This document shows positions 1 through 32,000 of a DNA stretch of 32,000 bases, one piece after another; positions within the stretch are counted from its first letter, which is position 1, and the number at the start of each line of letters is the position of its first letter. Source of the DNA: an uncultured Alphaproteobacteria bacterium (GTDB lineage: Bacteria > Pseudomonadota > Alphaproteobacteria > Rhizobiales > Xanthobacteraceae); NCBI GenBank assembly GCA_963709855.1, contig CAVPXX010000012.1, positions 18,269 to 50,268 on the forward strand, written 5' to 3'. Position numbers and translations under genes: made by a program. The notes under the pieces were generated by a model. It saw only the letters and a list, made by a program, of their open reading frames with translations. It was not told where the DNA came from and ran no database searches.

Positions 1-3000
1 TCCAGCGACTTCGCAAGTTCGCGCGTGCGGGTCTCAACACTCTCGAACAGCCGCACATTCTCGATCGCGATCGCGGCCTGGTCGGCGAACGTGGATACAA
101 GCTCGATTTGCTTGTCAGTGAATGGCCGCATCGCGTGACGCGTCAAGGTCAGAACGCCGATCGGAGTTCCCTCGCGTAACATCGGAACGCTTAAAATGGT
201 GCGAAAACCGCCCAGCTTCTGCCCCTCGACAAAAGTATATTCAGGGTCCGCCTGCACGTCGGGAATATGCACAACCTTACCCTCAAGCAGGGCCCGTCCT
301 GTACCCGTGCCACGCTCCGCAACGACTGGCAGGTTTCTGACGTACTCCGTGAAGTCGTCGGGGAAGCCGTAAGTTGCTACACGTAGGTACACGCCGTCCC
401 GCTCGCGGGCGATAGTCCCCTGATCAGCCTCACACAGCTGGGCGGCAGCCTCGACGAGAGCATCCAATACCGTTTTGAGATCAAACGCCGAGCGGCTTAT
501 GGCCTTAAGAACGTCCGCGGTCGCCGTCTGCTGCTGGAGCGCTTCAGTCAACTCCTCCGTACGCTTTTGCACCTCGTCAAACAGTCGGACATTTTCGATC
601 GCAATCACTGCCTGGTCGGCGAACGCCTTGACCAGCTCGATCTGTCGGTCGGAGAATGGCTTGACTTCACGACGATAGAGGGCAATCGACCCAATTGGTT
701 GCCCCTCGCGCAGCATCGGGACGCCGAGAAAGGTCCGAATACCGAGGGCTGTTTGGTGGGCCGCGGCGAAGGTATAATTCGGCTCGGCTGCAACATCCGC
801 AATGTGAAGAACGTTGCGCTCAAGGATGCTCCGCCCAACGAGTGACTTGGTGTCTGGCCGCCTCGGCCAGATTTGATGAAGGGCGTCGAGTGCGGCCTGG
901 TCGATATTGTGGTGGGCCACGACATTGATCATTTCTCCGTCAAAACGGAATACGATGCCGTACGTAGCTCCACATAGATTGACGGAATTGTTGGCGATCG
1001 TCTCAAAGATAGGCTGAAGGTCCGTCGCCGAGCTGCTTATGACGCGCAGCACCTCCGACGTCGCCGTTTGCTGCTCCAGCGCCTCCGAGAGATCGTCGGT
1101 GCGCTTTTGCACCTCATCAAACAGCCGCACATTCTCGATGGCAATCACCGCCTGGTCGGCGAAGATGAGGGCAAGCGCGATCTGCTTGTCGGTGAACGGG
1201 TTCACTTCATCGCGGGTGAGCGTGAACGTGCCAATAGCCGTCCCCTCACGCAGGAGGGGGATGCCAAGGATGGATCTATATCCGAATGCCTTTTGATAGC
1301 CAGCCGCGCGGTAATCGGGATCGGCCAGAACGTCTGGAATATGAATTGCCCTGCCTTCCAGTGCGGCACGCCCGGTCGCGCTGCCGCGGTTCGGTTGCAG
1401 CGGATGGTTCAACGCGTATTGCACCGCCTCGTCTGCAAAACCGTAATTGGCGCGTATCCGATATGCGTCGCCCTCCCGCATCATGATGGCACCCTTGTCG
1501 GCTTCGCAAAGCCGCGCCGCCGACTCCGTTAGCGTATTGAGCACCATCTGTAGATCGAACGTCGAGCGGCTGATGACCTTGAGCACGTCGGCGGTGGCGG
1601 TCTGCTGCTGGAGGGATTCACGCAGCTCGTTGAGCAGGCGCGAGTTCTCGATAGCGATGACGGCCTGTGCGGCAAAATCCGTTAGCAGTTTAACCTGCTT
1701 ATCAGAAAAAGGCCGAACCTCGGTGCGATATATAACAATGGCTCCGACCAACTCGTCCTCCTTGAGCATCGGGATCCCCACTACGCTTCGTGCGCCGGCG
1801 ACCTTGACCAGGGCCGAGCCCACATGACGCTCCTCAGTCGCGATATCGTCGAAACGGACCACGCCCTTTGCTTCAACCACGCGGCCAGCCACTGATCGAT
1901 CCAGGGGAACAACCGGTTCTCGCCGCCGCAGTTCTTCGAACGCAGCCGGGACATTGTAGTTGGCTGCATGTCTCATATTGGTTCCGTCGAATAACGACAA
2001 AATTCCGAATTGCGCCTCGCAGAGGTGAACCGCATTTTTTAACATTGTGTCGAACACCGGCTGCAGTTCGCCGGGCGAGCTGGAGATAACTTTGAGAACC
2101 TCCGAGGTCGCAGTCTGCTGCTCTAGCGCCTCGGACAGATCGTCGGTGCGCTGCCGCAGCTCGTTGAGCAGCCGCGCGTTTTCGATTGCAATGACTGCTT
2201 GGGCAGCGAAATTTTTGACCAGCTCGGTCTGCTTGTCGGCGAATGGGCGAACTTCCTGACGATAGATTGAGATTACACCGACCACCCGATCGTCATTGAG
2301 CATTGGAACCGCAAGTACGGTCCGCGCACCCCCGAGCCTGACTATCCCTTCTTCCGGTTGTTCCACAGCCATGTCAGCGACCTGGACGACCTGTTTGGTC
2401 GCGGCCACACGACTGAGAGTGGGCGACGCCGCAAGCGGCCGCACGGGGTCTCGAGCTCGTGCTTCAACATATGCCGGCGGACCATTGTGCAGGGCAGCGC
2501 GCCGATACGCATTGCCCTCAAACAATACAAGACTGCCAAACTTGGCACTGCAAATTCGTACCGCGTTTTCAAGGATGGCATCAAAGACTGGCTCAAGTTC
2601 GCCAGGCGAACTTGAGATGGTCTTCAGCACCCCTGTGGTCGCCGTCTGCTGTTCCAGCGCCTCGCTCAGGTCGTCGGTCCGTTGCCGAAGGTCTTTGAGG
2701 AGCCGCGTGTTCTCGATGGCGATGACGGCCTGTGCGGCGAAGTTCTTGACCAGCTCGATCTGCTTGTCGGTGAACGGCCGAACTTCCTGGCGGAAAATGG
2801 TGATGACGCCTATCAGGTCGCCTTCTTTCAGCATAGGCACCGCGAGGATGGTCCGATAACCGCCAAGTTCGACGCCAGCGACGGCCAATGGATCGCGCTC
2901 GATGTAGCCTCGCTCCTTCGTGATGTCGGCGAAATGGGTCACCTGCTTTGTCCTTGCCACACGGCCAAGGGGTACGTTTGGGCCCGGACGGATGGGCGCG

Positions 3001-3640
3001 CGCTGCATAAACTCAGCAAATGCGTGCGGGGCATTGTGCAGCGCGCCGACGCGGAAGGCGTCGCCCTCGCAAAGTAATAGTGCGCCGAACTTGGCATCGC
3101 AGATCCGCGTCGCGTTCTCCAGTAAGGTCCCGAACACCGGTTCTAACTCGCCGGGCGAACTGCTGATGACTTTGAGCACCTCGGACGTTGCCGTTTGCTG
3201 CTCCAGAGCCTCGGAAAGATCGTCGGTGCGCTTTTGCACCTCATCAAACAGCCGCACGTTCTCGATCGCGATCACCGCTTGGTCGGCAAAGGTCTTGATC
3301 AGCTCAATTTGCTTGTCGGTGAACGGCTTCACCTCAAAGCGGCGGATGCTGATAACGCCGATCGCCTCATTTCTCCTGAGCATAGGAACGGCTAAAATCG
3401 TTCGGTGACCGCGGCGCAGCGCCATCTCGCGGCCTTCCGGGAACTCCTCGCTAGTCGACAGATTGTGGACGTGGATTGGCGTGCGGTCCAAAAAGACACG
3501 CCCCGCCACCCAGCCGCGTCCGATCTCGTATTCAGTCGCGCCGGCGCCGATCGGGCCGTACATCGCTTTGATGTGAAGCTTGTCGCGCTGATGCAGGAAT
3601 ATAACACAATCATAGGCCTCACAAAGTTTCGCCGCCGAAC
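1..3640 (-). CDS. Multi-GAF-domain signalling protein, downstream portion. Partial: it continues past the left edge and is shifted one base relative to 3619..4401.
   Basis: My own translation of the minus strand gives an uninterrupted frame from about 3640 to position 1. It reads [33 protein letters not shown]...[52 protein letters not shown]... and repeats about six more times. It is missing from the ORF track because it has no stop inside the window. The first in-frame ATG is at 3563. The output domain is not visible. Confidence 0.8.
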
Positions 3641-4260
3641 TCGACCAGCGTGTTGAGCACCGCTTGCAGATCAAAGGTCTCGCGGCTGATAACCTTGAGC
3701 ACGTCGGCGGTGGCGGTTTGTTGCTGTAATGATTCGCGCAGCTCGCTGAGCAAGCGGGTGTTCTCGATGGCGATGACAGCCTGGGCGGCGAAGGTCTCGG
3801 CGAGTTCGATCTGCTTGTCGGTGAACGCCTCGACGAAGCCGCGCATCAACACCAGCACGCCGATTGGCTTCCCTTCGCGAAGCAACGGAACACCAAAGGT
3901 TGTGTGCACGTTCTCGAAGCCCGGAACGTTCGTTATTTTGAATTCTGGGTCGGCCTTGGTGTCTTCGATTTGAACGGCCTTACCCGCGCTGAGAACGCGG
4001 CCAACGATCGATCCCCGGTCCGGTTTGGCAGCCGGAACCGGATGTTCGTTCATGAATTGGTCTTGTTCTGGCGAATAGCCGTAGCTTGCGACGTGGTGGA
4101 AAAAACCATCCCTGGCGAGTCGGATTGACGCTCTGTCGGCGCGGCAGAGTCGGGCCACCGACTCGACCAGCGTGTCAAACACGGCCTGTAAATCAAACGC
4201 CGAACGACTGATGACCCGCAGCACCTCGGATGTCGCGGTCTGCTGCTCCAGCGCCTCTTC
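1..4260 (-). repeat. Tandem intragenic array of GAF modules with a period of roughly 513-551 nt.
   Basis: The QQTAT-encoding motif (plus strand gtNgcNgtYtgYtg) recurs near 4239, 3717, 3195, 2644, 2114, 1601, 1067 and 527. The start of a ninth linker ([21 protein letters not shown]) lies at 1-60. Confidence 0.85.
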
Positions 4261-4401
4261 AAGCTCACAGGTACGCCGGTCGAGTTGTTCCTGCAGGTCG
4301 GCAATGGATACGTGTGCGGTCGGCGCTTTGCGAGCCTTGGGCCTAATCGTCCTATGACGCTGGCCCTTCACCGGCTGTCCGCTTCCACCGCGTCGCTGCA
4401 T
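3619..4401 (-). CDS. N-terminal part of the same multi-GAF protein (basic N-terminus, coiled-coil linker, GAF 1, linker 2). It ends at a TGA created by a frameshift.
   Basis: 260-aa ORF with ATG at 4399-4401 preceded by GGAGGGGA. It contains [40 protein letters not shown], then a GAF-like body ([49 protein letters not shown]), then [34 protein letters not shown], then FGGETL-stop. Confidence 0.85.
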
Positions 4402-4540
4402 GTCGTCCCCTCCGGCGGGTCACGACGATGCTCAATCCTATGCAAATCCTAGCAGTCGCGCCATGGCAGAAACGCCCTGCGGGAGAGACAAGGAAGCCGA
4501 CACGGTGCCAAACCAACGAACCATCGCGGGCCAAAATCCA

Positions 4541-4611
4541 CCTTTGTCCGCTTTGGTCCAATAGCGGACAAACGCGGGTGCAGTCGGATTGTCCGTCAAC
4601 AGACCGATAGC
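4541..4611. repeat. Short interspersed hairpin repeat (REP-like), copy 1.
   Basis: It contains a perfect 10-bp stem, TTTGTCCGCT (4543-4552) / AGCGGACAAA (4563-4572), with a 10-nt loop, followed by cgcgggtgcagtcggattgtccg, which is shared with the other copies. Confidence 0.7.
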
Positions 4612-4638
4612 TCGCCGCTGATCTGCGCTACGGCTTTT

Positions 4639-5154
4639 TCACTTCAGCCGCGCGCTGATCTTGTCGAGCCCAGCTTTAGCACACGCTTCGTCGAGATCGC
4701 CGCCCGGAGCGCCGCCGACGCCAATCGCAGCGATTGCCTCGTTGTTAAGTTTGATGCGAAAAGCGCCGGGTTGCAACGCGACGTGGTCGAACTTGGCAAC
4801 GCCGCCGGCCGGCGGCGTCGGCCCTATGCGCTTGGCGATGGCGGCGCTCGAATCCTCATTACGCGCCGCGCCGAGCATGAGCACCGTGTAGGCCTTGTCA
4901 TAGGAGCTGTTGACTGCGATCAGTCCGGCGCCGTCCCCGCGTAGCATCGCCTGCGTCACGCCGTCGGTATCGATGATCGTTGCCGCGACCCGGTAGCCCT
5001 GCTTGGCGCAAGTCGCCACCGCCTCGGTCACCGCTTCCGACGCCAGCGCCGCAGACAGCCGGTGGGTGGTGAGCACGTCCTGGGCCGCCGCAAGCGTCGT
5101 GGCGCCAATCGCGATGCCCAAGGCGCCGGTGAGTGCGACGATGCGATTATTCAT
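4639..5154 (-). CDS. GlcG/HbpS-like (DUF336, haem-degrading family) protein with a signal peptide.
   Basis: Within ORF 4639..5340 the likely start is ATG 5152-5154, preceded by AGGGAGGG. The N-terminus is MNNRIVALTGALGIAIGATTLAAAQD. The body (AVATCAKQGYRVAATIIDTDGVTQAMLRGDGAG...AIAAIGVGGAPGGDLDEACAKAGL) is typical of the family. Confidence 0.75.
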   Translation of the reverse strand: MNNRIVALTGALGIAIGATTLAAAQDVLTTHRLSAALASEAVTEAVATCAKQGYRVAATIIDTDGVTQAMLRGDGAGLIAVNSSYDKAYTVLMLGAARNEDSSAAIAKRIGPTPPAGGVAKFDHVALQPGAFRIKLNNEAIAAIGVGGAPGGDLDEACAKAGLDKISARLK

Positions 5155-5248
5155 GAGAAACACCCTCCCTTGTTTGATTGCCGCGTATTGTAGAGCGCTT
5201 GTCGCAAAAGCGGACGCAAATTTTTGTGAGATCCCACCCACTTGCCGG

Positions 5249-5303
5249 CATAGCGGACAAACGTGGGTGCGGTTGGAATGTTCGTTTTGTGCCAAAGCCG
5301 ATA
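5249..5303. repeat. REP-like repeat, copy 2 (right half only).
   Basis: catagcggacaaacgtgggtgcggttggaatgttcgttttgtgccaaagccg aligns with copies 1, 3 and 4. Confidence 0.6.
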
Positions 5304-5436
5304 TCGCGCCTGGCTCGCTTCCCGAGCGCCGCATCATCAAACGGAAATGATTTTCCGCCGACTTCGATTACCTTGTCGGCACGCTACCGCGAGTGGCATC
5401 ATACCCGCGGTTGCAGATTTATACGGGGAGGACGAC

Positions 5437-6165
5437 ATGGGAACGATCAAGATTGCGGTATTCGGGCTGCTCGCGGCGGGGTTGGCGCTGGCGGCGGCAC
5501 CGGCATCTGCCCAGACCCAGACGCTCGAGGTAAGGGTAGACGGCTTAAAGAATGGCGGAGTGATCCCGAACCAGTATTGCTTCTGCGTGCCGGCGGCACA
5601 GGGGCATGTGGCACCCGGCCCCGATAAGAGTCCGGGCATCTCGTGGTCCAACGGACCGGCCGGCACCAAGTCTTATGTCATCACCCTAACCGATATCGAT
5701 AATGCAGCAGAACAACGCGAAAAACTGAACAAGGAAGGCATGACGGTTTCATCGTCGGCAGCGCGAAGAACAGTTTTTCACTGGGTCCTGATCGATATTC
5801 CTGCGAACGTCACGTCGCTACCCGAAGGCGCTGAATCGGAAGGTCGCGTGCCACACGGCAAACCGCAAATGCCGGCCATGGTTGGGGTACGCGGGCTAAA
5901 CGCCTTCACGAATTTCATGGCGGCCAACGAGCAGATGAAGGGCCAATGGTTCGGTTATGACGGTCCGTGTCCGGCTTGGAACGACGAACGCGCGCATCGT
6001 AATGTTTTCACGGTCTATGCGTTGAGCGTGCCGTCGCTCAATCTCAGCGGAGCATTTGACGGGTCCGCGGTGATGGCGGCGCTAGAGGGCAAGGTACTGG
6101 CTAAGGGCGAACTGGTCGGCCTTTCCTCGACTAACCCGGATGTGATCGCGAAGCTGCCGAAGTAG
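5437..6165 (+). CDS. YbhB/YbcL-type PEBP (Raf-kinase-inhibitor-like) family protein, secreted.
   Basis: In-frame ATG at 5437 follows GGGGAGGA. The signal peptide is MGTIKIAVFGLLAAGLALAAAPASAQ. The motifs SPGISWSNGPAGTKSYVITLTDID and HWVLIDIP, plus a ...GPCP...HRNVFTVYAL pattern, fit bacterial PEBP. Confidence 0.7.
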   Translation: MGTIKIAVFGLLAAGLALAAAPASAQTQTLEVRVDGLKNGGVIPNQYCFCVPAAQGHVAPGPDKSPGISWSNGPAGTKSYVITLTDIDNAAEQREKLNKEGMTVSSSAARRTVFHWVLIDIPANVTSLPEGAESEGRVPHGKPQMPAMVGVRGLNAFTNFMAANEQMKGQWFGYDGPCPAWNDERAHRNVFTVYALSVPSLNLSGAFDGSAVMAALEGKVLAKGELVGLSSTNPDVIAKLPK

Positions 6166-6235
6166 GAAACTGGCAGACAGGCGGCGCCATACACTCGTGG
6201 TGAGGTAATGCTAATGGCTTGCCAGAGTCCGCTTC

Positions 6236-6368
6236 GGGTCAATCGCGGCCTAGCCGATCAGCCCTAAAACCGGCCTTTGTCCGTTGTTAGTCCAATATGC
6301 GACAAACTCGGGCGCGGTTGGTTTGTCCGCGATGTGCCAATAGCGACCGACGCACCGCAGCAAACAGC
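6236..6368. repeat. REP-like repeat, copy 3 (long form), immediately 3' of the PF04392 gene.
   Basis: gggtcaatcgcggcctagccga...cctttgtccgttgttagtccaatatgcgacaaactcgggcgcggttggtttgtccgcgatgtgccaatagcg aligns almost base for base with copy 4. Confidence 0.75.
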
Positions 6369-6372
6369 ATCT

Positions 6373-7353
6373 CTATTCGATCACCTCGTCGGCGCGCGCG
6401 AGCAGCTGCGGCGGCACATCGACGCCGAGTGCCTTAGCGGTCTTGAGGTTGAGCACAAGCTCCAATTTGGTGGGCTGCTCCACTGGGAGATCGCCGGGGT
6501 TGGCGCCTTTGAAAATCTTGTCAATCAGGCCTGCCGAACGGCGGTAGAGATCGGGATAGCTCACGCCATAGCTGAAAAGTCCTCCTGCATCGACAAATTC
6601 ACGCGAGGGATAGGTGGTGGCGATTTTCTCCTTGGCCGCCAATTCGATGATCATTGCTCCATTCGCTTGAGTGGTGGCGTCGATCCCCACCAAAATGGCA
6701 TTGACCATGTGATCGACTACCATCCCGAATGCGTTCGCAATGTCCTGCGCGTTGCGAACGTCGAAAAGCTCGATCGCAATACCGAGAGTTGCCGCAACCG
6801 CCTGGCTTGCGTCCCATTGCGGAGCAGAAACGGGATTCCCCATGTTTTGCATAAAGGCCACGCGCGAGATTGACGGAAGCATCTCCTTCATCAGCTCGAT
6901 ACGCTTACCAGCCAGTTCGGTGACGAACGCGCTCAAACCCGTGATGTTGCTGCCCGGGTGCGCCAGGGTGGCGACAACGCCTACGCCGAGCGGCTCGCCG
7001 ATGGCAGCCATGACCACGGGGATTGTCTTCGTCGTCTCCTTGGCAGCCCGAGCAGCAGGGGTCCCCCGCGTGACTATGAGATCGACACGTCCTCGAACTA
7101 GCTCTAGCGCAAGCGCCGGGAACCTGTCGGCGTGGCCATCAGCCGAACGATATTCAATGACGAGGTTTTGCCCCTCAACATATCCCAGTTGCTGAAGCCC
7201 CTGCCGCAGCGCGTTGAAATTCGCTGCATTCGAGGCCAGCGGAATAGTTTCCAATATCCCGATCCGATAGGTGCGATTTGTTTGCGCCCGCGCCGCCACC
7301 GGCCACGCAGCCACCGCACCGCCGAGAAGGGTGATGAACTCGCGCCGCCTCAT
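6373..7353 (-). CDS. ABC-transporter-type periplasmic substrate-binding protein (PF04392 ABC_sub_bind family), intact copy.
   Basis: Start ATG 7351-7353 gives MRRREFITLLGGAVAAWPVAARAQ, a Tat-like signal. The body reads YRIGILE...VEGQNLVIEYRSADGH...GTPAARAAKETTKTIPVVMAAIGEPLGVGVV. The C-terminus is KGANPGDLPVEQPTKLELVLNLKTAKALGVDVPPQLLARADEVIE. Confidence 0.85.
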   Translation of the reverse strand: MRRREFITLLGGAVAAWPVAARAQTNRTYRIGILETIPLASNAANFNALRQGLQQLGYVEGQNLVIEYRSADGHADRFPALALELVRGRVDLIVTRGTPAARAAKETTKTIPVVMAAIGEPLGVGVVATLAHPGSNITGLSAFVTELAGKRIELMKEMLPSISRVAFMQNMGNPVSAPQWDASQAVAATLGIAIELFDVRNAQDIANAFGMVVDHMVNAILVGIDATTQANGAMIIELAAKEKIATTYPSREFVDAGGLFSYGVSYPDLYRRSAGLIDKIFKGANPGDLPVEQPTKLELVLNLKTAKALGVDVPPQLLARADEVIE

Positions 7354-7465
7354 GCCCGACCCCAAGCTCAGGAGGCGGCATTTTAGCGGCTCAAACGAGT
7401 ACTTTGATAGGGCTGAAACCGGCATCAAAACCATTGCCGCAGAGTGCACAGCCAATGTCACTGTC

Positions 7466-7573
7466 GGGTCAAACGCGGCCTAGCCGTTGACGCCCCGTGC
7501 CAACTTTTGTCCGTTGTTAGTCCAATAGGCGACAAAAATCGGTGCGGTTGGTTTGTCCGCTTTGTGCCAATGG
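7466..7573. repeat. REP-like repeat, copy 4 (long form), 5' of the same PF04392 gene and in the same orientation as copy 3.
   Basis: gggtcaaacgcggcctagccgt...cttttgtccgttgttagtccaataggcgacaaaaatcggtgcggttggtttgtccgctttgtgccaatgg. Confidence 0.75.
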
Positions 7574-7691
7574 TGGATATATGCGGTATAATTTGCCCGT
7601 AGTCCTCGTGCTGACGGGCCGATCTAATGAGGCCGCGCCGTTTAGGCCGTCGGTGCTCTGAGCTACGCGACAATACCGGCTCAGGCTGCTC

Positions 7692-8516
7692 ATGGACGAT
7701 CCATTGAAGCAAGCAAAAGCCAAGGCGGCCGCTACCTACGACGCCGCAGCTGATCATTTTGATGATGAGTCGCTCGGTTTCTGGAAACGAATCGGCGAGC
7801 GCACCGTAGCTCGCCTTGCGTTGCCGGCCGGTGCCAATGTGCTCGACGTCGGCTGTGGGACGGGAGCCTCGGCCCTGCCGGCGGCGCAAATCGTCGGACC
7901 GAACGGTTTCGTCGTGGGAGTAGATTTGTCTGCACGTCTACTTGACCGGGCCCGAACCAAGACAGCGATGGGCCACCTTACGAATGTCGAGTTCCGCCTT
8001 GCAGATATGACGGCTCTTGGGTTCCCGGACGGGCACTTCGATGCCGTCATAAGCGTTTTTTCGATTTTCTTCGTGCCGGATATGGGAGCTTTGGTGCGCG
8101 AGCTGTGGCGTATGGTGCGACCCGGCGGGAAACTGGCAGTAACCACGTGGGGTCCGCGGATCTTTGAACCAGCCTATTCTCGCTGGCTCGCGGCGGTTAA
8201 ACGGGAACGTCCGGATCTCCATAGCGCCTTCAATCCGTGGGATCGCATCACGGATGTTGAGGTGGTAAGGCGTTTGTTGCGGGATGGTGGCGTCACGGAG
8301 GCTGACATCATAGCGGAAGATGGGTTGCAGCCTCTGCGCTCAGCCGAAGATTGGTGGATAATCGCAAATGGATCGGGGCTTCGGTGGACCATCGAGCAGA
8401 TGGGACCGGAGACCGCAGCGCGGGTAAGGGCGGATAACGTCCAATGGCTGCGTGAAAATGAAATCAAAGGCATCGAGACGAACGCGATTTATGCCATCGG
8501 TAACAAGCCGTCCTAG
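7692..8516 (+). CDS. Class I SAM-dependent methyltransferase.
   Basis: 274-aa ORF with SAM-binding motif I (VLDVGCGTGASALPAAQIVGPNGFVVGVDLS) and a later LVRELWRMVRPGGKLAV motif. Confidence 0.8.
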   Translation: MDDPLKQAKAKAAATYDAAADHFDDESLGFWKRIGERTVARLALPAGANVLDVGCGTGASALPAAQIVGPNGFVVGVDLSARLLDRARTKTAMGHLTNVEFRLADMTALGFPDGHFDAVISVFSIFFVPDMGALVRELWRMVRPGGKLAVTTWGPRIFEPAYSRWLAAVKRERPDLHSAFNPWDRITDVEVVRRLLRDGGVTEADIIAEDGLQPLRSAEDWWIIANGSGLRWTIEQMGPETAARVRADNVQWLRENEIKGIETNAIYAIGNKPS

Positions 8517-8529
8517 GCGGGCGAACAAT

Positions 8530-8616
8530 CCGACAAGAAGGGGGTGCGCGGATAGGTGCGGCTGGAATGTCCGCTAAGTGCCCAAAACCGGACTCATGCA
8601 CCGCAGCAAACAGCAA
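8530..8616. repeat. REP-like repeat, copy 5, immediately 3' of the truncated PF04392 remnant.
   Basis: ggtgcggctggaatgtccgctaagtgcccaaaaccggactcatgcaccgcagcaaacagca shares both the core and the ccgcagcaaacagca 3' junction with copy 3. Confidence 0.65.
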
Positions 8617-8618
8617 CT

Positions 8619-8975
8619 CTACTTGATCACCTCGTCGGCGCGAGCGAGCAGCGAAGGCGGCACGGTGAGGCCGAGCATCCGTGCAGTTTGATGATTGACG
8701 ACCAGTTCAAACTTGGTTGATTGCACAACTGGCAAATCCGCAGGTTTCGCGCCCTTCAGGATGCGCCCCGTATAAAGCCCCGCTTGATGAAACGCGTCGG
8801 TGACATCGGCTCCGTAGCTCATCAGTCCACCGAACGCCGGATAGTCGCGCGAGGTAAAGGCCGACGGCAGGGTGTAACGCATCGCAAGCAGCCCCAATTG
8901 CAAACGTCGGCTGTTGAAGAAGCCGCATGGCTGCGGAAACTAAAGCCAGAAGTGTGCGCATTTTGTAGTCTCCTT
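8619..8975 (-). pseudogene. Truncated and frame-disrupted remnant of a PF04392 binding-protein gene. Only the C-terminal ~90 aa are homologous.
   Basis: The frame 8619..8903 reads [89 protein letters not shown]. An ATG near 8972 with an AAAGGAG ribosome-binding site opens a signal-like MRTLLALVSAAM... in a different frame. The ~230-aa central body is missing. Confidence 0.7.
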
Positions 8976-9043
8976 TGGTCACTCCGAAAGCGGCATGCTT
9001 GGCACCGTCGAAGCGTTCGAATTCATATCGAATAGTTGTTCGT

Positions 9044-9808
9044 CTACTTATCGCTGCGGGAAAAACCCGGGCCCATATCCCAGGCCAACGGGTAATAGGG
9101 ACGATCCACGCTGCGGCACCAATTCTCCCATCCCCGTTCAAGCGTAAAGCCGGCGCGGCCCTTGGTGTTGGCGGCGATTTCACCGTCGCTCAAATAAGTA
9201 ACCTCGCCCATTGCCAGCGCCTTGCCGAGCATCTGGGCGTTGATTTCGGTGTAGATCGAGGTAAACACCGCCTCGCGCAACGACCTGCCGACTACCACGC
9301 AGCCGTGACCACGCATGAGAGCCACGGTGCGCATGCCAAGCGAATTGGCAAGGTCGCGCGCCATCTCCATGTTGGTAACGAGCAAGTTGGTGCTGTCGCC
9401 GAATTTGTCACGAATGTCCCAATTCGGAACGTCGCGGCCGACTGGCGAGGCCATGTGCATGATCGCGCAGAAGCACTGCTTTTTCACTACCGAGAACGGA
9501 ACGATGTTTGGACTGTGGTTGTGAACGACCGACCCGACGTCGGGACGCGCCTCCAGCACGGCGCCATGAATAAACCTCTCCGTATACGGCTTTCCGGGTT
9601 CAGGGCCGACAACCGTGCCGTCGAGTGTAAATTCCATAATGTCGTCGATCTCGACGCACATCGGCGCTCGGGCGCGGGCCATGAGAAAATGGCCGGGGTT
9701 GTCCGGATGACGGATCGACACGTGGCCGAATGAATCGAGTACGTTGTTGTCGGCGAGAATCCGGTTCGCGGTGACGAGATCATCTTTCAATCGGTACAAG
9801 TCAGTCAT
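9044..9808 (-). CDS. Class II aldolase/adducin-family protein.
   Basis: Start ATG 9806-9808 follows GGAG. The sequence MTDLYRLKDDLVTANRILADNNVLDSFGHVSIRHPDNPGHFLMARARAP...FIHGAVLEARPDVGSVVHNHSP...VALMRGHGCVVVGRSLREAV carries the family His-rich metal-site pattern. The upstream part of ORF 9044..10099 has no family resemblance. Confidence 0.8.
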   Translation of the reverse strand: MTDLYRLKDDLVTANRILADNNVLDSFGHVSIRHPDNPGHFLMARARAPMCVEIDDIMEFTLDGTVVGPEPGKPYTERFIHGAVLEARPDVGSVVHNHSPNIVPFSVVKKQCFCAIMHMASPVGRDVPNWDIRDKFGDSTNLLVTNMEMARDLANSLGMRTVALMRGHGCVVVGRSLREAVFTSIYTEINAQMLGKALAMGEVTYLSDGEIAANTKGRAGFTLERGWENWCRSVDRPYYPLAWDMGPGFSRSDK

Positions 9809-10458
9809 CCTGCTGCTCCAAGTTCGCCTCTGCGGTGATTGAAGCATCCTCGACCAAGGCAACTCTCCTCCCCCGTCCATAACCAGCAAACAAATCAAGA
9901 CGAAGTCGCGAACTACGTCAGCCCTATTTTGTCTTCTCGCGACTTCCGTCCAGCATCCAGGAGAACATCTCCTTGGTGCGGCGCGTCCTTGATTTGGGTC
10001 AAGCATCCCCAAGACAGCAATTAAACGCTGTGCGAAGATTGAAAGAATGCGCCTGATATTGCCGCACTGCGATATCGGGTGACCTTCTTGGCGCAGCACG
10101 GTGCAGGCAATGACAAGCTAAAAGCGTGCGGGACCGCAAATCCGAAACTTGAAACGCGTTACGCTTTTCTTGGCCAATTCGCGACGCAGCGTTGAAATTA
10201 CCTCAAGCTTATGTTCGAACGGCCGTTTATCCAGCGAGCTTGCATCGTTCTGATCGACAATTCAAGGACTTCGGTCATAAGGAGACGCAAGAAATTTCTA
10301 GACGGAGATCGATGCTTCGATAAACAAGCGAGGCGTGGCAGGTATCGAACGCAACCGATAAGATCAATTAATTTATTGCTTTCCTGTTCGATTCACAGAA
10401 TACATTTTGAAATTATACGGAGCAGCGGCAGCACGGCGATTGAGAAAGGAAAAGACAA

Positions 10459-11064
10459 ATGCGACGCCTAATTGTTGGCATGACCGGTGCAACCGGCGCA
10501 ATTTTCGGTGTGCGAATACTTGAGGCACTTAAAGACTGCGACGTGGAATCGCATCTTGTAATTAGCAACTGGGCGCGGCGAACTATTGAGCATGAGACGC
10601 CTTACACCGTTAAACAAGTGTGTGCGTTGGCCAATGTTTACCACAATTCAGCGAACATGGCGGCGAAAATCTCCTCAGGCTCGTTTATTACCGATGGTAT
10701 GGTGGTGATACCGTGCTCGATGCGAACGCTGAGCGGCATCGCACACGGTTATGGCGAACACCTCATCCATCGTGCTGCCGATGTAATTCTCAAAGAACGG
10801 CGACGGCTGGTGCTCGTCGTGCGCGAGTCGCCGTTATCCGAATTGCACCTCGAAAACATGCTGAAGCTAGCCCGCGCGGGGGCATCGATAATTCCGCCAA
10901 TGCCTGCCTTTTACAACCATCCAAAATCTATCGATGATATCGTCGACCATATCGTGGCGCGTGTGCTTGACCAGTTCGGCATCACTGCGCGTTTTGCCAA
11001 GCGCTGGGACGGCAAAATGAAGATGACGTCCCAGCTAAATGCCGAGCCGACGGACAACAACTAA
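10459..11064 (+). CDS. ubiX: UbiX-family flavin prenyltransferase (prFMN synthase).
   Basis: MRRLIVGMTGATGAIFGVRILEALK...VIPCSMRTLSGIAHGYGEHLIHRAADVILKERRRLVLVVRESPLSELHLENMLKLARAGASIIPPMPAFYNHP is a textbook UbiX/Pad1 sequence. The ribosome-binding site is GAAAGGAAAAG. Confidence 0.92.
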   Translation: MRRLIVGMTGATGAIFGVRILEALKDCDVESHLVISNWARRTIEHETPYTVKQVCALANVYHNSANMAAKISSGSFITDGMVVIPCSMRTLSGIAHGYGEHLIHRAADVILKERRRLVLVVRESPLSELHLENMLKLARAGASIIPPMPAFYNHPKSIDDIVDHIVARVLDQFGITARFAKRWDGKMKMTSQLNAEPTDNN

Positions 11065-11074
11065 TGGCCGCGCC

Positions 11075-11833
11075 ATGACTGCGGTAAATGCCTTACATCG
11101 GGGATTGGCTATCCTGCGTGCGATCAATGACGGCCACGTGCAGCTTCGCGAGATCAGCGCGGCTGCCAAACTGCCGAAGTCGACAATCGCTCGCATGTTG
11201 GAAACCTTGGTCGCCGATGGCTACGTGGCCCAGGATAGTGAGAAAGGTTATCACGTTACCGCGCGTGTCTTGACCCTCTCGCGCGGCTATAACGCCCACG
11301 AGTTCCTGCTCAAGGCGGCGCAACCCGTTTTGGAGGGCCTGCGTAAACATCAGGTCTGGCCGAGCGATCTTGCGGTATTCGATCAAGACGCCATGGTTGT
11401 TCTCGACACTGGCCGTGATCCGGGCACATTGTCGCTCAACCGTACCGTCGGGTCGCGCCTGCCGGTGCTGGTGACGTCGCTTGGCCGCGCTTTTCTCGGC
11501 TTCGCCGACGACGAGCTGGTTGACCGGACGCTTTCCCGCCTAGCCCGATCGACTGATGCTTTTGATGCGCCGGCAAAGAATGCCGCCGCTGTGCGACGCG
11601 TGCTCGGCCAAGTCCGGCGGCAAGGTTATGCGACCGGCGATCGCGAATACCAGCGTACCACCCGTACTCTTGCGGTGCCGGTCCTGGTCAATTCCGCGCC
11701 GGTGGCGAGCCTAAACATCATGGTGGTGCCAAGCGCGATGAGAATGGAGCAATTGGTGAAAAGCCTGCTGCCGGCGCTAAGCGCCGCCGCCAGGACAATA
11801 GGCACCGCGCTAACGCAAACGTCGCCGGGCTGA
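11075..11833 (+). CDS. IclR-family transcriptional regulator.
   Basis: N-terminal wHTH (ALHRGLAILRAINDGHVQLREISAAAKLPKSTIARMLETLVADGYV) and a C-terminal effector domain (GRAFLGF..., GYATGDREYQRTTRTLAVPV). ATG 11039, which overlaps ubiX, is an alternative start. Confidence 0.85.
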   Translation: MTAVNALHRGLAILRAINDGHVQLREISAAAKLPKSTIARMLETLVADGYVAQDSEKGYHVTARVLTLSRGYNAHEFLLKAAQPVLEGLRKHQVWPSDLAVFDQDAMVVLDTGRDPGTLSLNRTVGSRLPVLVTSLGRAFLGFADDELVDRTLSRLARSTDAFDAPAKNAAAVRRVLGQVRRQGYATGDREYQRTTRTLAVPVLVNSAPVASLNIMVVPSAMRMEQLVKSLLPALSAAARTIGTALTQTSPG

Positions 11834-11984
11834 TGTAGCAGTACAACAAGTTGGCATTTTCGCGCCAGCAGTGAAATCCCGATCCCTTTCTGCGGGCTAA
11901 TACTGAAGCCTCTGGAACAATTGATTTTTCTAGCGTTGCCCACAACCGTTTCGCAGTGTGGCCTATTCGCTGCGTTCCATCTAG

Positions 11985-11999
11985 CGGAATGACATTCCG
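11985..11999. promoter_or_regulatory. 15-bp palindrome; candidate IclR operator upstream of ubiD paralogue 1.
   Basis: CGGAATG-A-CATTCCG (7-bp arms) lies about 100 bp upstream of ATG 12098. It is nested inside a wider inverted repeat, CTAGCGG (11981-11987) / CCGCTAG (12027-12033). Confidence 0.35.
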
Positions 12000-12097
12000 A
12001 AAATGCTTGAGACGAGTTGCGAGACCCGCTAGCGTCACTCGTTTTTGGCGTGCGCCGGTTCGTGCCGCCGTCATCTCGCGCGGGAAGAGGTACGCAA

Positions 12098-13759
12098 ATG
12101 AACAAGATTGTCGACGTGCCGCTCGTCGGTTCGCATAAGCCTCAAGCGACCAATGCTATCGGCGAAAACCCGATCGCGGATTTGCGTGAATGGTTGGAAC
12201 GGGTGGAGGGAATTGGCGAGTTGACCCGAGTGCAACAGCCGGTTGACCGCGACGAAGAAATGAGCGCGATCTCATATCTGGTCGCCAAACAGCACCCCTC
12301 GCCGGCTGTCCTATTTGAGCGACCGCGCGGTTTCGAAAAGAGCGCAATCGGCGCCAGGATGTTGTGGAATATTCTCGGCCCCAGTGTGAAGCGCGTCGCG
12401 CTCACGCTTGAGGAACCGGCGGATACGCCGACAGTCGAATTGATCCGGCGTGTAAAGGACAAGCTCAAGCGGCGTCTGCCGCCGCAGGAGGTGTCTGCTG
12501 ATCAAGCTCCGGTCTATGAGAATACCGTCACTGGAAAAAATATTGATTTGAATTTGTTGCCGATCCCGCGGCACTGGCCGCTCGATGGCGGCCGTTATGC
12601 CGGCACCGCCGACGCGGTGATTACCCGCGATCCTGACAGCGGTTATCTCAATATCGGCACCTATCGAATGATGCTGCAGGGAAAGTCACAGGTCGGGCTC
12701 TACCTTTCGCCCGGCAAGGACGCACGTTTGCACATCACTCGGGCGTGGCAACAGGGCAAGTCCATCAATGTCGCCGCCGCCTGGGGCATCGATCCCCTGT
12801 TCATGTTGGTTGGCTCGCAGACATTTCCCAAGAATGTGTCCGAATACGAATACGCCGGCGGCATTAAGGGCCAGCCGATACCGGTCGTTCGCGGCATGAC
12901 GACCGATCTTCTGATCCCCGCCAACGCGGAGCTCGTTGTTGAAGGTGTTGTCCGGCCAAATTCGGTGAAATCGGAAGGACCGTTCGGGGAGTTTCCCGGT
13001 TATTACGGCCGGCCTGAAGCCGGCTGTCCGCTCGTCGACATCACCGCAGTGCACTACCGATCACAGCCAATTCTGACCAACGCCCTGATGGCGGATTATC
13101 CATCCTGCGAACAGAGCGGCTTTTTCTCGGTGATTCGATCAGCAAAGATCTGGGACGATCTCGACAAGCTCGGCATCCCCGGAATCCACGGGGTCTATTC
13201 GCATCCAGCGGCCGCGGGCGGGTTCGGCATGACCGTCATCAGCCTTGAACAGCGTTACGCCGGCCATGCCGCTCAGGTGCTGGCACTCGCGGCCCAGGTT
13301 CCCGGCGGCGCCTACTACACGAAATGGATTATTGCCGTCGACGAGGACATCGACCCGACCGACATGGATCAGGTGATCTGGGCGATGGCGAGCCGGTGCA
13401 ATCCGATCGACGACATCGATATCCTGCGCAACACTTGGAGTACCTGGCTCGATCCCACCCAGAACCCGCCGGAAAAGCGGCCTTACGGCTCGAAGGCGCT
13501 GATCAACGCTTGCAAAGAGCATCGCCACCTTCCGGTTTTTTCCAAACGCACCACGCTGCGTAAGAAAATCTACGATCAGGTTGCTGCGCGTTGGACGGAA
13601 CTTGGCTTGTCGGGCGAGGCTCCGGCCGTGCGGGCGTTCGAAGCCGAGAGTACGGTCACGTATCACGAGGTCGGCGGGTTCGAACCTGGGCGCCAGCCGG
13701 GCGAGAAAAAGCCGATGGACAAGACAAACAACAAGAAAATCAAAAAAAAGAAGATGTGA
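12098..13759 (+). CDS. UbiD-family prFMN-dependent (de)carboxylase, paralogue 1.
   Basis: ATG 12098 follows GGGAAGAGG. UbiD hallmarks are present: LNIGTYRMM, SEYEYAGG, EGPFGEFPGYYG, IIAVDEDIDPTDMDQVIWAMASRCNP. It has an unusual Lys-rich tail, NNKKIKKKKM. Confidence 0.9.
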   Translation: MNKIVDVPLVGSHKPQATNAIGENPIADLREWLERVEGIGELTRVQQPVDRDEEMSAISYLVAKQHPSPAVLFERPRGFEKSAIGARMLWNILGPSVKRVALTLEEPADTPTVELIRRVKDKLKRRLPPQEVSADQAPVYENTVTGKNIDLNLLPIPRHWPLDGGRYAGTADAVITRDPDSGYLNIGTYRMMLQGKSQVGLYLSPGKDARLHITRAWQQGKSINVAAAWGIDPLFMLVGSQTFPKNVSEYEYAGGIKGQPIPVVRGMTTDLLIPANAELVVEGVVRPNSVKSEGPFGEFPGYYGRPEAGCPLVDITAVHYRSQPILTNALMADYPSCEQSGFFSVIRSAKIWDDLDKLGIPGIHGVYSHPAAAGGFGMTVISLEQRYAGHAAQVLALAAQVPGGAYYTKWIIAVDEDIDPTDMDQVIWAMASRCNPIDDIDILRNTWSTWLDPTQNPPEKRPYGSKALINACKEHRHLPVFSKRTTLRKKIYDQVAARWTELGLSGEAPAVRAFEAESTVTYHEVGGFEPGRQPGEKKPMDKTNNKKIKKKKM

Positions 13760-13864
13760 GGCCCGGCTCGGTCCGCTCGAGCGATCATAAGAAATGTTCG
13801 TAACAACCTTGCTACTCCCGACGTTCCGTCGCGCACCCTCTCTGTAACGTGGAGTACTTCAATC

Positions 13865-15325
13865 ATGGCTTCCAATATCCATCCGAAAGACATGCGAACA
13901 TGGATCGCAGAATTGGAGGAAGCTGGTGAACTTATTCGTATATCCAAACCGGTCGACCCGCTCACACAGATGGGCTCACTACTCTATCAATCGCGAGAAA
14001 AGGCGCTTTTCTTCGAAAAACTACCGCATGGCTGGCGCTCGCTCGGTCAAGCCCCGGCAAATACTCGCCATGCGGCCATCGCCTTCGGCGCCAACCAAGA
14101 AACCATGGTGCCATTGATCGCCGAGCGCATGGGCAAACGCATTGCGCCGGTGATGGTCGAGGACGGGCCGGTCAAGGAGGTCAAGCTCGGCAAGAATGAA
14201 TTCGATCTCACGCATCTTCCGGTTCATGTCGCCGGCCAACGCGACGGCGGCCCGGTGATCGGCTCAGGCCTTGTCGTGTCGAAGGACCCCGACACCGGGC
14301 AGCGGAACGTGAGCTTCCATCGCCTCCAGATCAAGGGGCCTAACAAATCCGGCATTCTGCTTTACCCCCGCCATACCTGGAAGAACTACGTAAAATATCA
14401 AGCGCGAAACGAACCGATGCCGGTTGCAATCTTTATCGGTCACTATCCGCTCTATTACGCCGCGGCGGCGACGACAGCTGCCTATGGGCTCGATGAATTT
14501 GAGATTGCTGGTGGCTATCTCGGTGAGCCTGTGCGCCTCGTAAAATGTGAGACAGTGGATCTCGAGGTTCCTGCCGACGCGGAGATCGTTCTTGAGGGTC
14601 ATATCCCGCCGAATTATCGTGAGGAAGAAGGACCGTTTTCTGAATTTCAAGACTACTATGTGACCGGCACAGGCAAAAATCCGATCGTTGAGTACCAGTA
14701 CATGACGCGCCGGCACGACGCGATCTTCAAAAATCTCCAGAACGGTTCGGAGATGGAGGGTTGCGTCTTTCATAAAATCCCAATGAGCGCAGCCATATTC
14801 CGGCGACTCAAGGATGTCGGTGGTGGTCCCAATCTGCACAATGTGATGGTGATGCCCGGCGTTTTCGGAGTGGTTGTGCAAATGACGCCGCGGGCCTATG
14901 GCGAAGCCAAGAATCTGCTGTTGGCAGCGCTATCGTCCGAATACCAGCATCCGAAAGTTGCCATGGCAGTCGATGCGGATGTCGACATCTTCAATCCATC
15001 AGAGCTGATGTGGGCGCTTTCGACGCGCGTTGATCCGCAAAAAGATGTGACGATTATCTCCGGCACACATAATCACGCCATGGACGCAAGCTTGGCGGAG
15101 CTCGGCGCGCCAGGGACGCCTCTTTGGCAGCGCTTTGGGTCGAAGATGCTGATCGATGCGACGATTCCACCGCCAGCCGATGCCGAAGCCCGCGCGATGT
15201 TCGAACGCATTCGGCCGCGCAACCCGCAACTGCGGCTCGAAGATTTCGCTGCTGAAAGCTCTCTCCCGCTAGTTCGCGCCCTTTCCCCGATGTTCTTTGG
15301 GTCAAAGCTCTTGGGCGAACGCTGA
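13865..15325 (+). CDS. UbiD-family prFMN-dependent (de)carboxylase, paralogue 2 (divergent from paralogue 1).
   Basis: 486-aa ORF with a GTGGAG ribosome-binding site. Motifs: NVSFHRLQI, DEFEIAGGYLGEPV, EEGPFSEFQDYY, VAMAVDADVDIFNPSELMWALSTRVDP. Confidence 0.9.
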   Translation: MASNIHPKDMRTWIAELEEAGELIRISKPVDPLTQMGSLLYQSREKALFFEKLPHGWRSLGQAPANTRHAAIAFGANQETMVPLIAERMGKRIAPVMVEDGPVKEVKLGKNEFDLTHLPVHVAGQRDGGPVIGSGLVVSKDPDTGQRNVSFHRLQIKGPNKSGILLYPRHTWKNYVKYQARNEPMPVAIFIGHYPLYYAAAATTAAYGLDEFEIAGGYLGEPVRLVKCETVDLEVPADAEIVLEGHIPPNYREEEGPFSEFQDYYVTGTGKNPIVEYQYMTRRHDAIFKNLQNGSEMEGCVFHKIPMSAAIFRRLKDVGGGPNLHNVMVMPGVFGVVVQMTPRAYGEAKNLLLAALSSEYQHPKVAMAVDADVDIFNPSELMWALSTRVDPQKDVTIISGTHNHAMDASLAELGAPGTPLWQRFGSKMLIDATIPPPADAEARAMFERIRPRNPQLRLEDFAAESSLPLVRALSPMFFGSKLLGER

Positions 15326-15403
15326 ACCTGAGGAACTCGCAATAACAATGAGATCTGCAGTACCAATGGTTCGATGCGCCCGATAATGTGTGTGGAGGCT
15401 AAA

Positions 15404-16369
15404 ATGTCGAAACGGTGGCTTTGCACGATTGCACTGTTGTTGATGAGCTTCGGCACCCAATCATGGGCGCAGAGCTGGCCAAGCAAGCCTATCCGGGCGA
15501 TCGTGCCGTACAGTCCCGGCAGCGCGACTGACATCATTCCGCGCACGATTTTTGCCAAGGTCCAAGAACAACTGGGCCAGCCGATTATTGTCGAAAATCG
15601 TCCCGGGGCATCGAGCACGATTGGCACCGTAACGGTGGCAAAGGCTGAGCCCGATGGCTACACGATCCTAGTCGCCTCCTCGGCCTATACCATCGTGCCA
15701 TTGACAGTTGCGAATTTGCCCTATGATCCGTTGCGCGACCTGGTGGCGGTAACCCCGTTGGCCAATATGGCCAATGTGCTGGTTGTCTCTCCGGACAAAG
15801 CAGTCAAGACCGTCGGCGAGTTCGTCACAGCGGCTCGAGCGCGGCATGGATCGATGAATTATGTCACCATCGGAGAAGGAAGCGCGGCACATCTCAATTC
15901 CGTGCGGTTTCTTCGTGCCGCGGGCTTCGAAGCACAGCCGATACCCTATAAAGGGTCGCCGGCAGGGCTGACCGACGTCATGACCGGGCGGGTCGACTTT
16001 TATTTCTGTCCGCTGTTGCCTGCGCTTTCTCTGATTCGCGACGGCAAGCTCACGGCGCTGGCGGTGAGTAGCTTGGATCGCTCACCTAAATTGCCCGACG
16101 TGCCAACCACCATCCAAGCCGGGTTCCCGAACTCCGAGTATAATTTCTGGTTCGGTGTGTTCGCGCCCGCCAAAACTCCACCCACCATCATCCAACGGCT
16201 TTATGAGGAGATTACCAAGGCACTGCACGATCCGGGTGTGCAGGAAAAGTTGTCGAATCTCGGCGTCCAGCCGATGCCCATGACGCCGGCCCAGTTTGAT
16301 GACTATGTCCGCAAGGAACTCGAGCAAAACGCGGTGCTCGTGAAGGCAGCGGGCATCAAAGCTCAATAA
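15404..16369 (+). CDS. Bug/TctC-family (tripartite tricarboxylate transporter) periplasmic substrate-binding protein.
   Basis: ATG 15404 follows GGAGG. The signal peptide is MSKRWLCTIALLLMSFGTQSWAQ. Family motifs: WPSKPIRAIVPYSPGSATDIIPR, ENRPGASSTIG, PDGYTILV, IPYKGSPAGLTDVMTGRVDF. Confidence 0.88.
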   Translation: MSKRWLCTIALLLMSFGTQSWAQSWPSKPIRAIVPYSPGSATDIIPRTIFAKVQEQLGQPIIVENRPGASSTIGTVTVAKAEPDGYTILVASSAYTIVPLTVANLPYDPLRDLVAVTPLANMANVLVVSPDKAVKTVGEFVTAARARHGSMNYVTIGEGSAAHLNSVRFLRAAGFEAQPIPYKGSPAGLTDVMTGRVDFYFCPLLPALSLIRDGKLTALAVSSLDRSPKLPDVPTTIQAGFPNSEYNFWFGVFAPAKTPPTIIQRLYEEITKALHDPGVQEKLSNLGVQPMPMTPAQFDDYVRKELEQNAVLVKAAGIKAQ

Positions 16370-16409
16370 CGGCGAACTCATTTGGCATCTTTGTCTATAG
16401 GAAAAGTCC

Positions 16410-17411
16410 ATGATCGTCGATTTTCAACATCATTTCACGCCGCGCGAACTGTTCAAAGAGGACTTGGGTGACAAGCTAATCATCGCTTTCGACGAAACGG
16501 GTGCGCCGAGCTACACTTCGCACAAATTGCTTTATGATCTGGATGAACACATCCGCATGATGGACGTCGCCGGTATCGACGCCGCCTTCTTGACTAGCGC
16601 CGCCGCGATGTGTGCCGATATCGAGCGGTCGAAACTGGTCAACGACAAGGCCAAGCAAGCCGAGCGCGACTATCCGGGGCGCTTCATCGGAGCCGCCCAT
16701 GCCCATCCGCTGGGCGGCGCGCAGGCATTCAAGGAGCTGGCGCGCTGCGCACACGAGCTTGGCTTCCCGGGCGTGGTCATCACGTCGGAAGCCGATGGGC
16801 TGTTCCTCGATGCTCCGGAATACGAACCGTTCTGGACGGAAGCTGAAAAACTCGGACTGTTCGTTTTCGTACATCCGGCGCTGAAGCTGAATTTCCCCCA
16901 GCAGTTCGACGCCTACGACACGGCGCGCTCGGTCGGGCGTGAATTCTCGCTGATCATGGCCACGATTCGGTTGGTCAATGGCGGCGTCTTCGACCGCCAT
17001 CCGTCCCTCATGGTGCATATGGCGCACCTCGGCGGCGGCATCGCTTCCATGCTCGGCCGCATTCGCAGCTATCAGGACAAGGACTTCTGGGGCTTGCGCG
17101 GCAACGCCAAGCATGGCCGCACCTGCGAGAAGGATTTCGATTACTACCTGCGCAACAACTTCATGTTCGACACCGCCGGCTTCTGCGGCGCCATCGGCAG
17201 CGTCAAGACGGCATTGGTGGAGATTCCGGCCGAGCGCATCGTCTTCGCCACCGACTACCCGCAGGAGATTCGCGGGCGCGAGGTGGTGCGTGATTTCGTC
17301 CGCGATATCCGCAAGCTCGGGCCGGTCGGCGAGAAAATTATGTGCGGCAATGTCGATGTATTGCTGAAAGGGTGGAATTTGCCCCCTTCGAAGCCGTTAA
17401 AGATCCGGTAA
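16410..17411 (+). CDS. Amidohydrolase-2 family protein (PF04909; ACMSD / LigW / resorcylate-decarboxylase-like).
   Basis: 333-aa ORF. An N-terminal VDFQHHF motif, FVHPA, HLGGG and FATDYPQE match the metal-site pattern of the PF04909 decarboxylase/hydrolase family. The reaction type cannot be read from the sequence. Confidence 0.75.
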   Translation: MIVDFQHHFTPRELFKEDLGDKLIIAFDETGAPSYTSHKLLYDLDEHIRMMDVAGIDAAFLTSAAAMCADIERSKLVNDKAKQAERDYPGRFIGAAHAHPLGGAQAFKELARCAHELGFPGVVITSEADGLFLDAPEYEPFWTEAEKLGLFVFVHPALKLNFPQQFDAYDTARSVGREFSLIMATIRLVNGGVFDRHPSLMVHMAHLGGGIASMLGRIRSYQDKDFWGLRGNAKHGRTCEKDFDYYLRNNFMFDTAGFCGAIGSVKTALVEIPAERIVFATDYPQEIRGREVVRDFVRDIRKLGPVGEKIMCGNVDVLLKGWNLPPSKPLKIR

Positions 17412-17531
17412 AGGCGACGAAGGAACAGCCTAAAACACTGAGCATGGCGGAGGAGACCTTGACGATGGTCAAGGTCATTTTGGATGAGCCCGACTATTCA
17501 ACTTAAAGAAAAATAGCTGTTTGGCGCCGTC

Positions 17532-19205
17532 ATGCGGCTCGGGAAAGCCAGCCGGCAAATGCTGCAAGGATGCACAGCTTGGCCCGAGGAATCAGCTCGC
17601 CGCTATCGGCGGCAGGGCTATTGGGCTAACTTAACGCTCTACGACATGTTGCTCCATTCGGTCGTTGCCTCGCCGGACCGTATCGCGTTGGTGCACGGCG
17701 CGCGGCGCCTCAGTTATGCGGAACTTCGTATCGCGATCAACCGGCTGGCCGGCCACCTGATCGATCTTGGATTTCAGCCCCTTGATCGTGTCGTGTTCCA
17801 ACTGCCCAATTCGATCGAGTTTGTCATCGCGTTCTTTGCGCTGCTAAGCATTGGCGTGATCCCGGTACTGGCACTACCGGCGCATCGACGTGAAGAAATC
17901 GCGCACATATTCGCTCGCACGAAAGCGGCGGGCTACGTCGTGCCCGACCGCTGGCACGGCTACGACTATCGATTGCTCGCTGCGGAAATGTCCAGCTTGG
18001 CACCGTCGCTGCGCAACGTGCTCGTGCTCGGTGAGCCCGGCCCCAATCAGATATCCTTGAGCGACCTGCTTGCGCATGACGGTAGCCGCGACGACAACGC
18101 CAGGGCCCTCGCCGGCTTCTCCCCGGCGCCCAATGAAGTCGCCCTGATGCTGCTGTCGGGCGGAACGACGGGCCTGCCGAAGCTCATCCCGCGCACGCAC
18201 GACGATTACGTCTATAATTGCCGCCAGTGCGGCACCGTCGCCGGCTTCAACGCCGCGACCGTGTTCCTGGCCTTGCTGCCGATGGCGCATAACTACACGC
18301 TCGGCTGTCCCGGCGCGCTTGGCGCGCTGGCCCACGGCGGCACGGCCGTGATTGCACCGGACGCGAGCATCGAAACCGTCGCTCGCTTGATCGAAACCGA
18401 GCGCATCACGGTTATCTCCGCTGCCGTTCCGTTAATCGTCAACTGGCTGAACGCCGATCTTCCTCAACATCGCGATTTTTCCAGCATGCGCGTGGTGATG
18501 AACGGCGGCGCGAAGCTCGCGCCGGAACTGCGCCGCCGGGTCGAGCAGCGATTTGGCTGTACGTTTCAGGAGAGCTTTGGCACTGGCGAGGGGCTGCTGA
18601 ATATGACCCGCCTCGACGATCCAGCCGAAATTCGCTTCACCAGCTCCGGGCAGCCAATATCGCCGGCCGATGAGATCCGCATCGTTGACGAGGCGGGCAA
18701 TGACGTTCCGGATGGCACCGTCGGTGAACTGATCTGCCGCGGCCCGTATACCGTTCGCGGCTACTACAATGCCCCGCAAAAAGATCGCGCCGCCTTCACC
18801 AGTGACGGCTATTACCGCATGGGCGACATGGTGCGCCGGGTTGACGGCAATCTCTATGTCGAGGGACGCCTGAAGGACATCATCAATCGTGGCGGCGAAA
18901 AGATCAGTTGTGAGGAAGTCGAAAGTTACATTTTGGGCCATCCCAAGATCAAGAACGTCTGCGTGGTGGCAATGCCTGATGCTACGTTCGGCGAAAAGGC
19001 CTGCGCGTTCGTGATTCCAGTTGCAGGCAAGACAGTCGATTTGGACGAGATCAAAGGCTTCTTATTGGGCCGCAATATCGCGAAGTTCAAGTTGCCCGAG
19101 CGGCTCACGGTCGTGAACGAGTTTCCAATCAGCCCGGCCGGTAAAATTCTTCGCCGCGAACTACGTCAAGTTGCGGCGAAATCGATCGCGAACGCTCGTG
19201 CTTGA
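17532..19205 (+). CDS. Aryl-acid adenylating enzyme of the EntE/DhbE (2,3-dihydroxybenzoate-AMP ligase) type; possibly an aryl-CoA ligase.
   Basis: WPEESARRYRRQGYW, LLSGGTTGLPKLIPRTHDDYVYN, YRMGDMV, GRLKDIINRGGEKIS and PISPAGKILRREL are ANL-superfamily core motifs, and the N-terminus closely resembles EntE. The start could be ATG 17532 or ATG 17559. Confidence 0.85.
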   Translation: MRLGKASRQMLQGCTAWPEESARRYRRQGYWANLTLYDMLLHSVVASPDRIALVHGARRLSYAELRIAINRLAGHLIDLGFQPLDRVVFQLPNSIEFVIAFFALLSIGVIPVLALPAHRREEIAHIFARTKAAGYVVPDRWHGYDYRLLAAEMSSLAPSLRNVLVLGEPGPNQISLSDLLAHDGSRDDNARALAGFSPAPNEVALMLLSGGTTGLPKLIPRTHDDYVYNCRQCGTVAGFNAATVFLALLPMAHNYTLGCPGALGALAHGGTAVIAPDASIETVARLIETERITVISAAVPLIVNWLNADLPQHRDFSSMRVVMNGGAKLAPELRRRVEQRFGCTFQESFGTGEGLLNMTRLDDPAEIRFTSSGQPISPADEIRIVDEAGNDVPDGTVGELICRGPYTVRGYYNAPQKDRAAFTSDGYYRMGDMVRRVDGNLYVEGRLKDIINRGGEKISCEEVESYILGHPKIKNVCVVAMPDATFGEKACAFVIPVAGKTVDLDEIKGFLLGRNIAKFKLPERLTVVNEFPISPAGKILRRELRQVAAKSIANARA

Positions 19206-19217
19206 GGATCCCTTGCC

Positions 19218-20633
19218 ATGAAATTATTCGAACGCTTAAATGTCGGCGGGATGACCATTCCCAATCGCGTGATGGTTCCGGCGATGGTGACACGGCTTTC
19301 CGGCGAGGACGGCCTGGTCAATAAGGACATCAGCGACCGTTATGTCCGTTACTCGCAGGGCGGCGCGGGTCTCATTGTGATCGAGGCCATGGCGGTCCAT
19401 GCCGCCAAATCCGGTCCGCTGCTACGCATCAACGACGATAAGTTCGTGCCGGGCCTCACCGATCTGGTTCGGCGCATCCATGACGCATCGGACTCCAAGA
19501 TAGTCCCGCAGATCATCCACTTCATGAAAGTGGCCAAATCGGGCTGGCGGCAGACGATCGATATGCTGTCGTTGGTCGAGATCGACCGCATCGTCGAGGA
19601 ATTCGGCGACGCGGTTGCGCGGGCGCGCGCTGCCGGATTCGACGGCGCGGAGCTGCATTCGGCCCACGCCTACACGCTGGCATCGTTTCTGTCGCGCGCC
19701 AATCCGCGCTTGGACGACTATGGCGGCGACACGCTGGAAGGGCGCCTGCATTTGATCGGAAGGATTTTTGGAAACATTCGCCGCAAGGTCGGCGACGACT
19801 TTCCCGTCGGCGTCCGCTTCCTGGCTGACGAATTCATCAAGGATGGTTACACCGTCAACGATGCCAAACTCATCGGCCTACGGCTGGCTCAACTCGGCGC
19901 GGCGTATTTGTCATTATCCGTGGGTGGCAAGTTCGAGGATGCCATCCACGCTCCCGGCCAAGTGCCCTACCCCTACACCGGCTATTCGGGCGACCGCTGC
20001 ATGCCGGGCGACTGGTATCCGGCAGTGCCACACGCGCACTTTTCGGCGGAGATCAAAACCTTTATCAGGGCGCATGGTTTCAATACGCCGGTCGCTACCG
20101 CCGGCAAAATCTCCAACCCCGACGACGCCGAGCGGCTGGTGGCGACCGGCGCTGTCGATATTGTCGGCATCGCACGCGGTCTCCTGGCCGACCCGGATTG
20201 GCCGAACAAGGTTCGTCGCCGCGACTTCGATCGCATCGTGAAATGTGACTACTGCAACGTATGCAAACATCTCGACGGCACGCACACTCGCGTCATATGC
20301 GCGCTTTGGCCGCAGGGCTCGCTGCAGGCACCGCCGGACGATAGCTCGAGCGAAGCGCCGTGCTGGAGCGCGGAAGGCGCAAACCTGACGGCAACAATGG
20401 GTAATGGCAAGGTCACACTGAAATGGAACAAGGCAGCCGGCGCCGCACGCTACGATGTTTGCCGGACCGACCCGCTCGGCAATGTCGAGATCGCGGACGC
20501 CGTCAAGGTTACGCGGTGGGAGGATCATGGCCTGCTGGCAGGCATGCCATATCGCTATCACGTGTGTGTCTACGGTGCCGCCGGGTGTGGTGGCGCCACC
20601 TCGAACACGGTCAGCGTGTCATTGCCTAGCTGA
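19218..20633 (+). CDS. Old-yellow-enzyme-family FMN oxidoreductase with a CxxCxxCx11C motif and a C-terminal fibronectin-III-like domain.
   Basis: The OYE TIM-barrel signature is present: MTIPNRVMVPAM, GGAGLIVIEA, FDGAELHSAHAYTLASFLS, DDYGG, VDIVGIARGLLADPDWPNK. Cys343/346/349/361 lie at 20244-20300. The tail (20367-20630) reads ANLTATMGNGKVTLKWNKAAGAARYDVCRTDPLGN...RWEDHGLLAGMPYRYHVCVYGAAG...SNTVSVSL. Confidence 0.85.
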   Translation: MKLFERLNVGGMTIPNRVMVPAMVTRLSGEDGLVNKDISDRYVRYSQGGAGLIVIEAMAVHAAKSGPLLRINDDKFVPGLTDLVRRIHDASDSKIVPQIIHFMKVAKSGWRQTIDMLSLVEIDRIVEEFGDAVARARAAGFDGAELHSAHAYTLASFLSRANPRLDDYGGDTLEGRLHLIGRIFGNIRRKVGDDFPVGVRFLADEFIKDGYTVNDAKLIGLRLAQLGAAYLSLSVGGKFEDAIHAPGQVPYPYTGYSGDRCMPGDWYPAVPHAHFSAEIKTFIRAHGFNTPVATAGKISNPDDAERLVATGAVDIVGIARGLLADPDWPNKVRRRDFDRIVKCDYCNVCKHLDGTHTRVICALWPQGSLQAPPDDSSSEAPCWSAEGANLTATMGNGKVTLKWNKAAGAARYDVCRTDPLGNVEIADAVKVTRWEDHGLLAGMPYRYHVCVYGAAGCGGATSNTVSVSLPS

Positions 20634-20669
20634 GTGCCACTTTCAGGAATTTCCTAAAATCCCGACCAA

Positions 20670-21137
20670 CTACGCCGAAATTTCGAGCGTCTCCTTGTGG
20701 CCAAAGCCCTTTGTATTGTCGATCAGAACGATGCGAGCCGGCTGCAATCGATAGACGGCCGTTCGCGCATAGGCGTCGCGTAATTTCAATGGGCCCGCAG
20801 CCAATTGCCGAAGGAAAGGGTAACGCGCTTCAAGTTGTGCAAGGTGCCGCATTCGTTCATCCGCCGCTAGGATACGGCGGGCCGCACCAGCGATCTGCAC
20901 GCCCCGAATTGTCGCAAAATCCGAATAATCGGGCGCCACCGTGGCTGCCACACGAGGATCCGCATCGATGTCCCGGGAATGCTGCGTATCGGGCTCAGAT
21001 ACCCAGACGAGCGCCAACCCCTCGCATGCATAAAACAGGTTCGTCGCATGCGCTCCGGCCGCACCACATGTAGCGAGCGACATCACGTGGTGCCCTGCGA
21101 GAAAGGAACGAATCTCGTCGCTTAAGTTTGTATTCAT
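20670..21137 (-). CDS. Pyridoxamine 5'-phosphate oxidase-family (FMN-binding split-barrel) protein.
   Basis: 155-aa ORF with ATG at 21135-21137. The pattern FLAGHHVMSLATCG...NLFYACEGLALVWVSEPDTQHSRDI...ATVAP...IRGVQIAG is typical of small PNPOx-like proteins. Confidence 0.65.
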   Translation of the reverse strand: MNTNLSDEIRSFLAGHHVMSLATCGAAGAHATNLFYACEGLALVWVSEPDTQHSRDIDADPRVAATVAPDYSDFATIRGVQIAGAARRILAADERMRHLAQLEARYPFLRQLAAGPLKLRDAYARTAVYRLQPARIVLIDNTKGFGHKETLEISA

Positions 21138-21250
21138 ATTAGCTATTGCTCATCGTCTGTCGTGTGGAGATCTCTGCGGCAAGATCACCCAAAATGCAAT
21201 TGACCGAATCGCCGGCCGGGATTCGAACTATAACTTCGGCGTCGCAAAGT

Positions 21251-21853
21251 TTATCGCTGGCCGCCGCGCAGCAACATCATGAACCGGGCCTGATCGCTCG
21301 CCTTTTCGCGGAACGTACCCTCGAAATGCGTAGTAATGGTTTTGGTGCCGAGCCTGTCGATCCCGCGTATTGACATGCAAATATGTTCGGCTTCAATCAT
21401 CACCGCGACGCCGCGAGGCTTAAGAATCTGATTGATGGATAGTGCAATCTGCGAAGTGAGATATTCCTGGCTTTGTAGGCGTAGGGCATACGTATCGACC
21501 AGCCGCGCAAGTTTGGACAAGCCGACCACGCGATCCACCGGCATGTACGCGATGTGCGCCTTTCCGAAGAACGGCATCATGTGGTGTTCGCAATGCGAAT
21601 TGAAGGTTATGTCCTTCACCAGCACAAAATCGTCATAGCCGGCTGTTTCGGTGAACGTGCGATCAAGCACCTCGGCAGGCGATTGGCGGTAACCTTCGTA
21701 GATTTCATCGAACGCGTCGATCACCCGTTTCGGTGTATCGCGCAATCCTTCACGGTTCGGGTCGTCGCCGATATACGCAATCAGCGTGCGAACGGCGGCT
21801 TCGGTCTCCGCGCGCGAGGGACGTGGAACCAATGGAACCGGCGCGAAAAGCAT
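21251..21853 (-). CDS. folE: GTP cyclohydrolase I.
   Basis: [58 protein letters not shown] and [15 protein letters not shown] are canonical FolE type I motifs. An in-frame stop lies 3 codons upstream of ATG 21853. Confidence 0.92.
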
Positions 21854-22113
21854 ATGCGCTCACTAGCCTTGCCTGGACTTGCGAAGCTGCGACTGTGACG
21901 AGAGGATCCTTTGAGGACTCGCGTCCAATCTTTAGCTTCCCTCTGCCTCACTACCGAATACCCGTCGTCCTTGGTTGATCTACATCAATGTCAGTAGTAT
22001 CCGTACGACCGGTCCTTATCATCGCAGGTCAAAGCTGCCCCTCCCGAAACTTGTCAGCGGCCTGCGGAAAGACAGCTTCATCTTTTGCTACTCGCTAATT
22101 CCGGCACGATCTT

Positions 22114-22566
22114 TCACGATGCTGGCTTGCGTTTGAGCAGGAAGGCCTGAATGGCGTCTTGCACCACCTCGCCGCGTTGATTGAGAACCCTCAATTCGCG
22201 CTTCATCACCCCACGCTCACGGTTTGACGTTTCGCGTTTTTCCAGCACCTTGAGCCTGGCATGAATGGTGTCGCCGGGCTTCACCGGCTTGGTGAATTTA
22301 AGGCTATCGAAGCCGAGAAAGGCGATCAGCGTGTCGTCGTAGAGATGGAGCTGGAAGATCAGGCCGGCCGCGATGGCATAGACCAGCGGTCCATGCGCGA
22401 TGCGACCGCCGAATTGCGTCTGCTTGCAATACTCTTCATTTATATGGAGCGGATTGTAGTCGCCCGACAGCCCCGCGAACATGACGATGTCGGCTTCGGT
22501 GACGGTTCGTGCCGGGCTTTCGAATTCCGCACCGATTTCCCATTCTTCCCAATAGAGTCCTCGCAT
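22114..22566 (-). CDS. MaoC-like (R)-specific enoyl-CoA hydratase / dehydratase (single hot-dog fold).
   Basis: ATG 22564-22566 follows GAAGGAAGG; the track start at 22587 is a TTG. The sequence TVTEADIVMFAGLSGDYNPLHINEEYCKQTQFGGRIAHGPL is the MaoC hydratase motif. Confidence 0.85.
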   Translation of the reverse strand: MRGLYWEEWEIGAEFESPARTVTEADIVMFAGLSGDYNPLHINEEYCKQTQFGGRIAHGPLVYAIAAGLIFQLHLYDDTLIAFLGFDSLKFTKPVKPGDTIHARLKVLEKRETSNRERGVMKRELRVLNQRGEVVQDAIQAFLLKRKPAS

Positions 22567-22594
22567 TACACGCCTTCCTTCATTCAATTGAACG

Positions 22595-23800
22595 TTACTT
22601 GCGGTTTGTTTGACCGACCGCGCCGCTTTCGCGCAGGGCCGTAATCTCGTCGGCCGAAAGACGCAACAACGTCTTCAGAACGGCATCGGTATGTTCGTCC
22701 AGCATCGGCGCCGGCCGGGATATCGTCCTCACCATATCCGACATCTTGATGGGGTTGCCAGGCAGCCGTACTTTGCCAACCTGCGGATGGTCGTATTCGA
22801 CGATCATCTCGCGCTCCTTTACCGGTGGCTCCGCAAAAGCCGCGTCGACATTGTTCACCGGCGCCGCCGGCACATCCGCGGCGTGCAGCCGTTCCAGCCA
22901 GTCCGCGGCCGTCCGGCTGCGGAATATCTGCTCAAGCAGGGGTACCAGCACCGTGCGGTTCTTCACCCGGCTCGCATTGTCGGCAAAACGCGCATCGCCG
23001 GCGAGATCGGGATGGTCGAGCACGGTGCACAGCTTGCGCCAAAAGGCTTCCTGCCGGGTTGCGACGACGATGTAGCTATCCGCGGTCGCGAAGGCCTGCC
23101 ACGGAACGGAATAATCATGCGCTGAGCCTGGCGGCTTCGGCACTTCGCCGTTCGACAGCCACATGGTACCGATATAGCTCAACAAGTGGAGCATGGTGTC
23201 AAACATCGAGATTTCGACCCGGCGCCCTTTACCGGTGCGTTCGCGATCGAATAGCGCCGCTAAGATCCCTTTGCTTGAATAAATCCCACCACTAATATCG
23301 GCGAGCGGAATGCCGACCCGCACCGGCGGACGTCCGGGCTCGCCGGTGATCGCCATATGGCCGCTGATCGCCTGGATATTGAGGTCGAGCGCCGGATAGT
23401 CCTTGTATTCGCCAGCACTGCCGAAGCCGGTGACGGAGCATTGGATGATGCGCGGGTTGATGCCGCTGAGCGTCGGATAATCGATCTGGAGACGTTCGAG
23501 GACGCCGGGACGGAAGTTGTCGATCACGACATCGGACACCTTCACCAGATCGTAGAAGAGCTGGCGTCCGGCCGCGGTCTTGAGATTGATGACGACGCTC
23601 TGTTTGTTGCGATTGAACGTGAGAAACAGTCCGCTCAGCCCGCGGTACGGAGCAACCGACGGGATGCGGCCGAGATCGCCCTCGGGCGTCTCGATCTTGA
23701 TCACCTCGGCGCCGAGGTCCGACAGCACTTGGCTGCCGTAGGTGCCGGCGATAATCTGGCCGAGCTCCAGGATTCTGACGCCTTCGAGCGGATACGACAT
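22595..23800 (-). CDS. Family III (CaiB/BaiF) CoA-transferase.
   Basis: The real start is ATG 23798-23800, giving MSYPLEGVRILELGQIIAGTYGSQVLSDLGAEVIKIETPEGD, followed by NRNKQSVVINLK and ITGFG-like motifs. The 636-aa track ORF is an artefactual upstream extension that overlaps the acyl-CoA dehydrogenase gene. Confidence 0.88.
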   Translation of the reverse strand: MSYPLEGVRILELGQIIAGTYGSQVLSDLGAEVIKIETPEGDLGRIPSVAPYRGLSGLFLTFNRNKQSVVINLKTAAGRQLFYDLVKVSDVVIDNFRPGVLERLQIDYPTLSGINPRIIQCSVTGFGSAGEYKDYPALDLNIQAISGHMAITGEPGRPPVRVGIPLADISGGIYSSKGILAALFDRERTGKGRRVEISMFDTMLHLLSYIGTMWLSNGEVPKPPGSAHDYSVPWQAFATADSYIVVATRQEAFWRKLCTVLDHPDLAGDARFADNASRVKNRTVLVPLLEQIFRSRTAADWLERLHAADVPAAPVNNVDAAFAEPPVKEREMIVEYDHPQVGKVRLPGNPIKMSDMVRTISRPAPMLDEHTDAVLKTLLRLSADEITALRESGAVGQTNRK

Positions 23801-23859
23801 TCCCTGCGTTCCCGACAAACCACGCGTAGACGGCGTCGCGAGTAGCGTGCGCCGTTGAG

Positions 23860-25002
23860 TTAAAGTCCCAGGCCGCGCGCGATAATGTTGCGCTGAATCT
23901 CCGAAGTTCCGCCGCCGATGACGGCCAAGCGCGAGTCGCGAAAGAACCTTTGCATCGGATATTCCATGCAGTAGCCATAGCCGCCGAATATCTGCAGTCC
24001 GAAGTCGGAAACCGCCTTGTAGGTTTCGCCGGTGTAGAGCTTCAACACCGCGGCATCGCTGCGCGTGGCTTGGCCCTTCGATACAAGCCACGCGAACCGG
24101 TAGACCAACGTGCGCGACACATCGAGCATCACCTTCATGTCGGCGAGCTTGTGCGAGATTGCCTGGAACTGGCCAATCGGCCGCCCGAACTGTTTGCGAC
24201 TTTTCGCGTAATCGAGCGCGTAGTCGAACGCGGCGGAGGCGGCGCCTGTGCGCGCGGCGGACAAGCAGAGCCGCTCGTACCACAGGTAAGAATCGACTGC
24301 TTCCCAGCCGCGGTCGACTTCGCCAAGCAGCGCTGAGGCGGGCACCTTCACGCTGCTGTAGAAGACCTGTGTGGTGCCGATGGCGCGCTGACCGAGCGTC
24401 TTGATCTTGCGCACCTCGATTCCGGGCAACTTGGTATCGACGAGAAAGTTGGTGATGCCTTGCTGCTTCTTGGCGCCGGTCGATGTGCGCGTCACCAGCA
24501 GGCAATAATCGCTGATATCCATGCCTGAGGTGAAAACCTTCTGCCCGTCGATCACAAAGCCGCCGTCGACCGCCTTCGCGCGGGTGGTCAATGCGGCGGC
24601 ATCGGAGCCGGACGCCGGCTCGCTAAGCCCGAAACAGAACGACAACTCCCCGCGCGCGATTTTGGGCAGCAATTCCTGCTTCTGCGCCGACGTGCCGTGC
24701 TGTAGCACGGCGTAGCCGCCGTAAGTGAGGGTGCGGAACAGCCACATCGCGAGTTCTTCGAAGTGCCTGCCGGTCTCTTCCAGCAGGATGGCGAGGTCGA
24801 TCGCCGAACCGCCGGTGCCTCCAAACTCGGCGGGGATCGGCAGGCCGAACCATCCGTGCTTCGCGAGCGCCTGGTAGGCTTCGCGCGGCGGCCGCTCCTC
24901 GTTGTCGCATCGCTCCGCATAGTCCGGCGGGCAGACATGATCGAGCAATTCTTTCGCGTGCGCGCGCAACGCCTCCTGATCCTGCGAGAACGAAAAATCC
25001 AT
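23860..25002 (-). CDS. Acyl-CoA dehydrogenase.
   Basis: MDFSFSQDQEALRAHAKELL..., CFGLSEPASGSD, QKVFTSG and the C-terminal LQIFGGYGYCMEYPMQRFFRDSRLAVIGGGTSEIQRNIIA are ACAD hallmarks. An alternative GTG start at 25011 overlaps the upstream TGA as GTGA. Confidence 0.9.
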   Translation of the reverse strand: MDFSFSQDQEALRAHAKELLDHVCPPDYAERCDNEERPPREAYQALAKHGWFGLPIPAEFGGTGGSAIDLAILLEETGRHFEELAMWLFRTLTYGGYAVLQHGTSAQKQELLPKIARGELSFCFGLSEPASGSDAAALTTRAKAVDGGFVIDGQKVFTSGMDISDYCLLVTRTSTGAKKQQGITNFLVDTKLPGIEVRKIKTLGQRAIGTTQVFYSSVKVPASALLGEVDRGWEAVDSYLWYERLCLSAARTGAASAAFDYALDYAKSRKQFGRPIGQFQAISHKLADMKVMLDVSRTLVYRFAWLVSKGQATRSDAAVLKLYTGETYKAVSDFGLQIFGGYGYCMEYPMQRFFRDSRLAVIGGGTSEIQRNIIARGLGL

Positions 25003-25007
25003 TGCGG

Positions 25008-25901
25008 TCACCCAGGCCGGTCGAGATTTGCAAGTTCGAGAACCCGGCGGGCGCGCTGGGCCATCGCGTAGTCCACCAGTTTTCCTTCAACGACGATTGC
25101 GGCGGTGCCCGCCATTTCCGCGGCCGCGAACTCGGCCGCCACCTTTTGATAATAGGCGAGTTCGCCCGCAGGGACGGCATAGGCGCTTTTGACCGGCGCA
25201 ATCTGTTTGGGATGAATGACGGTGCGGCCGATATAGCCAAGGCGCGCCGACAGATGAGAATCCGCGATCAGTCCGAGCTCGTCATTAAGATCACTAAACA
25301 CGCCGTCGAGCGGATGGATATGGCTGCCGGCCGCGCGGGTATCTAACAATACCTTGGAGCGAGCATACAACAGCTCGGTGCCCTCGATTGACCAGGCGCA
25401 ACCAAGGTCGGTTTGCAGATCGCCGTCCCTAGCGCTGCCGAAGCAAGTTGCCCCGACGCGCGGCGAAGTCTTGATAAGGTTGAAGCAATTGTAGACGCCC
25501 AAGGCGTTTTCGATCTGCAGGATAATTTCGGCCGAGCCTTGCTTCATGCCGTGCTGCGATTCATTGCGCTCGATCGCAGTTGCGGTTTGCTGCACGTCCT
25601 CGACGTTTTCCGCCTTGGACAGCAGGATTGCGTCGAGGCCAGGCCGCACCACGGCATCAAGATCGTCGATGAGAAGCCCAGTCGTCGCAGCGTTCACGCG
25701 GACATAAATCAACGCCCGCGATGAAGATCCGGCCGCGGCGTCGATGGTCTTGGCAATCAGGGCCCGGGCCTCGGGCTTCGACGCCACCGGCACCGAATCC
25801 TCAAGGTCGAGAATGACCGCGTCGGCGCCGCTCTCCAACGCCTTGGCCATCACCCGCTCCTTGATCCCCGGAGCAAACAGTGCGGTGCGCACAGGCTTCA
25901 T
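25008..25901 (-). CDS. HpcH/HpaI aldolase / citrate-lyase-beta (CitE)-like acyl-CoA lyase.
   Basis: RTALFAPGIKERVMAKALESGADAVILDLEDSV..., followed by a CitE-like body. ATG 25899-25901 follows GGAG. Confidence 0.82.
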   Translation of the reverse strand: MKPVRTALFAPGIKERVMAKALESGADAVILDLEDSVPVASKPEARALIAKTIDAAAGSSSRALIYVRVNAATTGLLIDDLDAVVRPGLDAILLSKAENVEDVQQTATAIERNESQHGMKQGSAEIILQIENALGVYNCFNLIKTSPRVGATCFGSARDGDLQTDLGCAWSIEGTELLYARSKVLLDTRAAGSHIHPLDGVFSDLNDELGLIADSHLSARLGYIGRTVIHPKQIAPVKSAYAVPAGELAYYQKVAAEFAAAEMAGTAAIVVEGKLVDYAMAQRARRVLELANLDRPG

Positions 25902-25958
25902 GGACGTGATCTCCGAAAAAAAACGTTTTCCGACGGGGGAGCCCGGGCGGTCTGATTA

Positions 25959-25986
25959 GCTATAGACTAACTAGTTAGTCTATAGC
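25959..25986. promoter_or_regulatory. Perfect 28-bp palindrome; candidate TetR operator in the divergent intergenic region.
   Basis: GCTATAGACTAACTAGTTAGTCTATAGC equals its own reverse complement. It lies between the CitE-like start (25901) and the TetR start (26004) and ends 17 nt before the TetR ATG. Confidence 0.6.
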
Positions 25987-26003
25987 AATATCGTTGCAAA
26001 CTT

Positions 26004-26753
26004 ATGGAGAGAGCCCTGGTGAAAAGATCGACCAAGCCCGGCAAGCGGTTGCGGCGCACGGCGGCGCTCTCCAAGCAGCAGATCATCAAGGCCGCTATCG
26101 CAGAATTCGCGCTAAAGGGGCTCGACGGCGCGCGTGTCGACGAAATCGCGCGGCGGTCGGGCATCAACAAGACCCTCCTATATCACCACGTGGGCAACAA
26201 GGACCGCCTGTTCACCGCTGCGCTGGAGGCCACCTACCAGACCATCCGCGAACGTCAGCGCGACTTCGTGGCGCGCCAGATGGATCCCGAGACCGGCGTG
26301 CGCCAGCTCGTGCATCTCCTGATGTCGATTTGGGTCGAACATCCAGAATACGGGAAACTCTTGGCGAGCGAAAATTTTCACGGTGGAAAACATGTCAAAC
26401 GCTCGAAGCTCATCGGTGAAATGTATCAGCAGGTTGTCGACGCCTTGAACGATCTGCTGCAAAGCGGCGTAGCGAAGGGAATTTTCCGGCCTGGCATCGA
26501 TCCCATCGACCTCTATATCTCGATATCCAGCCTGTCCGCCTATTACGTCGCCCATCAACACACGCTTAACGCCCTCTTCCACATCAACGTCATGAACCCG
26601 GACCGGCTGCAGCAGCGTGAGAATCACATTGCCGATATGATTCTGCGCCATGTGCGGTTTAATCCCGACGCTCGGCCGCATGCGACAGATCAAGTCCCGC
26701 AATCCCTGACAGCGAACCCGAAAACCCCACAACAGGCGAGGAATGAATCATGA
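26004..26753 (+). CDS. TetR/AcrR-family transcriptional regulator.
   Basis: The N-terminal HTH is IIKAAIAEFALKGLDGARVDEIARRSGINKTLLYHHVGNKDRLF. The stop overlaps the next gene's start as ATGA. Confidence 0.9.
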   Translation: MERALVKRSTKPGKRLRRTAALSKQQIIKAAIAEFALKGLDGARVDEIARRSGINKTLLYHHVGNKDRLFTAALEATYQTIRERQRDFVARQMDPETGVRQLVHLLMSIWVEHPEYGKLLASENFHGGKHVKRSKLIGEMYQQVVDALNDLLQSGVAKGIFRPGIDPIDLYISISSLSAYYVAHQHTLNALFHINVMNPDRLQQRENHIADMILRHVRFNPDARPHATDQVPQSLTANPKTPQQARNES

Positions 26754-27547
26754 AAATATGGTGGCAGAGCAGCACGCCAATTCATCGGCTGCATGATTAC
26801 AGAACCACGCTGACCGCGCATCTCGACAGCGTCAAACGTCCGGACACCGAAATTCACATCAACGGTGTCGACAATGGTTCCATGGATCTGCACTACAACG
26901 CCATTGTTGCCATGAACAGCTTTGCGCCGGGCGGCGTTCTCAACAAGATGATTCAGGCCGGCGAAAAGGGTTACGATGCCATAGCCATCGGCTGCTTCCT
27001 CGATCCGGCGATGCAGGAAGCTCGCGAAGTGGTGCCAATTCCAGTTTTCGGGCTGGGCGAGACGTCGATGCTGGCGGCCTGCATGTACGGCCACAAGTTT
27101 TCGGGCGTCGCATTCCACGCCAAACAGTCGCAGTATTACGATCGCAAGGCTTTCGAGTACGGGTTGAGCTCCCGCCATATCCCATTTGGCGATCTCGGAA
27201 TCGATTTCAACGAGGTACAAAACGCATTCAGCAGCCCGGGCCAAATGCGGGAGCGTTTCATCAGCGAAGCGCGTCGGCTAGCCGCGCAGGGCGCGGAGGT
27301 GATCCTCGCCGCGTGCGCGACGGTCAACGCGATCATCCGCCGGGAGAACCTCAAGGAAGTCGACGGCGCGCTTATCCTCGACTGCAACGCCGTTCTGCTC
27401 AAAACAACTGAAGCGATGGCGGAACTCAGCCACAGCATCGGCTTGGGCGCCAGTCAACGCCTGCTCTACCAACGGCCGCAGCGCGCTGCACTCACCGATT
27501 GGAAGCGCATCTACAACTTCCGTAGCGAACCGCAACTCAGCGCTTGA
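26750..27547 (+). CDS. Asp/Glu/hydantoin racemase-family protein (PF01177-like).
   Basis: 265-aa ORF with two family-typical Cys boxes: YDAIAIGCFLDP and AEVILAACATVNAI. The family includes racemases, maleate isomerase and arylmalonate decarboxylase, so the reaction is not assignable. Confidence 0.7.
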   Translation: MKIWWQSSTPIHRLHDYRTTLTAHLDSVKRPDTEIHINGVDNGSMDLHYNAIVAMNSFAPGGVLNKMIQAGEKGYDAIAIGCFLDPAMQEAREVVPIPVFGLGETSMLAACMYGHKFSGVAFHAKQSQYYDRKAFEYGLSSRHIPFGDLGIDFNEVQNAFSSPGQMRERFISEARRLAAQGAEVILAACATVNAIIRRENLKEVDGALILDCNAVLLKTTEAMAELSHSIGLGASQRLLYQRPQRAALTDWKRIYNFRSEPQLSA

Positions 27548-27678
27548 TCGTCTGCAACCGAAGAGCCGGTGAAGATCGATTTCAAGTCGACTTTCACCAA
27601 CGATATGCTGCCAAGATGAAGCCCGGCCGAAAGGAAAACCGGGTTTCCAAAAAGGAACGTCGTAATAGGAGGATCCCC

Positions 27679-28653
27679 ATGAATCGCATCGTCACTGCCG
27701 CGTTGGCCGTATTTGGCCTTGTCGCCGTCGCTGCTTCTGCTTCGGCGCAGCCCTATCCCAATCGCACCGTCACCATCATCGTGCCGTACTCGGCCGGCGG
27801 GCCCGTCGACCAGCTTGCCCGCCAGGCGGCAAATTCGCTGTCGGCAAAGCTGCAGCAGAATTTCGTCGTCGAGAACGTCACCGGTGGCAGCACTATCACC
27901 GGCACCAACCGGGTGGCTCACGCCGCACCGGACGGTTACACGTTGCTCGTTCACAATCTACAAATATCCGCCAACGCCACGCTCTACAAAAAACTTCCGT
28001 TCGATACGGAAAAAGACCTGACACCGGTGATGTTCATCTATCGCAATCCACTGGTTCTGGTCGGCCGCAAGACGCTTAGTGCGAATTCGCTCGAAGAACT
28101 AATCGCATTGATGAAGACTCAACGGATGAAGGCAGCGATCCCGGGATTCGGCGCCACAGGCCATCTCGCCACAACGCTATTGTCGCAGGAAGCCAAGGTC
28201 GCCATCGACCTCATTCCATACCGCGGCGGGGCGCCCATGCTGACCGATGTCATGGGAGATCATGTCGATCTTTCTTTCGGTACGCCGCAGCAAGTAGGGC
28301 CATTTGTTGCGGCCGGGAAAATGAAGGCATTTGGCGTTACGCAAGAAAACAAGATGCCGGAATTCCCACAAGCCGACAGCTTTGTTAAAATGTACGGATC
28401 CAAGCTTGAAATTCAGTTTTGGGAGGCGATGTTCGCGCCAGCTGGGACGCCGGACGCCGTGATCAAAACGCTGAATTCGGCACTGGAAGAACTCGTTACC
28501 GACCCAGTGACCATCAAGGTTTGGGCAGCAGAGGGAGTATCCGCCTACCCGAAAGACCAGCGTTCGCCGGAGGCGGGCCGCGCGATCCTTAAGAGTGAGA
28601 TCGCGCGCTGGGGCAAGGTGATCCAGGAGAACAATATCCAAGTCAATCAGTAA
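27679..28653 (+). CDS. Bug/TctC-family periplasmic substrate-binding protein (second copy).
   Basis: ATG 27679 follows AGGAGGA. The signal peptide is MNRIVTAALAVFGLVAVAASASAQ. Family motifs: YPNRTVTIIVPYSAGGPVDQLAR, PDGYTLLV, IPYRGGAPMLTDVMGDHVDL. Confidence 0.88.
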   Translation: MNRIVTAALAVFGLVAVAASASAQPYPNRTVTIIVPYSAGGPVDQLARQAANSLSAKLQQNFVVENVTGGSTITGTNRVAHAAPDGYTLLVHNLQISANATLYKKLPFDTEKDLTPVMFIYRNPLVLVGRKTLSANSLEELIALMKTQRMKAAIPGFGATGHLATTLLSQEAKVAIDLIPYRGGAPMLTDVMGDHVDLSFGTPQQVGPFVAAGKMKAFGVTQENKMPEFPQADSFVKMYGSKLEIQFWEAMFAPAGTPDAVIKTLNSALEELVTDPVTIKVWAAEGVSAYPKDQRSPEAGRAILKSEIARWGKVIQENNIQVNQ

Positions 28654-28816
28654 CAAATAATCAGCCTGGCAGGCGGTGCGGCAGGAAAAGAATGGCTTGA
28701 GCGAGGCTCCAGCTACGCGTCCGCAAAGCCCCGTAGCCGGACCGCAGTCCCCCTCCCCTTGGGGCTGCGAGTTCGGCGATGAACGGACTCCCCAAGTTCG
28801 TTCGGGGAAGGAATTC

Positions 28817-30577
28817 ATGGAACAAACTCAAAGCGTGCAACAAGATCAGAGTGTGGTGACGGATGGCATCCGCATCGATTGGGACGTGCCAATCCCGATG
28901 GATGACGGTGTCATTCTGCGCGCCGACGTCTTCCGGCCGCTCGACGAGGGACGCTATCCCGTCATCATGACTTTGGGGCCTTACACGAAGGGCTTGGCGT
29001 TCCAGGATAGTTTTTACAAGGGTAGTTGGAACAACATGATTGGCGCCTATCCCGAGGTCGCTGAGGGTTCGACCAACAAGTATCAGAACTGGGAGGTTGT
29101 CGATCCCGAAAAGTGGGTGCCCGATGGATATGTCTGCATTCGCGTCGATAGTCGCGGTGCAGGGCACTCGCCAGGCATAATGGAGGTGTGGTCGCCACGC
29201 GAGCGCCAGGACTACTACAATTGTATCGAGTGGGCCGCGGTCCAGCCTTGGAGCAACGGCAAGGTCGGCCTCAACGGCATCTCCTACTACGCGATGAACC
29301 AATGGTACGTCGCTTCACTACGGCCTCCCCATTTGGCGGCGATTTGCGTGTGGGAGGGCGCGGCGGATTATTACCGTGATCTGTCGCGGCACGGCGGTAT
29401 TCTGTCCACGTTCCTCGGAAGCTGGTTCAACCGCACCTTGGTGGAGCGGCAATACGGCTACGGCGAACGCGGCGCGCGAAGCTGGGTCACCGGCGAGCTG
29501 ATCGCGGGGCCGGAGACGCTGCCGGACGACGTACTGGCCAAGAACCGCATCGATCCCGGTCCCGAAGTTCTGAAGCGGCCGTTGGACGGCGATTATTACC
29601 GCGAGCGCTCGCCGAAGTTCGATAAGATTACCGTGCCGGTTCTCTCGGCCGCGAATTGGGGCGGCATGGGGCTGCATCCGCGTGGCAATTTCGAAGGCTA
29701 TCTCGCCGCGGCCTCCAAGCAGAAATGGTTGCAGGTGCACGGCGATTCGCATTTCTCGCCGTTCTACCGCGCCGACGGCGAGGCGCTGCAGAAGCGCTTC
29801 TTTGGCCATTTCCTCAAAGGCGAGAACACTGGCTGGGACAAGCAGCCGCCCGTCCAGCTCCACGTTCGTCACCCCAGCGAGAAGTTTGTGGTTCGCGACG
29901 AGCAGGAATGGCCGTTGGCGCGCACGCAGTGGACTCGCTTTTACCTTGACCCCACCGACCGCGTTCTTGCACGCGAGCCAAAATCCGGCGCAACCATCGA
30001 ATATGAAACCACCGGCGACGGCGTTCGTTTCGTCATGCCGCCGCAGGCGGACGAGGTCGAGATCACCGGGCCGGTGGCGGCCAAGCTCCTCGTTTCTTCG
30101 GACACCACCGATGCCGACCTCTTCCTCGCGCTTCGTCTCTTCAATCCGAACGGCAAGGAGGTTCTATTCGTCGGCTCGAACGATCCGTGTGTACCGATCG
30201 GCCTGGGCTGGCTGCGCGCCTCGCAGCGCAAACTCGATCCGAAACGCAGCCTGCCGTATCGTCCCTATCATCCGCATGATGAAAGCTGGCCGCTCAGGCC
30301 GAACGAGCCGGTAGAACTCGATATCGAGATCTTGCCGACCTCGATCGTAGTGCCGCCGGGCTATCGCCTCGTGCTCAACGTGCGCGGCAATGACTTCGAC
30401 CATGGTTTGGGCGACAAAGGCTTCGCCAATGCCCCCTACCCGATGCGCGGCGTCGGCAACTTGCTGCACAACGACCCGCAGGATCGCCCTGCCGCAATCT
30501 TCGGCGGCCGCAACCGGCTGCACTTTGCGCCGGGAAAAGAGCCCTACCTGCTGCTGCCGATCATCCTGCCTATCTGA
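28817..30577 (+). CDS. CocE/NonD-family alpha/beta hydrolase (X-Pro dipeptidyl-peptidase S15-like).
   Basis: ATG 28817 follows GGGGAAGGAA. The sequence contains DGVILRADVFRP...YPVIMTLGPY, VDSRGAGHSPG and the nucleophile elbow GLNGISYYA, plus a large C-terminal beta domain typical of the family. Confidence 0.82.
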   Translation: MEQTQSVQQDQSVVTDGIRIDWDVPIPMDDGVILRADVFRPLDEGRYPVIMTLGPYTKGLAFQDSFYKGSWNNMIGAYPEVAEGSTNKYQNWEVVDPEKWVPDGYVCIRVDSRGAGHSPGIMEVWSPRERQDYYNCIEWAAVQPWSNGKVGLNGISYYAMNQWYVASLRPPHLAAICVWEGAADYYRDLSRHGGILSTFLGSWFNRTLVERQYGYGERGARSWVTGELIAGPETLPDDVLAKNRIDPGPEVLKRPLDGDYYRERSPKFDKITVPVLSAANWGGMGLHPRGNFEGYLAAASKQKWLQVHGDSHFSPFYRADGEALQKRFFGHFLKGENTGWDKQPPVQLHVRHPSEKFVVRDEQEWPLARTQWTRFYLDPTDRVLAREPKSGATIEYETTGDGVRFVMPPQADEVEITGPVAAKLLVSSDTTDADLFLALRLFNPNGKEVLFVGSNDPCVPIGLGWLRASQRKLDPKRSLPYRPYHPHDESWPLRPNEPVELDIEILPTSIVVPPGYRLVLNVRGNDFDHGLGDKGFANAPYPMRGVGNLLHNDPQDRPAAIFGGRNRLHFAPGKEPYLLLPIILPI

Positions 30578-30610
30578 TGCAGCGCGAGTGCTTGCCGGAA
30601 GGCCGCGCCC

Positions 30611-30640
30611 GTGTCCGTTAATGAACCGAAGGGAACACAC
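30611..30640. repeat. Possible degenerate sixth copy of the second hairpin of the REP-like repeat.
   Basis: gtgtccgttaatgaaccgaagggaacacac resembles aatgtccgctaagtgcccaaaaccggactca of copy 5. It lies just upstream of another PF04392 remnant. Confidence 0.35.
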
Positions 30641-30646
30641 AACGTG

Positions 30647-30665
30647 ATCGGCGTCTGAGGCCGAT
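30647..30665 (+). terminator. Weak hairpin downstream of the CocE/NonD gene.
   Basis: ATCGGC-gtctgag-GCCGAT is a 6-bp stem followed by a moderately T-containing stretch (tgcgtgccatttctc). It is short and lacks a clean U-tract. Confidence 0.25.
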
Positions 30666-30749
30666 TGCGTGCCATTTCTCGCTCGCTACCGGGTCTAAGG
30701 CTGCTATATTTCGTTGATTATAAAGGCTGTGGTCCTTGTGGGGGAGAAC

Positions 30750-31021
30750 ATGAGGCGTCGCGAGTTGATCACGCTTCTCGGCGGTGCGGCAGCGTGCCAT
30801 TCGTCGCGCGCGCGCAGCAGCGGGCGATGCCCAATTTCTCGGACTCGTTTCGTCAGGTCGCCGGCTATGTTGGGCGCATCCTCAAGGGCGCCAAGCCTGC
30901 GGACCTCCCGGTCCAGCAGCCGACCAAGTTCGAGCTGGTCATCAACGTCAAAACCGCCAAGGCGCACGGCCTGGCTGTGCCTGCATCGATGCTTGCTACC
31001 GCCGATGAGGTGATTGAATGA
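30750..31021 (+). pseudogene. PF04392 binding-protein remnant: a signal peptide fused to the last ~57 aa, with a 1-nt deletion.
   Basis: ATG 30750 follows GGGGAG and gives [15 protein letters not shown]. At 30795-30797 the frame breaks: GCG TGC CAT where GCG TGG CCA is expected. The shifted frame continues [12 protein letters not shown], then jumps straight to [57 protein letters not shown]. Confidence 0.7.
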
Positions 31022-31386
31022 GGCACGCCTTCGTGGCGATGGACCATGAGCCGCCCGATGCCATCTTGATGGTCTCGGACTCGCTGACGCTCCTCAATCG
31101 TAAGCGCGTCATTGATTACGCCGCCGAGCATCAGCTGCCGGCAATCTATGAGTTCGACGCACTCCTTCGCGATGGCGGTTTGACGTCTTACGGTGCCGAC
31201 CAGCGCGAATCCTTTAATCGCGCGGCCGCCTTGGTCGACAGCGTATTCAAGGGCGTGAGACCAGGCGATCTACCGGTCGAGCAGCCGACGCGCTACCTAT
31301 TCGTCTTCAATCAGAAAACCGCCAAGGCGATGAATCTTAACGTGCCAAACACGCTGGTTGCGCTTGCCGACGAGGTGATCGAATGA
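31018..31386 (+). pseudogene. C-terminal ~120-aa fragment of a PF04392 binding protein. The reading frame is open but lacks the signal peptide and N-terminal lobe.
   Basis: AAEHQLPAIYEFDALLRDGGLTSYGADQRESFNRAAALVDSVFKGVRPGDLPVEQPTRYLFVFNQKTAKAMNLNVPNTLVALADEVIE. The start overlaps the preceding stop (ATGA at 31018-31021). Confidence 0.6.
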
Positions 31387-32000
31387 CGGATCGCCCGGCA
31401 GCGCATCAAACAGGCGCATCGGACGCCGCGGTGCCGCGGAAGGTCCGCAGCCGCCTGTTCCTGAAATATGCCGGACTGTTCGTTGCCGTGGTTTGCCTGG
31501 CGCTGGTGACCAATGGCGTGTTTGAAATATGGGTTTCCTATCGAGAACATAAAGACGCATTGATCCAGATCCAGCATGAGCAGGCGGAGTCCGCGGCGGC
31601 CAAGATCGGCCAGTTCATCAAGGAAATCGAAAGTCAGGTGGGCTGGACGACGCAATTGCTCTGGTCCGCCGGGACCATCGAACAGCGCCGCTTCGATGCG
31701 CTGCGCCTGTTGCGTCAGGTTCCGGCGATTACCGAGCTTGCGCAGGTCGATGCGAGCGGCAAGGAGCAATTGCGGGTGTCGCGATTGGCGATGGATGTCG
31801 TCGGCAGCGGGCTTGATCTGTCGAAAGAGCCGAAATTCACCGACGCGGTAAAGAACAAGGTCTATTACGGGCCGGTCTATTTTCGTCGCGACTCTGAGCC
31901 CTACATGACGTTGTCGCTGGCCGGCACCCGCCGCGACGCTGGCGTGAGCATCGCGGAAGTAAACCTCAAACTGATTTGGGACGTGGTGTCGAAAATCAAG
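31383..32000 (+). CDS. Membrane sensor protein, N-terminal part (transmembrane helix plus periplasmic sensing domain). Partial: it runs off the right edge.
   Basis: My own translation from ATG 31383 (ATGA overlap with the preceding stop) is open to the window end: MTDRPAAHQTGASDAAVPRKVRSRLFLKYAGLFVAVVCLALVTNGVFEIWVSYREHKDALIQIQHEQAESAAAKIGQFIKEIESQVGWTT...VYYGPVYFRRDSEPYMTLSLAG. It is missing from the track because there is no stop in the window. The output domain is unseen. Confidence 0.7.
   Translation, partial: MTDRPAAHQTGASDAAVPRKVRSRLFLKYAGLFVAVVCLALVTNGVFEIWVSYREHKDALIQIQHEQAESAAAKIGQFIKEIESQVGWTTQLLWSAGTIEQRRFDALRLLRQVPAITELAQVDASGKEQLRVSRLAMDVVGSGLDLSKEPKFTDAVKNKVYYGPVYFRRDSEPYMTLSLAGTRRDAGVSIAEVNLKLIWDVVSKIK

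Follow-up and report, generated by a model that had tools for sequence, protein, structure and literature searches.

A soluble sensor histidine kinase with eight GAF modules on heptad-phased linkers, from a very large protein family in soil bacteria

What kind of protein is built almost entirely from one repeated domain, and to what output does such an array report? The question is raised by a gene at the left edge of a 32,000-nucleotide stretch of DNA (the window) from an uncultured alphaproteobacterium of the Xanthobacteraceae. An initial annotation of the window, made from the letters alone, had described a giant tandem GAF protein that runs past the edge before its output domain is reached. 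Sensor kinases with GAF domains, S-helices and regulators with tandem GAFs are each familiar. In the literature searched we found no account of this family, of its QQTAT junction or of the strict quantisation of its linkers in heptads, and databases list the gene, among tens of thousands of others, simply as a 'GAF domain-containing protein'. The gene is real and part of a very large, unstudied soil-bacterial family. Taken as a whole, our reading, in which an eight-GAF soluble kinase has a phased spine, evolves by cassettes and carries a frameshift that is most probably an artefact, seems to us probable.

Results

The repeated units are GAF domains. Pfam GAF families (PF01590, PF13185 and PF13492; gathering cut-off 22.4 bits) match seven stretches of the 1,224-aa frame 3674..3 (406 bits in total) and one of the frame 4401..3619 (71.8 bits), all eight far above the cut-offs, with the last GAF at 74.2 bits. 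An AlphaFold2 model (pLDDT 91.2) shows helices and strands in the order expected of the GAF fold, in which an antiparallel beta-sheet bears the N- and C-terminal helices on one face and pocket-forming helices and loops on the other, and its top Foldseek matches are all GAF domains. If a one-base break, considered below, is ignored, the read-through protein is about 1,746 aa long and QQTAT starts at residues 52, 226, 400, 583, 760, 931, 1109 and 1289. In other words, there are eight GAFs with a period of 171-183 aa, each headed by a QQTAT helix, as had been proposed; the consensus given in the initial annotation, for linker and GAF body alike, is correct and holds across 960 modules of the family. 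No membrane-like segment was found in the protein, the highest 19-aa Kyte-Doolittle mean (1.59) falling inside a GAF strand. The product is a soluble, cytoplasmic two-component sensor histidine kinase. The parts of the gene are listed in Table 1.

Table 1. Parts of the gene and its downstream neighbour (window positions, or positions on contig C12 where so marked)
Feature	Position	Strand	Details
Gene start	ATG at 4401	minus	translation
N-terminus and first RT-containing helix, up to first QQTAT	4246..4401	minus	basic, probably disordered, about 33 aa
GAF module 1, class A	3724..4245	minus	QQTAT lead helix; short (16-residue) end linker
GAF module 2, class A	3201..3723	minus	broken by the frameshift; long (23-residue) S-helix-type end linker
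Frameshift site	3638..3639	minus	GAG-TT-CG, versus GAGTCG in modules 1 and 6
TGA closing the upstream 260-aa frame	3619..3621	minus	result of the frameshift
GAF module 3, class [12 protein letters not shown]	2652..3200	minus	long linker; Pfam, tree
GAF module 4, class B	2121..2651	minus	long linker; Pfam, tree
GAF module 5, class B	1608..2120	minus	short linker, minus one heptad; Pfam, tree
GAF module 6, class A	1074..1607	minus	long linker; Pfam, tree, AlphaFold2 model of modules 6-7
GAF module 7, class B', [11 protein letters not shown]	534..1073	minus	long linker; tree, model
GAF module 8, class A, last GAF	18..533	minus	Pfam GAF E=1.9e-20, tree, model
RT-containing helix joining GAF 8 to kinase, first residues	1..17	minus
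Rest of gene: HisKA and HATPase_c	C12:17428-18268	minus	840 nt past the window edge
Receiver gene	C12:16843-17238	same strand	131 aa; 189 nt downstream of the kinase gene

The two sequence classes of module that had been drawn from short motifs are separated in a maximum-likelihood module tree (support 95/96). The order A, A, B, B, B, A, B', A is recovered, with the refinement that module 7 forms a separate branch on the B side. The tree also resolves a one-to-one pairing of modules 2, 4, 6, 7 and 8 with those of P0102, a 1,753-aa relative, assembled independently, in which all eight modules recur in this order and the frame is unbroken; for module 2 the support is 100/99.

Past the window edge, where an output domain had been expected, we found HisKA (28.3 bits; cut-off 26.9) and HATPase_c (84.8 bits), together with the kinase boxes HEIKNPL (H), LLNLISNG (N), DNGTGI (G1), FNPFFT (F) and GEGTGLG (G2). 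What could be taken at the edge for the linker of a ninth GAF is instead a helix into the DHp domain of the kinase. The C-terminal 270 aa can be aligned to NtrB/AtoS/ZraS-type families (E 6e-45 to 2.5e-22) across both the DHp and the catalytic domain. Among the named NCBIfam kinase families (AtoS, ZraS, NtrB, FixL, CckA and others) the best score, for AtoS, is 153.6 bits against a cut-off of 646, and all others are far below; because these scores lie so far under the curated cut-offs, the kinase is not a member of any named equivalog. The downstream gene encodes a receiver (E=3e-21), and a stand-alone receiver follows the kinase in 39 of 63 family kinases of related loci. This receiver is the predicted phosphotransfer partner of the kinase. 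Gene neighbourhoods are not conserved among relatives and hence give no functional clue.

The linkers between modules keep a strict register. Measured from AIEN to QQTAT in 119 homologues, the offset is 16 (498 linkers), 23 (566) or 30 (1) residues; in 149 further 50%-identity representatives it is 16 (439), 23 (302), 30 (5) or another value (3). Linker length is thus quantised in heptads (1,811 of 1,814 linkers), and alignment of long with short linkers leaves a clean 7-residue gap. In the heptad assignment the Asn of AIEN lies at position a, and the Arg and Thr at d and e, at a spacing of 10, with hydrophobic residues at a and d after the Asn; QQTAT, which leads into the next GAF, contributes a Gln to position a and a Thr to position d. 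Long linkers read KRT, QRT or TRT (Arg at d, Thr at e), the Glu of ERT being replaced, and the two short linkers of this protein are without the Arg-Thr heptad entirely.

The suggestion that the linkers form continuous helices is supported by AlphaFold2 models, both of them of monomers. In modules 6-7 (pLDDT 91.2) a single helix, residues 168-220, crosses the junction. In the model of GAF 8 and the kinase one 94-residue helix (145-238) reaches up to the H box, with confidence below 50 in the helix just before that box.

At E<=1e-10 a profile of the junction matches 26,569 protein clusters, and single proteins contain as many as 17 junctions. An array of eight, initially regarded as exceptional, is therefore not so: the top matches carry 4-13 modules. 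The closest relative, a Pseudolabrys MAG locus (L002), shares the 5' end and the kinase but has only three modules; its module 1 is 84% identical in nucleotides to module 1 here (Pfam GAF E=1e-19), and the MQRRGG/VQRRGG start of this gene recurs in L002 and P0102. Counts of 9, 11 and at least 14 modules are found in genomes of the same genus. Copy number among close relatives is accordingly 3, 8, 9, 11 or at least 14, which bears out the proposed gain and loss of modules, and divergence among them is mosaic. The proposal had appealed to conserved linker DNA; this conservation is only moderate, the longest exact repeats being 41 and 26 nt. We suggest that the array changes through gain, loss and exchange of cassettes at the conserved junctions.

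Both the modules and the kinase are under purifying selection. Relative to P0102, the kinase has a dN/dS of 0.10, and the seven modules that allow an estimate range from 0.09 to 0.26; in module 2 dS is saturated. The best conserved module is module 7 (86% aa identity, dS 0.38).

Is the gene intact?

The single open frame of more than 1,460 aa read at first from this gene is split in the assembly. One extra T, in GAG-T-TCG at 3638/3639, divides the gene into frames of 260 and 1,504 aa, the first ending at the TGA in Table 1 and the rest lying in another frame. The intact form of the site contains GANTC. We consider the frameshift to be most probably a long-read consensus error in a gene that is intact in the organism. 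Frame switches of this kind occur in 18 of 152 module intervals of loci from MFD MAGs, which are Nanopore-only with one round of Medaka polishing (PMC12313526), as against none of 102 in short-read MAGs of the same taxa and none of 23 in isolates (Fisher p=2e-5 for MFD MAGs against the rest; the value is optimistic, since a locus can contribute more than one interval and a MAG more than one locus). The identical change, GAGTCG to GAGTTCG, is also seen in a second MAG, and the 1,492 codons after the break are open.

The frameshift may be real. In that case the gene would be a fresh pseudogene, or would be expressed as a 260-aa protein with a single GAF and, separately, a kinase that starts inside module 2 with six intact GAFs. 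The extra base is, after all, present in the assembly as given, the gene caller's product (P0003) is 1,467 aa from an internal ATG, and the occurrence of this change at the same motif in a same-genus genome (G005) could also be read as a mutational hot spot. Counter to this, the pooled 125 intervals from short-read MAGs and isolates hold no such switch, no second lesion is found over the 1,492 codons that stay open after the break, and the site is no simple repeat. Module 2, moreover, pairs with an intact orthologous module (dN 0.31; no ratio, as dS is saturated) and the extra base is its sole lesion, while an internal start would leave a GAF without its first two helices and first strand. We regard a real lesion as unlikely. 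The recurrence of a one-base change at one motif in two genomes might also be taken to favour programmed ribosomal frameshifting, or phase variation, that tunes the number of modules translated. This is extremely improbable: neither a slippery run nor a simple repeat is present at the site, nor is there a stop codon or a pause at rare codons, the intact modules and the P0102 orthologue are without the extra base, short-read assemblies never show such a switch, and the other switches in long-read MAGs are scattered over many positions. Could mis-joined repeats have expanded a shorter gene into this array, or made a chimera of it? Repeats are a classic cause of mis-assembly, and the closest relative by 5' end has three modules only. 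Arguing against this, modules that are 60-84% identical in DNA, with a longest exact repeat of 41 nt, offer too little to confuse an assembler, the eight modules of P0102 come from an independent assembly, and thousands of proteins carry 8-17 units; such an origin is very improbable. A repeat arising as a chance pattern or by assembly expansion was rejected on this module identity and the intact P0102.

The preferred reading, a consensus error in an intact gene, has a practical side. One-base breaks of these genes in Nanopore-only MAGs need a read check before they are called pseudogenes.

Discussion

How might eight GAF modules inform one kinase? PDE2A/PDE6, CyaB2 and phytochromes suggest, by analogy, a parallel homodimer, in which the linkers would build one long coiled-coil spine that bears GAF pairs. 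A change in an individual GAF, of ligand or of redox state, would travel along the spine as a change of register or rotation and would shift the C-terminal core between kinase and phosphatase activity; the core would then phosphorylate the adjacent receiver. Prokaryotic tandem GAFs can also dimerise antiparallel, as in CyaB2 (PMC1592074).

Modules of such a spine need not each bind a ligand. They could be mostly ligand-free relay or spacer units that lengthen or stiffen the dimer, or they could sense one global variable, for example redox through a conserved Cys. Several observations point this way. The best-conserved positions are those of scaffold and junction. One Cys, at QQTAT+34 in the RLC.A helix near the module N-terminus, is kept in at least 90% of the 960 modules and accounts for 8 of the 11 cysteines of this protein, the kinase having none. 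Known ligand motifs were not found: there is no NK...F...DE (the cNMP motif NKFDE) in any module and no CH dipeptide or DxCF (bilin) anywhere in the protein. This genome also encodes a dCache membrane sensor with a periplasmic primary sensor, and there the same cassette lies between HAMP and kinase. Against the spacer interpretation, the pocket-forming segments (module residues ~40-110) are the most variable between modules, and the two classes stand in the same order in both eight-module genes. One-to-one pairs with P0102 keep high identity (75% aa for module 6, to set beside the value for module 7). Given this paired identity and the low dN/dS, both scored over whole modules, distinct and maintained specificities fit better than spacers. 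Relay units, or sensors of a single variable, are possible but somewhat unlikely.

One may speculate that S-helix, QQTAT and GAF form a self-contained, heptad-phased plug-in cassette. Whole heptads would let from 1 to at least 17 units sit between any input and output without breaking signalling; soil Hyphomicrobiales would shuffle cassettes, each with its own specificity, into combinatorial cytoplasmic sensors, and the invariant Cys would be a covalent cofactor or redox site. In this complete form we hold the idea to be doubtful. If it is true, nature would have in these arrays an evolvable 'signal bus' with no described counterpart among GAF proteins. The family would then also serve as a natural experiment on the passage of signals along very long coiled-coil spines, in which models of helix rotation and register could be tested over 8-17 consecutive domains, and as a source of interchangeable sensor parts for synthetic signalling proteins. 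The family in any case marks a large, unexplored sensory repertoire in abundant soil bacteria (Pseudolabrys, Xanthobacteraceae, Bradyrhizobium, Mesorhizobium).

Comparison with known systems

The best Foldseek matches are the tandem GAF regulators PDE2A (3ibj), CyaB2 (1ykd) and PDE5/6, together with phytochrome GAF-PHY (E ~1e-17). In PDE2A, PDE5, PDE6 and CyaB2 (3ibj, 3lfv, 8ugs, 1ykd), two GAFs are joined by a long helix and a dimer spine carries the signal to the catalytic domain. They differ from the protein described here in having only two GAFs rather than eight, at 12-20% sequence identity, in lacking QQTAT and the Arg-Thr motif, in binding cGMP or cAMP through the NKFDE motif that is absent here, and in an output that is a phosphodiesterase or cyclase and not a histidine kinase. 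The likeness to cNMP-binding tandem GAF regulators (PDE2/5/6/10/11, CyaB1/2) is one of architecture only.

By sequence, the closest solved structures are DosS/DosT (DevS) of Mycobacterium tuberculosis (2vzw, 2w3d, 4ynr; E 2e-9 to 6e-8). These too are soluble GAF histidine kinases, with a similar RTFLGVP strand and AI.NARLF end helix; unlike the present protein they have two GAFs, the first of which binds haem, and a kinase of a different subfamily. Their haem-ligating His is not kept across the modules, only module 7 having a nearby His, offset by one in the alignment. The kinase core itself resembles those of NtrB/AtoS/ZraS type (an 'NtrC family sensor kinase' in JGI annotation) across DHp and catalytic region, but its partner is a receiver-only protein rather than a sigma-54 activator.

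The linkers recall the S-helix, a helical segment of about 40 residues that connects two signalling domains and forms a parallel dimeric coiled coil (PMC1592074). It occurs both ahead of histidine kinases and between domains that bind small molecules, is marked by an Asn at heptad position a and an ERT signature at c, d and e, and was noted to be expanded in Bradyrhizobium (PMC1592074). Shared with that description are the Asn at a, the Arg-Thr at d/e ten residues later, the placement between signalling domains and a continuous predicted helix across every modelled junction. Different here are (K/Q/T)RT in place of ERT, a short form without the Arg-Thr heptad, and the extension of the helix by the invariant QQTAT into the next GAF. 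The same paper set inter-GAF linkers apart as poorly conserved (PMC1592074) and contains no long homotypic GAF arrays of this unit.

Many tandem GAFs in one signalling protein are also seen in cyanobacteriochrome photoreceptors such as PtxD/NpF2164, which has seven GAF domains (PMC5812497). These come from another phylum and bind bilin through a canonical Cys (Cys-His), sometimes with DxCF, neither of which is present here, whereas the arrays of the present family reach 17 units on phase-locked linkers. Each GAF of such photoreceptors is an independent sensor, giving multi-input behaviour (PMC5812497), and they are the best-documented precedent for the multi-input integrator that the initial annotation had suggested.

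Results

Translation of the minus strand recovers the repeat of QQTAT-led GAF modules in two reading frames that meet inside module 2, instead of in the single open frame over window 1-4401 described by the initial annotation. By Pfam, whose thresholds all eight units exceed by a wide margin, the first frame holds one GAF domain and the second seven, which confirms what the units are; matches to DUF3369, SpoVT_C and dCache_3 were rejected as sub-threshold echoes of the GAF end helix. At the meeting point the strand reads GAG-TT-CGG, whereas modules 1 and 6 of this gene have GAGTCGG. Because of this one extra T, one frame ends in ...[11 protein letters not shown]-stop, and the other reads SAAKLCEA.... 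Purely for the analysis, the protein, a soil bacterium's sensor kinase, was read through the site, which gives 1,746 aa. Following the second frame leftward past the window (C12:18269-50268, on a contig of a 4.5-Mb genome in 35 contigs), as had been proposed for finding an output domain, added 840 nt. The 280 aa encoded there comprise HisKA (28.3 bits, cut-off 26.9) and HATPase_c (84.8 bits), with the catalytic boxes of the kinase core all found. What had been taken for a ninth linker at the window edge is the helix leading into this kinase, with no ninth GAF. A receiver-only gene (131 aa) lies 189 nt past the kinase gene on the same strand, and no segment hydrophobic enough for a membrane helix was found when the whole protein was scanned. 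Read through the break, the locus encodes a soluble histidine kinase with eight GAFs, next to a receiver gene.

Locations of the features discussed; residue numbers refer to the read-through protein
Feature	Location	Strand	Source or remark
ATG-initiated ORF, 260 aa	window 4401..3619	-	six-frame ORF listing
Second frame, leaving the window	window 3674..3	-	six-frame ORF listing
Stop of second frame	C12:17428	-	
GAG-TT-CGG in module 2	window 3642-3635	-	T's at 3639-3638
QQTAT motifs	residues 52, 226, 400, 583, 760, 931, 1109, 1289		
Conserved Cys, one per module	residues 86, 260, 434, 617, 794, 965, 1143, 1323		
Module 7	window 534-1073	-	86% aa identity to L082:13367-13906, far closer than neighbouring modules or kinase
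Phage-type genes after P0102	L082 15646-18016		terminase large subunit, HNH
3,383-aa open frame in L090 (G018:C1:982000-999000)	3411-13559	-	same-genus genome; at least 14 QQTAT units, receiver-like match
dCache_1-HAMP-two QQTAT-type GAFs-HisKA-HATPase_c frame, 1,002 aa	window 31341-32000, on to C12:52614	+	
GAGTCG-to-GAGTTCG, this gene	window 3636-3642		
GAGTCG-to-GAGTTCG, L089 (G005:C2)	about 11906-11912		second MAG
Extra base directly after GAGTC, L081	about 10665-10675		third MAG

The length of the array had been regarded as exceptional. Eight modules is instead mid-range for a very large, unnamed family, as the best 119 of at least 8,000 homologues carry 4-13 QQTAT units and the maximum is 17 junctions, in a 3,673-aa protein. 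The homologues come from a length-restricted search, and the names among the matches listed were only 'GAF domain-containing protein' or 'NtrC family sensor kinase'. The maximum comes from a profile of the junction alone (75 positions, alignment A2), which, searched against 1.84 billion cluster representatives, gave 49,345 matches at E<=1e-3, 26,569 at E<=1e-10 and 8,072 at E<=1e-30. The 17-junction representative has two receiver domains at its end. The best related locus belongs to a Pseudolabrys MAG, and others to Xanthobacteraceae, Bradyrhizobium, Mesorhizobium and many unnamed alphaproteobacterial soil MAGs. Among curated families, no NCBIfam cut-off was reached. Literature searches returned only unrelated papers for QQTAT and, for multi-GAF arrays, only work on cyanobacteriochromes, phytochromes and PDE/CyaB2. 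This genome encodes a second giant gene, with nine GAFs, on contig C33. The dCache-HAMP-GAF-GAF-kinase frame at the other end of the window indicates that the cassette is also used to connect a periplasmic sensor with a kinase.

The linkers are strictly quantised in length. Measured from AIEN, at the end of the GAF, to QQTAT, the distance is 16 residues in 498 linkers of the best 119 homologues, 23 in 566 and 30 in 1; for a set of 149 representatives of greater diversity, the counts are 439 linkers with 16 residues, 302 with 23, 5 with 30 and 3 with another length. The linker alignment has a clean gap of seven residues. With the Asn of AIEN set at heptad position a, successive a/d residues are N, L, V, R, L, A, Q, T, L, I in the long form and N, L, L, S, Q, T, L, I in the short form; Arg-Thr falls at d/e, ten residues past the Asn, and QQTAT has its second Gln at a and its last Thr at d. 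An AlphaFold2 model of modules 6-7 (96-sequence alignment A1, mean pLDDT 91.2) supports the proposal of a continuous helix between modules, predicting a single one (residues 168-220) that joins the GAF end helix to the first helix of the next GAF by way of the linker and QQTAT. The structures that match the model best are the tandem GAFs of PDE2A, CyaB2, PDE5 and PDE6 and phytochrome GAF-PHY pairs. When GAF 8 and the kinase were modelled together with AlphaFold2 (26-sequence alignment, mean pLDDT 74.6), the end helix of the GAF was predicted as part of one 94-residue helix that reaches the H box; its low confidence mid-helix we attribute to modelling as a monomer what is presumably a dimeric element. 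Heptad register and models together indicate that the junctions are phase-locked, S-helix-like helices, predicted to be continuous.

In a maximum-likelihood tree of 28 modules, classes A and B form separate groups (support 95/96), and the modules of this protein follow each other as A,A,B,B,B,A,B',A, which upholds the classes and order first read from the sequence and resolves the seventh module as B'. P0102, an intact eight-module homologue of 1,753 aa from an independent assembly (contig L082), has the same architecture, and in the tree modules 2, 4, 6, 7 and 8 pair with its own one to one. Comparison with P0102 DNA, module by module, gave dN/dS of 0.09-0.26 for modules 1, 3, 4, 5, 6 and 8 (dS at least 1.3), 0.18 for module 7 (dS 0.38) and 0.10 for the kinase (dS 0.95); for module 2, dS was saturated and dN/dS was not computed. 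These ratios indicate purifying selection wherever dN/dS could be estimated, in seven of the eight modules. The uneven dS between modules and kinase points to a mosaic history, and the low value of module 7 relative to its neighbours and the kinase suggests that this single cassette was recently exchanged or converted.

Cassette number and content vary among relatives, as had been anticipated. L002, the Pseudolabrys locus and the closest relative at the 5' end, has 84% nt identity over a stretch that opens 70 nt before the start, takes in module 1 and ends in the first codons of module 2; for the last part of module 8 plus the kinase the figure is 77%. It has only three modules, and same-genus genomes have 11 and at least 14 units. 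The DNA repeats within the gene are 60-84% identical, with longest exact matches of 41 and 26 nt, both in junctions. The earlier suggestion that linker DNA is conserved enough for module gain or loss is therefore plausible as recombination at junctions, although the substrate would be modest. Upstream synteny common to the window and L002, or to the window and the P0102 contig, was not found, and the context gave no functional clue. P0102 is preceded by a hemerythrin gene and IS fragments, and its surroundings are unrelated to those of the window.

Across 960 modules, positions conserved in at least 90% are QQTAT, V-L, I-S, a Cys at QQTAT+34, an Asp, R(T), VP, IG, PF.D.Q and [12 protein letters not shown]; the GAF-pocket segment (about residues 40-110) is the most variable part. 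The Cys, in an RLC.A helix, accounts for 8 of the 11 cysteines of the protein, with none in the kinase core. Searches of the protein for cNMP (NKFDE) and bilin (Cys-His, DxCF) motifs found neither. DosT-like haem binding was considered and set aside: module 7 has a His near the DosT ligand position, but it is offset by one and without counterpart in other modules.

Discussion

The extra T in module 2 could be a real frameshift or a consensus error. Comparing the reading frames of successive QQTAT motifs in 80 related loci, we found frame switches in 18 of 152 module intervals (12%) of 'MFDnnnnn.bin' long-read MAGs (39 loci among L005-L081), compared with 0 of 102 in other MAGs, mostly short-read by contig naming and largely of the same taxa, and 0 of 23 in isolate genomes (MFD versus the remaining 0/125, Fisher p=2e-5, with intervals that are non-independent). 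The MFD MAGs are Nanopore-only assemblies polished by one Medaka round (PMC12313526). In G005, a same-genus genome of three contigs, the identical GAGTCG-to-GAGTTCG change disrupts a multi-GAF kinase; it hits the same motif, in another module. GANTC, which CcrM methylates in Alphaproteobacteria, lies within the intact motif. The gene has only six GANTC sites, and the genome has fewer than expected (1.66 per kb versus 3.51 expected); it encodes one methyltransferase of PF01555, the family of CcrM. Methylated sites may cause a systematic Nanopore consensus error, of which this change would be an example. That all frameshifts fall at GANTC was rejected, as reconstruction placed three of about ten inspected switches on such a site and the others elsewhere. 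A genome-wide tblastn split-frame test (relatives' ORFs against the genome, with cross-controls) was discarded as non-specific because controls gave as many 'events' in short-read as in long-read assemblies. The frame-switch comparison, the 1,492 open codons downstream of the break and an intact orthologous module 2 favour a consensus error, which we consider the probable origin of the extra T. Apparent pseudogenes among multi-GAF repeat genes need read-level checks.

By analogy with PDE2A/PDE6, CyaB2 and phytochrome structures and the S-helix literature, the protein would form a parallel dimer in which the junction helices build one coiled-coil spine, and the signal would pass along this spine to the DHp domain. 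Each GAF may bind its own ligand or, alternatively, most may be relay units or thiol-based sensors. The QQTAT+34 Cys is a possible redox or covalent-ligand site.

The repeat architecture is real and was correctly recognised at the outset; the gene is an ordinary member of a huge uncharacterised family, to which strict heptad quantisation and cassette-like evolution add interest. Judged by its sequence, it belongs to none of the named kinase families. It lacks the ligand motifs by which the cNMP and bilin groups are defined, and DosS/DosT are the nearest solved sequences. Tandem-GAF regulators are closest in architecture and the S-helix is closest in linker: the S-helix and the linkers here have Asn at a and Arg (of 'ERT' in the S-helix) at d (PMC1592074), with the differences that the Glu of 'ERT' is replaced here and that the short linker form is without that heptad. 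Closest in concept are the cyanobacteriochrome arrays, such as the seven-GAF PtxD (PMC5812497).

Follow-up and report, generated by a model that had tools for sequence, protein, structure and literature searches.

The prFMN-centred gene cluster in the 32,000-nucleotide stretch of DNA analysed here (the window) is a mosaic of several independently travelling modules. Our preferred reading, to which we give about even weight, is that an uncultivated soil bacterium of the Hyphomicrobiales carries here a real catabolic island, mostly intact, whose modules were inherited separately and form no single fixed operon. We propose five modules: ubiX-iclR, the source of prFMN and of a PcaU/PobR/MhpR-type regulator; ubiD1 with its own promoter region, which bears a conserved operator of three half-sites; ubiD2-tctC-PF04909, contributing a periplasmic carboxylate receptor and two more non-oxidative decarboxylases; a salicylate-type aryl-acid ligase with a short FMN/[4Fe-4S] OYE, proposed to be translationally coupled; and a decayed divergent operon in which the AldII gene is still intact. 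The cluster holds four decarboxylase types, a count that includes AldII because of its similarity to a pyridine-dicarboxylate decarboxylase.

All genes listed by a first-pass annotation are present and intact on the strand given there according to Pfam and NCBIfam, and the list also matches independent gene calls on a public contig that is 99.75% identical (Table 1). A Shine-Dalgarno sequence, GGAAGAGG, precedes the true ATG of ubiD1, giving a product of 553 aa and not the 580-aa ORF. The iclR product is 252 aa long in the gene call on locus L083. The divergent class II aldolase-like gene exists as annotated, but the part of the ORF that continues upstream to 10099 is spurious, and AldII orthologues likewise have 254 aa. 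The genes from ubiD1 to the OYE gene all point the same way, and the intervals that follow ubiD1 measure 12-120 nt; the annotated co-orientation stands, while the description of the gaps as short does not apply to iclR-ubiD1 (264 nt, containing the operator-like repeat) or amidohydrolase-ligase (120 nt, containing the hairpin). No characterised operon matching the cluster was found, in agreement with its original description as uncharacterised and prFMN-centred, and a search of 72,556 plasmids yielded no homologue above 40% identity. Within the window we found no TctA/TctB membrane partners, oxygenase, thioesterase or electron donor for the OYE.

Table 1 Features of the cluster and its flanks (window coordinates).
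Feature	Position	Strand	Evidence
TctC/Bug gene remnant, first ~30-70 codons	8926-9131	-	tblastn with L007 TctC: two pieces, 62-85% identity
AldII, class II aldolase-fold protein, 254 aa, predicted metal-dependent aromatic-acid decarboxylase	9044-9808	-	PF00596
UbiD3 remnant, last 20 codons of deleted gene	9927-9986	-	tblastn with L007 UbiD3 residues 492-511, 90% identity
Degraded 3' remnant of PNPOx-like gene, left inverted-repeat arm	10145-10299	+	tblastn 59% identity over 39 aa
AT-rich element upstream of ubiX	10367-10409	+	Near-invariant among relatives, six-locus alignment
UbiX flavin prenyltransferase (prFMN synthase)	10459-11064	+	PF02441; TIGR00421 262 bits, cut-off 109
IclR regulator, PcaU/PobR/MhpR type	11039 (or 11075)-11833	+	PF09339 + PF01614; TIGR02431 141 bits
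Operator-like repeat TTCCA-N6-CGGAA-N4-ATTCCG, three half-sites	11975-11999	+	~100 nt upstream of ubiD1
UbiD1, prFMN-dependent (de)carboxylase	12098-13759	+	Three UbiD Pfam domains; TIGR00148 286 bits, cut-off 245
UbiD2, prFMN-dependent decarboxylase, HmfF nearest	13865-15325	+	Three UbiD Pfam domains; TIGR00148 273 bits
TctC/Bug periplasmic carboxylate-binding protein	15374-16369	+	PF03401
PF04909 (ACMSD-superfamily) enzyme, predicted ortho-hydroxyaryl-acid decarboxylase	16410-17411	+	PF04909
9-bp-stem hairpin	17455-17476	+	Terminator-like scan; junction of decarboxylase and ligase-OYE blocks
EntE/DhbE-family aryl-acid adenylating enzyme, salicylate-type pocket	17532-19205	+	TIGR02275 552 bits, below cut-off 724
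Short OYE-family flavoenzyme: FMN TIM barrel, [4Fe-4S] motif, FN3-like beta domain	19218-20633	+	PF00724 only
PNPOx-like FMN-binding protein	20670-21137	-	PF01243

For comparison we used 80 related loci, every one of them from a MAG. The complete gene order recurred solely in close Hyphomicrobiales relatives (MAGs with ~84-87% nucleotide identity over 12 kb); that the whole cluster is conserved there thus tells us little more than that these genomes have a recent common ancestor. Elsewhere the modules are separate. Close relatives lack either the ligase-OYE pair or the amidohydrolase. In L001, L006 and L030 the ligase-OYE block (17372-20665) is missing while the rest of the cluster is kept, homology breaking at 17371. 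Conversely, the pair is fixed without any UbiD in L081, L082, L088 and L089, whose ligases are orthologous at 63-76% identity. UbiD1 occurs elsewhere either by itself or together with a class II aldolase-like decarboxylase, and UbiD2 orthologues stand alone with only a divergent TctC; the two UbiDs adjoin in only 12 of the 80 loci and are thus not an obligate heteromer. The annotated three-part functional unit of UbiX with the UbiDs, the ligase and the OYE is not supported by these distributions.

The AldII gene has outlasted the decay of a divergent operon in which UbiD3 was deleted and TctC truncated. In relatives a TctC/Bug gene follows the aldolase-like gene, and homology to L007, L006 and L030 stops at ~8925; at the UbiD3 remnant, relatives carry an extra 1.5 kb. 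The best solved relative of the deleted UbiD3 is PhdA (40% identity). On either side of the ubiX-to-OYE block lie inverted repeats (10192-10298 and 20677-20789, 80-88% complementary) that derive from PNPOx-like sequence, and PNPOx lies immediately upstream of ubiX in L001, L002, L004, L009, L012-L014 and L018. The UbiD3 deletion, the likeness of AldII to a pyridine-dicarboxylate decarboxylase and the native short OYE architecture had gone unmentioned in the first-pass annotation.

These traces could also mean that UbiD1, UbiD2-TctC-PF04909, ligase-OYE and AldII do not act in one pathway although they lie side by side, each having a different substrate, and that accretion and rearrangement in a catabolic hot spot brought them together. 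Every module is found on its own elsewhere, whole-module insertions and deletions separate close relatives, the block is inverted relative to PNPOx-GCH1 in L001, L002 and L004, and UbiD3 and one TctC have been lost. We nevertheless regard this explanation as unlikely, given that a single nearby ubiX must serve both UbiDs, that ubiD1 to OYE run co-directionally with gaps of no more than 120 nt after ubiD1, and that at least five species-level MAGs have kept the order.

UbiX scored just under the cut-off of the NCBIfam VdcB model (288.6 versus 290 bits), and its gene is the sole prFMN synthase gene nearby. The AT-rich element upstream of it had no Rfam match and is likely a promoter or operator. 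An IclR gene adjoins UbiD1 in 22 of the 80 loci, and the operator-like repeat is kept in 12 Hyphomicrobiales loci, some of them lacking UbiD2, in which UbiD1 is preceded by an IclR gene; both observations speak for the island reading. The genes from ubiD1 onwards may be co-regulated.

Comparison of both UbiDs with characterised members, as the first-pass annotation had proposed, placed UbiD1 nearest to PhdA (247 bits; VdcC 191, HmfF 190) and UbiD2 nearest to HmfF (237 bits; structures 6h6x and 6h6v), each at 37% identity. Phthaloyl-CoA decarboxylase reached only 72 and 98 bits, respectively, so that by sequence both enzymes resemble free-acid decarboxylases far more. Since characterised UbiDs come no closer than 37-40% identity, their specificity is not transferable to the cluster enzymes; JGI pipelines label UbiD2 orthologues 'FDCA decarboxylase 1'. 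The catalytic Arg/Glu/Glu is conserved in both proteins. UbiD2 retains every canonical catalytic and metal residue, whereas in UbiD1 an Asp replaces the canonical metal-binding His and a C-terminal extension of ~50 residues ends in a Lys-rich tail. UbiD1 belongs to an ultra-conserved orphan clade, with ~80% identity (77-94%) over six or more phyla and saturated synonymous change. In Binatia, deltaproteobacterial and Chloroflexota MAGs it lies between ileS-lspA and PII-glnA with no regulator, a housekeeping neighbourhood that fits a catabolic role poorly. In Burkholderiales it adjoins a CoA ligase, enoyl-CoA hydratase, SDR and acyl-CoA dehydrogenases, where its surroundings make a CoA-linked or carboxylating role possible.

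The TctC/Bug protein matched BugE, Bug27 and terephthalate-binding proteins at 173-198 bits, scores that do not discriminate among them; a (hetero)aromatic polycarboxylate that enters via a Bug-type binding protein, as annotated, seems a reasonable substrate class. The best solved relatives of the PF04909 enzyme, whose translation contains DFQHH, VHP, HMAH and TDYP motifs, were gamma-resorcylate decarboxylase and LigW (81-95 bits). AldII keeps the E/HxH/H metal-site residues, and its best solved relative is 2z7b (E 1.4e-54), or Mlr6791, which we take to be 3-hydroxy-2-methylpyridine-4,5-dicarboxylate 4-decarboxylase.

The ligase gave 533 bits to salicylate-AMP ligase 5wm2, and its motif HNYTLGC has a Cys at the DhbE Ser240 position, as in salicylate-AMP ligase CahJ. 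Nine of the ten OYE-linked ligases compared, the window's included, share this motif; that of L081 reads HNFTLGS, with a Ser there. The Fe-S motif annotated in the OYE is real (C343-x2-C346-x2-C349-x11-C361, all four Cys invariant in 27 homologues), yet the enzyme is not truncated, as had been thought: it has the native short architecture of a large conserved family of 471-499 aa. The FAD/NAD(P)H domains are replaced by a beta domain of ~90 residues, modelled with confidence as all-beta (pLDDT 85-90), which looks FN3-like and matched the fn3 profile weakly (E 0.045). In L088 and L089, padEFGHI (four of five products above NCBIfam equivalog cut-offs) lies immediately upstream of, and co-directional with, orthologues of the pair that are 73-80% identical. 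These genes encode phenylglyoxylate dehydrogenase of anaerobic phenylacetate catabolism, which yields aryl-CoA, and their position suggests that the OYE is an aryl-CoA reductase. The annotated logic of aryl-CoA ligase plus OYE-type aryl-CoA reductase gains from this resemblance; EntE-family enzymes, however, usually load carrier proteins rather than CoA, which counts against aryl-CoA formation.

The island most likely works as follows. The Bug protein would bind hydroxylated aromatic or heteroaromatic di- or tricarboxylates for uptake, and the prFMN enzymes UbiD1 and UbiD2 would decarboxylate the free acids, from which the metal-dependent ortho-hydroxy-acid decarboxylases (the PF04909 enzyme and AldII) would also strip carboxyl groups. 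In clusters that have the ligase-OYE module, a mono-acid product with an ortho-hydroxy group would be converted to its CoA thioester, and the OYE would then reduce the ring or a conjugated double bond with electrons entering from an external donor via the Fe-S cluster.

The first-pass annotation had pointed to the enzyme families shared with CoA-dependent phthalate and isophthalate decarboxylation. In a route of this type the ligase would first form an aryl-dicarboxyl-CoA, and the thioester would be decarboxylated by a UbiD before the OYE reduced what results. UbiD, UbiX and a CoA-activating enzyme do share one cluster, as they do in pcd clusters, AMP-ligases adjoin UbiD1 in Burkholderiales loci, and 2 kb further downstream there is a family III CoA-transferase, although it belongs to a separate convergent MaoC/ACAD/HpcH operon. 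The low phthaloyl-CoA decarboxylase scores, the salicylate-type ligase pocket and the close relatives that keep both UbiDs without ligase-OYE make this route improbable. We give equally little credence to the synthetic direction, an oxygen-independent logic in which a UbiD would carboxylate an arene or phenol and the acid so formed would be activated by the ligase and, as aryl-CoA, dearomatised by the OYE: the oxygenase-free window, the pairs behind padEFGHI, phenylphosphate carboxylase beta as next-best NCBIfam match of the UbiD1 and UbiD3 clade, and the membership of type III aryl-CoA reductases in the OYE family with FMN and a 4Fe-4S cluster (PMC6502838, PMC12093976) are set against carboxylate-binding TctC proteins that favour acid uptake, PpcA and PpcB models far below their cut-offs, no genes for phenylphosphate synthase, PpcC/PpcD or a kinase, and an OYE without the FAD/NAD(P)H domains of NCR.

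Among known systems, HmfF/HmfG for 2,5-furandicarboxylate (hmfFGH', Cupriavidus basilensis HMF14; PtHmfF) likewise clusters a UbiD, UbiX and a Bug/TctC-type receptor; the window differs in lacking hmfABCDE and hmfH and in having a PF04909 enzyme after UbiD2. PhdA, the phenazine-1-carboxylate decarboxylase of Mycolicibacterium fortuitum (PDB 7pda), is a prFMN-using free-acid heteroaromatic decarboxylase (PMC10850782), but it has the metal-binding His and not the C-terminal extension of UbiD1. The phthaloyl-CoA/isophthaloyl-CoA decarboxylase systems (8pmk, 8oz5) also encode a UbiD, UbiX and a CoA-activating enzyme (a CoA transferase or ligase) together, yet among solved UbiDs none is more distant from UbiD1 and UbiD2 than phthaloyl-CoA decarboxylase, and the ligase here is a separable module of the salicylate type. 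PpcA and PpcB stand side by side like UbiD1 and UbiD2, and the VdcB-like UbiX recalls VdcBCD/BsdBCD, but genes for PpcC, PpcD and VdcD are absent from the cluster and all Ppc/Vdc equivalog scores lie below cut-offs. AldII also has the 3,4-dihydroxyphthalate decarboxylase PhtC among its top NCBIfam matches, all far below their cut-offs; Mlr6791 and PhtC each remove a carboxyl ortho to a hydroxyl on an aromatic dicarboxylate, but the neighbourhood of AldII contains no further genes of vitamin B6 or phthalate catabolism. Finally, 2-naphthoyl-CoA reductase (NCR, 6qkg), phenanthroyl-CoA reductases and 2,4-dienoyl-CoA reductase (DCR) share the FMN-carrying OYE TIM barrel and, behind it, a CxxCxxC...C [4Fe-4S] motif. 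NCR and DCR are among the structures that best match the modelled OYE (TM 0.57-0.59). The sequences have little in common (69-71 bits), NCR's C-terminal FAD and NAD(P)H domains are missing and the host is a soil alphaproteobacterium, but the pairing of its gene with an aryl-acid ligase is in line with the type III aryl-CoA reductase comparison.

All genes of the cluster listed in the first-pass annotation were recovered by ORF listing together with Pfam and NCBIfam scans, and the same gene calls were obtained on L083, a contig from a public metagenome with 99.75% identity to the window. A 351-aa ORF extending the class II aldolase-fold gene to position 10099 was discarded as an artefact, since orthologues of its product (AldII) are 254 aa long. 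The cluster is real and uncharacterised, composed of known enzyme families in a new combination. We did not find a description of it in the literature, megablast of the whole cluster against plasmids gave no match, and a protein search of 72,556 plasmids returned UbiD1 and UbiD2 homologues that were all below 40% identity, so that plasmids of cultured strains offered no counterpart. An Rfam scan yielded zero matches in the window. The predicted products of the cluster comprise non-oxidative decarboxylases of four types, along with a prFMN synthase, a receptor for carboxylates and an IclR regulator of the aromatic-acid type.

Genes of the cluster, with window coordinates and the basis of each call
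Feature	Coordinates	Strand	Basis
Class II aldolase-fold gene (AldII)	9044-9808	-	254 aa, matching orthologues
UbiX	10459-11064	+	Pfam, NCBIfam
IclR	11039 or 11075 to 11833	+	Pfam, NCBIfam
UbiD1	12098-13759	+	ATG 12098 behind GGAAGAGG Shine-Dalgarno
UbiD2	13865-15325	+	Pfam, NCBIfam
TctC/Bug binding protein	15374-16369	+	Pfam
PF04909 enzyme	16410-17411	+	Pfam
EntE-like adenylating enzyme	17532-19205	+	Pfam, NCBIfam
OYE-family protein	19218-20633	+	Pfam

The best-supported reading of this gene content is a composite island that would take up hydroxylated aromatic or heteroaromatic polycarboxylates and decarboxylate them non-oxidatively, one step at a time, in free-acid form. In an optional downstream module, an ortho-hydroxy mono-acid would be thioesterified and then reduced.

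Comparison of 80 neighbourhoods from related loci on other MAG contigs, using tblastn and ORF clustering, showed how these parts come apart. Gene order is conserved among close relatives only, the full arrangement recurring in L003, L007 and L008, and the idea of a fixed three-part pathway of prFMN enzymes, acid activation and reduction was not borne out, as the modules are separable. The ligase and OYE genes are missing from L001, L006, L030 and L028, and DNA alignment with the first three of these revealed the pair (17372-20665) as a clean insertion or deletion. A hairpin at 17455-17476 marks the left edge of this block; the promoter and terminator scans gave counts at chance level, and we retained this hairpin alone because it coincides with the module junction. 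The PF04909 gene is missing from L002 and L004, an IclR gene flanks UbiD1 in 22 of the 80 loci, and two to four UbiD paralogues are present in 23 of them. Because UbiD1 and UbiD2 are neighbours in no more than 12 of the 80, we rejected an obligate heteromer of the PpcA/PpcB kind. Elsewhere, UbiD2 orthologues (82-88% identity) are solitary, with a divergent TctC gene, in unrelated contexts. There is a substantial probability that the modules are functionally unrelated neighbours. The lack of a fixed pathway tempers pathway annotation from a single genome, and what makes the cluster interesting is chiefly the orphan UbiD1 clade together with the pair of ligase and short OYE, not the cluster as a single pathway.

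UbiD and UbiX enzymes are sought-after reversible (de)carboxylases for which few substrate classes are recognised. UbiX of the cluster scored 261.9 bits against TIGR00421 (cut-off 108.9) and 259.3 bits against NF004685 (cut-off 188). UbiD1 and UbiD2 have the same architecture (PF20695 + PF01977 + PF20696), exceed the TIGR00148 cut-off of 244.85 bits with 285.8 and 273.0 bits, respectively, and are 27-29% identical to each other. Comparison with characterised UbiD enzymes placed both at a distance: the nearest relative of UbiD2 is HmfF (6h6v, 6h6x; 237 bits, 37% identity to PtHmfF) and that of UbiD1 is PhdA (7pda; 247 bits, 37% identity), a phenazine-1-carboxylate decarboxylase (PMC10850782). 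The NCBIfam models for PpcA/PpcB, VdcC, MqnL-type enzymes and BagN all scored the UbiD proteins far under their cut-offs. The CoA-dependent phthalate or isophthalate route suggested by the first-pass annotation, with CoA activation ahead of a UbiD-like decarboxylase, could draw on the ligase, UbiX and UbiD genes of the cluster; we disfavour it because the phthaloyl-CoA decarboxylase PCD is the most distant solved UbiD for both proteins (72 bits for UbiD1, 98 bits for UbiD2) and because the ligase is separable. A carboxylation model of the anaerobic-arene kind is likewise disfavoured but keeps some probability; the PpcA/PpcB models TIGR02724 and TIGR02723 gave 251.8 bits (cut-off 469) and 171 bits (cut-off 565), and the window contains none of the PpcC/PpcD and phenylphosphate synthase genes.

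The sequences retain the catalytic residues of the family. In our alignment, the catalytic Arg and the Glu-x4-Glu motif, which we take to correspond to R173, E277 and E282 of Fdc1, are invariant in 79 UbiD1 and 12 UbiD2 sequences as well as in nine sequences of UbiD3, a third UbiD present in relatives. UbiD2 has the canonical N/H/E metal site, by which UbiD enzymes anchor the phosphate of prFMN. The metal site of UbiD1 is N/D/E rather than Asn/His/Glu, with GKD where PhdA, HmfF and UbiD3 have R/K-H. This Asp-for-His exchange occurs in 79 of 79 UbiD1 orthologues and in seven further sequences that MAFFT alignment and identity grouping placed with a sister clade of ~50% identity, while the metal-site Asn and Glu are invariant in the orthologues. 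Since the Asp may still coordinate the metal, UbiD1 stays a member of the UbiD family by fold and catalytic residues. Proteins of the UbiD1 clade also end in a lysine-rich tail (…KTNNKKIKKKKM).

Among species-representative genomes, a scan located 80 loci with UbiD1 orthologues of 77-94% protein identity, all of them in MAGs. They belong to Hyphomicrobiales/Xanthobacteraceae, Burkholderiales, Binatia, Thermodesulfobacteriota/Syntrophobacterales, Verrucomicrobiia and Chloroflexota. The next full-length relatives, from a library clustered at 50% identity, are 44-46% identical. For cross-phylum pairs, dN was ~0.15 and dS was either 1.2-3.9 or saturated and not computable. The identity of ~80% therefore reflects strong purifying selection, and these values rule out recent horizontal transfer as its source. 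The gene most often found in the neighbourhood of UbiD1 encodes a class II aldolase-fold protein; it is present in 37/80 loci, immediately adjacent in 30 and co-directional in 26. In Binatia-type genomes, a copy of this gene (AldII', only 31% identical to AldII of the window) pairs with UbiD1 between ileS-lspA and PII-glnA, sometimes preceded by a lipid A acyltransferase-like gene. This synteny is conserved across MAGs of Binatia, Thermodesulfobacteriota, Chloroflexota and Verrucomicrobiia (L054-L080, e.g. L061 5923-11530), and neither UbiX nor a regulator was found near the pair. In Burkholderiales, UbiD1 is accompanied by genes for IclR, an acyl-CoA ligase, an enoyl-CoA hydratase, an SDR and acyl-CoA dehydrogenases. 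The contexts of these two groups differ and point to no single physiological role of UbiD1. The clade thus spans at least six phyla, occurs only in uncultivated bacteria at ~80% identity, has an Asp-for-His metal site and recurs beside a class II aldolase-fold gene. This pattern may fit a widespread, still unknown decarboxylation or carboxylation in soil carbon turnover, and a clade conserved to this extreme degree is a well-defined choice for expression work and substrate screens.

The remaining two decarboxylase candidates belong to other folds. The best solved match of AldII is 2z7b (Mlr6791; E 1.4e-54), presumably the hydroxymethylpyridine-dicarboxylate decarboxylase of vitamin B6 catabolism, with aldolases reaching only E 1e-8 to 1e-11. 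AldII has the PF00596 fold together with the E, HNH and GHG motifs of a His3/Glu metal site, and is a predicted member of the class II aldolase-fold aromatic decarboxylases, which include HMPDC decarboxylase and PhtC. The PF04909 enzyme (79 bits for PF04909) has DFQHH, VHP, HMAH and TDYP motifs in its translation and is a candidate non-oxidative decarboxylase of the ACMSD superfamily, the group of gamma-RSD, LigW and 2,3-DHBD. Its best solved relatives are gamma-resorcylate decarboxylase and LigW, at only 81-95 bits in a family that includes hydratases too.

The UbiD1 gene is preceded by an element of the form TTCCG-N6-CGGAA-N4-ATTCCG, located ~100 nt upstream (11975-11999 in the window) and shared by the full set of 12 Hyphomicrobiales loci in which UbiD1 has an IclR gene upstream, UbiD2-less loci included. 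PcaU and PobR operators likewise consist of two inverted half-sites and one direct half-site. Elsewhere in the window, TTCCR-N6-CGGAA occurred at chance frequency, with no sign of further operators. Upstream of ubiX, 43 nt of AT-rich sequence (10367-10409) are near-invariant among loci that are otherwise ~15% different, and probably act as a promoter or operator. We rejected a riboswitch, for FMN or another ligand, in this leader, Rfam being empty at both thresholds.

The left end of the cluster is decayed. In relatives, a minus-strand operon UbiD3-AldII-TctC runs divergently from ubiX; in the window, it is reduced to AldII, flanked by the final 20 codons of UbiD3 (9927-9986) and by an initial TctC fragment of a few dozen codons (8926-9131). 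The L083 contig carries a 1-nt deletion at 9401 that frameshifts the aldolase-like gene, which may stem from an error in long-read assembly or show that the decayed operon is still undergoing pseudogenisation. Immediately ahead of ubiX, the degraded 3' part of a PNPOx-like gene (10145-10299, plus strand) pairs as an inverted repeat with the intact PNPOx copy on the far side of the OYE gene (20670-21137, minus strand). PNPOx lies directly upstream of ubiX in L001, L002, L004, L009, L012-L014 and L018, often after GTP cyclohydrolase I, from which it follows that the whole block has been inverted relative to PNPOx-GCH1. The encoded protein is a split-barrel FMN-binding protein, weakly YhbP-like; it could have a part in prFMN synthesis by delivering or handling reduced FMN.

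Beyond the cluster, an operon on the minus strand (22114-25901) encodes a MaoC hydratase, a family III CoA-transferase, an acyl-CoA dehydrogenase and an HpcH/citrate-lyase-beta-like lyase, and resembles C5-dicarboxylate catabolism of the itaconate or methylsuccinate type via CoA esters. It is followed by a TetR gene (26004-26753, plus strand) and, on the same strand, by genes for an Asp/Glu-racemase-superfamily protein, a second TctC receptor and an S15/CocE-type hydrolase (26750-30577). The Asp/Glu-racemase superfamily includes arylmalonate decarboxylase and maleate isomerase, and this group looks like another small carboxylate-handling module. In the left flank (3619-7461) are GAF-domain, HbpS/GlcG-like, PEBP-family and ABC substrate-binding genes, none of them obviously connected to the cluster, and the ORFs at 1068-3408 had no Pfam match.

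The nearest characterised relatives of the ligase are salicylate- and DHB-AMP ligases (about 500-530 bits). It scored 551.6 bits against TIGR02275 (EntE/DhbE), under the cut-off of 723.55, and the window encodes no carrier protein or NRPS, which sets it apart from the carrier-loading EntE/DhbE enzymes. At the position of DhbE Ser240 it has a Cys, like the salicylate enzyme CahJ; we assume that Ser or Cys at this position discriminates DHB from salicylate AMP ligases. The OYE (471 aa) contains PF00724 as its sole Pfam domain, followed by C343-x2-C346-x2-C349-x11-C361, with all four cysteines invariant in 27 homologues. Structure prediction gave an eight-stranded all-beta domain for its last ~90 residues (pLDDT 85-90), which matches fn3 weakly but over the full length (E 0.045), and a fold search with the model (mean pLDDT 65) confirmed the OYE barrel and nothing more. 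The protein had been regarded as truncated; its homologues are uniformly 471-499 aa, so the lack of FAD and NAD(P)H domains is native, and its electrons must come from a separate partner.

Orthologues of the OYE (78-84% identity) also occur at loci with no UbiD nearby, where they show translational coupling to ligases that are likewise orthologous (63-76% identity). Three of these UbiD-free loci keep HNYTLGCPG in the ligase, and the L081 ligase has HNFTLGSPG. At L081 (12539-20539), genes for a CoxLMS-type molybdenum hydroxylase, XdhC, a MocA-like protein and a SelD-like AIRS-family protein adjoin a ligase-MarR-OYE set, an arrangement reminiscent, by analogy, of aryl-CoA or N-heterocycle hydroxylases. 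Two soil MAG contigs (L088 521-8437 and L089 517-8437) carry a seven-gene operon in which padE-padF-padG-padH-padI are followed by a salicylate-type ligase and a short Fe-S OYE. The five Pad proteins are subunits of NADH-dependent phenylglyoxylate dehydrogenase, four of them above their NCBIfam equivalog cut-offs. We had considered these 2-oxoacid oxidoreductase genes as an electron-donor system for the OYE and dropped this idea upon their identification as PadEFGHI, which makes the link one of aryl-CoA formation and not of shown electron supply. Phenylglyoxylate dehydrogenase forms aryl-CoA. An aryl-CoA-forming dehydrogenase, a ligase and an Fe-S flavoenzyme in one operon is the arrangement expected if the OYE reduces aryl-CoA, and this operon provides the best evidence for the inferred CoA thioester product of the ligase. 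The operon also suggests an undescribed aryl-glyoxylate/aryl-CoA route. The ligase and the FMN/[4Fe-4S]/FN3 OYE could represent a new reductase, dependent on ferredoxin or another partner, for thioesters resembling ortho-hydroxybenzoyl-CoA, on which the OYE might catalyse ring dearomatisation or reductive removal of the hydroxyl. If true, OYE-type aryl-CoA reduction would reach beyond polycyclic substrates to monocyclic ones, and would take in aerobic soil bacteria; the pair offers a specific candidate for a step of aryl-CoA reduction that is so far unassigned. The joint reading, in which UbiD1 is an orphan prFMN clade with a possibly unknown reaction and the ligase and short OYE form a new reductase, appears rather unlikely to us as a whole.

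Oxidised lignin, humic matter and pyrogenic carbon are rich in polycarboxylated aromatics. In uncultivated soil Hyphomicrobiales and Burkholderiales, a single locus can hold as many as four UbiD paralogues, beside two other types of non-oxidative decarboxylase and Bug receptors, a combination that points to a carboxyl-stripping route for such compounds. To our knowledge, no such pathway has been described.

Several known systems come close to parts of this island. HmfF is a furandicarboxylate decarboxylase, and its likeness to the cluster extends to the UbiX and Bug genes also found in the window, whereas the furoyl-CoA dehydrogenase, synthetase and hmfH genes of the hmf system are missing from it; with 37% identity and this incomplete context, UbiD2 falls outside HmfF proper. 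PCD-type enzymes acting on acyl-CoA are linked to a CoA-activating enzyme, whereas here that link is not obligatory, the ligase being missing in L001, L006 and L030 and both UbiD1 and UbiD2 occurring ligase-free. Finally, while the OYE of the window is without the C-terminal FAD- and NAD(P)H-binding (Pyr_redox) domains of the subfamily formed by 2-enoate, dienoyl-CoA and 2-naphthoyl-CoA reductases, it has the barrel and the Cys4 cluster motif in common with them.

Follow-up and report, generated by a model that had tools for sequence, protein, structure and literature searches.

A conserved old yellow enzyme family with an iron-sulphur motif and a fibronectin type III domain in place of the FAD/NAD(P)H module

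Introduction

Iron-sulphur enzymes belonging to the family of old yellow enzymes (OYE) are of interest both as biocatalysts and in the anaerobic metabolism of aromatic compounds, bile acids and bilirubin. The usual description is of enzymes in two parts, with a FAD/NAD(P)H-binding module that feeds the cluster. Common to 2,4-dienoyl-CoA reductase (DCR; FadH, 1PS9), the 2-enoate reductases (2-ER) and 2-naphthoyl-CoA reductase (NCR, 6QKG) is an N-terminal FMN barrel followed by a C-x2-C-x2/3-C-x11/12-C [4Fe-4S] motif, and the substrates of these enzymes are CoA thioesters or enoates. Trimethylamine dehydrogenase (TMADH, 1DJN) and histamine dehydrogenase (3K30) are amine dehydrogenases with covalent FMN and vestigial ADP-binding C-terminal domains; their cluster is a port to an external redox partner, through which electrons leave for an acceptor outside the enzyme. 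The clusters of histamine dehydrogenase, TMADH, DCR and NCR all carry catalytic electrons. The thermophilic-like classical OYEs, exemplified by YqjM (1Z41), TsER (3HF3) and CaOYE (7O0T), are about 340–370 aa long and have no Fe-S motif or extra domain. In OYEs FMN is bound non-covalently, a His/His(Asn) pair binds the activating carbonyl of the substrate and a Tyr serves as proton donor (H-x2-H/N-x-Y).

The FAD/NAD(P)H-binding part is present in 96% of 2-ER sequences (PMC11759058). The short BilR, which belongs to the DCR-like branch, has PF00724 only, without fused flavodoxin or NADP(H) domains, and works with the separate flavodoxin-like protein BilS; it is defined by an HGDR motif at the position of DCR Y166 (PMC10769871).

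Here we describe an OYE homologue, encoded within a 32,000-nucleotide stretch of alphaproteobacterial DNA (the window), that combines a barrel and a cluster motif with a C-terminal fibronectin type III (FN3) domain. The initial annotation of the locus knew of no described OYE–FN3 fusion, and literature searches likewise found no description of such a fusion or family.

Results

Domain architecture of the OYE–FN3 protein

An OYE barrel followed by an Fe-S motif and by FN3 in place of the FAD/NAD(P)H module is a genuine, conserved architecture (Table 1). A Pfam search with the whole protein returned Oxidored_FMN (PF00724) at 136.9 bits (E=1.3e-39, cutoff 27), and no FAD/NAD(P)H domain was found in Pfam or NCBIfam profile searches of the 471-aa protein, where only PF00724 and the FN3 tail were seen, as the initial annotation had it. 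Whereas the 2-ER branch has a FAD and NAD(P)H part of about 300 aa, the present protein ends at residue 471, 110 residues past the Cys motif, with the FN3 domain instead. Because C-terminal FAD/NAD(P)H domains (e.g. PF07992) are absent, it is not a canonical member of the Fe-S flavoenzyme branch; the module has either been lost from the OYE–FN3 lineage or was never present there.

Table 1. Features of the OYE–FN3 locus, in window coordinates.
Feature	Position	Strand	Basis
Whole OYE–FN3 gene (471 aa, ATG start; OYE barrel, 4-Cys motif, linker, FN3)	19218..20633	+	ORF list
Oxidored_FMN TIM barrel, residues 1-334	19218..20219	+	PF00724; PDB OYE matches; Foldseek
Active-site motif H147-S-A-H150-A-Y152	19656..19673	+	Invariance in alignments; alignment with solved OYEs
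Conserved family-specific insertion, residues 236-272, after beta-6	19923..20033	+	Invariant columns; gapped against solved OYEs
C343-x2-C346-x2-C349-x11-C361, putative [4Fe-4S] ligands	20244..20300	+	Alignment with 3K30 and 1DJN; 62/62 spacing
Variable Pro/Ser/Ala-rich linker, residues 373-388	20334..20381	+	Low identity; low pLDDT
FN3 domain, residues 389-468	20382..20621	+	fn3 repeat homology; family tails; tail model; Foldseek
Salicylate/2,3-dihydroxybenzoate-AMP-ligase-like aryl-acid ligase	17532..19205	+	TIGR02275; PDB matches; synteny
GAGGA ribosome-binding site, 9 nt before OYE–FN3 ATG	19204..19208	+	Read from sequence; overlaps ligase stop codon
Upstream same-strand genes: UbiX-like prenyltransferase, IclR, two UbiD-family (de)carboxylases, TctC, Amidohydro_2 decarboxylase-like	10459..17411	+	Pfam; NCBIfam

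The barrel and its active site

Many OYEs match the protein in a PDB sequence search (E down to 1.8e-27), and within the family the barrel has a mean pairwise identity of 0.77 (44-member alignment). In a full-length AlphaFold model of moderate confidence (pLDDT 62.6) strands and helices alternate, and the top 50 Foldseek matches are all OYE-family barrels at probability 1.00, headed by TsER and including YqjM, DCR (1PS9, rank 3) and NCR (6QKG, rank 10). The barrel had been called standard but is not fully so: the loop after beta-3 is shortened and there is a conserved 37-aa insertion at residues 236–272. The latter has the consensus GGKFEDAxHxPGxVxxPYxGYSGDRCMPGxWxP, with many invariant columns both in alignment A1 and in the 44-member alignment; it is gapped against solved OYEs in PDB alignments, has no solved counterpart in the PDB search and falls below pLDDT 50 in the full-length model. 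It is probably an active-site or substrate loop.

In both alignment A1 and the 44-member family alignment, H147, H150 and Y152 do not vary, and HSAHAY lines up with HxxHGY in solved OYEs. The proton-donor position of DCR, Y166, is also a Tyr here (Y152). In contrast to DCR, 2-ER and NCR, the protein keeps the classical His/His pair, and it scores far under the curated cutoffs of these families. The H-x2-H-x-Y arrangement is shared with YqjM, TsER and CaOYE, which also give the best pairwise barrel similarity (E ~1e-26 for the best PDB pairs, 7O0T and 3HF3, ahead of 1e-18 for DCR) and the top structural matches, although these enzymes differ in the beta-3 loop, the insertion, the Cys motif and the FN3 tail. 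The likeness raises the possibility of a self-sufficient NAD(P)H ene-reductase, in which FMN would be reduced directly in a ping-pong cycle as in YqjM and TsER, the 4-Cys cluster would be structural, regulatory or redox-sensing, and the FN3 domain would serve oligomerisation or stability. The classical active site and the first place of TsER among the structural matches speak for this reading, as does the finding, described below, that a donor gene is conserved nowhere nearby; the properties of the Cys motif, however, make it rather unlikely.

The Cys motif

The four cysteines have the spacing of Fe-S flavoenzymes and lie exactly where the initial annotation had placed them, the C343 codon being at 20244 and that of C361 at 20298–20300. 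Compared column by column, all four coincide with the cluster cysteines of histamine dehydrogenase, and C343, C346 and C349 with those of TMADH within the single alignment stretch shown; it is also in these two enzymes that the Cys-motif segment finds its best sequence matches (E=1e-9 and 6e-9, respectively). Since 62 of 62 complete family members have this same spacing, the motif is not a chance occurrence. No other segment of the protein is as conserved as the motif with its flanks (identity 0.80, 17 of 38 columns invariant in the 44-member alignment). The full-length model is unreliable across the region (residues 342–376, pLDDT 25–38).

Such conservation, in a segment that aligns with clusters carrying catalytic electrons, argues against a self-sufficient NAD(P)H ene-reductase, and so do the NCBIfam profiles, which favour Fe-S flavoenzymes: BaiCD is the best match (165.5 bits, against a cutoff of 825), followed by mycofactocin OYE2 (159 bits), with NamA at 108 bits. 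Profile searches place the protein nearest to the Fe-S flavoenzymes, although the other curated equivalog profiles (mycofactocin OYE, bilirubin reductase and others) all fall far under their own cutoffs. Among these the bili_reduct_N and long-form profiles align over residues 3–362, with the Cys motif included. Identity with BilR can nevertheless be ruled out, because the BilR profile reaches 120.9 bits against a cutoff of 425, H150-A-Y152-T stands where BilR has HGDR, and a bilS-like adjacent gene is absent among the neighbours of 83 loci. BilR also has no FN3 domain, and its hosts are gut Firmicutes, as opposed to the soil and freshwater Proteobacteria that carry OYE–FN3 genes.

The C-terminal FN3 domain

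The last ~88 aa had been described as FN3-like. Of the checks proposed with that description, the Pfam profile search bore out the barrel only, since fn3 (PF00041) on the window tail alone gave 13.8 bits (E=0.07), under the cutoff of 25. Homology is apparent by other routes. A phmmer search with the tail returned 6737 proteins at E<=1e-3, the top matches being giant proteins in which as many as 43 stretches match in tandem, and in the four giant proteins tested the tandem repeats are Pfam fn3 (E 1e-29 to 1e-77). Within the family, 15 of 31 tails match fn3 unaided at E<=0.01, the best at E=1.1e-5. Structure prediction, the other proposed check, gave the expected beta-sandwich: a tail-only AlphaFold model built on alignment A3 (14 sequences) is all beta (pLDDT 91.2, pTM 0.82), and its top 50 PDB matches in Foldseek are dominated by FN3 domains (probability 1.00, TM 0.65–0.79). 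The Fn3 of CtXyl5A (5G56) and the Fn3-like domain 3MPC of C. thermocellum have the same fold as the tail, with detectable sequence homology. FN3 domains are seven-stranded beta-sandwiches with a conserved core Trp in strand B and Tyr in strand F, and the canonical residues W403, Y445, Y447, G442 and G456 are invariant in the family alignments. On the strength of the tail homology, the family tails, the tail model and the PDB matches, the C-terminal domain is FN3.

What the domain does is a separate matter. The residues conserved in it across the 44-member alignment are mainly canonical fold determinants, so that a docking surface gains no positive evidence from them. The domain may, as the initial annotation proposed, serve to dock an external electron donor or some other enzyme that the cluster encodes; in broader terms it is probably a structural cap or dock.

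Distribution of the family and integrity of the fusion

Relatives were detected in 224 genomes. At least 80 species genomes, from Alpha- and Betaproteobacteria including Roseiarcus fermentans, encode full-length relatives (60–94% identity), and full-length homologues fall into more than 100 protein clusters at 77–100% identity. Many of the hosts are respiring soil Proteobacteria, and the habitats are soil and freshwater. The OYE–FN3 family is therefore widely conserved, and it is uncharacterised.

FN3 domains of bacteria are typical of secreted glycoside hydrolases and giant surface proteins, in which they act outside the cell as spacers or in adhesion, mostly as tandem copies, whereas here a single copy ends a cytoplasmic redox enzyme. 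This habitual setting would fit a protein that is secreted or surface-bound, or a tail created by misassembly or misannotation, with two genes joined by a lost stop codon. Either is extremely improbable. More than 100 clusters and 80 independent species genomes, with identities as low as 60%, have the fusion as one open reading frame from end to end, so that no stop codon has been lost around 20310–20370 and a sequencing error there, for which the initial annotation had suggested a check, is ruled out. The linker between motif and tail varies (mean pairwise identity 0.46 and no invariant columns among 44 members, with low pLDDT in the full-length model), yet the reading frame is kept. The N-terminus, MKLFERLNVGGMTIPNRVMVPAM, already forms the first strand and hairpin of the barrel and, on inspection by eye, holds no signal or Tat peptide, in agreement with the initial annotation. 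The apparent translational coupling to a cytoplasmic, ATP-dependent ligase, described below, also stands against export.

A ligase partner in a variable neighbourhood

Directly upstream in the window lies an aryl-acid ligase gene, the product of which scores 551.6 bits against TIGR02275, under the cutoff of 723, and has salicylate-AMP ligase 5WM2 (E=7e-159) and DhbE as its best PDB matches. The two genes are co-transcribed in the window. No promoter-like site was found within 19000–21300, and the overlap of the ribosome-binding site with the ligase stop codon predicts that the OYE–FN3 gene is translationally coupled to the ligase. A ligase orthologue adjoins the OYE–FN3 gene on the same strand in 59 of 82 loci. 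Its side differs between clades (upstream in 32 loci, downstream in 27) while adjacency is kept; 21 of the 82 loci are without an adjacent orthologue, five of these having short flanks.

Enzymes of the DhbE/EntE type normally load carrier proteins rather than CoA. No aryl-carrier-protein gene is present in the window operon, all of whose genes are accounted for with no room left, and because the window, to which this observation applies, holds no carrier gene, CoA is assumed to be the acceptor.

Apart from the ligase, de novo clustering of 928 neighbouring ORFs identified as recurrent families only SDR, Liv-type ABC and MarR genes. The SDR is found in 22 loci, often directly upstream, and the Liv-type ABC genes encode uptake transporters. 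The UbiX-, UbiD-, TctC- and Amidohydro_2-type genes upstream in the window co-occur in 4–11 of 82 loci, in the closest clade only, which rules them out as obligate partners. The nearest matches to the Amidohydro_2 protein are the decarboxylases of gamma-resorcylate, 5-carboxyvanillate, 2,3-DHB and salicylate, and genes of this ortho-hydroxybenzoate-decarboxylase-like kind lie near OYE–FN3 loci. One further locus (L063) has an enoyl-CoA hydratase, an ACAD and an aromatic hydroxylase nearby. Taken together, neighbours of these kinds fit a setting of CoA-dependent catabolism.

Electron donors and acceptors

A FAD/NAD(P)H module split off and encoded next door was considered and rejected, since no Pyr_redox gene recurs among the loci examined. 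Among the neighbours of 83 loci there is no recurrent flavodoxin or ferredoxin family, a motif scan that included small ORFs finding a ferredoxin-like motif near the OYE–FN3 gene in four of them; ETF genes do not recur in OYE–FN3 neighbourhoods, and neighbourhood comparisons gave no conserved partner gene besides the ligase. Only at one locus (L002) are the ligase and OYE genes immediately preceded by a set that encodes a 2-oxoacid:ferredoxin oxidoreductase, a ferredoxin and a Pyr_redox_2 protein. As the neighbourhoods show no conserved donor gene, an external electron partner is something that we purely infer, and it would be unnecessary if NAD(P)H reduced FMN directly, which the classical HxxHxY site makes possible.

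The direction of electron flow bears on a further reading, in which the enzyme would work oxidatively, like TMADH, histamine dehydrogenase or BaiCD: an acyl-CoA or oxo-acyl-CoA would be dehydrogenated at FMN, and the [4Fe-4S] cluster would hand the electrons on to an acceptor, ETF or some other, by which they would reach the respiratory chain. The Cys segment is best matched by the two amine dehydrogenases, both of which pass electrons outward, the top NCBIfam match is BaiCD, and many hosts respire; in addition SDR, Fe-S OYE and ligase form a trio that mirrors baiA/baiCD/baiB. On the other hand, the H/H/Y active site is of the reductive ene-reductase type, T25 replaces in the alignment the Cys that forms 6-S-cysteinyl-FMN in TMADH and links FMN in histamine dehydrogenase, ETF genes are not recurrent, and the low-potential ferredoxin-generating system at L002, albeit in one locus, points to reduction. 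The protein also differs from the amine dehydrogenases in having no vestigial ADP-binding domain and in its setting, which is one of aryl-acid/CoA metabolism. An oxidative role of this kind seems quite unlikely.

Discussion

The reading that we favour, with moderate confidence, is that the OYE–FN3 protein works in the cytoplasm as an FMN/[4Fe-4S] oxidoreductase, with an (ortho-hydroxy)aryl- or alicyclic-CoA thioester as substrate and a trans-acting partner with which it exchanges electrons. The substrate class is suggested by the gene mostly sitting beside a salicylate-type aryl-acid ligase, and the enzyme probably reduces or oxidises an aromatic-acid thioester with an outside electron partner. 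NCR is reportedly paired with an aryl-CoA ligase in the same way.

On this favoured reading, the adjacent salicylate/DHB-type ligase would activate an aromatic acid that probably bears an ortho-hydroxy group or another substituent, or else an alicyclic acid derived from it, most likely to its CoA thioester. The thioester would then be bound in the barrel, with its carbonyl held by H147 and H150, and FMN would give a hydride to, or take one from, a conjugated C=C, Y152 handling the proton. The cofactor content being that predicted from the barrel and the motif, the 4-Cys cluster would pass electrons one at a time between FMN and a general redox partner encoded elsewhere, be it ferredoxin, flavodoxin or ETF, for which TMADH and histamine dehydrogenase with their external acceptor and the short BilR with BilS would offer parallels. 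The FN3 domain would be structural rather than catalytic, and may cap a surface that the missing domains would otherwise cover or mediate oligomerisation or docking.

A bolder version of the reductive case, which we consider very doubtful, is that the family represents a so far unrecognised class of minimal, ATP-independent, 'type III-like' aryl-CoA reductase, composed of an FMN barrel and one [4Fe-4S] cluster and fed by ferredoxin, in which the FN3 domain would be the dock for a low-potential donor. Such an enzyme would dearomatise, or reductively dehydroxylate or deaminate, an ortho-substituted benzoyl-CoA; candidates may be salicylyl-, dihydroxybenzoyl- or 2-aminobenzoyl-CoA delivered by the adjacent salicylate-type ligase. 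To our knowledge, the enzymes that convert salicylyl-CoA and 2-aminobenzoyl-CoA to benzoyl-CoA anaerobically have never been identified.

The analyses show the architecture itself, its conservation and synteny, and how the tail folds. The architecture has escaped routine annotation: for most members the Pfam fn3 profile stays under threshold, and they appear in databases simply as 'NADH:flavin oxidoreductase'; the precomputed Pfam annotation of the 120 homologues listed gives PF00724 only. The family is a stable natural design in which the FAD/NAD(P)H module is gone and a typically extracellular FN3 domain is fused in its place. Pairing with the ligase provides a concrete entry point to the substrate, as the ligase could make candidate thioesters, and a cultured host exists in Roseiarcus fermentans DSM 24875. 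If the enzyme is ferredoxin-dependent, it would offer a compact model of how electrons enter Fe-S flavoenzymes, and would be a candidate for steps still missing from the pathways that degrade ortho-substituted benzoates.

Domain composition and putative cofactors

The 471-codon OYE-FN3 gene encodes an Old Yellow Enzyme (OYE) family protein, as the initial annotation had proposed. The Pfam Oxidored_FMN profile matches residues 2–216 and a second stretch (136.9 bits, E=1.3e-39), and phmmer retrieved 140 OYE-family sequences from the PDB at E<=0.01. The closest are thermophilic-like ene-reductases (7O0T, 1.8e-27; TsER 3HF3, 8e-26), followed by the Fe-S flavoenzymes 2,4-dienoyl-CoA reductase (DCR; 1PS9, 1e-18), 2-naphthoyl-CoA reductase (6QKG, 2.6e-18), histamine dehydrogenase (3K30, 7.5e-18) and trimethylamine dehydrogenase (TMADH; 6.5e-16). 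Fe-S members also head the NCBIfam scores (BaiCD, 165 bits; mycofactocin OYE-2, 159 bits; then the N-domain and long form of bilirubin reductase), their profiles spanning residues 3–362 and all falling far under the curated cutoffs. The active-site signature H147-S-A-H150-A-Y152 does not vary across family alignments. The barrel was earlier described as standard, which holds for the fold but not in detail: the loop past beta-3 (approximately residues 102–116) is shorter than in solved OYEs, and beta-6 is followed by a 37-residue insertion, GGKFEDAxHxPGxVxxPYxGYSGDRCMPGxWxP, for which no counterpart was found in any solved structure. The insertion is strongly conserved across the family, with H244, Y253, R260 and C261 invariant, and is modelled at pLDDT <50 in the full-length AlphaFold prediction. 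It may well serve as a substrate loop specific to this family, possibly a substrate-binding lid.

The motif C343-x2-C346-x2-C349-x11-C361 lies precisely where first reported and has Fe-S-branch spacing. With residues 285–381 as query, the top match is histamine dehydrogenase (E=9.7e-10), then TMADH (5.6e-9); in the printed alignment KCDYCNVCKHLDGTHTRVICALWP stands opposite ECIGCNICVSGDLTMSPIRCTQNP, with all four cysteines in register. Because all 62 complete family members extracted from other genomes share this spacing, and no part of the protein is more conserved than segment 335–372 (mean pairwise identity 0.80; 17 of 38 columns invariant), the motif is not a chance pattern. The region is modelled poorly and unreliably (pLDDT 25–38), and cluster binding is a putative assignment from sequence. 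The protein has the Fe-S motif of the branch containing DCR and the Fe-S 2-enoate reductases (2-ERs), and lacks the FAD/NAD(P)H domain that defines it. This domain is carried by 96% of 2-ERs (PMC11759058).

Beyond a linker without a single invariant column (residues 373–388), the predicted FN3-like tail proved genuine. The fn3 profile is sub-threshold on the window tail alone (13.8 bits, E=0.07; cutoff 25) but recognises 15 of 31 family tails scanned in the same way (best E=1.1e-5); for the window tail, homology and fold support the assignment and the Pfam threshold does not. An exoglucanase CbhB profile touches the FN3 region at E=0.003. Exhaustive phmmer with residues 335–471 against 1.84 billion representatives gave 6737 matches at E<=1e-3, the top ones being giant proteins in which as many as 43 tandem stretches align to query positions ~46–133; in the four scanned, these repeats are Pfam fn3 (E 1e-29 to 1e-77). 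The tail modelled alone is all beta (pLDDT 91.2, pTM 0.82), and FN3 domains dominate its top 50 Foldseek PDB matches (probability 1.00, TM 0.65–0.79), among them CtXyl5A Fn3, PTPRZ FN, a C. thermocellum Fn3-like protein, Robo3 and integrin beta-4. Together these results settle the assignment. Invariant tail residues mostly belong to the canonical FN3 core (L401, W403, G442, Y445, Y447, G456), the others being K405, R416, K430, W434 and D436.

Distribution of the family

The possibility that a sequencing error had removed a stop codon between two genes is excluded, since the fused architecture is conserved end to end. More than 100 clusters match at 77–100% identity and 100% query coverage in a word-indexed search; they are annotated with PF00724 only and named, if at all, 'NADH:flavin oxidoreductase' or '2,4-dienoyl-CoA reductase-like'. 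When one genome per species was scanned, 224 genomes contained a relative. The best 80 of these loci (60–94% identity) match over residues 1–465 of 471, with a single exception where the match ends at 449 at a contig end. Even a 274-aa fragment with 47% tail identity retains the Oxidored_FMN C-terminus and a detectable fn3. Hosts among the best 80 include Xanthobacteraceae (Pseudolabrys, Undibacter, Rhodoplanes), Rhodospirillales, Burkholderiales, Sterolibacterium, the isolate Roseiarcus fermentans DSM 24875 and a 'Candidatus Cybelea' MAG. Literature searches found no description of an OYE-FN3 fusion or of this family.

Genomic context

A cluster of same-strand genes ends with the OYE-FN3 gene, whose GAGGA ribosome-binding site lies 9 nt before the ATG and overlaps the ligase stop codon.

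Features of the window around the OYE-FN3 gene
Feature	Position	Strand	Basis
UbiX-like prenyltransferase	10459-11064	+	Pfam/NCBIfam
IclR regulator	start 11039	+	Pfam/NCBIfam
Two UbiD-family (de)carboxylases	starts 12017, 13865; span 12017-15325	+	Pfam/NCBIfam
TctC binding protein	start 15374	+	Pfam/NCBIfam
Amidohydro_2 protein	start 16410	+	Pfam/NCBIfam
AMP-dependent ligase	17532-19205	+	Pfam/NCBIfam
OYE-FN3 gene	19218-20633	+	ORF listing
Barrel insertion, residues 236-272	19923-20033	+	Family alignments, comparison with solved OYEs
Cys motif	20244-20300	+	
YhbP/PNPOx-like gene and GTP cyclohydrolase I	20670-21853	-	
Four-gene module	22114-25901	-	

The ligase is nearest to salicylate-AMP ligase 5WM2 (E=7e-159) and DhbE/EntE, and the Amidohydro_2 protein to gamma-resorcylate, 5-carboxyvanillate, 2,3-dihydroxybenzoate and salicylate decarboxylases. 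The UbiD genes are tandem paralogues of only 25–30% mutual identity; with the UbiX-like gene, they match best to the profiles of VdcC/VdcB and of the alpha and beta subunits of phenylphosphate carboxylase, which suggests a two-subunit (de)carboxylase for a phenolic or aromatic acid. For the 580-aa ORF at 12017 a later start is probable, because its UbiD_N domain does not begin until residue 60. G+C falls to 0.504 at 10001–11000 (0.56–0.63 elsewhere), coinciding with the divergent intergenic region between a class II aldolase gene (-) and the UbiX-like gene (+).

The small flavoprotein (PNPOx-like) and cyclohydrolase genes converge on the OYE-FN3 3' end; the former is present in 8 related loci in varying position and orientation. 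The separate four-gene module encodes a MaoC-type (R)-hydratase, family III CoA-transferase, acyl-CoA dehydrogenase and CitE/HpcH-like lyase (best NCBIfam matches RipB/Ich, succinyl-CoA:mesaconate and succinate-glutarate CoA-transferases, and RipC/Ccl). It resembles a pathway for degrading itaconate or another C5-dicarboxylate and accompanies the OYE-FN3 gene elsewhere only in locus L064. Its 636-aa ORF 22595–24505 (-) is over-extended, as its CoA_transf_3 domain does not start before residue 240 and its 5' part runs over the acyl-CoA dehydrogenase gene (23860–25011); translation probably begins near 23800.

Across related loci the constant partner is the ligase, an orthologue (>=45% identity) being its immediate same-strand neighbour in 59 of 82. 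With 32 loci having the ligase upstream and 27 downstream, the two genes have changed order yet stayed adjacent. An SDR gene recurs in 22 of the 82 loci, frequently directly upstream of the OYE-FN3 gene, Liv-type ABC transporter genes in 9–14 and MarR in 9. Single loci also hold enoyl-CoA hydratase, ACAD, aromatic FAD hydroxylase, Amidohydro_2, PEP-utilising kinase-like and xanthine-dehydrogenase-family genes, and UbiD/UbiX/TctC/Amidohydro_2 linkage is confined to the closest clade. Xanthine-dehydrogenase-family genes (FAD_binding_5, Fer2, MoCoBD), accompanied by accessory genes of the XdhC/CoxE kind, lie <10 kb from the OYE-FN3 gene in two loci (L001 15097–19012; L002 18778–21437) and call to mind 4-hydroxybenzoyl-CoA reductase-type enzymes. 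Downstream of SDR-OYE-ligase in L026 (13767–19525), a MEDS/BTAD regulator and PPDK_N, Amidohydro_2 and PEP-utilizers mobile-domain proteins resemble phenylphosphate-synthase-like phenol activation plus an ortho-(de)carboxylase.

Proposed function

Conservation of the pair suggests a thioester-making ligase and a flavoenzyme that would act on its product. The ligase would activate an ortho-substituted benzoate or related ring acid, probably with CoA, as the window operon leaves no space where a carrier-protein gene could lie. The classical His/His/Tyr site points to hydride transfer, in which FMNH- would reduce a carbonyl-conjugated C=C and the Tyr protonate it, or to the reverse reaction. An oxidative direction like that of TMADH or BaiCD is a rival reading.

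Since the FAD/NAD(P)H module is absent and the cluster motif strongly conserved, the cluster would most simply be an electron port to a trans-acting partner. One precedent is the cluster of TMADH and histamine dehydrogenase, which serves an external acceptor. A second is short BilR, a PF00724-only enzyme partnered with a separate flavodoxin-like BilS (PMC10769871). The rival is that NAD(P)H reduces FMN directly and the cluster is non-catalytic; no conserved ferredoxin, flavodoxin, ETF or Pyr_redox gene was found near the OYE-FN3 gene across related loci, and a ferredoxin-type motif occurs within 6 kb in 4 of 83. For the electron-port reading, L002 (OYE-FN3 relative 80% identical) alone among the related loci offers a low-potential donor system that may be dedicated to the enzyme: there, a 2-oxoacid:ferredoxin oxidoreductase of four subunits (POR gamma, Fer4 delta, POR_N alpha, TPP beta) and a Pyr_redox_2/Rubredoxin_C reductase (3521–11437) lie directly upstream of ligase-OYE on the same strand. 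The OYE-FN3 protein itself fails as a BilR on score, HGDR motif and BilS. The FN3 domain, kept in every member yet evolving faster than the remainder (identity 0.56) with mainly its fold core invariant, is better read as a structural cap, spacer, oligomerisation module or loosely specific dock than as a catalytic element.

The chemistry is likely to vary themes already known from ene-reductases and acyl-CoA redox enzymes. A more exciting but unlikely reading, with circumstantial support, is a minimal aryl-CoA reductase that would depend on ferredoxin and act on ortho-substituted benzoyl-CoAs. The family is best described as an uncharacterised, widespread subfamily of truncated Fe-S OYEs whose C-terminal FN3 domain is cryptic and whose aryl-acid ligase partner is conserved, unusual in architecture and experimentally tractable.
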